Assembly (NCBI GenBank): GCA_013115145.1 | Contig: JAAPAO010000032.1 | Coordinates: forward strand, 58,575-122,574 | Reading direction: 5' to 3' | DNA length: 64,000 nucleotides | Source of the DNA: Perkinsus chesapeaki ATCC PRA-425 | Taxonomy: Eukaryota; Protista; Perkinsozoa | Shown here: positions 1 to 64,000 of the stretch, one piece after another | How positions within the stretch are numbered: the first letter of the stretch is position 1 | Layout: each line of letters begins with the position of its first letter | Notes under the pieces: generated by a model | What the model saw: only the letters and a program-made list of their open reading frames with translations | The model's database searches: none | Told to the model about the DNA's origin: nothing | Position numbers and translations under genes: made by a program

Positions 1-1983
1 ATGGTTGGTTGAAGATCCTACTAGTACAGTGTTATTGTCTAATATTGTTGTTGACAAGGTGATGTTCAAACTTCTAACCATACTTTAATCAATAGTTATC
101 AGTTACATATACCAGCCTCAAAAACATCAGGTTTTGTAGAAGTTCTCCTTCGTGATGACCTTTCCACTTCCCCCCCTGATAGTCCATATTATATTGCTAA
201 AGCTGAGTGGATGTGTCGTTTTCATGGAGTTGGACCGAGTATACAAGCAACAAGTGTATCCCTCTTAGATGGACAAATCATCTTCATAAGGTCAACAACA
301 ACAACGACAACATTGCTAGTTTATTAGAAGCTATGACCTCAACTCTTAGATGCCCTTTGCCATCATCCATTGGCCCCTTTATTGATGAATTGTACAGCAA
401 GAACTCTTTACCTAATACTACTGGTCTTGAGCTTATACCTATGCCATGGTCTCAACTAACTACAGAAGTCTCTCCAATTGGGGAGTAAGAGGAAATAATA
501 ATATGTGACATACATACATATATCTTGCATCCAGTTACCTCTCCAAATGGAAAATAGGTCCTATCCCTCTGTGTTCAGGGGGTATCGATACACCAAAGAC
601 TATTCCAATAATGATTGATGAATATCATCATAAGGAAATAGTGACTAACAGGACTTTGTTAGGAGAGGCTTTAATGAATCCGGCTTGTCACTGATAATTT
701 TTAGCGCAAGTATATCTGAGCCCTATCCACTTGCAATTTGTGCAATATACGACCCTAAACTGGAACCTAGTGTAGATCTAGGAGGCTTGGTTGGATGGAT
801 CATGTACCATCTCAGTATAAATATTGAGAAGATATCGATGTGAGACTATCATTAACAACACCTTTACAACAATCAAACGGTTTGTAGATATGCTATAGAT
901 ATGCGTGAACCACCATATGGCCAGATTGAAGAATTAATTTCAGATCTTTCAGTCGAGTGGCATTCAATCAATTCAACGCACGAAGTCGATACTGCTATGG
1001 TGATGCGGAAGCCTGACTCATTTAAATATCTTTCTTTAGACCGCTTGCTCTTGGTCTCTACGTGGCATAGCTCACAGAGTTGCCTTCCTTCAAGCTAATA
1101 TTGATTATTTAACTAACGAAAGAGGTAATGTTCGCTTATTGCTTATTAGTTTAGTGCCATATTACAGGCACTATCAGGAGCGTTACAAAGGACATCATCC
1201 CAAAGTTAACTGCTGCTGCATTTTCAATTCATGACGATAATGCCGCCGCAGTTATTGAGTTACCTCGATATGGGTATCTAAAGTGAATATATACACTTGA
1301 TAGTGATAGTAAGATACTTAACCTTAACGTCCTCATCACGGTACCCCTTGGAGATTAGTGATGTAGAGAGTGGTATCTCTAGATTGGGTATGAACAGAAG
1401 GTAAACGACGAGCCGAACGGACGTGTAACGTGGAGCGATTGAACGTATTGTAGGTTTGGCTCAATTATAGCACCACCAACAATAGTGGTGTATGTTAGTG
1501 TACATACTTCAAGTAACTATGCTGAAGGATTGTATTCATTTCATGTAAATACAAGACCAGGTTAGTAGTAGCTTTATGACATACTTGTAACATAAATGAT
1601 GTTAACAGGCACTCTTTATATAGATGATGTACCAGGAGAAGTGGTTCGGCTTAATTGTTATTGCATTCATAGAGAACGACTCTTGACAGTTGAATTGTAT
1701 AACAGCGGTGATCATATCACCCCGTGGTCTAAGATTACCATACAACACTTTAAAACTAAACTCGTGGATTTCAGGTCTTAACATCCGAAGAATTGAAATA
1801 TGTATATTTTTATTTAGGAAAGAGCTCAGGAAATATCGACAATATATTAACCAAAAAGATACTGCTAGAGAACATACCAAAGCTAATGTGAGCGTAATAT
1901 GGTTTATGATTCATCATTCAGTGTTCAGGATGTCTTACCCTCTACTTCGGACAACGATGGTGTTATGGGTATCCCGAGTATGA
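1..1983 (+). CDS. Multi-exon hypothetical protein, 5'-truncated by the window edge
   Basis: Open exonic frames separated by short GT-AG introns (WLVEDPTSTVLLSNIVVDK / ...AEWMCRFHGVGP... / EAMTSTLRCPLP... / DYLSKWKIGPIP... / DFVRRGFNESG...). No recognisable domain; 3' end approximate. Confidence 0.45.
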
Positions 1984-2503
1984 AACATGGAACTTTCCCG
2001 GCAAGCATGACCCATTCTGAGCTGTAAAATAATATTCTCTCAGTCCCAGCCTATATATTGAGTTATTATTGTCTTGAGGCTTTCTATTGTACTATTTGAT
2101 GCAACATAATAATTGTAACTTGTACTCTGTATAGTTCCGAGATGCGAGTATGTGCGTTTGTGACGCGGAAGTGATTAATTTATACTTTCAATGTAAACAC
2201 AAGCGATGATGTGATTCTAAGATTCAAAGGAGAATCAGACTGTTGGTCTAGTATAGCCTATGTTTAAGTAACAACTGCTTTAAACTTATAGTTAGAGGAC
2301 GCCGCCACTGTCATCACACTCAAACAGCTAGCCAGCACTACTTAGAATTATTATTGGAAATATAAAGTTTTAATGACGACTTTGACATACACAAACCCTA
2401 TGGGGTAGTTCTCGTAGCAGAAGAGTATTCGACGACGCTAAGTCATAACAAATCATCCACATCGTTAAAGACTTGCTAAGTGAACCCATTAACGACGCTT
2501 GCC

Positions 2504-3948
2504 TCAGGCTCTATGAAAAGGAAAAGACGGCTCCTTCAGAATTCCACAAACACCTGAAGAGGGAACTGTGTTATCCTACACTGCTTGGCAACTCACCATC
2601 TTCAGAGTCATCAATTGCTATCCTAATATAGCCGTCTTCACCCCATTTCTCGCCCCATGAGTTCTTCACTAGATAGTATCTGAGATAACTTACGTGTGAA
2701 TATAACTTCTTTATTATGCCACGCTTACGGTTGCTCAGAATTCATGTTGTACCCGACAAGTAAAGCACCATGGTTTATCGATGTCCCACAACCAGCTAAT
2801 TAAGTAGCACAAAGCAGTGTACACCAATAGTATTGCTGCTGCCTTACAATCGAGGACCCCTCCCTTATATAACTGAAATACACCTGTCCCATCAAGCCCG
2901 ACTGTCACTGGCCCAGCTTCTACAACGGCTTGCAGGAGACCTTTTTTGGATCCAGCCTTTACGATACGGTATCCAATGGTATGTGGCTGAACGCAGAGCA
3001 TATGAACATGAGCAATAGTAGAATGATGATGCACTTTCACGTCATTATCTTCGTTGGGTCATACCCAGTTGCTCACCTTAATAACCCTCTTCACTCCGGT
3101 GATGTTGCATGTACTCTGGCTGGCTGTATACGGGTAGTCCTTTTCGGATCCAAGACCATGGTCGTTGACGTATCGGAAGGCCTGTAGTTCGAGCCCACCA
3201 CGGCAGCCCCTGAGGTATTCCTTTACCGATTCACGCGCTATACCCAAAACATGGACTTATCTTACTGATTGCCATAAGGTGTCGAGCAGCTAACTAGCTC
3301 TTGCTCTGATAGAGATACAAGATCTCCTGTTACATTCTTATGAACTGCTTCAAGAGATCCTGGGAAAGGAATGATAGAGGTAGGACTGTTGCTTCTCTTA
3401 TACCAGTAGTCGAGAAAGCCCAACAACTTCCACAGTAACCTTGGTTCTTTACTCCAGTCACCCAACCTTTGTCGACATAGTTCATAGTGTCTGGAATGCC
3501 TGAAATCTGAGACGCGCTGTAGTTGGTTATAAGGAACCCTGAATTCTGAGATTAGAACTATAAGATAGGATTCTTACCAGAAGAGCGAAGATAGTTAAGG
3601 TATCCACCATAGAACCTTGATGTCATACGTTCCTCGAACTCTGCTCTTGTTAGATGAGTGAATGGAGTGATGCCGAGCTTGTAAGATAGACCTTACAATG
3701 CTTAAACTGTAGTAGGTAGATAGATGAAATACCTTGGCTATTAACTTCATTTATATACTCAATGTTGCTTTTGAATACTTCGAATCTATAGTCATCATCA
3801 GAACCAAAGTCGAGCTTGTGTCTGATGAAAGATCAAATGACAGAGTAATCAGCACTTCTAACTCTTTCTTGTATGATGCAAACATATCAATATCTTGAGT
3901 GCATCCCACCGCCACGAGAACGATAGAAAGTATTGAAGCTCGCATCAT
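2504..3948 (-). CDS. Cathepsin L-like cysteine protease (papain family C1A) with signal peptide and I29 prodomain, multi-exon
   Basis: Signal peptide [16 protein letters not shown]; ERFNIN-like [12 protein letters not shown]; GNFD-like GITPFTHLT; catalytic Cys motif [11 protein letters not shown]; [11 protein letters not shown]; GCRGG; catalytic His [10 protein letters not shown]; Asn motif [17 protein letters not shown]; stop TGA at 2504-2506. Confidence 0.95.
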
Positions 3949-4013
3949 GCCGAGGGGTTAAAAATGGCATTGTAGTTTAGTCTTCACGAGTTCAGCTATG
4001 TCACAATCGAGCA

Positions 4014-4021
4014 TGCATGCA
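4014..4021. promoter_or_regulatory. TGCATGCA palindrome (ApiAP2-type motif) upstream of the cathepsin gene
   Basis: GCATGCATGCA about 66 bp upstream of the cathepsin ATG. A related ACGCATGCGT palindrome lies at 57520-57529 upstream of TenA-ThiD. Motif match only. Confidence 0.25.
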
Positions 4022-4972
4022 AAGTAACGCCGCCCTGCTTCAACTCACGGGTTCTCTTATTCCACTTATTATATGGATTTTAATGTCCAATTTATGGGCT
4101 GTAAGACAAACTCAAATGGCATCAAATGGCGCTTAATAAAACTCATATATAATAAAACGTTTTCAGGGTTGCTCATTTGTTGAGTGTCATGATGCATGAA
4201 ACCAAGCGCCACGCACGTATCCGATTGCACTGTGCATCACGGTCTAATCACCCGAACAGTGTAGGGTACTAGACCTAGCTCCGGATGCTCGAATGTCTAC
4301 AATCGGCAAGGCTGTTAGACTGTTACATTCCGATGGCATACCACAAATGCCCGGGAGACAAATTGTCCACAATGGACAGTGTGACAATATTTGGGGGTGA
4401 CATCATGTGACTCATACTACGCTCTACCGACTCTCATTCCCAAATGAAAGCATTAATCGTTAGCAAGTTTCGGCCCTGAGATATGTTATAGCCATATATC
4501 ATCACCACATTGCCATGGTGCAATTGTATACATGGCATGACAAGAGAATCTCACCCAGGGGCTAGATCAAGTCTAGTAGAGTTTGCTTAGTAAGCCAAGA
4601 CTCGATAACAGCTCACTAAGGCCTTACTCATGTATTACTGCTGGTAGTAGCATGCATTACCGCTTTTTGTCGTTCGCTACAACTGAGCTCCTTGTTGGAG
4701 TTCTACTATCGAATTGCCACTCTACCAGTCCAGTCTAGTTACATCAGAGTTTACTAAGAAGTTTTTCTTTCCGGCGTGCTTAGAACGGCCGGTCGCTCGT
4801 CTAGTCAGAATTCAACAACATCACGTTCATGCTGCATTCGGGCTCCTACCCATCTATTGTCTACATTGAGCTTGTTGAGTTTAATAGGTAATAGTGTAAC
4901 GTGATAGGCGGAGTACTGGATAACACAACTAATGAATCAGGGAAGATATCTTCATGAATTTATTGAAAAGCA

Positions 4973-7040
4973 TTATTCCTTCAATCTAGTCCATGTTTGA
5001 TTACATTGCCATACAATCTTAATACAGTTATCTTTAACGTCGACACTGCCAGTAACAATACGTCCAGAATTAGTAAAGACACATCCAAGAGATTCCATAC
5101 TATCTGGTTCTATACCAACCATTATATCTGATAGACCCCATTTACCACTTAAAACATATCCACCTAATAAGATAACATTAAGATAGCAGCTGAGTAACTT
5201 AGTAATGAGTAATCACTTGATGATTTAACGGGATGGAATAATATTCCTGGAACGCCTACATGGGTATCATATGATCCAACCAATTGCTGAACTTTACTGG
5301 GAAATAATGATTCCTAATAATAAAATATTGAGTTGAATGAATAATATATTGAATAACACTGACCTCAGTAAGCAAGTCATTGCTAGATACATTACTAGTA
5401 GTAGTACTAGCAAACTCCTTACTAATACGTCTACCAATATCACACCAATTCTCATCTTCATATATTGCACCCAGAGATAGTTTTCTTTTAGATAGAGGTG
5501 AACATGAAACATTAGATCCTGGAGAATAGTCCATTCTAAAAACCTCTAAGGCATTATTCTTCTCATTCTTCTCACTGTTGGTTCTTGGTGTTAACATTGT
5601 AGTAGTAGTCTGATTTAGTAAATATACCATTATATACCTCATAACAGCATCACATTTACTTCACTTGTGTATAAGTCCTCGGTACTAATTCCTATATGTC
5701 TAACTCTGGTGGCAGGTGGGGGGCGACATGACGATGTTGATGATGATGATCTCCCACCTCTAGGAAGCTCTGCAATGACTGTTGCTAGTTTTTCTGCTAA
5801 AAGTCTGTTCTCTCTAGATTGTTTACCTACAATTACTTCTTATATCATACTTAGATGTGATAGATTGATGACCTATTCTCTCCCTCAGTTCTGCTATATG
5901 ACGTGATTGCTGTAATTTCTCATCCTGTAACTGAGCCACTAGCTTTGTAGTGTCATCGGTCATGTTGCAGGACAAGTCCTCATCAATGCTGCTGCTGCTG
6001 GTCCGAGTACCACATTGACATTTAGTAGATACCATAGTTGAGATGTTACCTCCAGTACTAGACTCTATTAATATTATTAACAACCAAACTATATATAGAT
6101 TAAAGCACCATGAGATAACGAACCATGTTATAATGACAACATTTCTCTTGCTTTTGTTCTTCTCTAATACATCTTTGATCAGCCCATAACTACATAATAT
6201 TCCCTTAACATAATATTAATCTCACTACTACTAACTACCTGCATCATTCTTGTTACTGCTGCAGTATTAAGAAGAGTATTATCAGTAAAGGAGCCTGGTA
6301 TTAGATATACATTAGGCCCTACTTTAACACCAAGTATAACATATTAACTATTAAATCTACCATTGTTATGATGATGCCGACTTCTTCGTCGTCGTTTACG
6401 TCCACGAAAGAAGCTTGTGGTGTCGTGATGAGGATGAGCAGCAGCAGCAGCAGCAGCAGCTGGTGGCTCTCCTTTAAAGGATGTTGTATAATTATGATGA
6501 TGATGATGTCCAATGGTTAGGAAATGGGTTATCGGAGCACCATGTTGTTGAATAATTAAGTTATGATGATCATTCATAATACTATTATATTACATTTACT
6601 AAAGTTAACTAAATATCATTATATTTACATCGATACTTCATATAGCATGATTGTTGCTCATCATTAATGTTGACATTCTCAAGTGACTATGTCTTAGATT
6701 ATAAATTACCTAAAATAGTAGTTACTATAATATCATTATAATTATCCATAATAATTTACCCTAAAGTATCTTTCAATACCAGCTATATTATTAATGGATT
6801 CACCATTAAAACTTCCTAACATACCCGTATGACCGCAACCACATCCCCCACCACCAGTAGGTATAACAAATATCGACGGACCTAATATACCTTATATGTG
6901 TTATTATTATACTGGATACAATCACCATGATGATGCCTATGATGATGACGCCTTCGTCTAAAGAATGCTGTATTTAATGATGTTGTAGCGTCATAATGAT
7001 CATGATGATAACCATTATGATGGGAAGTTAATAGTATCAT
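4973..7040 (-). CDS. Hypothetical protein (or two tandem paralogous genes) with a duplicated His/Arg-rich module and a coiled coil
   Basis: Exons: MILLTSHH...TAFFRRRRHHHRHHH|GPSIFVIP; ...TSFFRGRKRRRRSRHHHNN|GPNVYLIP; KLVAQLQDEKLQQSRHIAELRER; last exon ...IKIVWQCNQTWTRLKE* with stop at 4973-4975. Confidence 0.45.
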
Positions 7041-7675
7041 ATTAATAGGACGTTTACTATTACTCGCTCATTACTCAGCAACTCAGTTCAATTACTCAAA
7101 TCGGATTAACCGATTAGCTTGAAAGGCATGGCTATGAAGTTGAATCCAGTAATGGTCCAACGAAGGTGGCTATGACTCACTGCTATGGAGGAGTCTTGGA
7201 ATAACAAAAGGCAGCCGCAGATACGGGTTTGTGAGGCGTCATCAACCTACGTAGGTTACTCATATTGCAAGGTTTTTATTGAACTACGCTGTTGATCAAT
7301 TCTTTTGTATTTTATGCAGGTTGAAAAAACGAATTCACAGAGTTTCGACTATCGAACGACTATTTGGCGGAACGTAGTGAGTCGAAGTACCGGATGAAAA
7401 TTCCCTTAATAGGGAGCCGAGCGTCCCAATTTAAAGACATCCTAATATACTGGATCTTAGGACCTAACTTTATCTTAGGGAAGGCATAACGATTGTGAAA
7501 TGGGTATCTAAGGAGGTGAGGAGGACAACGATGTTGCGCTGAGCGAGACGAGTTGTGTGATTTATTCCGAAATAATCGTCGTGATTACTCTATTGTTATC
7601 TATCACTTTGTATTTTAGCCTGGTGACTTGTTGGTATTACGTTTGTAAGGTGTTTCTTCTCCTTCGTCTAGTAGT

Positions 7676-10600
7676 ATGCCTACAACTGTAGTAACACCTT
7701 CAGCATCATCATTAACATCTTCATCTGGTGGTGGGGCTAATAGGAATATTGTTGCAGGGCAGCAGCAACAATCAACAGGATCAGTGGCCACTTCAACAAC
7801 TGCTCCAAGGGTACCTCCTACTAGGGCTCAACCAGATATGAATAAAGAAAGAATGATGTTTATGTGGCTATCATTAGTTGGAAGAACAGTTGAAGTTAAG
7901 ATGCGAAATCAAACAATTTATCAAGGTATTTTATCTGGTGTTAAACCTGAAAAGGATTATGATATAGCACTTAAATATGCTAGAGAATTACCTATTAATA
8001 ATAAATTATCTGGTCCAATTCTGGATGAAATTTTAATTTCTGGAAAAGATATATCATCATTAACCGCTAAAGATGTACCTATAACAGGTATCGATTGGAA
8101 AAAAGTAATATATATTACTAGTTAACATTATTATTATCAAATTCATTATTAACATCAGGGGCCTCATTTAAGTGGATTTAAAACCGATTCGGAGATCCTA
8201 CCAAGAAGTAGTCTAGCTGGTAAGGAAAGAGTATTACAACGATGGGATAGTAAAACTGATGATGCGTAATAATAATAATTAGAGTGTTTCCTATTATTAA
8301 TCTATCAGTCTTGATAAACCATTAGAGAGCAGTTTCAATGATACTAGGGTTACTAAAGGTAATAATAATAAAGGTAATTATAATATATGGTATCGTAGGT
8401 GGTGCCCATTGGGATCAATTTGCCGTTAATGAAAGGAAATTTAATGTTAAGAGTACATATAATGAGGATCTGTAAGTTAGTATTATTTATTATTTGTAAT
8501 AATTATTATTAGTTATACTACTACTTTGGATACATCAAAGATATCACCGGAAAAGCAAAGAAGGGCTGAAAGGATTGCCAAGTAGGTTGTTTAATATATT
8601 ATTAATATTATTTATTTAGGGAGATTGAGCATTCCCAAAATTATGGTGCTAAAGAGGAAGGTACAGGTGTTGAAGATGAAGAAGCATTATTCTCGGCAGT
8701 ACAAGGTATTAGAATATATATGATTATAATAATACTATTAATTAGGAACTGGTGGTTATGCTAATCATAAACGATCACAGCAGCAACAACAACAACAAGC
8801 AAGTCAAGGCAGTCATTCTGGCGGCGGCGGCGGCCCTCAGCAGCAACAACATTCAAAGCCTCAATTATCTCCGGAACAGGTATCACATGACTTAATATAT
8901 TGTATATTATATGTTTTAGATATCTGAAAGAGCCCGTATGAAGGCAGATTTCGAGAGTAATCTTCGTATGCTAGATGCAGGTCATCGTTATCCCAGGGCA
9001 GCAGCGGCAAGTGCTGGGAATACAGTAATAATGAGTATAATAAGTGTTATGTATATAACATTATATATTATCAGAGGCTTAATGCCCTTAACTTGGAGCC
9101 TGCATCAGTTCGTGTTAGCCATTTAGGGCGTTCACCTAAACAAAGTAAGTATATTATTAAACTAATAATTATCATAAATATATCAGCATCAACATCACCT
9201 CGTCCACCACAACCATTAACTCAAGAGAATCTTAATAGTCATAATAGAGCATTAAGATACTCTGCAGTAGCTGCCGCCGCCGCAGCAGGTGGAGGAGGAG
9301 GGTCTACTGGACATAAAGGTGGACAACAAACACCTGGCAGTAAACATTCTATACTGGGAGTAATAATGATATACACTAATTGGTATATATAAGTATGTTT
9401 AGGCATCACCTGTTATAACAGATGCAAGGAAGCCATTACCACAATTACCTAATACAACTGCTGCAGCAGCAGGTGGTGGTGGGGATGGTGTATCCCCAAT
9501 AGTTACCGAAATGAAGGGTATTAATGCACTTAATCTTGAACCGGCTTTGCCTAAGTTACCTGAAAAAGAACGAGATGATTGGATATCTGGTAATGGTGGT
9601 AATAATCAAGGTAAAGGTAAAGGAGGTCGTGGAATAGGAGGGCAACAAGCAGCTTGGCAACAACAACAAGGTTCTGTTGATAATGGTACACCACCATTAA
9701 CAGCAAAAGGTGGTAAAGGGAAGGGAGGCGTTGCTACTACCACTGGTATTAAGTCTGGCCCTGCTGCTGCTGCTGGGAAGGGAGGAGGATCTTTAATGCT
9801 AGGATCACCACAAATTGGTTATCAATCTGGACAACAACAACAACAACATCAACCAAGTCAGCTTATGATGAATGCCGTTCAGAATGCACAAAGTGCTGCT
9901 GCAGCTGCTCAAATGCAACAACAGCAAGATGCTGGTAAACCCCCGGCTGGTAAAGGTAGAAAGACCAATCTTACCTTGGAGTCATCATCATCATCAACGA
10001 CAGTCCTTCCTAAACGAGGTGGATTCTCGTTCAATCCTAACGCTAATACATTCACACCAAGTACCGGTATGGCTGGTGGTAGTGGTGGACCATCTAGTAG
10101 TAGTGGAGGAGGAGCTCAAGGTGGTGCTACGCTTAATATTAATGTTACACCTGGTGGTAGTTTATCCGGAACATTGAAGAATATGAATTATGATGGTTAT
10201 GATAGTAATTCTGCTCAACAACAAGGTGGTCAAGGGGGATCTAATACTGGTAATAAGCAACAAAGTAATACCCAACAGCAAGGAAGACAACAGCAACAAC
10301 AACAACATGATCAACAACAAATGTATCAAGTTGGTGGACGTGGCGGTCCATTGCCACCTATGGGAGCACTGCCACATGGTAGTGCCACAGGTATGATACC
10401 ACCACCAATGGCTGGTATGATGGGAGGAGGAGGAGCTCCAGGTTCCAGTGGTCAAGGTGGCCCACCTATGGGTATGATGATACCAATGCCACCACCACCA
10501 CCCCCACATGCTGGGGGTTATCCAGCTGCTGCTGCATTTATGCCTCCAATATCATTACCTAATATAGCACCACCTCCATTCACACCTTTATGTGATAATA

Positions 10601-11466
10601 AATCATTAGATAAATCAACATTAATTGAAGTTGAGGATAAACTACTTGAATCAAATGAGAATGAGAATACCGCCGCAGTATCTATTGAATGGCCTGATGG
10701 TTCCAAATCGTCTAGCTATAAAGATATAATATCATCATCAGCAACAGCCGCAGTCCCACCAACAGTATTAGGAGCACCACCACCCTTACCTGGTGGTTAT
10801 ATGCCTATGATGCCTGCGCCTGGTACAGGGGCAGGTGGACCACATATGATTATGCAGCAGCAGCCTGGTGGAGGGGCAGGGGGACCTATGGGACCTATAC
10901 CTGGTATGATGATGCAACCAGGTGGTGCTGGGGCACCAATACCTGGTATATATCAATATCCAATACAGCCAATGCAAGGAGGAGGAAATCAACAAAATAG
11001 TGGTAATAATAATAATCAGCAACAACAACAAGGTGGTGGTGGTGGTATGCATATGGCACCCCCACCCCCTCCACCTGGTGGTATGTATGCGCCAATGTAT
11101 GCCGGTGGTGGTGGTGGTATGCCACCTTATTATGCTACTGCTGCATTACCGCAAGGTATGGAAGGAGGTGTTAGAGGTGGTGGTGGTGGTGCAGGAGGAG
11201 GAGGAGCATATATGATGGGACCATCTGGTGGTGTACTAATTACACCTGATAATAATGAAGGTGGACCAGCAGCTGGATTAATGCCAAGTCCACCGCCACA
11301 ACAACAACAAAGGGGTGGTGGTAGAGGAGGGGGATATTACGGACAACAACAAGGAGGAGGAGGTAGACAACAACAAGGAGGAGGAGGTCATCGTGGTGGG
11401 GGAGGAGGAGGAGGAGGAGGAGCATATCATACGCAACAACAACAAGGTGGTGGTGGTAACCAATAA
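7676..11466 (+). CDS. ATXN2: Ataxin-2 / PBP1 homologue (Lsm, LsmAD, PAM2, long Q/G/P-rich tail)
   Basis: Lsm domain LVGRTVEVKMRNQTIYQGILSGV; LsmAD HWDQFAVNERKFNVKSTYNEDLYTTTLD...RRAERIAKEIE; PAM2-like FSFNPNANTFTP; terminal exon about 650 aa of low complexity with polyQ/polyG. Confidence 0.92.
9511..11466 (+). repeat. Coding trinucleotide microsatellites (CAA/CAG, GGA/GGT, CCA) giving polyQ, polyG and polyP tracts
   Basis: Many runs such as caacaacaacaacaa and ggaggaggaggagga. Similar tracts recur at 22100-24500 and in UTRs and introns from 5000 to 30000. Confidence 0.9.
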
Positions 11467-12202
11467 TAGTAAGAAGTAGTGCATCTAATACTAGTAATGG
11501 TTACATCATAATAATATGATGGGTATTAGAAGGCAGCCGCAGCAGCAGCATCATCAGTATCATTATTAACCGGACTCTTGGTATTGTTATAACAACAATC
11601 ACAGTAGTTGTTGGTGATCCTATTGATGTTTCTGCCAATCATGATCGTCATCATCATCATCATCGTGCTTACCATTGTTATATTGTTATCTGTCTCCTTT
11701 TATTACTATTATCATCACATATTCTATATATTACCCATGATGATAGTAGTGCCTATGACACTACTGTGGTTAATACCAGTAATAAATGTTGATGATAACG
11801 ATAATAATGATGATGATGATGGCAACCAACAACAACATCCTTCTTCTTTTTAAACTCCTACCGAGATAATATGTTCTTCCTCAATAGATTAATAAGAGTA
11901 TTAAGTTAGTCAATTGGTGGGGGTGAGGTGGTGGTAGTTTTCTTTATACTACTCGATTGCACTACAGTATTGGCCTATCAACAAGATGTTATCAACAACA
12001 ACAACAACAACAACAACCACAAGCATTGATAATAATAATAAAACACTAAACGACACTAAAGGACTCGCTGCTATTTCAAACCCTAGACAACAAGAAGAAG
12101 AAGAAGAAGAAGTTGATGTTGTTGTTAATAGCGGCGGTAAATTGCAGCATGAATGATTATTATATATAAAGGAATAATCGCGTAGGTAAGGATAATAGCA
12201 CG

Positions 12203-13589
12203 ATGACAGTAAATGACTATGAGGATAACGAAAAGTCATGTCATGATGGTATTAATATACATAACTACTCATCATTTCATAATTCGGTTTATTAAGCGAT
12301 TATTATCAAGTCAACCTCTGATGAGACAGGCCCAACATCATTGATGATCGTTGATGGTGATACTAATCCAAGATATATACCATTGGCAATACGCCATGAT
12401 GAGGTTGAAGTTAGTAGACATCAAAGGTTACTTAAAACTAAGTATTATTGTAGCATAACTGCTGGTTTTGTTGTTATTCACTGCTGCTTTAGATTTTGCC
12501 GGTATGGTCCAGACTGTGAGTTTGCTCGTAAAGGCCAATGCTTCTATGTTCATTCACCACAAGAATTGAAATATAGGCCACCAAAGCCGCAGGATTATCC
12601 AGTAATAAATACTTATATTTCTACTAGCTCATTTTATTAATATATCTTAGTATGGCAGAGATAGGATTAATGATAATAATAATACTACAGGATACCAATA
12701 TTACTTATCTTATGGAATCAGTGGTGAATATGATTATAATGATGATATGTATTATGATGATTATCAATACGATAATTATACTGGAATGGTATTAATGTAT
12801 TACATAACTGGTATACTGTATATAATTAATATTAGGGTAATATAGATGATATTAGTATACCTCTGTATACAGAAGATAACAATAACATTAACAACAACAA
12901 CAACAACAACAATCAGCAGCCTCAGCAGCCTCAAGGTGGGCTGCCCATAGAAAGACGATTCTCAGACTCTTTGGATAATGATGGTTATTATGATGATGAA
13001 TATGTAAAGGACTTTTATACCAGTAATTGAAGATGTATGTAACACCTATCTCATCCTTTCACTTAAGATCTTTCTGCTCGCCGCCCTGCTACTGCTGACC
13101 CACCACGTACAATCTCTACCGCAGCAACACCGGCAAGTTGTTCAAGTCCGATGCTTATTACAAACCGATCAAATAATGATGTTACAGCCCAAGAGCCAGC
13201 ATTAAGAGCTATGGAGATAGCGATTCAAGTTAGTCCAGTATGATGATGATGACGATGTACTCGGTGTGTGTATTAGATACGCGATTTCGCGAGAACCAAC
13301 GATCGTATGTTATTATTGCTACAAGCGTTGTCAATACTTGGGTGTAGTACTGAAAATGTTACAGCTCATCATCTAAGTGGTTGGAAGATGGGTGAAGTGT
13401 TTTGATAATATTCGTTTAACATCAGGTGATGATGGAACTACAACTAATCCACTGCTTACTGCTTTGGCTCTATTTTATGCATCCATCACTGCTGCTACTA
13501 CTACAACAACAACTACTACTGCTGCTGCTGCAATACCATCTGATACCAATGGAGACAAGGATGGCACAACCCCTGTAAAATGGAAGTAG
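12203..13589 (+). CDS. Single CCCH zinc-finger protein, multi-exon
   Basis: Spliced reading LKTK|FCRYGPDCEFARKGQCFYVHSPQELKYRP followed by low-complexity exons ending ...TPVKWK*. Start codon uncertain. Confidence 0.65.
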
Positions 13590-14219
13590 AATTATCATAT
13601 ATAAAGCATTGTTAGTGATAGGCTATCCCACCAGGATTACCTCCTGGATTGGGTGATGGAGGCTCAGGCTGTGCTCAACAATAGATGTTATTATTTTCGT
13701 ATGTGTTATATTTCTACTCTGTTGGTTGTGTATGTATAGTCTGCATTTGTAGTGATGTGTGTATTCTTTTTTATAGATGTTCTTATTATTAGTATAAATC
13801 ATCATTATGTCGTAATCGACTATGTCTAATCTACTATCACGACATGAGTATTATCATCATCAACAACAACAACACCAGCAGCATTGTTGTGTAGTGAGTA
13901 AATCTGCATGTTGTTATAGTCTATTAATAGACATGTACTTCTATCGTACTTTCTATTGATGGTCATTTACTTTTATTCTTGAGTTAATGATAGTATCAAA
14001 ATACATGATATCAATAATACTAAGAAATATTGATAAATTATATCAGATAGAAAAGAATAACCAATTACACCGGTTGGTACCGAATATGTAATTTCCGAAT
14101 TAACCTCATCGGAAGATGGGAACTAGTAACTCAACATTGAGTAGTTATAAAATGTGTAATTTCACATGATACTATCAACATCACTTTCGGCGTTGTTGTT
14201 GTTGTTGTTGCAGTTGCAA

Positions 14220-15404
14220 TTAATTCCATAAGACAGTACTAATAGCAGTAGCGAATGCTTGCATTACAGATAAAGGATATTTTACATCCAAAGCATACGC
14301 GTCATTACCAATTTTACCAAATTGGCATATTATATCAGTAGAGTCGGATAAAGACAATTGAAAGTTCTTTGCGGATGGTATAATAATACGATTATTAAAA
14401 TCAAGAATAAGACAGTTCATATGATTATTCCATTCAGGTTGTATAGATGATAATACTATACCATTAGAACCATCGGGGCGAAGTGCTAACTTATGCTGAT
14501 CGCCTCTTAATGGACACCATATTGGATCATTAACATTAGGAATAGCCAGTTTTATTGAGTTATATATTCCTCGTCCAACACATTTACTATCTTGAGTTAT
14601 ACACCCCAATTGCTGTGAACTAAGGCGTATACCATTTACGAATGTTGATGACCTTCTTAACAATGAAGAGGATGTAATATCATAATCATTATTATCACTA
14701 CCATCATCTATTGTATAATATTTAATAGGATTATCAAGTAAAAGTAAGGATGCTCTATTAAGTATATCAGATGTTATGAGAATGTCCGAACAACATATAC
14801 CACCACTTTTACAACGATAACGGCAAGCATCACACTGTGATGATAAGATGGTCCACTGAGATGCATCATTAGAACTTATCATAACCAATGCTGGTTTATC
14901 TATTGAGAATAATGAATCATCTGTGTTATAGAAATAGAACTTAGCACGAACCATTCGACGATGACGACGACGTCGGGGTAGTTGTTGATCCTGTAATCGA
15001 GCAGCATCATCACTACCATCACCATCAACAAGTCCACATTTAAATATATCAACGTGACAATAAGCTAAGAAATCACCAGTGTCCTCGGATTCCAATACAA
15101 ATGATGATCCATTCCTTATAACTTTAAAGTGATGATAACCATGATCGTTATCACAGGTGTCAGGTAACGGCCTTGTTAAATCTAATCTAACTTCTCTGGC
15201 TAGTCCTTCTTCTAAATAATAAGCCATATCAAATGGTGTACTGTCATCATTACCACCACCCGCAGCAGGACGAGGACTAATGATTGGGGAAGGGGCAGCT
15301 GAATAGACAGATTCACTGCCTCCAGCAGTGGTGGTACTATCATCATCTGATGATTTATTAAATAATGATATAGTAGAAGGATATCGTAACAGACGTTGAA
15401 GCAT
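14220..15404 (-). CDS. Tubby C-terminal domain protein, intronless
   Basis: 394-aa ORF ending PEWNNHMNCLILDFNNRIIIPSAKNFQL...QFGKIGNDAYALDVKYPLSVMQAFATAIS, the canonical Tubby C-terminus. Confidence 0.88.
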   Translation of the reverse strand: MLQRLLRYPSTISLFNKSSDDDSTTTAGGSESVYSAAPSPIISPRPAAGGGNDDSTPFDMAYYLEEGLAREVRLDLTRPLPDTCDNDHGYHHFKVIRNGSSFVLESEDTGDFLAYCHVDIFKCGLVDGDGSDDAARLQDQQLPRRRRHRRMVRAKFYFYNTDDSLFSIDKPALVMISSNDASQWTILSSQCDACRYRCKSGGICCSDILITSDILNRASLLLLDNPIKYYTIDDGSDNNDYDITSSSLLRRSSTFVNGIRLSSQQLGCITQDSKCVGRGIYNSIKLAIPNVNDPIWCPLRGDQHKLALRPDGSNGIVLSSIQPEWNNHMNCLILDFNNRIIIPSAKNFQLSLSDSTDIICQFGKIGNDAYALDVKYPLSVMQAFATAISTVLWN

Positions 15405-15545
15405 TATTATTATAATGTACTAAAGGAGATATAAATAAAAAACACAATTACAAAAAGATAATATCGCAGAAAAATGATCACTCGTAATCATCATCATCGT
15501 TGTTGTTGTTGCGGACTGTACGATGACCCTCCTCCTTATTCTCCT

Positions 15546-16451
15546 TTACTTGCGACCTACTCCTTTGGTTTCCTTTTTAAGCGGATTTGGCGCATCAGTA
15601 CCGTACAGATGGTGGCCAACATTCCATGTCTGACCGTATCTGTTAAATATAAGATTAACAGAGATAGAAGAGAGAATATAATACTACTTATCCTTGAAGT
15701 GATTCAAGGCTGATGGTTGCCACCAAAAATAGTAGAAAAACATCCTCATCAAAGTGTACCTGATGATGATGTTGAGGTGTGTGGTAAAGTGGTAGTGGTC
15801 GTCGTCTTACACTGCAAGGGTGTTAATAAGCCAAACTCCACACTCCGTCTCGAAGAATCTTTCGAAGATGAAGTTCAACTAAATATAATTATCAATAAGC
15901 GTTAATGATGATATTACTTTATCACTGAGAATGAATTGAACCTCGGGAAAGTAAAAAGGCTTATCAAACTCAGTTAGGAATAATGGGCTACCAGCCAACA
16001 TAAAACGTGATGTCATACTAGATGGTGATACTAAATAATATATATTATAATAATAAATATATATAAGCTTACATGATGATAAGGAGGAGCATTGAGGGCA
16101 ACCACATTTACCAGGGGTATGACCTAACATGATTATATGGAAATATGGTATGATATAATAATTACTCGATTTAATACTTCTGCAGGCTAGGCAGTTACAT
16201 TGTCCTTCTACTTTATGATTTGTCACCGAGAAATCAATGCCCTAATAAGATATTAACCTAATAATTATTAATACTATTTACCGATAAACCAGTGTTAACT
16301 GATGGTAGGGTTGGATGTGATAACAAATGATGAGGAGTCTAAGATGTTAGTAATATTAAACAATTATTATCATTACTGTTGATATACTCCTTGATATCTG
16401 CCAAGCCACAGAAGTAGGTGTACGGCTTATAACACGATGTAAAAGGGACAT
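15546..16451 (-). CDS. Probable nuclear-encoded mitochondrial ATP synthase subunit 8 (myzozoan type) with presequence and Cys-rich insert
   Basis: Spliced product MSLLHRVISRTPTSVAWQISRSIST...MLAGSPLFLTEFDKPFYFPEVQFILSDK|LNFIFERFFETECGVWLINTLAV|YTLMRMFFYYFWW...VGHHLYGTDAPNPL. It resembles, from memory, Toxoplasma subunit 8 (MLAASPMLFTDYD...ERFFENEYG...VGHPRY...NPL). One TM helix. Not database-verified. Confidence 0.72.
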
Positions 16452-16508
16452 AACGACAACAACAACAAACGCCCTTTCTTTAGTGAGGAAGGTCAATTAA
16501 TTACCTTT

Positions 16509-16548
16509 AAAAAGGTCATGCTCGGGATTGAACCGGGGACCTCGGCGC
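16509..16548 (-). other. tRNA 3'-half-like element (variable loop, T-arm, acceptor strand, TTTTT) in a divergent intergenic region
   Basis: Minus strand GCGCCGAGGTCCCCGGTTCAATCCCGAGCATGACC-TTTTT. No matching D-arm or 5' acceptor strand found. Confidence 0.7.
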
Positions 16549-16591
16549 AAAACCACTGATCACTGCTGCTGCAGTCGTTTCAATAGTCGAC

Positions 16592-19500
16592 ATGAGAATA
16601 TCGGACAACCTACCATTCCGCCCACTACGGTTCTTAGTGACCTGGTTTCTACTCACCGGTATTGTATTTACCTCTATATCAGAGGTTAATGCAGGTAGTA
16701 AAATGGTAAAGTGATGAGTCGCATATTAATGGTTAGGTTCAACCTTTTCTCGTACAAATGAGCCTGTTAAGTTATTATTCGAGCCCGGAACTATTGACTT
16801 TGGTTTAGCGTAGTTATAGATAATCTACCCTCTATCATCATTGTTCACTTTAGGCATGATTATTCCATTGTAGAAAGTAATGTTGTTATTACTAATACTG
16901 GACGACAGGATATCACCATAGTTGATGTTGGTAATATTATTATTATCTATATTACTATATGTTTTAATAGACTTAAGTATTCCTGCTACTGATATATACA
17001 TAGCTGATTTACCTATTAAAGTTGGCAGACGACAGAAAGTCGTGTTAAATATCCAGTTTATCCCAACACCGATTGAGGTAGTTAACAAGGAGGAGGGTTG
17101 TTATAGGTTACTTCAGGCAACATTAACAGATCATGTTGTAAATGGAGGTATTAAATTCATTACTTCTTACAATGGTATATCGGATCAATTGTTTATTCGT
17201 TATAATGTAATAGCTCATTTAGTAATAATATTTACATTATATCAGCCTTCACCACCTTTATGGGGTCTGACATCTTTAAATGACAATTACACTCAAGCTC
17301 AGGATTCATCATTGATATCTTTGAATATTACTAACACTCAGGTAAGGAGGGACTCTAACTAGTAGACCTCCTACCAGACGATCCGAGTTCAATTCAATCT
17401 CAGGCCACTCAAGACTTGGTAGTTTCTAAGGTATTCGAGCGTTCATCTCTCCCCTATCCACGAGGATTAGTTAGTCCTCCTAATAAAGGTGGTTGGCCGA
17501 TAACAATCCCTCCAGGTATAATATTAATACTACTAAGTATAATTATTATCAGGAATGACGGCAACTGTTGCCTATATAAAAAGTATTGTTACCTCCTCTG
17601 GTAACTATCGTACACTTATTACCATCAATACAGCTAAAGATGAAGTTCTTGGGGTTATACCGTAATCAATCTCATGACACGTTTGGTAATAGTCATATCT
17701 TACAGGTTCAATATGAGCATAAGCTCGATAGGTGGTCTTCGCTTTCACCCAGAAATGATTGATTTTGGTAATATTGAATTAGGTTAGTATATTTCTGTTG
17801 TTATTTATTAGGTCTTAGAAGGCCCGATGATTACTTCCTTTCTCATCTTGAGCTTTCTGCTCGTTATGATGCTCGTCCAGATATGGCTAATACTAGTGCT
17901 GTTGAGATGTAGTAGTAGTATGGTGGTGGTGGTGCTGCGGCTCGTTGTGGTGGTGTACAGTGGTGTTGGGCTTTTACCTTTACTCCATGGATAAATCACT
18001 TGTTAGTATTAAGGCATAATTCCCTTTGGATCCTCTTCTTCTTCTCTCAATCGCATTCATATTTCTTATAATATGTATCGGTAATTTAATCCGTATCATC
18101 GATGGTATAGATAATACTAGGGGTATGATTTGTACATGTCCTATTTAGTTATAATGTCACTTATCTGTCATACAAGGATAATAAAGTTAACAACATTGAG
18201 GTGATAGCCGAAATGAAGAAGTCATTGGTGAGGATAAGTAATAAGGATGATAATGTACCAGGTGAGCATGTTGTTGTTATTATTATTGGTCTTATGAATA
18301 ATATTAATATTTAGTGTCAAATGTATGGATTGATACCTCTAGTAGTGCAAGAGGTATAATAGATGTTAATGGATGCTTACTTGTTCATACCAACATTTCT
18401 TCAACACCCATACGGATAGGGGTGAAGGGAAGGTGAGTATAAAGCAATGGTATGATGAAGCTTTGGCACTGTGTTGTTATTAGGGTATCGAATAGATTAC
18501 CAAAAGTTTATTATGCCGATGGTGAGGTGAGAATGCAATATTGGGTTGAAGACGGTAGGGTTACTAGTATTGATGATATTACATTAACTACAGAGTGGGG
18601 TGGTAATAATATAATAGAAGTTGTTGATAGAGCAAATGTAAAGATGATAATATAATAATAATACTTATCGTATTTAATAGGTTATGGATAATGCACTGCA
18701 TGATATGGTTAAGGTAGACATCATCATGCCTACTGCTACTAATACTGGAGGATCAATAAAGGTAATGATGATATAGCTATTGTTATAGTATTATTATAGT
18801 AGATATCATTGAATCATTCACATAATATACTAGATAACCTTGGCGAAGATGATCGCCTAAGAGTATTCACTAAACCTACCATTATAGCAGTTTGTAGGTT
18901 ATATAATCGTAATATTATATTACTATTACAGATACAAAGGATGACAGAGTAATGCCATTAAGTCTTAGACTTTATACTAATACACTTATTATACTATTGT
19001 ATAATAAAGGTAATATATAGATAGGTTATGGAGCTGGCTTATTGGGCTTGGTCAGATGGTAGGGGGGATATGGTATCGTCTATATATGGTGATATGAAAG
19101 ATAAGAAGTTCCCTCTTGATAGTATAGAGTTCGGTGGTAATGCTACTGTAGTGCTATCTATAAGTAACCCTAATCCAAGTAGTATAACAATCATTGATGG
19201 GTTAAGGTAATAAGGTATTATAGGATATTGCCAATAGTAGTATACATTTGTAGGGTAGTAGAAGGTGATGATGGTTTAATGATGAATAATAGAATAGAGG
19301 CAAATATAGACTATGGTACTCTATAGACTAGAGGATGTTCTTATTATTATAGTCATTAGATATGAATGGTAATATTGTATTACCTCCCAATGGGGTTATC
19401 GATATGAGAATAATAATATATAATATAACTGAGCAGAAATATATAACTGTTAGTGGGCATACCAGTCGTGGAGAGGATATTAATATAACACTTATAGTAA

Positions 19501-22500
19501 TATTACCCTATATTACCCTATAGCACCACCATGTTTACTCTTTAGCCAAATATACTAACACATGATGAAATATCAAAGGTAAAGTGCTGTTGTTATTGTT
19601 GTTGTTAAAGTATTATGTTATTGTTACAGGCTCGATGTACTGTATTGAATACAGACAATTATCACCTAACTTCAACGTACTACTACCATAACATAATTTA
19701 TATATTTGAGATACCTTTTAGTTGCCTTAACCATTCATTTGATATTAAGAATATTGAATCCATGGATACTCGCTTACAAGTATTAACTAGCAATTGTGTC
19801 TTTACTGAATTGTAATAACATTTAGTTTTGGATACAATCGCAGGAGTCATCTGAAGATCTGCTTGCTATAGGACGTCTTATGCTGGATAATGTACTAGTT
19901 GATTGGGTGATATTACTCGCATATACTATAATAATCTTTTGTTAGCTACCAACTCAGCTTGAAGTGAATAACAATTGTGGGCAGATAGTGCTTGGAAAAG
20001 GTACGCGGTAAGCGGTTTTAGTGTAACGCTAACTTTAGTAATAGGCTCGAGCAAGGCTAGAGAGATGGAATGGCTTACTGATAGATATTCATTAGTTGAG
20101 AATAGGAATGATGAAAAGATGTTTTTAAATAAGGTAAGATGGGGTATGCATCAGCAGCAGGGATCGAACCTATGTCTTAGATTGTATTGTCTGGTAATGA
20201 TTGGAAATATTATATACAAAGTCCATGGGTCATACCAAAGCAACGACATACATCAGTAATAGTTCTAGGTTGTTATAGTTAATTATTTAATGGTTGATAG
20301 TTATTAACTAGATACTAGCACCCTATCAAGGTGAGGTTATAGGGCTTAGACTAGCTACACTGGGTTCATGTAGAGGAGCACGTATACTTATATACAATCC
20401 ATTGAAGTATTCTCCTATAGATGTAATGCTACATAATGCTATTATAATGGCGGTAGTAGTAGTATAGTTATGGTAAAGGTACGTATTGGTTATATTGTCA
20501 CTGATGATGATAAGGTTATGGCATTCTCATCTGCTGTTAATTATTCTAGTGTATATGGTAAAGTAAGTATATTAGTGTTGTTATTATCGTTGTTGTTGCT
20601 ATCATTATGCAATAATAATAATAGGTGTATCAAGTACCACCTCAATCCTATGCATACATACCAGCATTAAGGTTTTGTCGTTTGTTATATAATGGTATAT
20701 CTTATGATGGTATTATGTATATTATCAATAACTATACTAAAATAGAGTCATTATCATTTATCATCCCATCACCTGATGAGCAGAAAGAATATAAAAAGGG
20801 TTATGAAGATGATGATGATTATGTTGTACATGGACATACTGCTATTGATATACCATTACCATCATTATCATTGGTAATAATGATACTTGGCCTTGTTATA
20901 ATATATCAGGTATCGGTAGTAGAAAGTACCTCTTTATTGACACGTCTAGAGATGATATACTCTATAGCTACGGGGAGTGATGAGTTAGCTATCAGATTTG
21001 GGTCTATATCATTGCAAATACCGCATATTATTAAAAATGAGATAGGTGGTAAAATAAGTAGGATACAGTTTGCTGGAGAAAAAGGAGGATGTAATGTAAC
21101 TAAATATGTTATTATTATTATTATTTGTACTTAACAAGGTACCACTGAAGCAGGATATAAGCTTGTAACACCACTGTGTGAAGATGGTAAAGAATATCGT
21201 AATAATAATAACAATGCAGGAGTAGATTATTTAAATGATGGTAATATAACATCATCATCATCCACTACTGCTACTAACTACTACACTACTAAATAGATGT
21301 ATGGCTTAAGTGTTATTGCTGTTTTCAGATCTTACTGTTGACATAGTAGCTCCAATATCAGTTAAACGGGAATATGATACTAATGATGACTATGATACTA
21401 GCGTTGTTATTATTATTAATGGTGATAATAATAATACTACTTATAGGTTATTAGTAATATGATGATGATGATGATGATGTTAGTGATAATTTTATATCTT
21501 ATTATTAGGTATCTATAGAAGGGATTACGGATGAGAGAAGGGTTGATATGATAGATCATACATTACGGGAGTTAATCGACTCATGGCCACCGGGTCAGAT
21601 AAGAGCTCATCTTAATAAAAAAGCTGTAAAAATGCGACGAATGGGAATCGAACTCGGCTGGAGAATTGATTATCATTTTCAGTCTGGTATAATTGAGATT
21701 AAGGATGATGGTTATAAAGTTTTACATAATAAAGAGTTAATAGAGTTATTAGAGATGGCTGTTGAACTAGGTGGTGATATTAATGGTCAAACAGGAGGAG
21801 TAATGAAGAATCATAGAATAACTAACAATAATAGTGAATACAGCAGCAGGAGTAGCAGCAGTGTCAGCAAAGTGTCACTAGTAGAAGTTATAAGTATATT
21901 ATTTATTACTGGATTAGCTGTAATAGGCTGTGTATATTATATCATTGTTATTGTTATTATTAGAGCCTCAAGATAACATGGAGAGGTACTCGTGAAAGGA
22001 AAGGATATATAGCAAGACAGAATAAAATAGCAAATACAGCTTTAAGGAACAACAAGAACAACAAGAAGAAGAATAATAATAATAACTACTCTGGTTGTCA
22101 ACAACATTATCATCATCGATCAAGGTAAGTGGATGAGTGATGATGGGGGTAATGTATTCATATGCTCATCAGTTACAGTCGAAACAACAACAACAACAAT
22201 AATAATATGTATCATGAGACGACACCACCAGCATCAGTTGGTCGTAGTAGAGATGGAGAAGGAGGAGGAGAGCAAACTATCAGGGACGGGTTAATAGAGT
22301 TCTTTACTACTGCCCTAGAGAGAGATAATAAGGCTACATCTAAACAGCAGCAGCAGCAGCAGCATCAACAACATCATCAGCAGCATATAATGAAGGATAA
22401 TACAGATGATGATTATGATGGTGAGTGTTTGGAATTGAGATGATTGATAATTGTAATTATTAGGGAGTAGTGAGCAGCATAGTCAGAAGGGGTCGTCAGA

Positions 22501-24405
22501 AGGGTATAGTAAATTGGTGGCAACCCCACAACAACAGCAGCAGCAGCAAATGGGTTGTTCATCAAGACAACATAAGGGTGTTCTTCATCATACTAGAGTG
22601 TTATTGAGTAATGCGGAGGTAGTAGTGGATGAGCAACCATCTGCAGTGAAACTAAAGAATGTAGGATGGAAGTAGTGTAAAAGATAAGGAATGTATTATT
22701 AGATACAATCAGCGGTTGAAGCCTCTATGGCTTTACAGAGTAAACCATCAGTAGTAGTAGATAGTGGTGATAATACTACTACTACAGATGCTGCAAAGAT
22801 CAATAGGAAGAATAAGCAACCTACTACTACTGCTAGTACCAACGCCACCAGACAGCTGCCTTGTGGGGGGCCATCGAGAGGCATGAGAGGAGATAGAAAA
22901 GTTAAGGGAACTAAGGGGTTATCGACAACAGCAGTACCACACTTCACACGCCAACATCAACAACACGAACATCAAGACAGTGTGAGAGAAGTAAAGGCTA
23001 GAGGCAAGGCAGGCTCACATCAACCACCAGTAGTAGCAGCAGCGTCACAGTGTCGTACTGTTACAAGGGAGAGGATATCCTGTAGAGCTGATGGGAAAGT
23101 GGATGAAAGAGAAGAGGATGATAATAATTTACCCAAATCATCATTAGATGATAAATCTAGTATGATACATGAAGAGTCGGTTGATAGGATGGATGAGGAA
23201 GAAGATAAGAGTAGTACTGATAAGATTATACCTGCTGCTGCTGCTGGTGGTGGAGTACAACCATTTGATGATGCAAGCATGTTACAGCCTCAAACATTAT
23301 CAGCATCATTACAGATGTTATTTAGACAAGCCCCGGTATATGATACTCAACAACAGCAGCTGCAGCAGCAGAGGGCTACTACCACTCCTTCCACTGCTGC
23401 TGTTGTTGCTGCTGACAGAGATGATAATAATAATGATGATGATGATCTAGAATATGATATTACATCATTATTGAACAATCTTAATAGGGAGGTGTTGAAT
23501 AACGAGGAACAACATCATCAGCAGCAGGAGAGGGAAAGGAATACTTTTGCTGTTAATACAAGAAGTACTACTACTAATCCTAATCCACTTGTTGATGATT
23601 ATGGTATGTCACCTTGTTATTCTTCATCGATATTCGGATATGAAGATGGTGGCATTGGAGGTAATAAAAGGTTGGTGAGTTGGCCTCTAAGGATTGTGTA
23701 TTAGATGCTCTTTATGAGCCAGTAACAAGTTGGCTTCCACCACCACCAACCACTACAACAACAACCCAGCAGCAGCAGCAGCAATCTGCATTCGCAACAG
23801 GAGGGTATCAACAACAACAACAACAACAACAACAAGAAGGAGCACCTGCAGCAGCGCAGCGGAGTTCACCGTTCGATTATAGTTATGGCAGCAGCAGTTT
23901 ACTACTACCAGACAGTGGCACTAACGACAATCGTATACGGCAATATTATTATACATCACGAGATGGAAGAGAACAACAACTAGAAGATAATGACCATCAC
24001 CAAACCCTCCCTATCCATCATCATCCAACAACAACATCATCATCTACATCAACGAGTAACTATGGCTTTGGTGTTGAGTCGGCGCTTGGTCATCAACAAC
24101 AACAAAGGGTGTCTTCACCACCACCACCATCATCATGGTCTACACAAGGTAATAATGATGCTGATAAAGGTAGAAGAATGATATGTTTAGATGAAGAGTT
24201 TTGGCTATCACAACGTCCATCCTACCTCAATGGCTACCAGCCTCAGGATCATCGACCACGACAAGAAGAAGAAGAGTTTGTGGATCGATACTGCGATTTC
24301 ACTTCGTTTGCAACTGATACTGCGGCTAACACTTCAGCTACATCATCATCATCGCATGGTTATCATCATAGACGTAGAAGGTTTGGATCAAGGAATCTTT
24401 GGTAG
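16592..24405 (+). CDS. Large type-I membrane protein, TMEM131-like (repeated ASH/Ig-like modules, TM helix, low-complexity tail)
   Basis: Signal peptide MRISDNLPFRPLRFLVTWFLLTGIVFTS; KLLFEPGTIDFGL...VVITNTGRQDITIVDV; LRFHPEMIDFGNIE; VVLSISNPNPSSITI; TM near 21880-21950; Q/T/D-rich tail. It could be split into more than one gene. Confidence 0.5.
20134..20180 (-). other. 47-nt intron carrying an antisense tRNA T-arm-like motif
   Basis: Intron GTAAGATGGG...CTTAG; antisense reading CATAGGTTCGATCCCTGCTGCTG. Confidence 0.55.
21626..21682 (-). other. Candidate 57-nt in-frame intron carrying an antisense tRNA 3'-half-like motif with TTTTT
   Basis: GTAAAAATGCGACGAATGGGAATCGAACTCGG...TTTTCAG; antisense CCGAGTTCGATTCCCATTCGTCGCA-TTTTT. 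The frame is also open through it, so splicing is unproven. Confidence 0.5.
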
Positions 24406-24614
24406 ATTAATGTTATTACTATTGACTTATACCGGCGATGGCCGCGCTTATTACCATCATCAGCAGCAGCAGCAGCACTTTAGCTTTTTCTTCTTCTTCC
24501 TTAATCTTATGTCTTGTTACTAGGGTAATAGCAGGTCAGGGCAGCGTTCAGTTCAGAGTTATATGTTAAATTTACTATATGAATAATAATAAAGATATAG
24601 AGCCGACTAGCAGT

Positions 24615-25237
24615 ATGGTGCAGATTAGGGAACTATTGGCCGATAGAGAGGTAATAGTAGAAGGTAGTAGTAGCAGCATAGGTAGTGGTTAGGCAGCGAG
24701 AGATGATATCAAAGATATGCGACAAATGTTGAAGTTTCTGATAGATCGATGTCATCAGCTAGAGAATGCGTATAATGATAGGGAGACACGGTTTCGGGAA
24801 GAGCTGAAGTTGAAGGATGAAGAGCATAAAAGGGAGATGATGTTGGCTATGGTACAAAGGGTCGTGGGTTCGATCCTCGGCTTGAGTATTTTACTCTCCC
24901 AGGCGGAAGTTAGTGAACTGGAATCCCGTATTGAGGCTCTATCTGGCATAAAACATGAGCTTAACTTCCGACTTCATCAATTAGAAGGAGGGGCGAAGGG
25001 TGATGATGGTATTGCTACTACTACATCATCATCACCAATTTGTGGATGCTGTCTTGAAAGGCCAGCTAGTACTGTAGTGTTACCATGTCGACATCTGGTT
25101 AGTATACGTAGTAGCATAGTCATTTATTAGCATCCTCTTCTACTTGTTAGGTATTATGTTATCATTGCTCTCGACAGCTTAGTTTATGCCCAGTTTGTCG
25201 ATCAATAGTAAATGAGAGATTGGATGTATTCATTTAG
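24615..25237 (+). CDS. Coiled-coil plus C3HC4 RING-finger protein (putative E3 ligase)
   Basis: Coiled coil, then CGCCLERPASTVVLPCRHL|VLCYHCSRQLSLCPVCRSIVNERLDVFI*. Confidence 0.85.
24852..24902 (+). other. Candidate 51-nt intron with a sense tRNA T-arm motif and TTTT
   Basis: GTACAAAGGGTCGTGGGTTCGATCCTCGGCTTGAGTATTTTACTCTCCCAG. In frame and stop-free, so splicing is unproven. Confidence 0.6.
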
Positions 25238-25405
25238 ACACATGTTGCTGTTGTATATTAATAATAATAGGAGGCATCATTATTGTCATAACATTTAAAG
25301 AGTGTATTATTATGTCACATCTTATGCTCCAGTTGCTTGCTGTTGATTTCAGTATTGTCGTATCAATTAATCATCAGCCTACTGCTGCTGCTACTGCTGC
25401 TGGCC

Positions 25406-26525
25406 ATGCCCTCTCCACCTTCTCCTTCTTCACCATCTTCATCATCATCCATATCACCATCTAACCCTGCTGGTAGACTAGTCTTAGATGGGCAAGCCTT
25501 CTCAGATAGAGTAGTCGATAGTGTTGCTATACGATTGTTAAGGAATATTGACTGTGGCCATGAACTGGTGCAACGGTAAGTGATGATGTTCATTATCATC
25601 ATCATCATCCTTCTACTTGGTCATGATAAGCGCTGATTGTTTTAGGTGGCGAGATGAGATAACAGAACTGAGGGAGGAGAATCAATACGCGCTTGGATAC
25701 TTAAGTACTTTGGAAAGATGCTCTTGCGCTCCACCACCTAAAAAGGGTACTAGGAAATATACGGTAAGGAATCCTAGTCATCAGAAGACAAGAATGAAGG
25801 TGATGATGGTTATGATGAAGGAGGCTGCTGAAGAGGAATGTTGTTGATGTTTAGGATAGAGATATCGATCCTTTTTTGGATATTGGTGATGATTGCCTTG
25901 GTTTATCATCAGGCAATGCAGTTATTATACCTCCTACATCTAATCCAGTCTTCCAGAAGTATACTGTCGTTGGGACCAACGTATCTGAGGTAGTAGTAGT
26001 TGTTGTAATATGGCTAGATAATGTATAGTGTTATATTAGGCCAGGGATGCTACACCAGTAGAGCTACATTCAAAAGTTGGTATGGGAATGATTAAAAAAC
26101 AACAATCACCTTCTTCTTCATCTTCATCTTCACCATCCTATGCATTGGCCTCTACAGCAGAGCAGCAGGATAAAGGTATGGGTTCCCGTTCGGGAGGCAC
26201 GAGTTCGAACCATCCTCGGTCCACTTCCATTGGTTCAATTGATGATGAAGATGTTGATGTAAAAGGTGATGATGATAGTTCACCTTTGGAAGGTGGGGAC
26301 GGTAAGCTACCACCAAAGTCCAAGATGGTTGTATATGGATACACATCATCAAAAGAGAGATCTAGAATATGTGATTGGGGTAAGCGTGGTGGTATGGCAA
26401 GATGCCATCCTTATTATGGTTTTATACACCTATGTGGCAGCAGCATAGAATGGTTTTTCCCAAAAGGAGATGTTACTCTTACTGGCTTCTTTCGTGAGGG
26501 TAAAAAGGAGGTAGCAATCATTTAA
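25406..26525 (+). CDS. Hypothetical multi-exon protein, Ser/Asp-rich
   Basis: Exons MPSPPSPSSP...GHELVQR|WRDEITELREENQYALG... ending ...GFFREGKKEVAII*. No recognised domain. Confidence 0.5.
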
Positions 26526-26619
26526 CCATTATAATATTGTTATTATCACTAAGTATTGTGTTTATGTCAATATTGGCAATGTGGGATGGTTAGGCTTGTA
26601 ATAGACGGTCATTATTGTT

Positions 26620-30228
<3,609 letters not shown>

Positions 30229-30273
30229 TGATGATTGTGACTTTGGATACTTCCGGTCACGATGCTCTATTAC

Positions 30274-30742
30274 TTAATACACCCGAGTTAATGCTCTATC
30301 AATACCTCTTCTTATATCCATGCATGGCTCCTCCTCTTCCATATTATACAATGTCTTGGGTTCCAAGTTCTTTAGTAACTCATAACAGTAAAGCAGTAAC
30401 CCATAAGTCTGAATGAAGGCATGTTCACCTTAAATACTCGGAAGGGTATTCCCGACCGATCGTAGACCACGATTCGCAGCAATGTATGTCGGCTCTTCAA
30501 TCCATGATCCGACATGATATAATGACACTTAACATAATTCTCCAGTTCTTCCAAAGCGCCAGTAGTTGACACAAGCCAGCTGTTTGCTCCTCTAGCCTTA
30601 CGCGGAGGCAACCGTAACAGGTGTAGTGAGCCGATAATCTACGAGTACTCAACAAAAGTTATTGCCTTTTGGTCAGCACATTACCCAAAAGAGCCATTAC
30701 CGGAGATGATGAGGACGGCGGTCGACGGGTGTCATTGTTCAT
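30274..30742 (-). CDS. Small three-exon hypothetical protein (about 120 aa)
   Basis: Two phase-0 GT-AG introns join MNNDTRRPPSSSSP|IIGSLHLLRLPPRKARG...FRVFK|LLKNLEPK...LTRVY*. Confidence 0.55.
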
Positions 30743-31162
30743 GTGATCACTACTACACCTGTGAGCTAGATATTTAGACGACGTGACTGGGTCATAGTGC
30801 CCTCTAATTTATGTCACGGTGATAAGCAATCAGTGTATACGGCTGAGTGCATTACATTACCCCGGTTAGCCAGTCCAGTGAACCGCACCCTTGGCACGCT
30901 CTGGGTTAAGCTCATCAGTGTTAAGCAAATGTAGAATTAAATTAAGAAGGCCATTGTGAGATAGACACGGTCACTGTGACCGACATTAAGGAGGAAGAAG
31001 GGTTAGTGAGGGTTAGTGAGGAACCGGGGAACCAGCGCAAGAGGCGAACTTGAAGGAGAGCTTTAGGGGCTCGTGGGATAGCGCTGCGATACGTAGTAAA
31101 ACAGAGAACTCAGAATTCATGGCGCGTCGAGTAAGTTAATAGAGTAGCTCTTGAACCAACAG

Positions 31163-32860
31163 ATGGAGCCAGCTCTCGCGCTTGACAATCCTAGCCGTGC
31201 AGTATCTGGCCAAGAATCGTGAACCAAGCCTACAGCTCACGCATGGCAGTATCGTTTAACGAACCATGATCCTTCCGTCCTCTTCTCCCACACGGGTTGC
31301 TTTAACTCTAATATTAATCTTCGGCAACTGCGAGGTGTCGGGAGCTAACAATGTCATCGGTGCTACCACGTTAGTAAGCTTATCGTCCCGGTAGTTCGAC
31401 GTACGTTAGTTCTCACTCCAGGGTGGCACTGACAGGCTTGGAACACATCGGTGGAATGAAGCTCACGTAGAGGGTATTCCCGCTCACTTTCAATGCTCAT
31501 TTCAGTTGCTGCCTCGAGACCTATTATGTGCAATACTCGGAGGTTCCGACTTCGTTAAATATGGCTTTGGTTTGCTGAACAATATTTGCTCAACATTGAG
31601 AATAGCCACGCCAAATGGTGAGGCATCCACCATTTCACTTCCCCGGTTTATAGTCTTCACTCGTTAGTAACTGACATATTAACCTCTAGTTCCAGTAAAG
31701 CTGGGCTCACTTCAGCTACTACCGAAGACAGTGAGCAAAGGTGAGTGGCATCAACATAGCAGATTGTCTCTTGGTCATACTCCCACTACGACAAGCAGCA
31801 GCTGATAGTGTGGATCCAACAAGCCTTGCTTAGGATGTACATCCGTTATTATCCTCTTGACTCCCATGCTGATCTTTGGTCGATGTTCTCCCTTGGAGGT
31901 AACATTATCAAGTTAACACTGAATATAGCAGCACTCGTTCCAGCCAATATCCAGGCTATTGCACTAGACCAGTCATCACAGCCCAAGGGTGACCTTATGG
32001 AGGACTTACGGAACTCACTTAGACTAAATGGATTAAAGTACTTACTAAGTACTTCCTAGGTTTGCAATGGATAGTATAGGTGGATCATCCTCAAAGGGCA
32101 TTTGGATATGATGGATAAAGATACTATCATCGAGTATGGTAAATACATCAAGTGCGAGCAAGACTTCACTCTACTGTCGGGTATATGAATACACACGAGC
32201 GCGAAGGAGGAGTTCCATCAGCAGGAGTCGAGCCAGTCACTTTATGCACTGTTATACAACAACTCGATGAGGAGCCATTGTCAACTATGAGCGATATGCG
32301 CCGATTCCTCTTGGCTGATGCAGCTCGCGAATGGTTACTCTTTTGGGTCAAATCATTCAGGTGATGTTGGTTGCTGTTTTACGATAAGCCTTTGCCTTGT
32401 CGATATATACTAAGGATGAATGTAGCTGTTGCTGTTACTGTGTCTTCCTTATCTTATTTGGCAAGTGTATGATAATACTAAACTGTGTAGGTACTATGAC
32501 ACTCTTCTCTTCGATACATCTCGCTATGCTATTGATATGGTAAGCGATCTCTACGGTAGAGGTGCTTTGGAAGCTGGAGAACAGAATCCAAGCTTTGTTG
32601 TTCGGTTTTCGTTGAAAGATGAGAGTGTGAAGTAAACAGCATACTTTCGTTGAAGTCTACACTAATTATTCTGTCAGATATACCATTCGTATACCTGTTA
32701 ACGGTTTCCTTCTCAATGTCATAGAATCACATGGCAATGGGGAGGTAAAGGAGACATTCATTATCATTTTGAATCATTATAATATTCAGAGAGAACTTGT
32801 TGGCATACGAAAGAGTACATTGAAAAGGATGATTCAGCGCGAGTTTGACATTTGACCCTA
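31163..32860 (+). CDS. Multi-exon hypothetical protein
   Basis: Open exons such as LLPRDLLCAILGGSDFVKYGFG, IVSWSYSHYDKQQLIVWIQQALLRMY and GVEPVTLCTVIQQLDEEP. Both ends uncertain. Confidence 0.4.
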
Positions 32861-33172
32861 TGTCTTGTATAATGCTTCTGATAAGCTTGAGTTGTCGAGT
32901 TCTTATTGGCAACAAGAGGACACTGCTTGTGCACTTACGTTGGAGAGTAGTTCAATTTGTCGAGTAGAACTATTATCAAACGCATTTGTACCTTCGTGAG
33001 CACCACAGAATGTCTTACGTAGACAAATGGAACACTAGATTGGGATACAACGAGAGCGGAGCCTAATACACGTTTACTTCAAGATCGATATTAGTGGTAA
33101 GGATGTTAACACAACAGTATGGTAAAACAAAAAAGAAAATATGTATCTAAGACACCCATGATTATCATATTA

Positions 33173-33711
33173 TTAATCTTCACCTTCTTCCTCCTCTAAA
33201 CCTTCACCAGGTAGCCTTCTAGTAGCAATAAGATGAGCGTATGTCTGGGGAACATCAATTGTCCTTTTCAATGGCTCATCCAGGAAAATGCTGCCACTTC
33301 GTTTACTGAAATGGTGCATAATGTTTCCTGGTATCTTCCAAAATGCCCAATTCTTCCAATAAGAAGATCTGCACGGCCATATAGTAAAGGAGAGCATCAT
33401 ATAACCAACAGCACCAGCAAAGACGAAGAGTCTGAAAAAAAGACAGTATAATGTGAGGACTACTGGATAAGTAGATACCTAAGAGAAGTACACTGTTGTT
33501 GGAACTCTCCATAACTTATAGCTGGTTTAGTGAAGAACTCTTTAGCGTATCGAAAGTTAGCAGATATATCATGAAGTGGTGGTCCTCGTGCAGCATTACC
33601 TAATATAATAATAATAACAGCATATAACGATTACTTATTACCTAGCCTTCTAACCTGTATACCTCTAACTGTTGGTATAGCACCTTTAGAGGTAGCTAAA
33701 CGAGTGAGCAT
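33173..33711 (-). CDS. Small putative mitochondrial single-TM protein, three exons
   Basis: MLTRLATSKGAIPTVRGIQVRRL|GNAARGPPLHDISANFRYAKEFFTKPAISYGEFQQQCTSLR|LFVFAGAVGYMMLSFTIWPCRSSYWKNW...: Arg-rich, acid-free N-terminus and one TM helix. Confidence 0.6.
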
Positions 33712-34050
33712 AGTGAAAAGGTAGTGAAGAGGTAATAACCTTAATGGTATCTTACAAGAAGAAGAAGCTCAACTCATGGTGAACGCAGACGTGCGAAATC
33801 GATATTTCCGTCACTGCGCCACGAAAATAACGAAAATGCGCTGTTGCTGGTGCGGTGAATCAAATCTTTTGATGAAAGTAGGATTCTGACCGATAACGAA
33901 ATCTTGGATATATGTTCTGGAATTCGGAGATGATCCTGTAATATATTTTAGCGCATATTATGGAATTTGTACGCTGAATCCGGGAGCTGGTCAATATAGA
34001 GACGGCAAGTCGTCGACTCGTTACTACTACTGTTGTTGTTTTTGTTAATA

Positions 34051-37000
34051 ATGTCAACCGCGATTAAAGTAGCGGTTCGGATAAGACCTTTAATAGTACC
34101 AAGAGAGGATGGGATGCCTATTATAGTGATAATATTTATATAGTAAAAGATCATACATCATTTAGGTTACAACTGATGGCAATACTGTTGCTATAGACGT
34201 TGAGACTGATCAGTTAGTTGGACCACCAAAGATAGAACCTAAATATTTTACATATGATAACACATTCTCACCAGACGTTACACAGGTATTATTAATAGTT
34301 AATAATTAAAGCCAATAATACTTAGGGTAACCTATACGATATGATAGGAAAGCCAATCAGAGATTCCTTACTTGAAGGCTTTAATCATTGCCTGTTCGCT
34401 TATGGTCAGACTGGTAGTGGTAAAACACATAGCATTTTAGGTGAGTATTCTATCCACCTTGTATAATATGAAAAGCTTAGGAACTGAGGAGTCACCTGGG
34501 GTCTTACGTAATCTTATGGAAGATATTTTCAAGGTTGCTTCGCAGCAAGTAACTAGATGATGGAAGTAGTGTGAATATTATATTGTTATCTAGGATCATG
34601 GAAATAAGCTATGTTTGACGGTTTCATTCCTGGAAATATACAATGAGCAGCTTAGAGATCTCCTCGACCCAGATACCATACTAACCCCTACTTCGCCAAT
34701 CAGGGACCAACAAAAACTATCTGTAGGCATAATCAAAATCGTAATTATTATCTTAACCTTAAGCTGGAGGAATTGAAGTCACCTAATGCTTTGATAGCAC
34801 CAATAGCTAAGAGACGGCCAATGACCCCACCACCTAGGAACGCAGCTATGGATGACTTAACAGCAGACTTGAGAAGGAAGAAGAAACTATTTATACATCA
34901 ACACCCGACCAAGGGGGTCTTTGTAATTAACGCACATTCCCTATGTTAACGTACTTGAGTCGATATAGGTACCTAACTTGACTGAGGCGGCTTGTGGGTC
35001 ATTAAATGAATGCCTGTCCTTTTTGAACCTTGGCTTGAGGCAGAGAGCAACTGCACAGGTACGTTGTGATGGTAATATGGGCTATTGTTATTATTGTTAA
35101 TAGACTAATATGAATAGTCAAAGCAGTAGAAGTCATAGTGTATTTACTATACGACTAAGGCAAAGAACTAATAACGACGACCATCACAGTGAGCAGTGGT
35201 AAATGGATGTACTATTGATAGAAACTGACATTAGGGACATCATCAGTACATTTGATAGACTTAGCCGGATCTGAAAGAACTAAGAGAAGTGGTGCTGTGG
35301 GTCAAAGGATGAAGGAAGGACAGTCTATTAATACTAGTTTATCTGTAATATAACCATTCATGGGGCGCTGCTGCCGCTGATGCGGTTTATGATGGTGGAA
35401 TAGGTACTGGGACAAGTAATATCAAAGCTATCATCATCCAACAAAGGGAATGATACTCATATACCATTTAGACAAAGCAAACTAACGTAGTCCTGATAAC
35501 TCATACAATGAATAACAATAACTATACTGTGGCAGATATCTATTAACTGATGCATTAACTGGAAATAGTTATACATGGATGCTAGCAGCTATATCACCAG
35601 CTAGGCATGACCAAGATGAGACATTATCAACATTACGCTTTGCCAGTAGTGTTAAAAGAATCAAAACGGTAGTAGCTTTATCATTATTTATGTTGTGTGG
35701 TTGTGGTGTCCCTATATGGTGATTGAAGGTACCTATAAGAGCACCCACACCCGAAACACGTCCAGTGATACCTGCTTATATTGTTAATAATAATAACAGT
35801 TATAAGTCGGGTAGTTGGAAGACTAGATGTTCTGGAGTATCACCAAAAGGGAAGCTTAGTTCTAGGCAAAGGAGAAGGTGGTGCTGATAATGCTTGTATA
35901 TAGGATATGTTATTGAATGATCAGACTCAAGCTGCGTGAAGGACATAAGGGTAGTATAGGTCATAGTGAAAGGAAAGAAGCCATAGATGATGAAGAAGAA
36001 GTGGAACTCAGTGCACAAAGGTGATAGGGTGGTGATGGATGGTGGGTGAAGTATGCTATATGGTAGCTATATGGAGGACTCACTTGATGATTGGGATGCT
36101 AAGTTAAGAGCATCTAGTAAACTATTAAAGGAATTACATATGGATAATATACATGAGATAGCTGGTAGAAAGACCAAAGAACCGTAATAAGTATAACAAG
36201 TAGAATAGTAATAGAGTATATAATTTATAGGTATATACTTAATATAAGTGATGATCCCTCATTGTCAGGGTGTTTGGTATACTTCCTTAACTCTGATAAA
36301 GGTGATGATGAAGATGATGATGCTTCTCAGTATCTTTAATCATTATTATAATAGGTTCCTGTCGTACTACAACTGTTGGTTCGGCTTCTGATAATGATAT
36401 TGTACTAGTCGGTCTTGGAATTCCCGATAAACTATGTAACTAACATTAACTAAGCATTGCCCAAACAGTGCATAGTAGGCACACTCTCGGTTAAATATGA
36501 TAACAGCGATGATGAGATCGGTAAAGTAGAAGTTAAGAGAACAGCAGCTGACAGCACTGGTAGGAAATAGGAATGCTCCAGTTTCGTGGCGCAGTGACTT
36601 ATCTTAACAGGTCGTCTCATTGTTGGTGGACATCTACTAGATACTGTTGGGCAAGTTAATCGCCTCAACAGTGGGGATAGGATTATATTTGGGAGAGCTT
36701 TTGTATTCCGACTGGTAAGGGAGGAGCAGCAGCAGCAGGCCTACTTTTTAGGGGCATTTCTATTTTAATGCAAAAGGTTGTTCGTATGTATTATTATAGG
36801 TTATTCCCGGTAGTAGTATTATTACCGCAGCTGCTGTTAGTAGCAGTCAAAGGATGTCAATTACTGCCAATAACATGCCAATTATAGAAGAAGAGGAGAT
36901 ACATCAAGTGATGGTTGAAAGTTCCATGGCCGACACACAAACGGTTAGATATATCCTTACCTCACTTACCGACTGTATGATTTTTATCAGCGTAAAATGG

Positions 37001-37600
37001 CGTCTGAAGTTAGAGCCATTAATAGGCTACTCGACAGCATAGGAGTATCTGATGTAACTGAGGAACGTGGAAGGTTTATCGAAATGTGGCATGATAGCCT
37101 CTTATAGTAGCATCAGTTACTTTGTTAGGTATAGTGGAACTTTAACAAGAGTTCAGGAAGCTAATGATATATTGTCAGAACTTAGATCAAATTCCGGAAT
37201 AACTCTAAACTTGGTTGTCCTAACTGATGTGTCACAAATGTCCGAAGTAGACGAACGTCGAAGGAGGCTAACAGACTCGCGTCGAACAGCAGCAGCAGCC
37301 AGTCCTCCACCGGGCATGGCCGTAAGTTGTGGAAGCTTCATAACTTGTCGTCTTTTTAAAAATATGTTTGGATGGCTCCAAAGTTGGTCAATAAATTTAT
37401 CAATTTTACTTAAACTATGATTACTACTACTAGCTGTGATAACCTATTAGATTCAAGTTAAACGAAGAGGAGATATTGTTGATGTATGGTCGGTGCCCAA
37501 GTTCCTATCCCGGCTTGAAGAGATGCGTTCAAAACATTATATAAGTCGAATGAGATCAGCAGTTGAAAACACTATTACTGCTGGGATATCGTCATCTTAG
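34051..37600 (+). CDS. Kinesin-3-like motor (N-terminal motor domain plus FHA), multi-exon
   Basis: [13 protein letters not shown]; [13 protein letters not shown]; [13 protein letters not shown]; LIDLAGSER; [10 protein letters not shown]; [10 protein letters not shown]; pre-[23 protein letters not shown] and [15 protein letters not shown]. Confidence 0.9.
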
Positions 37601-37881
37601 ATCCTCATGTTTTAACATGAACTAATATATGGTTGTTCAAACGAAGCTATCCATTCCAATTCAATGTTGTTTTGTTTAACACCAACAGCAGTGCGCCGCC
37701 CAACATTAAAGGTACATGCGATACATACGCCCAAACTTGAATGGCGCTCGCCTTTCTCTAATTGAACCACCCCAAGCGTTTCATTCGGTTTTGTTCATTT
37801 GCACATGCGTGCAGATAACAACTCATCAGTGATCAACAATCTTGTCAGCCAGAGACGTTATCCTTTTAGGATTATTCTTTA

Positions 37882-38298
37882 ATGTTCTCCATTATATTCC
37901 CACTTGCCTCTTTTTTATACCTCGTCACCGTTCCGGTTAATGCTGGTTCAGCTGTGATGATTGCTGAGAAGCTGCTGGGAAATGATGATGGTTATTGTCA
38001 ACGTGTTTGTGATGAACGTCCTGGTTGCATCTTCAGCTATTGTGGTGATGATAAAAAGTGTCACAACTTGGCCTCTACTGAAACCCAGGAAGTTGTTTCT
38101 TGCGGGGCGGTAGTGTCAACGTTTGATAGCTGCAATGCGGCTTGTGATTCGGTTGCTGATTGCTCTGGTAGTACTTGGAAGTCCTTCTGCAAGTCTTGGC
38201 TTGATAAGCCTGTCTGCTTTGGTCTCTTGGTCACATCTAAAGGACTATGTTACGAAGCCTCTCCTGGCTGCAGTGGTACTCCACTAAATTGCCCTTAA
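37882..38298 (+). CDS. Small secreted cysteine-rich protein with two related disulfide domains, intronless
   Basis: 138-aa ORF; signal peptide; 14 Cys arranged as two CxxxCxxxxxC...S[YF]C...C[HF][NG]L units. Confidence 0.8.
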   Translation: MFSIIFPLASFLYLVTVPVNAGSAVMIAEKLLGNDDGYCQRVCDERPGCIFSYCGDDKKCHNLASTETQEVVSCGAVVSTFDSCNAACDSVADCSGSTWKSFCKSWLDKPVCFGLLVTSKGLCYEASPGCSGTPLNCP

Positions 38299-39038
38299 GT
38301 ATGACAGATACTTAATTTGTTATTTAAGTTATATCGTAACGATTGTTATTAATCTGCACTCATTGATTTATGGATGTCTCTGTTCTTTTAATTCTTTATA
38401 CGGTAAAACTCCGCACATCGAAGTTTCTTCTATTTCTACTAGGCATGTATAGAGTATAAAGTCGAGTGAGTATTTTGTGGTTTGCCAATTTTTCACACCT
38501 GTTGTGTTCTAGTAGAGGTCAACCCAAAGTTCAAGTCCGACTCGCCAAATATCTTTCATATTTCCTTGTTACCGGTTGATCTCTAGAGCGCTGTATACAT
38601 ATTGTATATGAGCTAGGGTAGCTACTACAATGTTTAATAACTTCGCTGGCATACGGGAGCTTAAAGTTGAAGTTCTCCGCATTCAAGTGGGCTTGTACTT
38701 GCGTAAATGACGATATAATGTCAACTACTATCCAAATGCCCTAGCGCTCTATGCACTTTCCCTCAACTCACAAATATTTTGCTCAATACTTTCTATCCAC
38801 ACAGAATTTCAGAGGATTAGTCTTTTGTGTAGCCCTCTGAAGATTATACATACAGATATGAGCCCACTGCCATATATTTCCGACGTTTCATTCAATCCTC
38901 AAGTTGGTAGTGTCCTCTGATGTTTGCAACCATGCCTGCTGAGAACTCAAACACTAGAGATTATGGCTAGTAGCAATCGTAATGCACAATAGTGCAAACA
39001 TGACATAACAGTAGTCATCAACCTAAGATGGGCTATTG

Positions 39039-40288
39039 TTACAATGGTAGCAATCGCTCTAATGATGGGTCTTTCACTGGCACTCCGGTCTCACTAACAT
39101 CCCGGTCATTCCTTTTCACCATCTTCTTGTTCACCCGACGGTATGCAACAAGTGTTATGAGAAATGTAAGACAGGACGCCATCCATGCTAGTACGAAACA
39201 ATAACCTAATCTCCTCGGTTGCCAAGAAGATATTTGAGCCAATGAATAATGGCGTCTAGAGAGGCTTTCGAGAGTATCAATACTCCCAAGTGTTGGGCAA
39301 AGGCCCTCATATAATGAACGAGTGAAGTATATTGTATATATGACGCATACAGCTATTGAGAAGGCAAAAGCCGTAGCCTGAGGAGATTATGGTGATAATA
39401 ATAATGATGTATTAAGAGATTGGTTTACCGATGCTATGAAGACTCCTATAACGTGTATCTTTTGAACACTAATATAAAGCAGACCAATTGCTGTTACCAT
39501 AAGGGATACCACAACTGTTAGTATCCCTATGTAGCAGATGTTACCTAATAATGAGCATACCTCTTATCTCTACGCTACAGTATACTTACCAATAACGTGA
39601 AGTCTATGTCGATGTGGGCAGCCCTTCTGGGCTTGATTCAGGAGGGCTTTCGGTGATGTGTGGATATTAGGAAATGTCGACCAATTACCGATGGCGGCTC
39701 TAGCAGTCTCGACGAAGGCTTCAGACCGTGACTGGAACAAAACCCAGTTGCTGGTCTCCCACATCTCACAGTTATGACTGAGGGTTCGCAGTACATAACT
39801 GAAAAACGGTGGAGTAATGGCAAACAGTTAACAGCTGCTGCTGCTGCCTCACCCATCAATAGACGATTTCCCTTTTCCGACAGACTGCTGCTGCTGTTGA
39901 CCCTCTCCATTGAAGGTATCATTAAGTGACGACTCTGTATGGACTAGGAAGCTCATTTCCTGCAACCCGACTCTGAGGCGTATATCCACACTTTGAGGTT
40001 TAGCTTCTCCCATTTGCTTGGTTGGAAGTAGCCTAGGAATAATGTACACAAGTTACTTGTAACAACTAAATGTTACCCCCATTCATAGGCGACTGCTTCA
40101 GAGTTCACAGGGCTACATTCAATCCAGGACTCCCGATGTGCAGCGATTAACCAAAGCCACGCTGTGAAGAGTGATGCAATCCCAAGAATAAGGCCTGAGA
40201 ATGTTGGTGGTACAGTAGTTAGGTGGGTCTTACTGGTAGAGCAATATCTGCCTATGAGATTTCCAATATCACCATACTTGAACCTCAT
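39039..40288 (-). CDS. Four-TM claudin/PMP22-like membrane protein, multi-exon
   Basis: TM1 LILGIASLFTAWLWLIAA, then SWIECS...EWG|LL; TM2 ICYIGILTVVVSLMVTAIGLLYI; TM3 ATAFAFSIAVCVIYTIYF; TM4 LGYCFVLAWMASCLTFLITLV. ATG at 40286-40288. Confidence 0.55.
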
Positions 40289-40343
40289 CAATTCGAAAAC
40301 GCTTCATGTGTGAGATCACTGCGCAAGATACAGAAAAATACGG

Positions 40344-40385
40344 AAAAATGCCGCTACCGCGGATCGAACCCTGGGACGCCGACCT
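40344..40385 (-). other. tRNA 3'-half-like element with TTTTT in a divergent intergenic region
   Basis: Minus strand GGTCGGCGTCCCAGGGTTCGATCCGCGGTAGCGGCA-TTTTT. Upstream on the same strand is GTATCATACAAGC, a 13-mer also present in the tRNA-Gly at 61877. Confidence 0.65.
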
Positions 40386-40427
40386 ACCGGAAATTACAAT
40401 TCCCGAGTTTGGCTTGTATGATACGTC

Positions 40428-41812
40428 ATGATGATATATGCCTCACTGGCATTATCCTTCATACTAGTAAAAGCCGCTAAGGAAGAGAAGGATGAAGGGA
40501 TATGTGTGGCTACTGGAGTTGGACCAACTAAACCTTACCCGAGTCTAACACAGTGTTATATGTAAATTGGGTAGTATAGTATACGGGCAGGTTAGGGGCC
40601 GCTGCTTACAGGTGGAATGAAAAAGCATGTTGTACAGCTAGTCAAGATAGAGAGATTACTGAGGCATTTAAAAGGTTAATACCACCACCGTGTTTACACG
40701 TAATGATGTGAGTGATGGTGGCAGCCTTTATTACAAACTATTATTAGATCTACCCTGTTATCTCTGAGATGTTTTGCGCATATTGCGGACCAACGGCGAT
40801 ACGTGAAGGTAGTAGCCCTCATCATCATCATGGATTTGATATAGCAGGTCCGACTAATTATGTGAGATATAATGAGACAACTGGAGATGTTGAGGTAGTA
40901 TTACTGCGATAATGGATTATATTACTAATAGATAAGACTGTGTGAATCATTCCTACATAAATTATGGGACGATGGTGAACTAAATGACTTGGACGATCGT
41001 ACGCATGTGTTAGATGAATGTGGATTAATGTAATAACATCGTGTATCGAAGGGAAGTTGATGATCCTTTTAATACAGATCATGCCGAAATATATCAGATG
41101 ATGGTAGGCCGCCATGCAAAGAGTAAGGTCAATAATAATAAAAGCATTATTTATTATCATCCAGATATGATACAATATTCCCGGCAGCTAAAATCCAGCA
41201 TCCACCAGGGACAGTTATACCCGAGGTAAAGGGCGTTAGTTAACCTATTATGTTATTATTAATGTTAGGGTACGGAGGATCCAGCTCCTATAGAGTTAGC
41301 AGATGGCCATGAGCATCCACATAGGGTAATAGGGTTCCACAACACTTTGGCAACTGTTAAAGTATACGTAACTCAACAACCCTTTGGAAATAGCGTAAAG
41401 TGCTCATATACACCTAATAGCGGCAATATTACGACATGTGACATTCTTCTTCTTCTTCTTGTTGTTGTTGTTGTCATATTTATCATTATGTACGAACAAT
41501 TGCTGCCCAGTGCATATTGGAGTAGGTACAAGCTTACCAAGAAGGAGCGGTATATAGGATAAGTAACATTAGTGAATTCTTAAGATATGTTGAAGATATC
41601 TTTCCTAATCTTTTAATTGAAGATCCAACTGGCAGTAGAAAAGTAACGACCCTGGTTCAATCCCCGGCAGGTCCATCGCCTCTCGTCGTCAGGTACGTCT
41701 TGTTAGGGTTCCAGACTCAGATGGATTCTGCATGCAATCATTTACCGTTACGACTGCTACTGCTGCTGTACCTTATCATGTCTTAATATTATTAATGTTG
41801 TTATTAATATAA
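40428..41812 (+). CDS. Secreted, probably GPI-anchored folate-receptor-like (Folate_rec/NPC1-N-type) Cys-rich protein
   Basis: Signal peptide MMIYASLALSFILVKA; ACCTASQD; SEMFCAYCGP; RLCESFLHKLWDD; DECGL; hydrophobic C-terminus ...YHVLILLMLLLI*. Confidence 0.55.
41643..41692 (+). other. 50-nt intron beginning with a sense tRNA T-arm motif
   Basis: GTAACGACCCTGGTTCAATCCCCGGCAGGTCCA...GTCAG. Removing it restores the frame to the hydrophobic C-terminus. Confidence 0.6.
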
Positions 41813-41883
41813 TGCAATTGTTGTATAATCTAATACTTGTGTTATCCCTCAGTGAAAACGAATGATCGTCACTATCCGATGCG

Positions 41884-43492
41884 ATGGAAGATGCACATTT
41901 ACTCGCTGGTCATGTTCTCCTAGGGGAGCCCACTCCGATGCTTGTTAAATGGTGTGTTATATGAATTTATTATCAGCAATGATATTAGTAGTATTTGTGC
42001 ATCATAATGGCAATAATATCATCAATGCCTATAGAAGTAGTGTATGGTACCTTCCTGGGCCTATCATTACTACTCTCTGGCCTAATGCGAGGAATGCTAC
42101 CTGGCCGTAAGGAGCGTCAGGCTGTTGGATGCGTTATTGGTTGTGTTACCTTAATCCTTTTGGTGCATAATATGACATTGTTACTATTCTTGGCATCATC
42201 TATGGTACTAACAATCCTTCATATCCTTTCCTATAATATCCTCTTTTAGTTACTTTTAGCTATTATTCCTAATAATTGGATACCAGTAGGTATGTTGGTA
42301 TACTCATTTGCTTACCTTCTGCCTGCTAGAGCTCAACGTAAGCCTATTAAAGGGATGCCCTTCCACTCAATCCTTATGTCCCTCGTTAATGTATAGATAC
42401 AGTAGACGGTGTATCGAATGCCTGCCTACTCATAATGTCATTGCGTAACTCCATGTATGCGAGGGATGTCGGACAGACGTTCCAGAGTAAGGCTACATTA
42501 TAGCTACCTGTTGACTATATATTATTAGTATCATTGAATAGCTATTATGACTATCTTTCGTATATAGTATTCTTTCCTGGTCTCCTAACTGGTCCTGTTT
42601 ACAATGTTAAGGATTGGACACAAGCCTTGGAGGACACCAAACATGACCTTGACAAAACCGAGGTGATTCATACCGACATTTAGATCAAACTTAGGTGTCT
42701 TTTTTAGATTAAAAGCCGCCTTTATAGAGCGATTGTTTGGGCTGTTATCTTCTTAACTTCCCTTCGCTTCTTCCCAATGAGTTTCATGCTCACCAAGGAC
42801 TTTGCTCATTTCCCTTTGTTGACCCGCTGCGGGTAAGCTTCCATTGTTTTCTGTTCTGACACCACAGTGTGTCTTAGGTACATTGTGTTGGCTACTTACT
42901 ATTCCTTTGGGGCCCGTTGCTTCGCTGGTTGGTATGTCTCCGAGGCTGGTCTAGCCGCTTTAGGTATCCGGGCTAGGAACACAGACTACTGGGCACCCGA
43001 GAGAGCCAATACTGTATCGCAATACATAAGAGAATGGAATAAATCGGTATGGAAATAACAATGGCAAAATAGTGAAGTTGTTATCAGGTACAAACTTTCT
43101 TTGCTCTATACGTTTACAAACCTCTTCGTTCGGTGACACCTAGTAAGCCAGTGAGAGCTGCTATAGTGATGTGCTCTAGTGCATACTGGCATGGGTTGGA
43201 GCCTGGCCTTTATATGTTTTTCATGTCAATGTTTGTAGAGAGCACATTCCTCAACGAGTTCCCTAAACTACCTTCCCCATTTGGCAACATCGAAGTCACT
43301 TTCCTACTAAGCTACTACGGTATGACATTTATGTACAAGAATGATGTAAGTAAGGCGTTTACTGTGTGGGCCAATATGGGTTATGTTGGCCACTGGTATA
43401 CCGCAGTTAGACTGCTTTTATTGATTGCTATGCGAGTCTATCGTAAAAATACAACTGCCAATGACAAAAAAGACGATAAAAAACGGGAATAG
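41884..43492 (+). CDS. Membrane-bound O-acyltransferase (MBOAT; lysophospholipid acyltransferase-like)
   Basis: FFPGLLTGP; IREWNKS; catalytic His in SAYWHGLEPG; multiple TM helices; basic C-terminal tail. Confidence 0.9.
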
Positions 43493-43810
43493 TTTCTTGA
43501 GCACCACCGTTTCTCGATTGTTCTCGATTCATCGTGTTGATAGTCAAGAGAACGCACAACGAACGAACGTATTAACCGCTACAGAACATACAAAGAGCAA
43601 AAAACAAACAGACATACGTCTCTAGTCATAATTAATGACATGTTACAGTTCGGCAGCTTATGGTGAATAATAATATCCGATCGCACCAATCCTGGTGTTG
43701 TGTAACCAATGCTACTATTGTACATGCAAAGTGGAATGGAGATGTGCGCAAAGCGGGTTGCATACCAATGCTGTAGAACTGCAAACTCAACAATAGCCGT
43801 CGAGTGTGCA

Positions 43811-45138
43811 TCACATAGGCAAGACAGGCATGGGCCGAAGGGCAGCTAGAGTCCTCAAGGGTGGTGCTACTCTATTAGATGCAGTAATTATCCTATTAGC
43901 AGTCTTTGACGCCTCTGGTTCTCTAGTACGAACATATAAGCCTTTTATTGGATCACGATAGGCTCCCGGAGTGTTGAATGGAGGTGGTAAGGAATAGTCG
44001 GATGACAACGCACGGAAGTCCTCTGGGCCGGCTCGACGGCGATCGAAATGTTGATATTGTGTACCTGGTAATGACAGGACTAAAATTAGGATGTAAGAAA
44101 CAAATTACAATATGAAATGATCGAAGCAAGAATAATAAGTAACAACGATGAGTGGTAGGTCTCAGATTCACAATAAGTTTTTTCTGTCCTGTAAAAAGCA
44201 AGCCAGGGAGTCCAATGGAAGTTGTAATGGCTTCGCCCACGGTGAGTTTATGCTGCTAACAATTCTGTTAACCTAACATACTCCTTGCTTACCTCTATGT
44301 TGACCTCCTGTTATAATATCTCCTATCCGAGGGACTATAGTCTCTCGTATACCACAACTAGTAACCCTCCTCGATGAGCCCGCAAAATGGCTCTTCTTGT
44401 GTGGGTGCCGACCTGAGTCATGTGCGATCGAAAGGGCGAGTTTAAACTTTACATTTTAACGCTGTTGCGTTGTCCAGCATGGCTTGGCTTTGATAACGTT
44501 CCTCTAGAGTGAGGTCAGAGCAACCACCGAGGTGGACTTGGACTGGAGGTTGAGGGCATCGACCAGGCGGAGGAACGAAGTTGTCCCTAATGAGAAGAAT
44601 ACGAATATACAACAGTTACAACTAAAGACTCTTCAAATAGCATCGACGACGAAGTAATTGGTGTCGTGCTGCTAGTAGTCCCAGCCTGGTAAGACGAGCA
44701 AGCCGAGACACACGCCCAAAATCAACGATAGGGGAAAGAGCTACGAACAATTTCTAGTACCAATCTGTTCGAATAACCTCAGTAAGTGTCTGTTACCGAT
44801 AACGGCCCTTCATTTCGCTCTCATATGTCATCTTTGCTTTACCGTCTGAAGTTATATTAACTTTGGATGCATTCTTATAAGGCGGGGTTGGTCTAATGTA
44901 GGTTATCTGATAGCATCAACCTTCCATCTACCAACACTGCCAGTCCCACCTTAGGGTCTGTATGAACATGCCGAGTTGATGAGGTCCAATTAGCTGAAGT
45001 AAACTCCTCCGCGTCTTCCTCTGTCGACATCGTAAAGTGTGTTGAGCCTACACCAAGATCCTTCGTTGCCTCAAGTTGTCTCGGATCATTACGTTGTGCT
45101 CTGGCGAGAATTTCTCTGCATTCCGCGGCTGTTGCCAT
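43811..45138 (-). CDS. Multi-exon hypothetical protein
   Basis: Exons MATAAECREILARAQRNDP...DPK|NASKVNITSDGKAKMTYESEMKGRY and ...PPPFNTPGAYRDPIKGLYVRTREPE.... Structure only partly resolved. Confidence 0.4.
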
Positions 45139-45387
45139 TATAAGGAAGGTTTAAACCACACTAGTTTCAGAATGAAAATGCTCTACCGAAAACCGCATGT
45201 GTCATTATCATAATTCTTGAGTGCGTTGAGCATTTTTGTGATTGAATGTAGTGGCGAATATTCCACGATGAACCGATCCTCTTTGAATGGATCAATCCAA
45301 GTGTTGCTGGTTGTTGGATGTTATTCCAATACATATATTGTGCAACTCAATCCATTAGAAGGATAATGGTAAAATAAAGCAACCGCC

Positions 45388-47133
45388 TCAAAGGGCAGGT
45401 AAAACACTGAGCAGCCTATCTCCCTCTCTTTTCCCAAACGTGTGTTCCATTCGCGGATCTCCCAATTTATTCATTCCTCTCAAGAATTCCTCAGCTATGG
45501 CTTTTTCCAGTGAATAATCAATTGGCCTGTAGACTGACAACCTCGGCTCAACAACGGGCTTTTTCGCCTCAACTCGTTCCGTTGCGCAGTGAAGGCCCTC
45601 TCGTAGCCTGTAACACCGGTGATTTCGGTCTTTTCGCTTTGGTCGCATCATAGGGGCCCTCAGCGGCCAGCCCGATGCCTTCTTTGGTTGAGTTCTCTGT
45701 TGCTTTAGACACTCTTCGTATAGCCCTTGTGCGTGGATTATGTTATACCACGGCGGCTCAATACTTCTCCTTGGACCACTGGTGGAAACTACGAAATGTG
45801 ACCTAGGCCGACGTGATGGTGGAGCTTCATTTTTGTACGGGTAATCATCCGGAAGTTTCGCGGTTACAACAACACTTTCTTTGCACTCTGTCATTTGTGT
45901 TCTCGCCTCAGCAGTTTCACTCTCCGATGAGCTCGATGATGAGCTCGATCCCTCGGGTGGTAACACAGAGTTGAGCGACCAAACGCTCGACCCGGCATCG
46001 GAGTCTATATCTACCCACATACTATCATCATTATCATCATCTGGGTCAGGTTCTCTGGTCTCCTCAGTTGCCGACAACTGATTTCCCTTTCTTTTCGATC
46101 TGCCTAACACTTCATCCGTGAGAGCCCTTCTAATAGCTTGGTCGGTTGATAGTGGACCATCCAAGGCAAACGAGTTACTGTGTGATATAGGTTGATCTGC
46201 TTCCTCAACTGGTGGTGGTTCGATTATTATATTTAGACTATCTTCAGCTCGCATGATTATATCATTCTCTATTCTAAGCTTCTTCAGCTTATCCTTTAAC
46301 TCCCCGTGAAGTTCTCTCCTTTCAGCCTCCCAAAAGGCTCGTTTTTTCACTTCGACCGCTACTTGCCGTTTTTTCTTAGTTTTTTTATTTTTCACTGTTC
46401 GTGCGTTACTTTGCAGCTCCATCAGTCGTCTCAACAACTCGGCCATGGTTGATATTTCCTCCGAGTCCCCAAGTGCAATTAGACTTTGTCGTGTTTCCGT
46501 ATCAACTCCTCGAATAAATTGTCCGACTGCCTCCGATTCCGGTAAAAACAATTCGTCTGCGATTTCCAATAATTCATTCGCGTAGTGTTTATGAGACTCT
46601 CCCGGTAGTATAAACCGTTCATACAGGGCTTCCTCGGATAACATACTTTCAATGCATTTATCTGTCATTGCAAACTCTTTCTGTCCGCTTCGCCGCGTCG
46701 ATGCATGCAGTTCGTTAAATTTAGTAACCATTAGCTTCCGTGTTTTATCGTAATCATATGTTCTAATTCCAATGTCGATTGTTAACCAGATGTCCAACTG
46801 AAAGGAAAGACGCTCGATAGGCGACTGAAGGCGTTATTTGCCTTGGTCATATATCAAGCATTGTGATCACCTCGAGTGGCGTCATAAAAAGGGGTATTTC
46901 TCGACACTTGGCAGCTTGACGCTCTTTCCTTGGCACAGTTTGCGTGATATGCTGGCAGGTCTGGAGGGGACAACGGTTTCATTTCATCACACAATTGTTA
47001 ATGTTCATACCTCACTTTTGTCAAATTCTTCGAAAAGTGTTTCGGGGGATCTTTGCTCTTTTCCTGTTGCGAGTGTGAGCTTTGCCGAGGATATTAAGCC
47101 TGTAATATATGATCGTTGTGAGCGTGATGACAT
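45388..47133 (-). CDS. Spliced gene (about 540 aa) with an N-terminal retrotransposon Gag/capsid-like region; no pol nearby
   Basis: Exons 47133-47011, 46960-46871 and 46797-45388 joined by two phase-0 GT-AG introns. Sequence LFEEFD...IPLFMTPLELDIWLTI...DYDKTRKLMVTKF...PGESHKHYANELLEIADEL...AVGQFIRGVDTETRQSL resembles the Ty3/gypsy-type capsid pattern. Recognised by eye only. Confidence 0.6.
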
Positions 47134-47466
47134 TTAACGAATACTGCATAAAGCCAGTAGTCGATGTCCTTTCAACGCTTATGTTTTAGCTAATTTCAAT
47201 ATTTTCGAATTTGACTAGCGCTCGCCCAAAATGTAGTCTCATCGCTCAGCGAGTTGTTTGCCAAATGATGATCTACGCCAATCTCTTGTCTGTTGAGTTG
47301 GAGTTGAGATATCATTATGGACTGAAATTAAACGTGTAAAAGTCAGTTGATGATATCGTAGTCTTTTAGTGTCTTCCCAGAGTCAAGTTGCTTGGGCACA
47401 GTGAAGGGCTCGGGCGGTCATTAAATCAACCTACATTGTATCTTGAAGTATTTTTTCGAGGTTAAA

Positions 47467-50400
47467 ATGTCGCCTCACGTAGAGACACAGTCACATAAGA
47501 CTATCCCAAGCAATACGACTGGGGTGGAACCTTTTGGGACTAGATTCTTAACACCTAACGATTTGAAGAACATTTCATTGTGGAAGAATGGTACGTTATA
47601 AAGCTTCAATGTTTTTACGGTTTTTCTATCAGATATCTATGATAAGTCCCTTTCTACTCGTATCATATCGCCAATAGGGGATTTGTAAGCATTCTAAAGG
47701 AATACCGTTGACGGAAAGATGGGCTATTATTCAAGCGCTAGTTATTATTGTAAATTCTAAAGATTGTAATTATTACGGATAACCTGGATTCAAACCATTA
47801 GAATACAGCACTACTTTTAAAACTTGATTTATATCCTAAACGGAGCTATACAGTAGCTCGTCACAGAATATGCCTTAGTATAGTAATAATTGAAGATCCT
47901 TTCCAATATGGGTAGAATTGATTTCTTCTTGTTGTTGCTTTCAGTCTAGCTAAATACATCCCATCAACCCTAGCACCTAATGTATTAACATTGGCATCAT
48001 TGGTATGTGCATTACAGGCATATTATTATACATTTATGTAAGCTAAACGGGGAAGAGGGTATGAATTAATACCACGTCAAAAGTTCTGTATAAAACTAAA
48101 AAATGCAAGCATTATTAACTTCATCATCAAGTGTTTGTTTTGATTTCTGGCAAAAGATAGTCAACGCTGCTGTAAGCTGTCTAATAGGGTAGATTTGAGG
48201 TCGGTTTTCCTTAGAATGAAATTTATGGACAAATACTCTTCAAAGGGTGATTTTAGGTTTTTCTGGTATATTTCTTCTTACAACTTGGATTTATCTATCA
48301 AGGTTGTTCAATGTTGTTTTGTTCAACTGTTTGATCGACTATCAGGTACCGTAAGACTCATCCATATTTTGCCTCTGCAACTGCTATCGTCATGTTCACA
48401 CTTTATCAGCTATTTGACTGTGTGGATGGTAAACATGCTAAAAATATCAGGTAAGTTAACCCTTGCATTTTATACTGTAAAATAGTAAAATCTGTAGGGA
48501 TATGTTCATTTCAGAAATGAATCACCATTGGGCTACCTATTCAATCAAGCATGCGATAATGTAGCTGTTATATTTATTATTATAACCATGGCTATGCTAA
48601 TGGGATTTGATCCAGATGTGGACTCAGATGCAAGGTGTATCTGGTATGCGGTAATACTAGTATAGGGGAGGTCTAGGGTGTGATTGGGCGGTTTCAGAGA
48701 TCTACTGCTACTTAATGTATATCCGACAGCTATTCCATTCTTTAAATTGCATTTATAGGATTTTAGGAATGTTTTTATCTAGTATCAACTTTTCAATGCT
48801 CAACTTTCTAGTGCTGTTCGGAATATATAGAGTAGGAAATAGATTATGAATATACGTTGAAGGTATTGAACATCATACAATAACGACTAGTGGGAGTTAC
48901 CTAATTTGTATAAAGTACTTTCAACAAGACGAATATTCTTTTTGGGATTGCAACATTCTGGTATCTTATCATCTGTTTCATCACGATAATTTGATAATTC
49001 GATGTTGTTCAGGTCCAAACAGGGCAGTTAGTCTTCCTCTGGTCTCAATTATCGGCATTTAAGAAAGGCTTTATAACTTATGGTCTGTTCACAGGACCAG
49101 GCGAAGCCTTATTTGTATTCCAAATGGCTATTGTTGTTAAAATGTTAACAGGATTTGATTATTTGTAATATAAAGGGAGAAAAATAAATACATTATAACC
49201 ATCCGCATGGCACTAGTAGGGGTGTATACAAATTACTGAGTAATACTATATTCAAGTTGGGACATGATTCAGAAATGGAGAATGTGTAAATTGTATATTC
49301 TTGAAATGCTTATTGATATATTAAGTATGATTGTCCTAATATGTATATTATGTTTCAGTTGGGGTCCTATAAGTAGAGTATTGGCCATGCTACCAGATGC
49401 TTTATCGGGTGACCCTGTTAGTCAAATACATAGTAATAATGGGTGACGAATAATGCATTACCTCGGACCCTTTAATTGCTAGTATATAACATTTTCGTTC
49501 TCTTGCGGAAGATCGGCGGTCCATCATCCTTCTTGTGTTTTCTTGTATAATTTCATTGCTATTTATATTCTGTACTAGTTCCTCGTTTGCGTATCTTTAT
49601 CCTTTATCTTTTGCCTTTCCCTCTTGGGTGGTATAAGTGCTGGTTGCTGCTACGTTTTGGTAGTGAACTTACCGTCAGTCTTGTCATTGTTAAATATTCA
49701 CGTCTTATTCATGACAGTATTATTATACATACGCGGTATTGTTATTATTAATTCCCTATCCTTTCAGCGGTTTACTATGCCTTTCTAATAGCTCTGATAA
49801 TCAGAGTTGCAGTAATAAAGGAGAATCCAGCTACAAGGAATATATTGCTATTTTGTTTACTGTATAGGACAGTACCAAGTAATAAGAGGGGAATACGGTA
49901 TGGCAGCAGCAGCATCAGCAGACTAATCACTTTTACGCAGGCATATAAGATAATCGCAATTATTCCAGTTGCTCCAACAATGCAACGAAGATGTATTATC
50001 TTAGTTGACCCATTCCTACTGCGTAACTTTAACATGTGAAAGTATCTTGAAGTCTAGAGTGCAACTCGGCCAGTTCTATGGTTAAATCGTTTTATGACTA
50101 TTTGCCACAATTTACTGTCGGAATTCGATCGGAAATGTAGGAGGCTTTCTGTAATACATAAGGATTTATAAATCTTAAGTCAAATTGACAGATGGAATAG
50201 ATGCATATGAGGTTGATATTGATGATATTGTTGTTGTTGTCATATCAGGCCTTTTATTCGTACTGGGAATAACAAACTCAACCTCATTAGAATCTATTAT
50301 TTGTGATGGACTCTTTATGAGTATTGTTACAACTGATTTGGGTAATAAGTAAATATGTTATTATTATGATACATTATAACCTTAGTTGTTGCAAGAATGG

Positions 50401-51900
50401 CTCATAGAGATGTTCATGGATGGTTGGTGTTTATGGCTATGGTATCACTGTTGGATAAGCTAGCTATTATAGGTAATAATCAGGGTACTCATTATATAGT
50501 AATAATAAGTTCAATATGAGGGCGCATGGAATGTTAGATGCATAATAGACAATTAGCTCATGCCCTCATTTGACGCCCCATGTAACATATCGTCTGGTAA
50601 GTAGTAGGGCTCATCATGTTAGTATATAGTCCGAAGTTATCGTAATAAACCTATACATTTGCATACCTTACTTTTCCCCATATGGTTTCTGTATAATATT
50701 CTGATATAGGACGTATCGGGAAATGGATATATTATAGATTGTATTTGTCCTAATACATTCCTTCGTTTTCTCTTTCAGCTTGCGCAGTATTCTATTATTG
50801 CTCTATCTTCTATGATATTTGCTCTTATATGAACCTACCAATGTTCACACCTGTCAAGAACGTTTACATTGATGGAGTATTTGACTTGTGCCATTTGGGT
50901 AAGTGGATACGGAAGTAGTACGCAACTCGGTGGAAGATGAATGTGATCATGATCAGGTCATAAGAATCATATTGCACGAGCTCTTAATTACGGTAATAGA
51001 TTGTTTGTTGGTGTTATGAGCGATGAGGATGTTAGAAAGTAATAATAATGCGATGCTACCTTATCATTGGACGGCAAATAACGGGAATTATAGTGAAGGA
51101 TAATTTACTGAGATTTACTGTGAGTCTTATCAGTGGAAAATATTTTTATAAATTTAGTGTATGTAATGTCGATAACTTGTAAGCTTCTTGGGTAGCATAT
51201 CTATATTACCAGGTATAAGCGGGATCCTATTATGACTTTGGAGGAAAGAGTTGCTGAGGTGCAGTCTTTGAGGTAAAGCTGATTAACAACTATCTAATTA
51301 ATTGTTGTTCATCCTTGTTATATTTTATATTGTATATGCTTAATGAATTTGTAAAATATACGTGATATAGTAGAATGTATAATGTGAATACATATAAAAT
51401 ATTATTAGTATTTTGGCCATTATTTAACATTCAAGTGTTCCCAGTTTAATATTAGATAATGAATAACCATGACCCATGATAACCAATACTAACATTACTT
51501 CATTGCCTATATATAATAGTATACCGTAAAATGTCATATATAATGTTAATATTGTTGTTAAAGGGTTTGTATACTGTCCGTTGTTTTATTATTATTATCA
51601 TTCAGGTGTGTCTATAAGGTTATACCAAACGCCCCATGTTTTGGATTGGATAAGGAATTCATAGAGAAGTGGAACATTCATGTTGTATTAGCAAGTCCTG
51701 AATATGACAAGCCAGATGATAACTATTACAGGGTAGTAGGACCGGAAATTAAGGAAATGCAAGTGGGGGCAAGATGAGCAAGATTTTGGTTATGTTAGGT
51801 TCCACGGGAAATGGGTATCTTGCAGATTATGCCACGAACGGAAGGTGTATCGACTTCTGATATTATTAGAAGAATCAAAAATCGCACGGATTTGGACTGA
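47467..51900 (+). CDS. Fusion of a CEPT-type CDP-alcohol phosphotransferase (N) and a choline/ethanolamine-phosphate-type cytidylyltransferase (C)
   Basis: LAPNVLTL; FDCVDGKHAKNIR|NESPLGYLFNQACD; GLFTGPGEA; then in frame ...MNLPMFTPVKNVYIDGVFDLCHLG|HKNH; VGVMSDEDV; YKRDPIMTLEER; PRTEGVSTSDIIRRI. Confidence 0.88.
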
Positions 51901-51934
51901 AGAATTGTTCGTACAGTGAAATTGTGAAATGGGT

Positions 51935-51954
51935 AATCGATCACGTGATCGATT
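51935..51954. other. Perfect 20-bp palindrome AATCGATCACGTGATCGATT
   Basis: Self-complementary, centred on CACGTG, about 35 nt after the stop codon of the phosphotransferase fusion gene. Confidence 0.9.
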
Positions 51955-52336
51955 GCAGGTATTGTTACTTACAATGACATCTGTAATCTCTATTTGCTTG
52001 TTTAATGTGTTGAGTTAGTGCGTTTAATTTCAAAGTCATTAAACGACTTTCATTTTCAGTCAAGCGGCCGGTCCGCATCATCTGGCATAATCAGTGTCCA
52101 GTTTAATATAAGTTCATAGTTCTGTGGTATTAGTCTTACTAACCTAACTTGCTCGAAGGGCTCCTTTTTGCCTATGTAGCTAAGAGTGATGTTCATATAG
52201 GCTAACATTACCAACATGAGCTTTATATTAGATGGCTAATAGTCAATTAATATAGTCGCTTATACCAATAGTTGAGAAGTATTAAATACTTACCCATGCT
52301 ACTAAGTCACTCAGTGGAGAGCTGCTGTTATTGTTG

Positions 52337-55300
52337 ATGATGCCCACCACTACTGGAGCGGCGGCCAATGCTACCTTACCTGCTGCTGTTGCGGATGATA
52401 TAGTTGACTACGGCAAATCAGTGATAGTGAGGTAATTGAAAATGTGAGGTGTGGGAATCGAACCAGAGTCGGTTGGTGTGTAGGGTATCAGACGGCAGTG
52501 CTAAGGTGGTCCGATTGCCTAAAGCAACTCGAGCAGCTGATATTGGTAATGATGGAGAGCATAGTCCAAAAGGGAAGAAACCTAGACCGAAACGGCAGGA
52601 CAATGTTAAGATAGGGAAGACTGTTGTGCCAAGTAATAAAAGGCGGAGGATCGATTCCCGGTCTAGACATTTCATTTTATTAATGCTTACGTAAGAAGTT
52701 GATATCAGTAATAGACGTATGGGCCATACGGTAATGCACTTGGTATTTAACGAAACGAAATTATATTTAATTTGCTTCAGTATTGATAGTGTCCTATGAA
52801 CAGTTACCGCGCTTGTTGGTCGACGTTACGGGTCGACGATACATTATAATGAAGGTGATGGATGGGTGCGAAGTCAATGCAGTAAGGTGAGTAGGGGTAT
52901 TGGCTCAGTTGGATAGTGTTCTGGTTTAGCAATTCAGAGGTATCTGGTTCGATCCCATGTTACGTATTTAGGTATCTACTTCAGAGGATGCAGAGATCGA
53001 TACAACCGTTAATAACCAGTAATAACCCTTTGAGGGCGGCAAGGGCTTATTGGGTTCTTTAAGCCTTCATCATACTCGAAGCTGTTCCAAAGGCGAATTA
53101 TCGGTTACACTTTACAGTAGGGTGTAGGAAAAGGAAGAAGTCAATTTTATGACATTTAAGAACGGCAACGCTCGACTGCACTATTAACTCCAAACGTGCC
53201 TTGAATTGGACTGAGCTTCACCATGTCAACGATGTACGGGTTTTCGTCGAATCCGGTGACAATCGAACATTGTTCCCTCTTAGCCGGGTTGTTCGATGGT
53301 TAGGTTCCTGGAGCAGAAGTCGGAGGACAACCAACCCGACATGGCATCCTCCTCAGCAACTGATGCAGCATTGAAGAGTAAAACCTTTGAAATGAAAACA
53401 CAGTGAGGAGGCTTATCGACAGTTTTATCGACTTTCTATCAGATTCTCACAGGAGAAGTATCTGCGTAAGAAGCAAAAGAAGTATCTGAGAGAAGTGGCA
53501 CTTCTACCATTGAACATCTATAACTACTGTCATTACGCCCCTGGTGCTGCCAATGGCCCTAGGTAGGAGCATGCATATTTTAATACCATATTTCCGTCAA
53601 ATCAGGTTCGATTTAGTAGGGTCAATTCTGCGGCATACATCTCAATGTCAATCTTTGGTTGTTTGGGATGATAGTTGTGGTGGGTTGGTGACCGCAGCTG
53701 CACTTGATAGAGGGCAACATGTGGAAAGATTAGCTAGAGGCAGAGGTAAGGGTTATTATCTAATTGGGTACATTACAGTGTGTCCCGAATAGTACGAGTA
53801 CAGCGTGCCTCCAATAATGTGGTCTCAATCGTGGATAATTCGGTCAATGAAACGAGCCATCACCGAGGGATCTAAAGCTAGAGAGAGGTTAATCTTTGAC
53901 GTTCAGATATCTCATCGTTATGAACAATAGTATCCTAACTTGTAGTGTAGAAGAAGGATGAGATTAATGATGTGAATGGCATTATTTGTGTTAAGGTACA
54001 ACACCCGATGCAGCGATCACTGAGTTGGGAATCCCCAGTGAAGTTGTTGGATCATTATTATCAAAAACACAGTTAGTAGACGAAGAGGAGGAAGAGAGTA
54101 AACAAGATGATTATGTGGGGGATGATGGTCTAAGGCATTATCATAAACGAGCTAGGAAGAGATCGGTAGGTCGTGGGTTCGAATCCTGGCAGAGGTAAAT
54201 GCATTATTATTATTATTATTGACGTTACTGCGGTACACTGAGGTTGATATGTGCTTTTTATCCATCTAGCTTGCTCAGTAAAGTCCAATAGGCTTAGGAA
54301 TAACTCAACAGCAGCCTTCAATTCTCCAGCTTCGCCGGGAGAGCATCATCTTGACCCTATTCGAATGCACACAATGGATCGGTCTGTCTATCGATGCGCT
54401 TTCCCCGGCCAGGCTTTATGCACAATTGTCACGCGCTCTGGTTGTTACGTAATAAATCGCATGTGGATGTAAGCCTTTCTTCATATTATCATTTATTGGC
54501 GAATATCGATCATTATCATACGCTCATAAGGTCATGATAGCCTTATCAGGTTGTTGGCAATCCAGTTATCAGTCCAGATGGAGGAGTGGTGGTTTGGATG
54601 GATCTGGCCATTTCTGGTGGAACTAAGGAATTCTCCGAAGTCACATCGGCTGTTATGGAGCGTAGGTTCTTCCATCCGAAAGGTCGTGGGTTCGATCCCG
54701 GTATTGTCAGAAATAACACCATACTGCGGCACGTTGGTGGTGTTGGTTCGGCATATGGATTTGGTACAGAGACTTCAACGTGAACTGATTAAATCTGAGG
54801 AATGGATTAATGTATCCCTTACAGAGCCGATAGTTCGAGAACATCAAGTTCTACCGAATAGAACCCATCCGGTAGGAAGTGAGGTGGTCTGCCTCCCAAG
54901 TTCAAAGGAGATGTTCAAAAACTCATCGGACTTTGGTTTTTAGAGGATTGCTGGATTCAATCATTGCCGCGCTGTTGAATTGATACTCGATTATTATTTG
55001 TATTCCTTTGACATTGTCGTTGTTGCATTCACTCCATCATTAGTTTTTAGGGAATAGTTAACTTACTCAGTAAACTATATTGAAGACGTTGTGATGATAG
55101 TGAAACTTTACAGATTTAGGCCAACCTTTGGTTTAGTGTATCCATCTGTTTAATGGTATATTACGAAGGCATGCATTCTCACATCAGCTTCACATCAGAA
55201 AATCTTTTTATAATGCAGAGTAGGGTTAATAGGGTCCTCTCCTACGTTTGTCATGACGAAGCATTTTGCAGATAATGCAATCTGCCACCAACTCAGCCCA

Positions 55301-55430
55301 AGGATTCCTACTAACAGCAACCAAGGTTGTGGCCCCCTCTAAACAGAGTGATAGTATAGTGGAGGATACTCCAGCAGATAAGCGACCAAAAGTTGATGAT
55401 GATGATGCTGGTGCATCTGCCAACGTTTGA
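52337..55430 (+). CDS. TRM6: tRNA (adenine-58-N1) methyltransferase non-catalytic subunit TRM6/GCD10, multi-exon
   Basis: VKIGK; LVGRRYGST; SKTFEMKTQ|FSQEKYLRKKQKKY; LVVWDDSCGGLVTAA; REHQVLPNRTHP|IMQSATNSAQGFLLTATKV. Confidence 0.9.
52432..52483 (-). other. TRM6 intron 1 (52 nt) with an antisense tRNA 3'-half-like motif and TTTT
   Basis: Antisense reading GACTCTGGTTCGATTCCCACACCTCACA-TTTT. Confidence 0.6.
52894..52966 (+). pseudogene. Degenerate full-length tRNA-Ala(AGC)-like sequence filling an 85-nt TRM6 intron (52887-52971)
   Basis: GGGGTAT TG GCTC AGTTGGATA GTGT T CTGGT TTAGCAA TTCAG AGGTA TCTGG TTCGATC CCATG TTACGTA: canonical arm spacing, A and B boxes and an AGC anticodon loop, but mismatched acceptor and D stems. 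Confidence 0.7.
54166..54196 (+). other. tRNA T-arm motif between two candidate 5' splice sites in TRM6
   Basis: GTAGGTCGTGGGTTCGAATCCTGGCAGAG-GTAAAT, with GT at 54166 and 54195. It could be intronic or exonic (VGRGFESWQR). Confidence 0.55.
54662..54710 (+). other. TRM6 49-nt intron with a sense tRNA 3'-part-like motif
   Basis: GTAGGTTCTTCCATCCGAAAGGTCGTGGGTTCGATCCCGGTATTGTCAG. Removing it joins ...SAVME-Q-ITPYCGTLVV in the TRM6 frame. Confidence 0.65.
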
Positions 55431-55533
55431 TGTTGTTCAGCAGTTTAACGTAAAGTTTCTCAATACACTGGTAATTTTCGTTTCGGTATGTTTTGTATTT
55501 TTCTAAGGTAATTTTTCTGTTTATTTTTTGGCA

Positions 55534-57301
55534 ATGGCTAAAGCTCTTGTTTGCATTAAACGTGTTGTTGATTATGCTGTTAAAGTGAGGGTAAGTGTGA
55601 CGGTGTGACGTGGGTTCTGGTGTCATGTGAATTGACCAGGTGATGGCCAGTAAAGCTGGTGTAGACATAGCCAATGTGAAACATAGCGTTAATCCATTCT
55701 GCGAGATCGCTGTTGAGGTACGAGGTATCCCAGGTTGAAGCTTGCTCATCATATTCATTAGGAAGCATTAAGAATGAAGGAAGCCGGTAAACTGTCTGAG
55801 GTTGTGGCGGTCTGTGCTGGTCCTGATAAGTAAGTCAATATCACGTTTTCTCCGCTCCCGGAGGAAGGATTCTTGATCTTACAGTTCTCAATGTTTTTGC
55901 TATTGAATATCCCTTTCTTTATAGTAGGATATAGCTTTACATATATTATTATTGGACTTTTTCAGATGATCCTCATTTTCTGCAAGGTTTATAGAATAGT
56001 ACAACCCCCTCGCTCATTTACACTCGTCTGCTTCATATCTGTATCTTTTGGGTAGACGTATATATTCAGGGCATCGGAGCAGCTTCGTCAAGCATTAGCT
56101 ATGGGATGCGATAGAGCGGTGAGCCGGGATAGAACCTGTGCAGGAAAGTGTATCATGGGTTTTACTTAGATACATCTACAGACACATCTTAGAACTGATC
56201 AGGAACTTCAGCCCTTGACTGTTGCTAAATTGATTAAGAAGATCGTTGAGAGAGAGGTAAGCATCTCCGTATGATACATTCAAGCAGCTCATACATTGCA
56301 ATGTGGAGTCCACACCTTTTCATGTGTTAAGCAATATCGCAACCGGTACGACCACAATGTCCGCAGTGCGAACAAGAAGATATTATTGGGAACGAAAACA
56401 TGTATCACCCCCAAAATAGAGTACACAGTCGTCGAGGTGTGAAATTATCGTATAGAGATATGACTTGTGTGTTTGCCATACATCATTACATTTCATATGT
56501 CATGATGATGAGGTAATTAAGGTTGAATAATCCTACATGTAATCCAATACACACAGTTTTCCGCAGCACTGCTTGTTGAAGTGAATCTAGTATTGTTAGG
56601 ATCCATTATTGGTGTTAATGGGTAAACAATCCATTGATGGTGATATGGGACAAACCTGTCAGCTTTTGGCTGGAATGTTAAGCTGGCCTCAAGCTACCTG
56701 TGCTAGCAAGGTAGAGCCCACACAATTGCTTGCACGCATGCACATGCATTTTCAGATCGCTATATCGGATGATAGCACAGAGTTGACGGTAGATAGGGAA
56801 GTTGATACTGGAATTCAGCAGGTGACATCTTTATTAACTCCGAATTGCATAATTCTTCTCGGCAGGTCCAAATACCACTCCCAGCAGTCCTGTCAACTGA
56901 TCTCAGGCTCAACACCCCGCGGTGAGTTTCCAAACTTTCGCCCTCGATTTGCCACGACACAATTCCGCACAAGTTGGATTATATAGGTATGCTACATTAC
57001 CAAACTTGATGAAGGCCAAAAAGAAGCCAATTGAAGTTATACCTGCTGAAAGTCTTGGAGTGGATCTTCAATCTAATCTACAGGTTAGTGTACTACCATC
57101 CACACTCATTCTAGCAATCAATTAATAATGTGATACAGCGGATATACCCAACTCAATGATAAAGGTGTAGATCTGCTTCGACTTAGTTCCTTCCATCAGG
57201 TTACTTCTGTAGAGGAGCCGCCGGCGAGGAAGGCTGGAGTCATGCTTGATAATGTCGATGAACTTGTGAACAAGCTCAAGAATGAGGCGAAGGTCCTTTA
57301 A
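55534..57301 (+). CDS. ETFB: Electron transfer flavoprotein beta subunit, multi-exon
   Basis: MAKALVCIKRVVDYAVKVR; NPFCEIAVE|EALRMKE; ALAMGCDRA; LMGKQSIDGDMGQT; VDREVDTG; DLRLNTPR|YATLPNLMKAKKKPIE; EPPARKAG. Confidence 0.95.
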
Positions 57302-57608
57302 TTCCGAGGCGCGCAAGAAGTCAGATAATCGTCAGTTTTTATTATGCAGAGTTACTCGGCGTGATTGATGTTTTCGGAGTGAAATGTTTGTTATTGTGTT
57401 GCTCGACACGGGCTTGAAATTCCGAGCTACAAACGCTCCATACCGTATCAGCCGCTGCATTGCCAACTTCTGAGCACGACGCGGTGGCGACTATATTGTG
57501 CTGCTGTATTCCTACCTGTACGCATGCGTTGAGTTCTGCCAACATGAAGAGGCGCTTACGAAGCTGCTTCACATCATTGCGTTGAATGTATCAGTTTTGT
57601 TACTTAAG

Positions 57609-59123
57609 ATGATGCCTGATTTTTACGAAGAGCCTGTGGCTGGTGGGCTGAGTGAAAAGTTATGGACGGCGAATCAAGACTTGGCAATGAAGAGTCTACA
57701 TCATCCTTTTGTTCAAGGCCTTGGTGATGGTACTTTAGACCCAGTTGCCTTCAAGACCTATATGGAACAGGATTCTCTTTATCTTAATGGTTATTTACGA
57801 GGCCTTTCGTATTGTGTGGCTAAGAGCAACATCAATGCTACTGGCACCGAGCTACTTACACTACTCGATGGAGTTAAAGATGAGTTGGAATCTTGTCACC
57901 AGCATTATGTCGATAACCCGGAGGCATCTGGTCCTGAGGCAGCTTGTAAGAAGTACGTAGACTTCCTATTGGATATTGGCAGATCTGACCGTGGTCCAGC
58001 TGTTATGGTTGCTGCTGTTATCCCTTGTGCAAGACTATATGCCTGGCTTGGTAGGGAACTAACCAAGGGAAGGGTGATACCTGAGGAGCATCCCTTCAGA
58101 AGATGGCTTCAAAGCTACTCTGATAAACCTATTAATACATCAGCAATGACACTAGAAACTCTGTTGGATAAGCAAGTTGAGGAATGTGAATATTCAGAAG
58201 TAGCCCAAGCTTACAGAAGGGCCATGGAGCTTGAGTATGACTTCTTCGATTCCTTCGGTGGTCATCTAGGCCGTTCGAGCGATGAGGTTGTGACAGTTCC
58301 CACAGTGCTGGTTATTAGTGGTAGCGACTCTGGTGGTGGTGCTGGCCATCAGGCTGACTTGAAGACACTAGAAGCCCTTGGGGTGTATTCGACTTCTGCT
58401 TTAACGTCCATTACTGCTCAAAACAGCAAAGGTGTTCAGAAAATCCAAACGATTGATAAGGGGATGCTGGGTGATCAGATAGATTCCGTTATATCTGATT
58501 ATAAGGTTAATGTTGTTAAACTAGGACTGGTGCCCACTGCTGGGCAACTTGGTATTATAGCAGACAAGCTCAACGGCCTCCCTATGGTTGTTGATCCAGT
58601 CTTGGTGGCTACTAGTGGAGACGATCTGGTCGCTGCTAAAAATGCTGATGATGTGTTGGCGATGTACAAGGAGCGTATTTTCCCTTTGGCCACAATAATA
58701 ACTCCGAATCTTCCCGAAGCCCAGAAGCTGTTGGGGAGGAAAGAGATCACGGGTGTCTACGAGGCCAGGGCGGCTGCCGAGGCTCTGGCACAGTACGGGT
58801 CGAAATTCGTGCTGGTTAAAGGCGGTCATGATAAGGCAGAACCAGACACTTGTCGAGATGTTCTTTATGATAGAGAACATGACCAATTTTATGAGTTCAA
58901 CAATAAAAGGATTTCTACCAATAATACCCATGGCACTGGTTGTACACTGGCCAGTGCCATATCTGGTTTTATGGCGCGCGGTTTCCCTGTCCCAGACGCT
59001 GTGCAGCATGCCATAAAATATCTCCATGAAGCTATCCTTCGGTCCTGTAATGTTCCCATTGGTCAAGGCTCTAACAGACCACTGGTTCATTCTGTTAATA
59101 GCGTATGGGCACATTATTGCTAG
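57609..59123 (+). CDS. thiD: TenA (thiaminase II / amino-HMP hydrolase) - ThiD (HMP/HMP-P kinase) fusion, intronless
   Basis: TenA: HPFVQGLGDGTL, YMEQDSLYL, catalytic VIPCARLY, LEYDFFD. ThiD: ISGSDSGGGAGHQADLKT, VVDPVLVATSG, ITPNLPEA, VLVKGGH, NTHGTGCTLASAI. Likely start at 57609 or 57612, not the 57498 ORF start. Confidence 0.95.
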   Translation: MMPDFYEEPVAGGLSEKLWTANQDLAMKSLHHPFVQGLGDGTLDPVAFKTYMEQDSLYLNGYLRGLSYCVAKSNINATGTELLTLLDGVKDELESCHQHYVDNPEASGPEAACKKYVDFLLDIGRSDRGPAVMVAAVIPCARLYAWLGRELTKGRVIPEEHPFRRWLQSYSDKPINTSAMTLETLLDKQVEECEYSEVAQAYRRAMELEYDFFDSFGGHLGRSSDEVVTVPTVLVISGSDSGGGAGHQADLKTLEALGVYSTSALTSITAQNSKGVQKIQTIDKGMLGDQIDSVISDYKVNVVKLGLVPTAGQLGIIADKLNGLPMVVDPVLVATSGDDLVAAKNADDVLAMYKERIFPLATIITPNLPEAQKLLGRKEITGVYEARAAAEALAQYGSKFVLVKGGHDKAEPDTCRDVLYDREHDQFYEFNNKRISTNNTHGTGCTLASAISGFMARGFPVPDAVQHAIKYLHEAILRSCNVPIGQGSNRPLVHSVNSVWAHYC

Positions 59124-59261
59124 AAGCGTGTTTCAAATGTTGTTGAGTGAATCTATTGTGGTTATCACTTTATCTATTTACTGCGATTGTTGTACACTTC
59201 CTCACAGTTGTTGCGTTCAACGTTGTATTGTTATTGTTAAAAGATTTCTGACTTTGTTGGT

Positions 59262-60749
59262 ATGTCGGCGGCATCGGAGGTATATAAAGTGTACGCATGT
59301 ACAAATGGAAAGTTTAGCTTGGAGATCCCTCGTATGGTGGCATCAGCTATTGCCGGAGGGGCTACCTGTGTCCAGCTCAGGCTCAAAGATGTGAGTACTG
59401 GTGATTACATTAGAATGGCACAAGAAACCAAGAAGGTTATGCCAAGCCATGTACCCCTTATTATCGATGACCGTGTTGACGTCTGCCTTGCAAGTGGTGC
59501 TGATGGTGTACATGTTGGTGATTCTGATATGCCTGTTAAAGATGCTCGATCTATCATAGGCCCCAATAGAATCCTTGGGGTATCAACTTATGGTCGTTAT
59601 GAGGATGCTATTACTGCTATTAATGATGGTGCTGATTATATTGCTACTGGTGCTGTCTATCCGACTGTCACCAAGCTTGATGCGGTGGCTAAAGGGCTTG
59701 AACAGATAGATGTCCTTAAACAAGCACTAAACGAATGTGGGAAGTCCCTGCCAATAGTAGCAATTGGTGGCATCAATCCAGTAACAGCAGTCGATTGTGT
59801 TCAACGAGGTGCTGATGGAGTATGTGCTGTGAGTCAGATTTTTGACACATGGGAGAAACCAGAATCACGCGCCAGGAAATTTCTCAAGGCCTACTGCTCT
59901 GGTATGGAGATAAGGTCCAAGGCGAGCAGCCATGACTTATATGATAATAAGAAAGTGATCGATCTATGGCAGAAGTTGGCTATTCAGAGCCCATTGACAC
60001 AATGCATCACCAACTATGTCTCCATGAACTTTATGGCCAATAGTCTTTTAGCAGCTGGTGCTTCACCTGCTATGGTCCATGCCCAAGAAGAGGCTCCTCA
60101 GTTCCTTGAGGTTGCCTCTGCTCTCAATGTCAATATTGGTACCCTGTCATCTTATTGGGCTGATTCTATGCGATTATGCGCTAAGAAAGCTGCGGAGATT
60201 GGCAAGCCATGGGTGTTGGATCCTGTGGCTGCTGGTGCGACATCTTTCCGTACAGGTGTGGCCACTGAACTGCTTCGGTATAAACCTACTGTTCTAAGAG
60301 GGAACGGCGGCGAGATCCTCGCTCTGGCTGGAGAAACTGGTGCTGTGAAGGGCGTTGATTCTAAAGTTACAAGCGATGCGGCTCTTGATGCCGCCAAGGA
60401 AATCGCAAAGAAGTTCAACACTGTTGTCTGTATATCCGGTTCTACCGACTTTGTGACGGATGGTAATAGAGTAGTTGAAATATGCCACGATGTACCGATG
60501 CTTCCCATGATCACTGCAACTGGCTGCACCCTCAGTGCTTTAATGACAGCATTTTGCGCTGTTGCCAGCGATCCCTTCGATGCTGCTGTTGCTGCCTGTG
60601 CTGGATGGTCTCTAGCAGCCCAAGAGGCTTCTATAACGGCTCAAGGTCCAGGCAGCATATCAGTTGAGCTACTTAACATATTGCCACGACTAAGAGATCC
60701 TACTTGGCCTTCGTGGAAGCGACTAGCTATTTTTGAACGTCGGCGCTAA
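59262..60749 (+). CDS. thiE: ThiE (thiamine-phosphate synthase) - ThiM (hydroxyethylthiazole kinase) fusion, THI6-like order, intronless
   Basis: ThiE: VQLRLKD, IIDDRVDV, DGVHVGDSDM, GAVYPTVTK, VAIGGI. ThiM: ITNYVSMNFMANSLLAAGASPAM, VNIGTL, VLDPVAAGATSFR, LRGNGGEI, TATGCTLSA. Confidence 0.96.
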   Translation: MSAASEVYKVYACTNGKFSLEIPRMVASAIAGGATCVQLRLKDVSTGDYIRMAQETKKVMPSHVPLIIDDRVDVCLASGADGVHVGDSDMPVKDARSIIGPNRILGVSTYGRYEDAITAINDGADYIATGAVYPTVTKLDAVAKGLEQIDVLKQALNECGKSLPIVAIGGINPVTAVDCVQRGADGVCAVSQIFDTWEKPESRARKFLKAYCSGMEIRSKASSHDLYDNKKVIDLWQKLAIQSPLTQCITNYVSMNFMANSLLAAGASPAMVHAQEEAPQFLEVASALNVNIGTLSSYWADSMRLCAKKAAEIGKPWVLDPVAAGATSFRTGVATELLRYKPTVLRGNGGEILALAGETGAVKGVDSKVTSDAALDAAKEIAKKFNTVVCISGSTDFVTDGNRVVEICHDVPMLPMITATGCTLSALMTAFCAVASDPFDAAVAACAGWSLAAQEASITAQGPGSISVELLNILPRLRDPTWPSWKRLAIFERRR

Positions 60750-61338
60750 GAATAAGAATATGTTGGGTTCATTGTTTGCTTATTATGACAGTGTTGTGTG
60801 ACAGTGTGAGCAAACCTACAGCATTAAGTCAATTAAAATCGTCAAACACCATTCTCAGTTGTGGCAACCCGATATTTTTCACACATGGGAGCTCGTAAAT
60901 AATTCGTTCCCTCGGGTGTCCCTCGCAGGAACTGGTAGACTAGCTTAGCAAGCATATGTACCTAGTGAAGAACCCTATCGCAGGGCTCTGTCCTACGTGG
61001 TCTGTAGCCTTCTCATGGAGCCCACAGGCTTGCCCCGCGAAGACAGACTCGTGGCAGGAACCTTTTTTGGAGACAGGGGGCTCCGGTCCATCTGCGTGTG
61101 CGTGCAGGTTTCCGCGCTCCTCGCGGACAGTGGGGGCTGCATCTTGAGGGAGGGATTTTCTCCCCTGATTGCGTGACATGGAGATACACCTTGGCCTCAA
61201 TTGAGCTTCTGCTTATAACTTCGAATCGATCATTGCGGGCCTTTTTCTCCGATCTGATCTCGTATCTGTCCTATAGTGCACATTATAATAGGGCTTTTAG
61301 GAGGGGGCGAGTGCCTTTCATACCTTTATAAGGCATCA

Positions 61339-63085
61339 ATGGCTGTTAATAGTCTTCTTCTTGTGAGTATCTGCGCACTTCAGTGTGTATGTGGAAGGAT
61401 CCCTGAATTTACTATCGACCATATTGACAGCTTTGGAGCTGAGATTAAGGAGGCTGTCTCACGTGAAGGTGGGCTCACACTTAACATCATTTCCTCTTAT
61501 TATCTCTTTCAAGGTGCATTCCTTCTCTCGGGACTATCTCAAACATTCTCGAAGTCCTATAAGCAGTTGGCCACCGAACTCCCGAAGTGTTCTGAATCTG
61601 ATGCCGACAGCGTGGATACCCTCGACGATGCCACCATTCGTATGACTTACGCTAAACGTGAGAGCATTTTACCTCGGTCCCAAAACTAGTGTATTCGGGT
61701 AGATTCGATCGATTCTGCCGAGTCGGTATTCCTCGGACGCAACAGCTGCCCACGGCACCTCAGCGAGCATATCGCCATGCTATCCGACGAGCTTGATTTC
61801 GTCGGAAAGCTAGTCGCCGATAAGTTATCAGATGTAAGTCCAGCGGCTTGGCGGGATTGTTCCTTTCTGTTTTATTTGCGCTCGTAGTGTAACGGTATCA
61901 TACAAGCTTCCCATGCTTGTGACCCGGGTTCGACTCCCGGCGGGCGCAGCTTATTGCTGCCAGGTAATGACAGTCCAACACCATCATAAGGATCTGCAAT
62001 CCTTCGGTGATATTCTTACAAGTGGACGAAGCCATCATTTGGACCACATGCACGTATATAAGCTGCACAATGAGTCAACGAGCCCTATCACGGTAGCATA
62101 TCTGTTGTGGTGGACAGTCGGAGGGCAATGTCATGGTGGCTGACGCAGTGCATTATACGGCGATTTCAGGCTTCCGCCAGAGCAACCTCCACCCTCACAT
62201 GGCACACTGATCAAGGAGCTTTCTTGCTCCTAGTTCTCCCTCCAGGTGACCAAAGCTTTCATTATAGGGATCACCAGGAAGCTGAGGTCAAAAGATTCTC
62301 GTATTTAGCCTTCCTATTCATTATGATCATTTCCAGATGACCTTAACCGTTCCAGATGATGGCGAAATGAGGGTTCTTGTCGTCATGGGGAATACGTTGA
62401 ATAGCAACTTCTTCAGTAAGGCTCCTGCTCGACTTTTAGATAGGCAGTAGGCGCCGTCTCATGTATTTCAATCTTATACTTTTACCTATAATCTGTTGCT
62501 CATTAGCCGTTTCCTTGGCCAATACGTATTAGGTGAAATAAGCTCGTAGGTAAGTTAACGTTCTGCGATTAGGAACCAACCCTCCTATCCGTCCTCTGCC
62601 TCATGCAGTCTACATGAAAGGCTATGCAGCTGAAGGGAACCCACGCGTCATTCTCGGCAGGATGTTCCTGCTGCCGAGCAATATGATAGATTCCTACACT
62701 GGTGTGACCTATGATGGGTGGAGCAAACAGGTTCTGGTAGAGAATCCTATCGCTGATACGAAAGAGATTATAGCCGAGAAGAGGAGATTGGGTACGTGGA
62801 AATATGATTAATTTCGATATCCACTGCTCATTATCAGAAACCAACTGTAACTCGAGTACTATTCTATGTTGGATGAGATGTATGGAGAACACTTGTTCGA
62901 GCGGCCAGGTGCCAGTATGCTGGAATTACACCGGCCAGGATATTTGCCCAAATGATGGGGGAATGCACCCCGAATGTCGAGTCAACTGCCAAGCCTCAGA
63001 GGAGAAATCTATTGCATCTATCAAAACACAGAGCAACTTTGTGCTTATTGTAGTCTTTATTATATACGTTGTTACTACCTGGTAG
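61339..63085 (+). CDS. Secreted, membrane- or GPI-anchored 2-oxoglutarate/Fe(II) oxygenase-like protein with a C-terminal Cys-rich domain
   Basis: Signal peptide MAVNSLLLVSICALQCVCG; HLDHMHVY; HxD motif WHTDQG; distal His PLPHAV; RVILGRMFL; KRRL|ETNC...CWMRCM...; hydrophobic C-terminus. Confidence 0.7.
61877..61947 (+). tRNA. tRNA-Gly (anticodon CCC), intact, inside intron 61834-61962 of the oxygenase gene
   Basis: GCGCTCG TA GTG TAACGGTAT CAT A CAAGC TTCCCAT GCTTG TGAC CCGGG TTCGACT CCCGG CGGGCGC A: all four stems pair, 71 nt. Confidence 0.96.
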
Positions 63086-63819
63086 CCCCGTAGGACGTTG
63101 CCGAGCTGTCCCTGGGCATTAAACGAACTCAGTTGTAGGCTCACAACCCCATCAAGTAGTCTCAACAACACTATCAATAGTCGACTTTCTTACATAAACG
63201 GTTGCCTTTTATTGCGTTTAAACTAGAACACGAGCACTACCACTATAATAATCCCACAAAGGAAGCCCGTCATTCTCTGCGAGGACACATCTTGAATCAA
63301 ATACCTTGCGAAACTGCAACACATGTAATTCAGCCTCTCGAAACTACCACGACACTAGACACGATGCATACATTGCAGCATGTTGAACTGGGTTTAATAA
63401 ACCCTAATATATTAACATTAATATTATGGAACACATATGAGCAAAAATCAACTAAACACCAACGCAAATAACTGGGTTGCCCCAATTATAGCGCTCCGAC
63501 TTCACAAAGGAGACAGGGAGCACAAAAGCAAAAACCCTGGACTGTCATATGAAAAACCATAACCACGAGATCTACGTTACGATGCGGAGTACTACCACGT
63601 TCTCCAATCTGCCACGTTACGTTTTTCTTTCAAAGTGAAACCGTCCTTGTTAGACGAATATCTATTTGGTTGTTCATGGTTTACTAGCGTACTAGCGTCA
63701 CAATTGTGTGCTTCCCTCATCGTAGTCTCGTTTGTCAAGTCTTTTTAGGCAAGCGGGTACGCGTGAACAATTTATAGTCGTTGAAGTTCATTTTCTGTGT
63801 TTTAACTCCTCAGGCCGCC

Positions 63820-64000
63820 ATGCTAATTCTACTGCTGTGCACTCTTCTTATAACAGTCTCAGCATCCGGTCGACGCAACCCGGTGGATCATCCATTTATT
63901 CGAGTATATCCGGAACGTTATCCCATCTCGGCTCCCGATGAACATCTTTTCCTTTGTCCAGAGGAGGTCTTGAGTGAGATAGATCTCTCAGGATGGCCTC
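63820..64000 (+). CDS. Start of a secreted protein, truncated by the window edge
   Basis: MLILLLCTLLITVSASGRRNPVDHPFIRVYPERYP... is open to the end of the window. Confidence 0.5.
   Translation, partial: MLILLLCTLLITVSASGRRNPVDHPFIRVYPERYPISAPDEHLFLCPEEVLSEIDLSGWP

Follow-up and report, generated by a model that had tools for sequence, protein, structure and literature searches.

The window analysed here, a 64,000-nt stretch of the Perkinsus chesapeaki genome, carries two adjacent genes, denoted A and B, that share one orientation and each consist of a single unbroken ORF, gene A starting with an ATG at 57609 (Table 1). Both were collinear over their full length with family models and with Perkinsus orthologues. 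An initial annotation of the window had described a TenA–ThiD fusion of about 505 aa beside a ThiE–ThiM fusion of 495 aa; the measured lengths are 504 and 495 aa, and Pfam searches confirmed the domains. Between them, the two genes encode in 3.1 kb a predicted assembly route for both halves of the vitamin, from HMP or aminopyrimidine and from thiazole to thiamine phosphate.

Table 1. Features of the thiamine gene pair and its upstream neighbours (positions in the window)
Feature	Position	Strand	Evidence
TRM6 (Gcd10p family), multi-exon, context	52397..55331	+	tblastx blocks collinear with P. marinus Gcd10p gene
ETFB (electron-transfer flavoprotein), multi-exon, upstream neighbour	55534..57307	+	about ten tblastx blocks collinear with P. 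marinus ETF gene
Gene A, intronless TenA–ThiD fusion, 504 aa	57609..59123	+	single ORF; PF03070 and PF08543
TenA domain (predicted thiaminase II / aminopyrimidine aminohydrolase), aa 25–215, Cys-type TENA_C	57681..58253	+	PF03070 (TENA_THI-4), E 3.4e-21
ThiD domain (predicted HMP / HMP-P kinase), aa 240–486	58326..59066	+	PF08543 (Phos_pyr_kin), E 2.1e-79, profile positions 1–242 of 246
Spacer A–B, 138 bp	59124..59261		stop of A at 59121–59123, ATG of B at 59262
Gene B, intronless ThiE–ThiM fusion, 495 aa	59262..60749	+	single ORF; ThiE and ThiM models above cut-off
ThiE domain (predicted thiamine-phosphate synthase), aa 11–193	59292..59840	+	PF02581 (TMP-TENI), E 8.3e-50, profile positions 2–180 of 180
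ThiM domain (predicted hydroxyethylthiazole kinase), aa 237–477	59970..60692	+	PF02110 (HK), E 1.1e-76, profile positions 2–244 of 247

The pair differs from its neighbours in intron content. In a tblastx comparison with P. marinus, TRM6 and ETFB each resolved into about ten short conserved blocks, and we consider both genes intron-rich because these blocks are interrupted by unconserved stretches, a picture that comes from block-by-block comparison. The same comparison gave one alignment block each for genes A and B. Across the Perkinsus loci compared, introns were present in 13 of 14 other called genes and in none of the TenA–ThiD or ThiE–ThiM genes; the contrast is real, with a small sample behind it. 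These results bear out the description of the genes as co-oriented, 138 bp apart and intronless beside intron-rich ETFB and TRM6. The spacing had also been called operon-like, which does not set the pair apart: 138 bp is short, yet inside the range of ∼100–300 bp that separates the co-oriented genes of this locus.

The TenA domain of gene A scored 76.4 bits against the TENA_THI-4 family model (PF03070; gathering cut-off 22), and its score of 79.2 with TIGR04306 fell under the equivalog cut-off of 130, for which reason we treat it as a divergent member of the family. The TENA_C and TENA_E classes are told apart by an active-site Cys equivalent to Cys135 of Bacillus subtilis (PMC5635689). When aligned with PDB structures, Cys140 of gene A (motif IPCARLY) lined up with the Cys in TenA from B. 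subtilis (LLPCYWLY; 1to9) and from Helicobacter pylori (2rd3, 3ibx). Two further motifs are conserved in the domain, QD..Y (Asp55) and, at the C terminus, ExEYxF (aa 207–213). By its active-site Cys, the domain is predicted to be a Cys-type TENA_C enzyme. The ThiD half scored 252.1 bits with the equivalog-domain model TIGR00097 (cut-off 204.95), and its closest solved structures are phosphomethylpyrimidine kinases (E = 9e-63), with which it aligns collinearly. Gene A is 75%–79% identical to its P. marinus and P. olseni orthologues.

Gene B exceeded the curated cut-offs for both of its halves, with scores of 161.8 for the ThiE model TIGR00693 (cut-off 145.1) and of 263.6 and 293.2 for the ThiM models TIGR00694 (256.4) and NF006830 (180), and it is 83%–84% identical to its Perkinsus orthologues. 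The four enzyme assignments made at the outset (TenA, ThiD, ThiE and ThiM) are therefore upheld by Pfam domains and, for ThiD, ThiE and ThiM, by curated cut-offs.

These assignments suggest a simple route. The Cys-type TenA of gene A would release HMP from aminopyrimidine breakdown products (and from thiamine) by hydrolysis, and the adjoining ThiD would phosphorylate HMP twice to HMP-PP. The ThiM half of gene B would convert the thiazole alcohol HET to HET-P, and its ThiE half would join HMP-PP and HET-P into thiamine phosphate. The four-domain content supports the logic of the initial annotation, in which the four enzymes together salvage pyrimidine and thiazole; the activities themselves, and the use of host-derived precursors, are predicted from sequence. 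The pair supports precursor salvage and does not imply exclusive dependence on it, as opposed to de novo synthesis of HMP or thiazole. A TPP riboswitch has been reported on an intronless SSSP transporter gene of P. marinus (McRose et al. 2014, PMC4260697 supplement), which fits a lifestyle of precursor uptake; our literature search returned no description of Perkinsus thiamine genes apart from this riboswitch.

The synteny check proposed for other perkinsids came out in favor of the pair. A tandem, intronless pair was present in P. marinus on GG680918 (gap of 99 bp), again as a second, diverged and likewise intronless copy on GG676180 (91 bp), and in P. olseni (98 bp), which has two extra TenA–ThiD paralogues that are intronless too. 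The linkage to ETFB was also corroborated: the order TRM6-ETF-A-B is repeated on a 1.8-Mb P. marinus scaffold, and each of the two P. marinus copies has ETF directly 5′ of gene A. Among the Perkinsus orthologues pN was 0.06–0.15 with synonymous sites saturated, and dN/dS was 0.03–0.09 where computable; the pair is under strong purifying selection. Its composition is like that of its neighbours, with a GC3 of 0.39–0.41 for genes A and B compared with 0.46 for one ETFB exon. The tandem intronless arrangement predates the split of the sampled Perkinsus species and was present in their common ancestor, and the adjacency may have been kept because it is helpful to co-expression.

We inferred trees for single domains and for concatenated domain pairs from the best 120 matches per search, a sample from which apicomplexan and chromerid sequences are absent. 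In the concatenated TenA + ThiD tree, Perkinsus was sister to oomycetes (92/90), and both belonged to a group of TenA-first proteins with 17 rows (99/97). An AU test on these concatenated domains rejected a grouping of Perkinsus with the one sampled TenA–ThiD protein from a bacterial operon (P0061; p = 0.0038), and the TenA tree held a 98% aLRT split between the TenA domains of the two. ThiD alone did not reject the link to P0061 (AU p = 0.126) and marginally rejected an exclusive group of Perkinsus, oomycetes and the Polarella clade (AU p = 0.028). Concatenation with TenA was needed because the ThiD-only tree is too weak to separate eukaryotic from bacterial affinity, and owing to these two ThiD results we regard the deep placement of the pair as soft.

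The oomycete sister proteins (from Pythium, Lagenidium, Aphanomyces, Saprolegnia and Achlya), annotated merely as phosphomethylpyrimidine kinase, share the TenA-first order, and their ThiD half is 43%–49% identical to that of gene A. They differ in carrying a linker of 100–150 aa, and in Pythium the gene is interrupted by introns, with no ThiE–ThiM neighbour within 6 kb. Fungal THI20/THI21/THI22 (PDB 3rm5) also unite the two domains of gene A in one polypeptide, the N-terminal domain of THI20 matching its ThiD (E = 6e-46) and the C-terminal domain its TenA (E = 1.6e-06), but there ThiD comes first. TenA-first proteins were split from the ThiD–TenA proteins of fungi and actinobacteria in both the TenA tree (98% aLRT) and the concatenated tree (99/97). 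Both its domain order and its position across the latter split place gene A outside the THI20 family.

For gene B, the concatenated ThiE + ThiM tree placed Perkinsus in an eight-row clade of ThiE–ThiM proteins (99/92) that includes a eukaryote (GCA_014466315.1). This clade sits inside a larger one of 16 rows (95/93), to which green algae, land plants and Amoebidium also belong, and a 99/94 split parts the Perkinsus protein from bacterial fusions. The ThiE-only and TenA-only trees were concordant with the concatenated ones, and a protein of the rhizarian Paulinella joined the ThiE clade (95%). The comparison with fungal THI6 drawn in the initial annotation holds for architecture: THI6 has the same two activities in the same ThiE-then-ThiM order, and the Candida glabrata protein (PDB 3nl2) gave one collinear alignment with aa 25–485 of gene B (E = 1.8e-50). 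It does not extend to lineage. Gene B belongs to a separate eukaryotic clade that branches within green-algal and plant ThiM, on the opposite side of the 99/94 split from THI6 of the basidiomycete Pterulicium and from Naegleria, and one clade uniting it with these was rejected (AU p = 0.0005, with one fungal sequence sampled and the group defined after inspection of the tree). Identity of genes A and B to any bacterial protein was at most ∼50% per domain. On these placements, both genes appear to be of eukaryotic type and not the product of a recent bacterial operon transfer.

Bacterial salvage operons (tenA-thiD-thiM-thiE) resemble the pair in that the four activities adjoin on one strand, and some bacteria have the same fusions as Perkinsus, with both fusion orders represented. 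Examples are two metagenomic loci, one encoding a TenA–ThiD fusion, ThiM, ThiE and Dxs (L013) and the other ThiW, ThiM, a ThiE–ThiM fusion and ThiD (L015). The Perkinsus genes differ in their eukaryotic phylogeny, in their intron-rich eukaryotic neighbours and with respect to the TPP riboswitch: a scan with RF00059 at its gathering threshold yielded nothing across the 64,000-nt window, allowing E values up to 5 in 56500–62500 brought up no match, and the orthologous loci of P. marinus and P. olseni had none either. We do not class the pair as a bacterial thi operon, since neither the riboswitch leader nor the bacterial ancestry of such operons was found in these searches and trees. In the eukaryote GCA_014466315.1 (locus L008), the ThiE–ThiM gene of the eight-row clade adjoins a gene of TenA–ThiD order at 72 bp, and both are intronless; there, however, the genes are convergent (tail to tail) where the Perkinsus pair is tandem, and the TenA–ThiD protein is very divergent and sits on a long branch. 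Beside the L008 pair, a "Thi4" match came from the Rossmann fold of an amine oxidase and does not denote a thiazole synthase. A search for linkage of TenA–ThiD to ThiE–ThiM came up empty for Pythium (L005), for the contigs L006 and L007 of the Polarella clade and, by gene calls, for L017.

Several accounts of where the pair came from can be weighed against these data. Bacterial contamination or a chimeric assembly would explain the absence of introns and nothing else, and we treat it as excluded for any practical purpose, because the same ETFB-linked gene order stands on the P. marinus scaffold; the order with intron-rich eukaryotic neighbours recurs in independent assemblies of three species, and composition resembles that of the neighbours. 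Had Perkinsus recently acquired a bacterial tenA-thiD-thiM-thiE operon by horizontal transfer, both the missing introns and the close spacing would be accounted for. Horizontal acquisition was one of the two origins that the initial annotation had proposed. Operons of this content do exist, as L013 and L015 illustrate, and the ThiD-only test tolerates a grouping with P0061. Such a transfer is nevertheless very improbable given that both genes fall inside eukaryote-dominated clades, that the P0061 grouping is rejected once TenA is included and the TenA domains are themselves split, and that ThiE–ThiM is parted from the bacterial fusions. The low bacterial identity, the neighbour-like composition and the TPP riboswitch searches point the same way, and the pair is older than the split between three species that have reached saturation at synonymous sites.

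An ancient transfer from another eukaryote, either an algal endosymbiont or through exchange with stramenopiles, followed by vertical descent in Perkinsus, deserves more weight, although we still think it unlikely. It would suit the company that gene B keeps with green algae, plants and Amoebidium, the concatenated tree in which gene A has oomycetes as its sister group and not the Polarella (dinoflagellate) clade, and the intronless state of both genes in an intron-rich genome. The topologies are, however, also compatible with vertical ancestry in SAR (stramenopiles, alveolates, rhizarians) combined with losses and long branches, and taxon sampling is thin; the Paulinella protein hints at a SAR-wide distribution, and the Pythium orthologue has introns and is unlinked to ThiE–ThiM. 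The deeper origin may be vertical SAR descent, an old endosymbiotic transfer or a eukaryote-to-eukaryote transfer. Whichever applies, the pair is best read as an old two-gene cluster of eukaryotic type, putatively for thiamine precursor salvage. We assign a probability of roughly 0.8 to its being a conserved cluster of eukaryotic-type bifunctional enzymes whose predicted activities lead from thiamine precursors to thiamine monophosphate.

The spacer offers some clues to expression. It measures 91–99 bp in the loci of P. marinus and P. olseni and is poorly conserved except for ∼25 nt 5′ of the ATG of gene B, where an AG after a T-rich run, ∼20 nt 5′ of the ATG, is conserved in four out of four sequences and is a candidate splice acceptor. 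An Rfam search of the spacer matched no family, and its 138 bp showed no trace of poly(A). Perkinsus is known to use a 22-nt spliced leader in trans-splicing (PMC9399869). No relic of this leader was found near the genes with up to three mismatches allowed, and its 10-nt 3′ half had no match within 12 kb of them; seven one-mismatch matches to this half all lay far from the genes. A search for RNA sequencing runs turned up none that covers the stretch, and two small runs under the same species label gave no reads that aligned to it.

Genes A and B, perhaps together with ETFB and TRM6, could be transcribed as one polycistronic precursor that is resolved by spliced-leader trans-splicing and polyadenylation, forming a eukaryotic operon. 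At least four co-oriented genes (TRM6, ETFB, A and B) follow one another here, and the gaps of ∼100–300 bp between coding sequences leave little room for a 3′ UTR, a promoter and a 5′ UTR; the conserved AG and the occurrence of trans-splicing in the genus are consistent with such processing. Against this, the literature examined shows no polycistronic transcription in Perkinsus, and short gaps, being general to the locus, are uninformative about the A–B pair, which leaves the idea doubtful. Its more specific form, a true operon of the pair (possibly with ETFB) from which gene B would be released by trans-splicing at that AG, is slightly more doubtful still; if true, it would mean co-ordinated expression of a complete vitamin-salvage route in a myzozoan. 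Retro-processing through recycled cDNA, as described in dinoflagellates, offers another explanation for the lack of introns, and the copies may have been made jointly, in which case the intronless pair would descend from a dicistronic RNA of this kind that was reverse-transcribed. The absence of introns from all Perkinsus TenA–ThiD genes (the two extra P. olseni paralogues included) and ThiE–ThiM genes, set against their presence in nearly all the other genes, is what this account would predict, and it too could draw on the trans-splicing known in Perkinsus. The searches for a leader relic and for poly(A) in the spacer yielded neither, a weak objection since an old event would have erased such marks. 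We judge retro-processing somewhat less probable than either form of the operon.

All four enzymes are textbook ones, and the P. marinus proteins have long stood in public databases under generic names, making the gain a modest one. It consists of a clean annotation of a predicted thiamine-phosphate assembly route in 3.1 kb, as a tandem pair that all sampled members of the genus keep and of which P. marinus has two copies. The ThiE–ThiM fusion of gene B stands for a lineage apart from fungal THI6, and gene A for a lineage of TenA-first proteins that Perkinsus shares with oomycetes. For the polycistronic transcription of tightly packed, co-oriented Perkinsus genes, the pair provides a convenient and functionally linked test case. 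It also leads to the prediction that Perkinsus, as parasites of shellfish, can grow if supplied with precursors or breakdown products of thiamine instead of the intact vitamin, using a pathway that is, to our knowledge, absent from the animal host.

The two genes of interest, a TenA-ThiD fusion (gene A) and a ThiE-ThiM fusion (gene B), lie 138 bp apart. The long ORFs, Pfam and NCBIfam together confirmed the initial annotation of two adjacent fusion genes carrying four enzyme domains (see table). ThiD, ThiE and ThiM all scored above the curated cut-offs of the NCBIfam equivalog-domain models. The TenA domain of A fell below its cut-off (79 bits vs. 130 for the strict TenA equivalog) and is therefore a divergent member. 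In PDB alignments, Cys140 of A (motif IPCARLY) matches the active-site Cys of the TenA proteins from B. subtilis and H. pylori, and the QD..Y motif is conserved, as is a Glu-containing motif at the C terminus; the domain can thus be assigned to the Cys-type class (TENA_C in the usage of Gutowska et al. 2017, PMC5635689). Gene B aligned with the Candida glabrata THI6 structure in one collinear stretch. The sequence gives good support to the functional reading, in which the four predicted activities would convert salvaged pyrimidine and thiazole to thiamine phosphate.

Features of the thiamine gene pair, its neighbors and comparable loci
Feature	Location	Strand	Description
TRM6	52397-55331		~ten short conserved blocks (tblastx vs. 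P. marinus)
ETFB	55534-57307		~ten short conserved blocks (tblastx vs. P. marinus)
ORF A (TenA-ThiD)	57609 (conserved ATG) to 59123 (stop)	+	504-aa long ORF
TENA_THI-4	ORF A aa 25-215		Pfam
Phos_pyr_kin	ORF A aa 240-486		Pfam
ORF B (ThiE-ThiM)	59262-60749	+	495-aa long ORF
TMP-TENI	ORF B aa 11-193		Pfam
Hydroxyethylthiazole kinase	ORF B aa 237-477		Pfam
ETF / TenA-ThiD / ThiE-ThiM, P. marinus	L001:6155-11098		GG680918
ETF / TenA-ThiD / ThiE-ThiM, P. marinus	L012:2312-7488		GG676180
Extra TenA-ThiD paralogues, P. olseni	L010:3416-6880, L009:1-1445		63-67% identical to gene A
ThiE-ThiM and divergent TenA-ThiD-order gene	L008:6001-9729		GCA_014466315.1; tail to tail, 72 bp apart
TenA-ThiD (~320-aa linker), then stand-alone ThiE	L014:3235-6383		Logan contig, GC 0.59; 57 bp apart
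Bacterial operon TenA-ThiD / ThiM / ThiE / Dxs	L013:879-5527		
Bacterial operon ThiW / ThiM / ThiE-ThiM / ThiD	L015:372-4073		

The pair is conserved across Perkinsus. The closest matches of A and B were Perkinsus proteins (75%-84% identity, none identical), which makes the source a Perkinsus distinct from P. marinus and P. olseni. A synteny comparison recovered the A-B tandem in P. olseni (gap of 98 bp) and twice in P. marinus. The 1.8-Mb P. marinus scaffold GG680918 carries, on one strand, a Kennedy-pathway fusion, TRM6, ETF, A and B, separated by CDS gaps of 187, 131, 178 and 99 bp; the same ETF-A-B linkage on so long a scaffold disposes of the earlier caveat about contamination. With the order shared in P. 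marinus and the A-B pair in P. olseni, contamination or chimerism is excluded. The second P. marinus set (ETF, A and B on GG676180; A-B gap of 91 bp) has other upstream genes, with MBOAT in place of TRM6 before the block. The two copies look like an old segmental duplication and not alleles, given protein identities of 83% (A) and 90% (B) and a dS of 1.4-1.8. P. olseni has two extra tandem, intronless TenA-ThiD paralogues beside adenylosuccinate lyase, with no ThiE-ThiM partner. Between species, synonymous sites were saturated and pN was 0.06-0.15; dN/dS was 0.03-0.09 where computable. An intact tRNA (62 bits; 61878-61948, plus strand) lies ∼1.1 kb downstream of B in the window and at the matching relative position in P. 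marinus (L001:12052-12122) and P. olseni (L003:5199-5269).

The description of an intronless cassette beside intron-rich ETFB and TRM6 was also borne out. Compared block by block with their P. marinus counterparts by tblastx, A and B each aligned as a single block, in contrast to the fragmented neighbors. We further called a gene intronless if its length equaled three times (residues + 1). Across the fetched Perkinsus loci every TenA-ThiD and ThiE-ThiM gene qualified, as against one of 14 other called genes (a LicD gene), so the contrast is real, albeit in a small sample. Elsewhere in the window, a 394-aa single ORF with a Tub (tubby) C-terminal domain (14220-15404, minus strand; E 6e-26) is also apparently intronless.

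Judged by their sequences, A and B are eukaryotic-type genes. The TenA-first and ThiE-ThiM domain orders are found in eukaryotes and bacteria alike, so order alone decides nothing on origin. The former is known from oomycetes and from several other sequences; one of the latter, the TenA-ThiD protein P0061, belongs to a clear bacterial operon (L013; overlapping genes, GC 0.36). Another bacterial operon (L015) contains the ThiE-ThiM fusion P0154; both orders therefore arose in bacteria too. Such shared fusions would fit a recent transfer of a bacterial operon into Perkinsus, one form of the horizontally acquired cassette that had been proposed, and on ThiD alone a Perkinsus-P0061 link was not rejected (AU p 0.126). 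The ThiD-only tree grouped Perkinsus, with moderate support, mainly with eukaryotes (fungi, plants, oomycetes and a clade that contains the dinoflagellate Polarella), and an exclusive group of Perkinsus, oomycetes and the Polarella clade was marginally rejected (AU p 0.028). The TenA-only and ThiE-only trees and the concatenates agreed on a eukaryotic placement. In the TenA-only tree a long branch (98% aLRT) set all TenA-first proteins other than P0061, those of Perkinsus and oomycetes among them, apart from P0061 and from fungal and actinobacterial ThiD-TenA proteins. In the careful-search tree of concatenated TenA+ThiD, Perkinsus was sister to oomycetes (92/90) within a 17-row set (99/97), and its union with P0061 was rejected (AU p 0.0038).

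For concatenated ThiE+ThiM, again with a careful search, Perkinsus fell within an eight-row clade of ThiE-ThiM fusions (99/92), nested in a 16-row clade with green-algal, land-plant and Amoebidium ThiM (95/93); the ThiE-only tree gave these eight rows again, joined by a protein of Paulinella. A 99/94 split parted the 16-row clade from the bacterial fusions and from basidiomycete THI6 and Naegleria; B resembles fungal THI6 in architecture but belongs to a separate lineage. Placing Perkinsus in one clade with the fungal and Naegleria fusions was rejected (AU p 0.0005; one fungus sampled, group named post hoc). No compositional signal of foreign origin was seen in A and B: their GC3 was 0.39-0.41, compared with 0.46 for one exon of ETFB, and beyond 52 kb the local GC was 0.42-0.50. 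Given these trees and the composition, recent transfer of a bacterial operon is not supported; on this sampling, vertical descent, an old endosymbiotic transfer or acquisition from a different eukaryote may each account for the eukaryotic-type genes in Perkinsus. Across the window, local GC falls to 0.30-0.37 near 50-52 kb, and GC3 of long ORFs is 0.19-0.28 at 9.5-24 kb (9511-23704) and 0.39-0.46 at 45-61 kb (45388-60749).

The operon-like A-B gap is the smallest within each locus, but short gaps are shared by the whole region: the distance between co-oriented neighbors is ∼100-230 bp in P. marinus and P. olseni and ∼200-300 bp in the window, and close head-to-tail packing is thus a regional property, not peculiar to the pair. 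What is non-random is the adjacency of two genes from one short pathway, kept through speciation and segmental duplication; as only a few of some 20,000 genes belong to thiamine metabolism, we estimate chance adjacency to be on the order of 1 in 1000 or less. Co-transcription of A and B as an operon resolved by spliced-leader trans-splicing is one hypothesis. The spacer is poorly conserved apart from ∼25 nt preceding the ATG of B, where an AG follows a T-rich run in four of four sequences, a candidate splice acceptor. Origin of the intronless genes as retro-copies is another hypothesis; a search with the Perkinsus spliced-leader sequence (PMC9399869) found no relic near A or B. A search of public RNA runs turned up none that covers this stretch. 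No TPP riboswitch was found in the window or orthologous loci; the one reported for P. marinus (McRose et al. 2014, PMC4260697) belongs to the 5′ UTR of an SSSP transporter gene that lacks introns.

Linked thiamine genes also occur outside Perkinsus. The pair on a eukaryotic, intron-poor contig (L008), whose ThiE-ThiM belongs to the eight-row clade, is arranged tail to tail, unlike the Perkinsus tandem. A second pair, adjoining a CCB2/CCB4 (cytochrome b6 maturation) gene on a contig that may be algal (L014), has a ThiE that shares 48% identity with the ThiE part of B yet falls outside the Perkinsus ThiE group in the tree. Pythium oligandrum and the Polarella-clade contigs showed no linkage. 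Together with Perkinsus, the two pairs indicate that thiamine genes cluster repeatedly in eukaryotes, the tandem form being so far confined to Perkinsus. The A-B pair is a neatly organized addition to known enzyme families and to the known phenomenon of small eukaryotic metabolic gene clusters, and would be useful for experiments on whether Perkinsus transcribes genes polycistronically.
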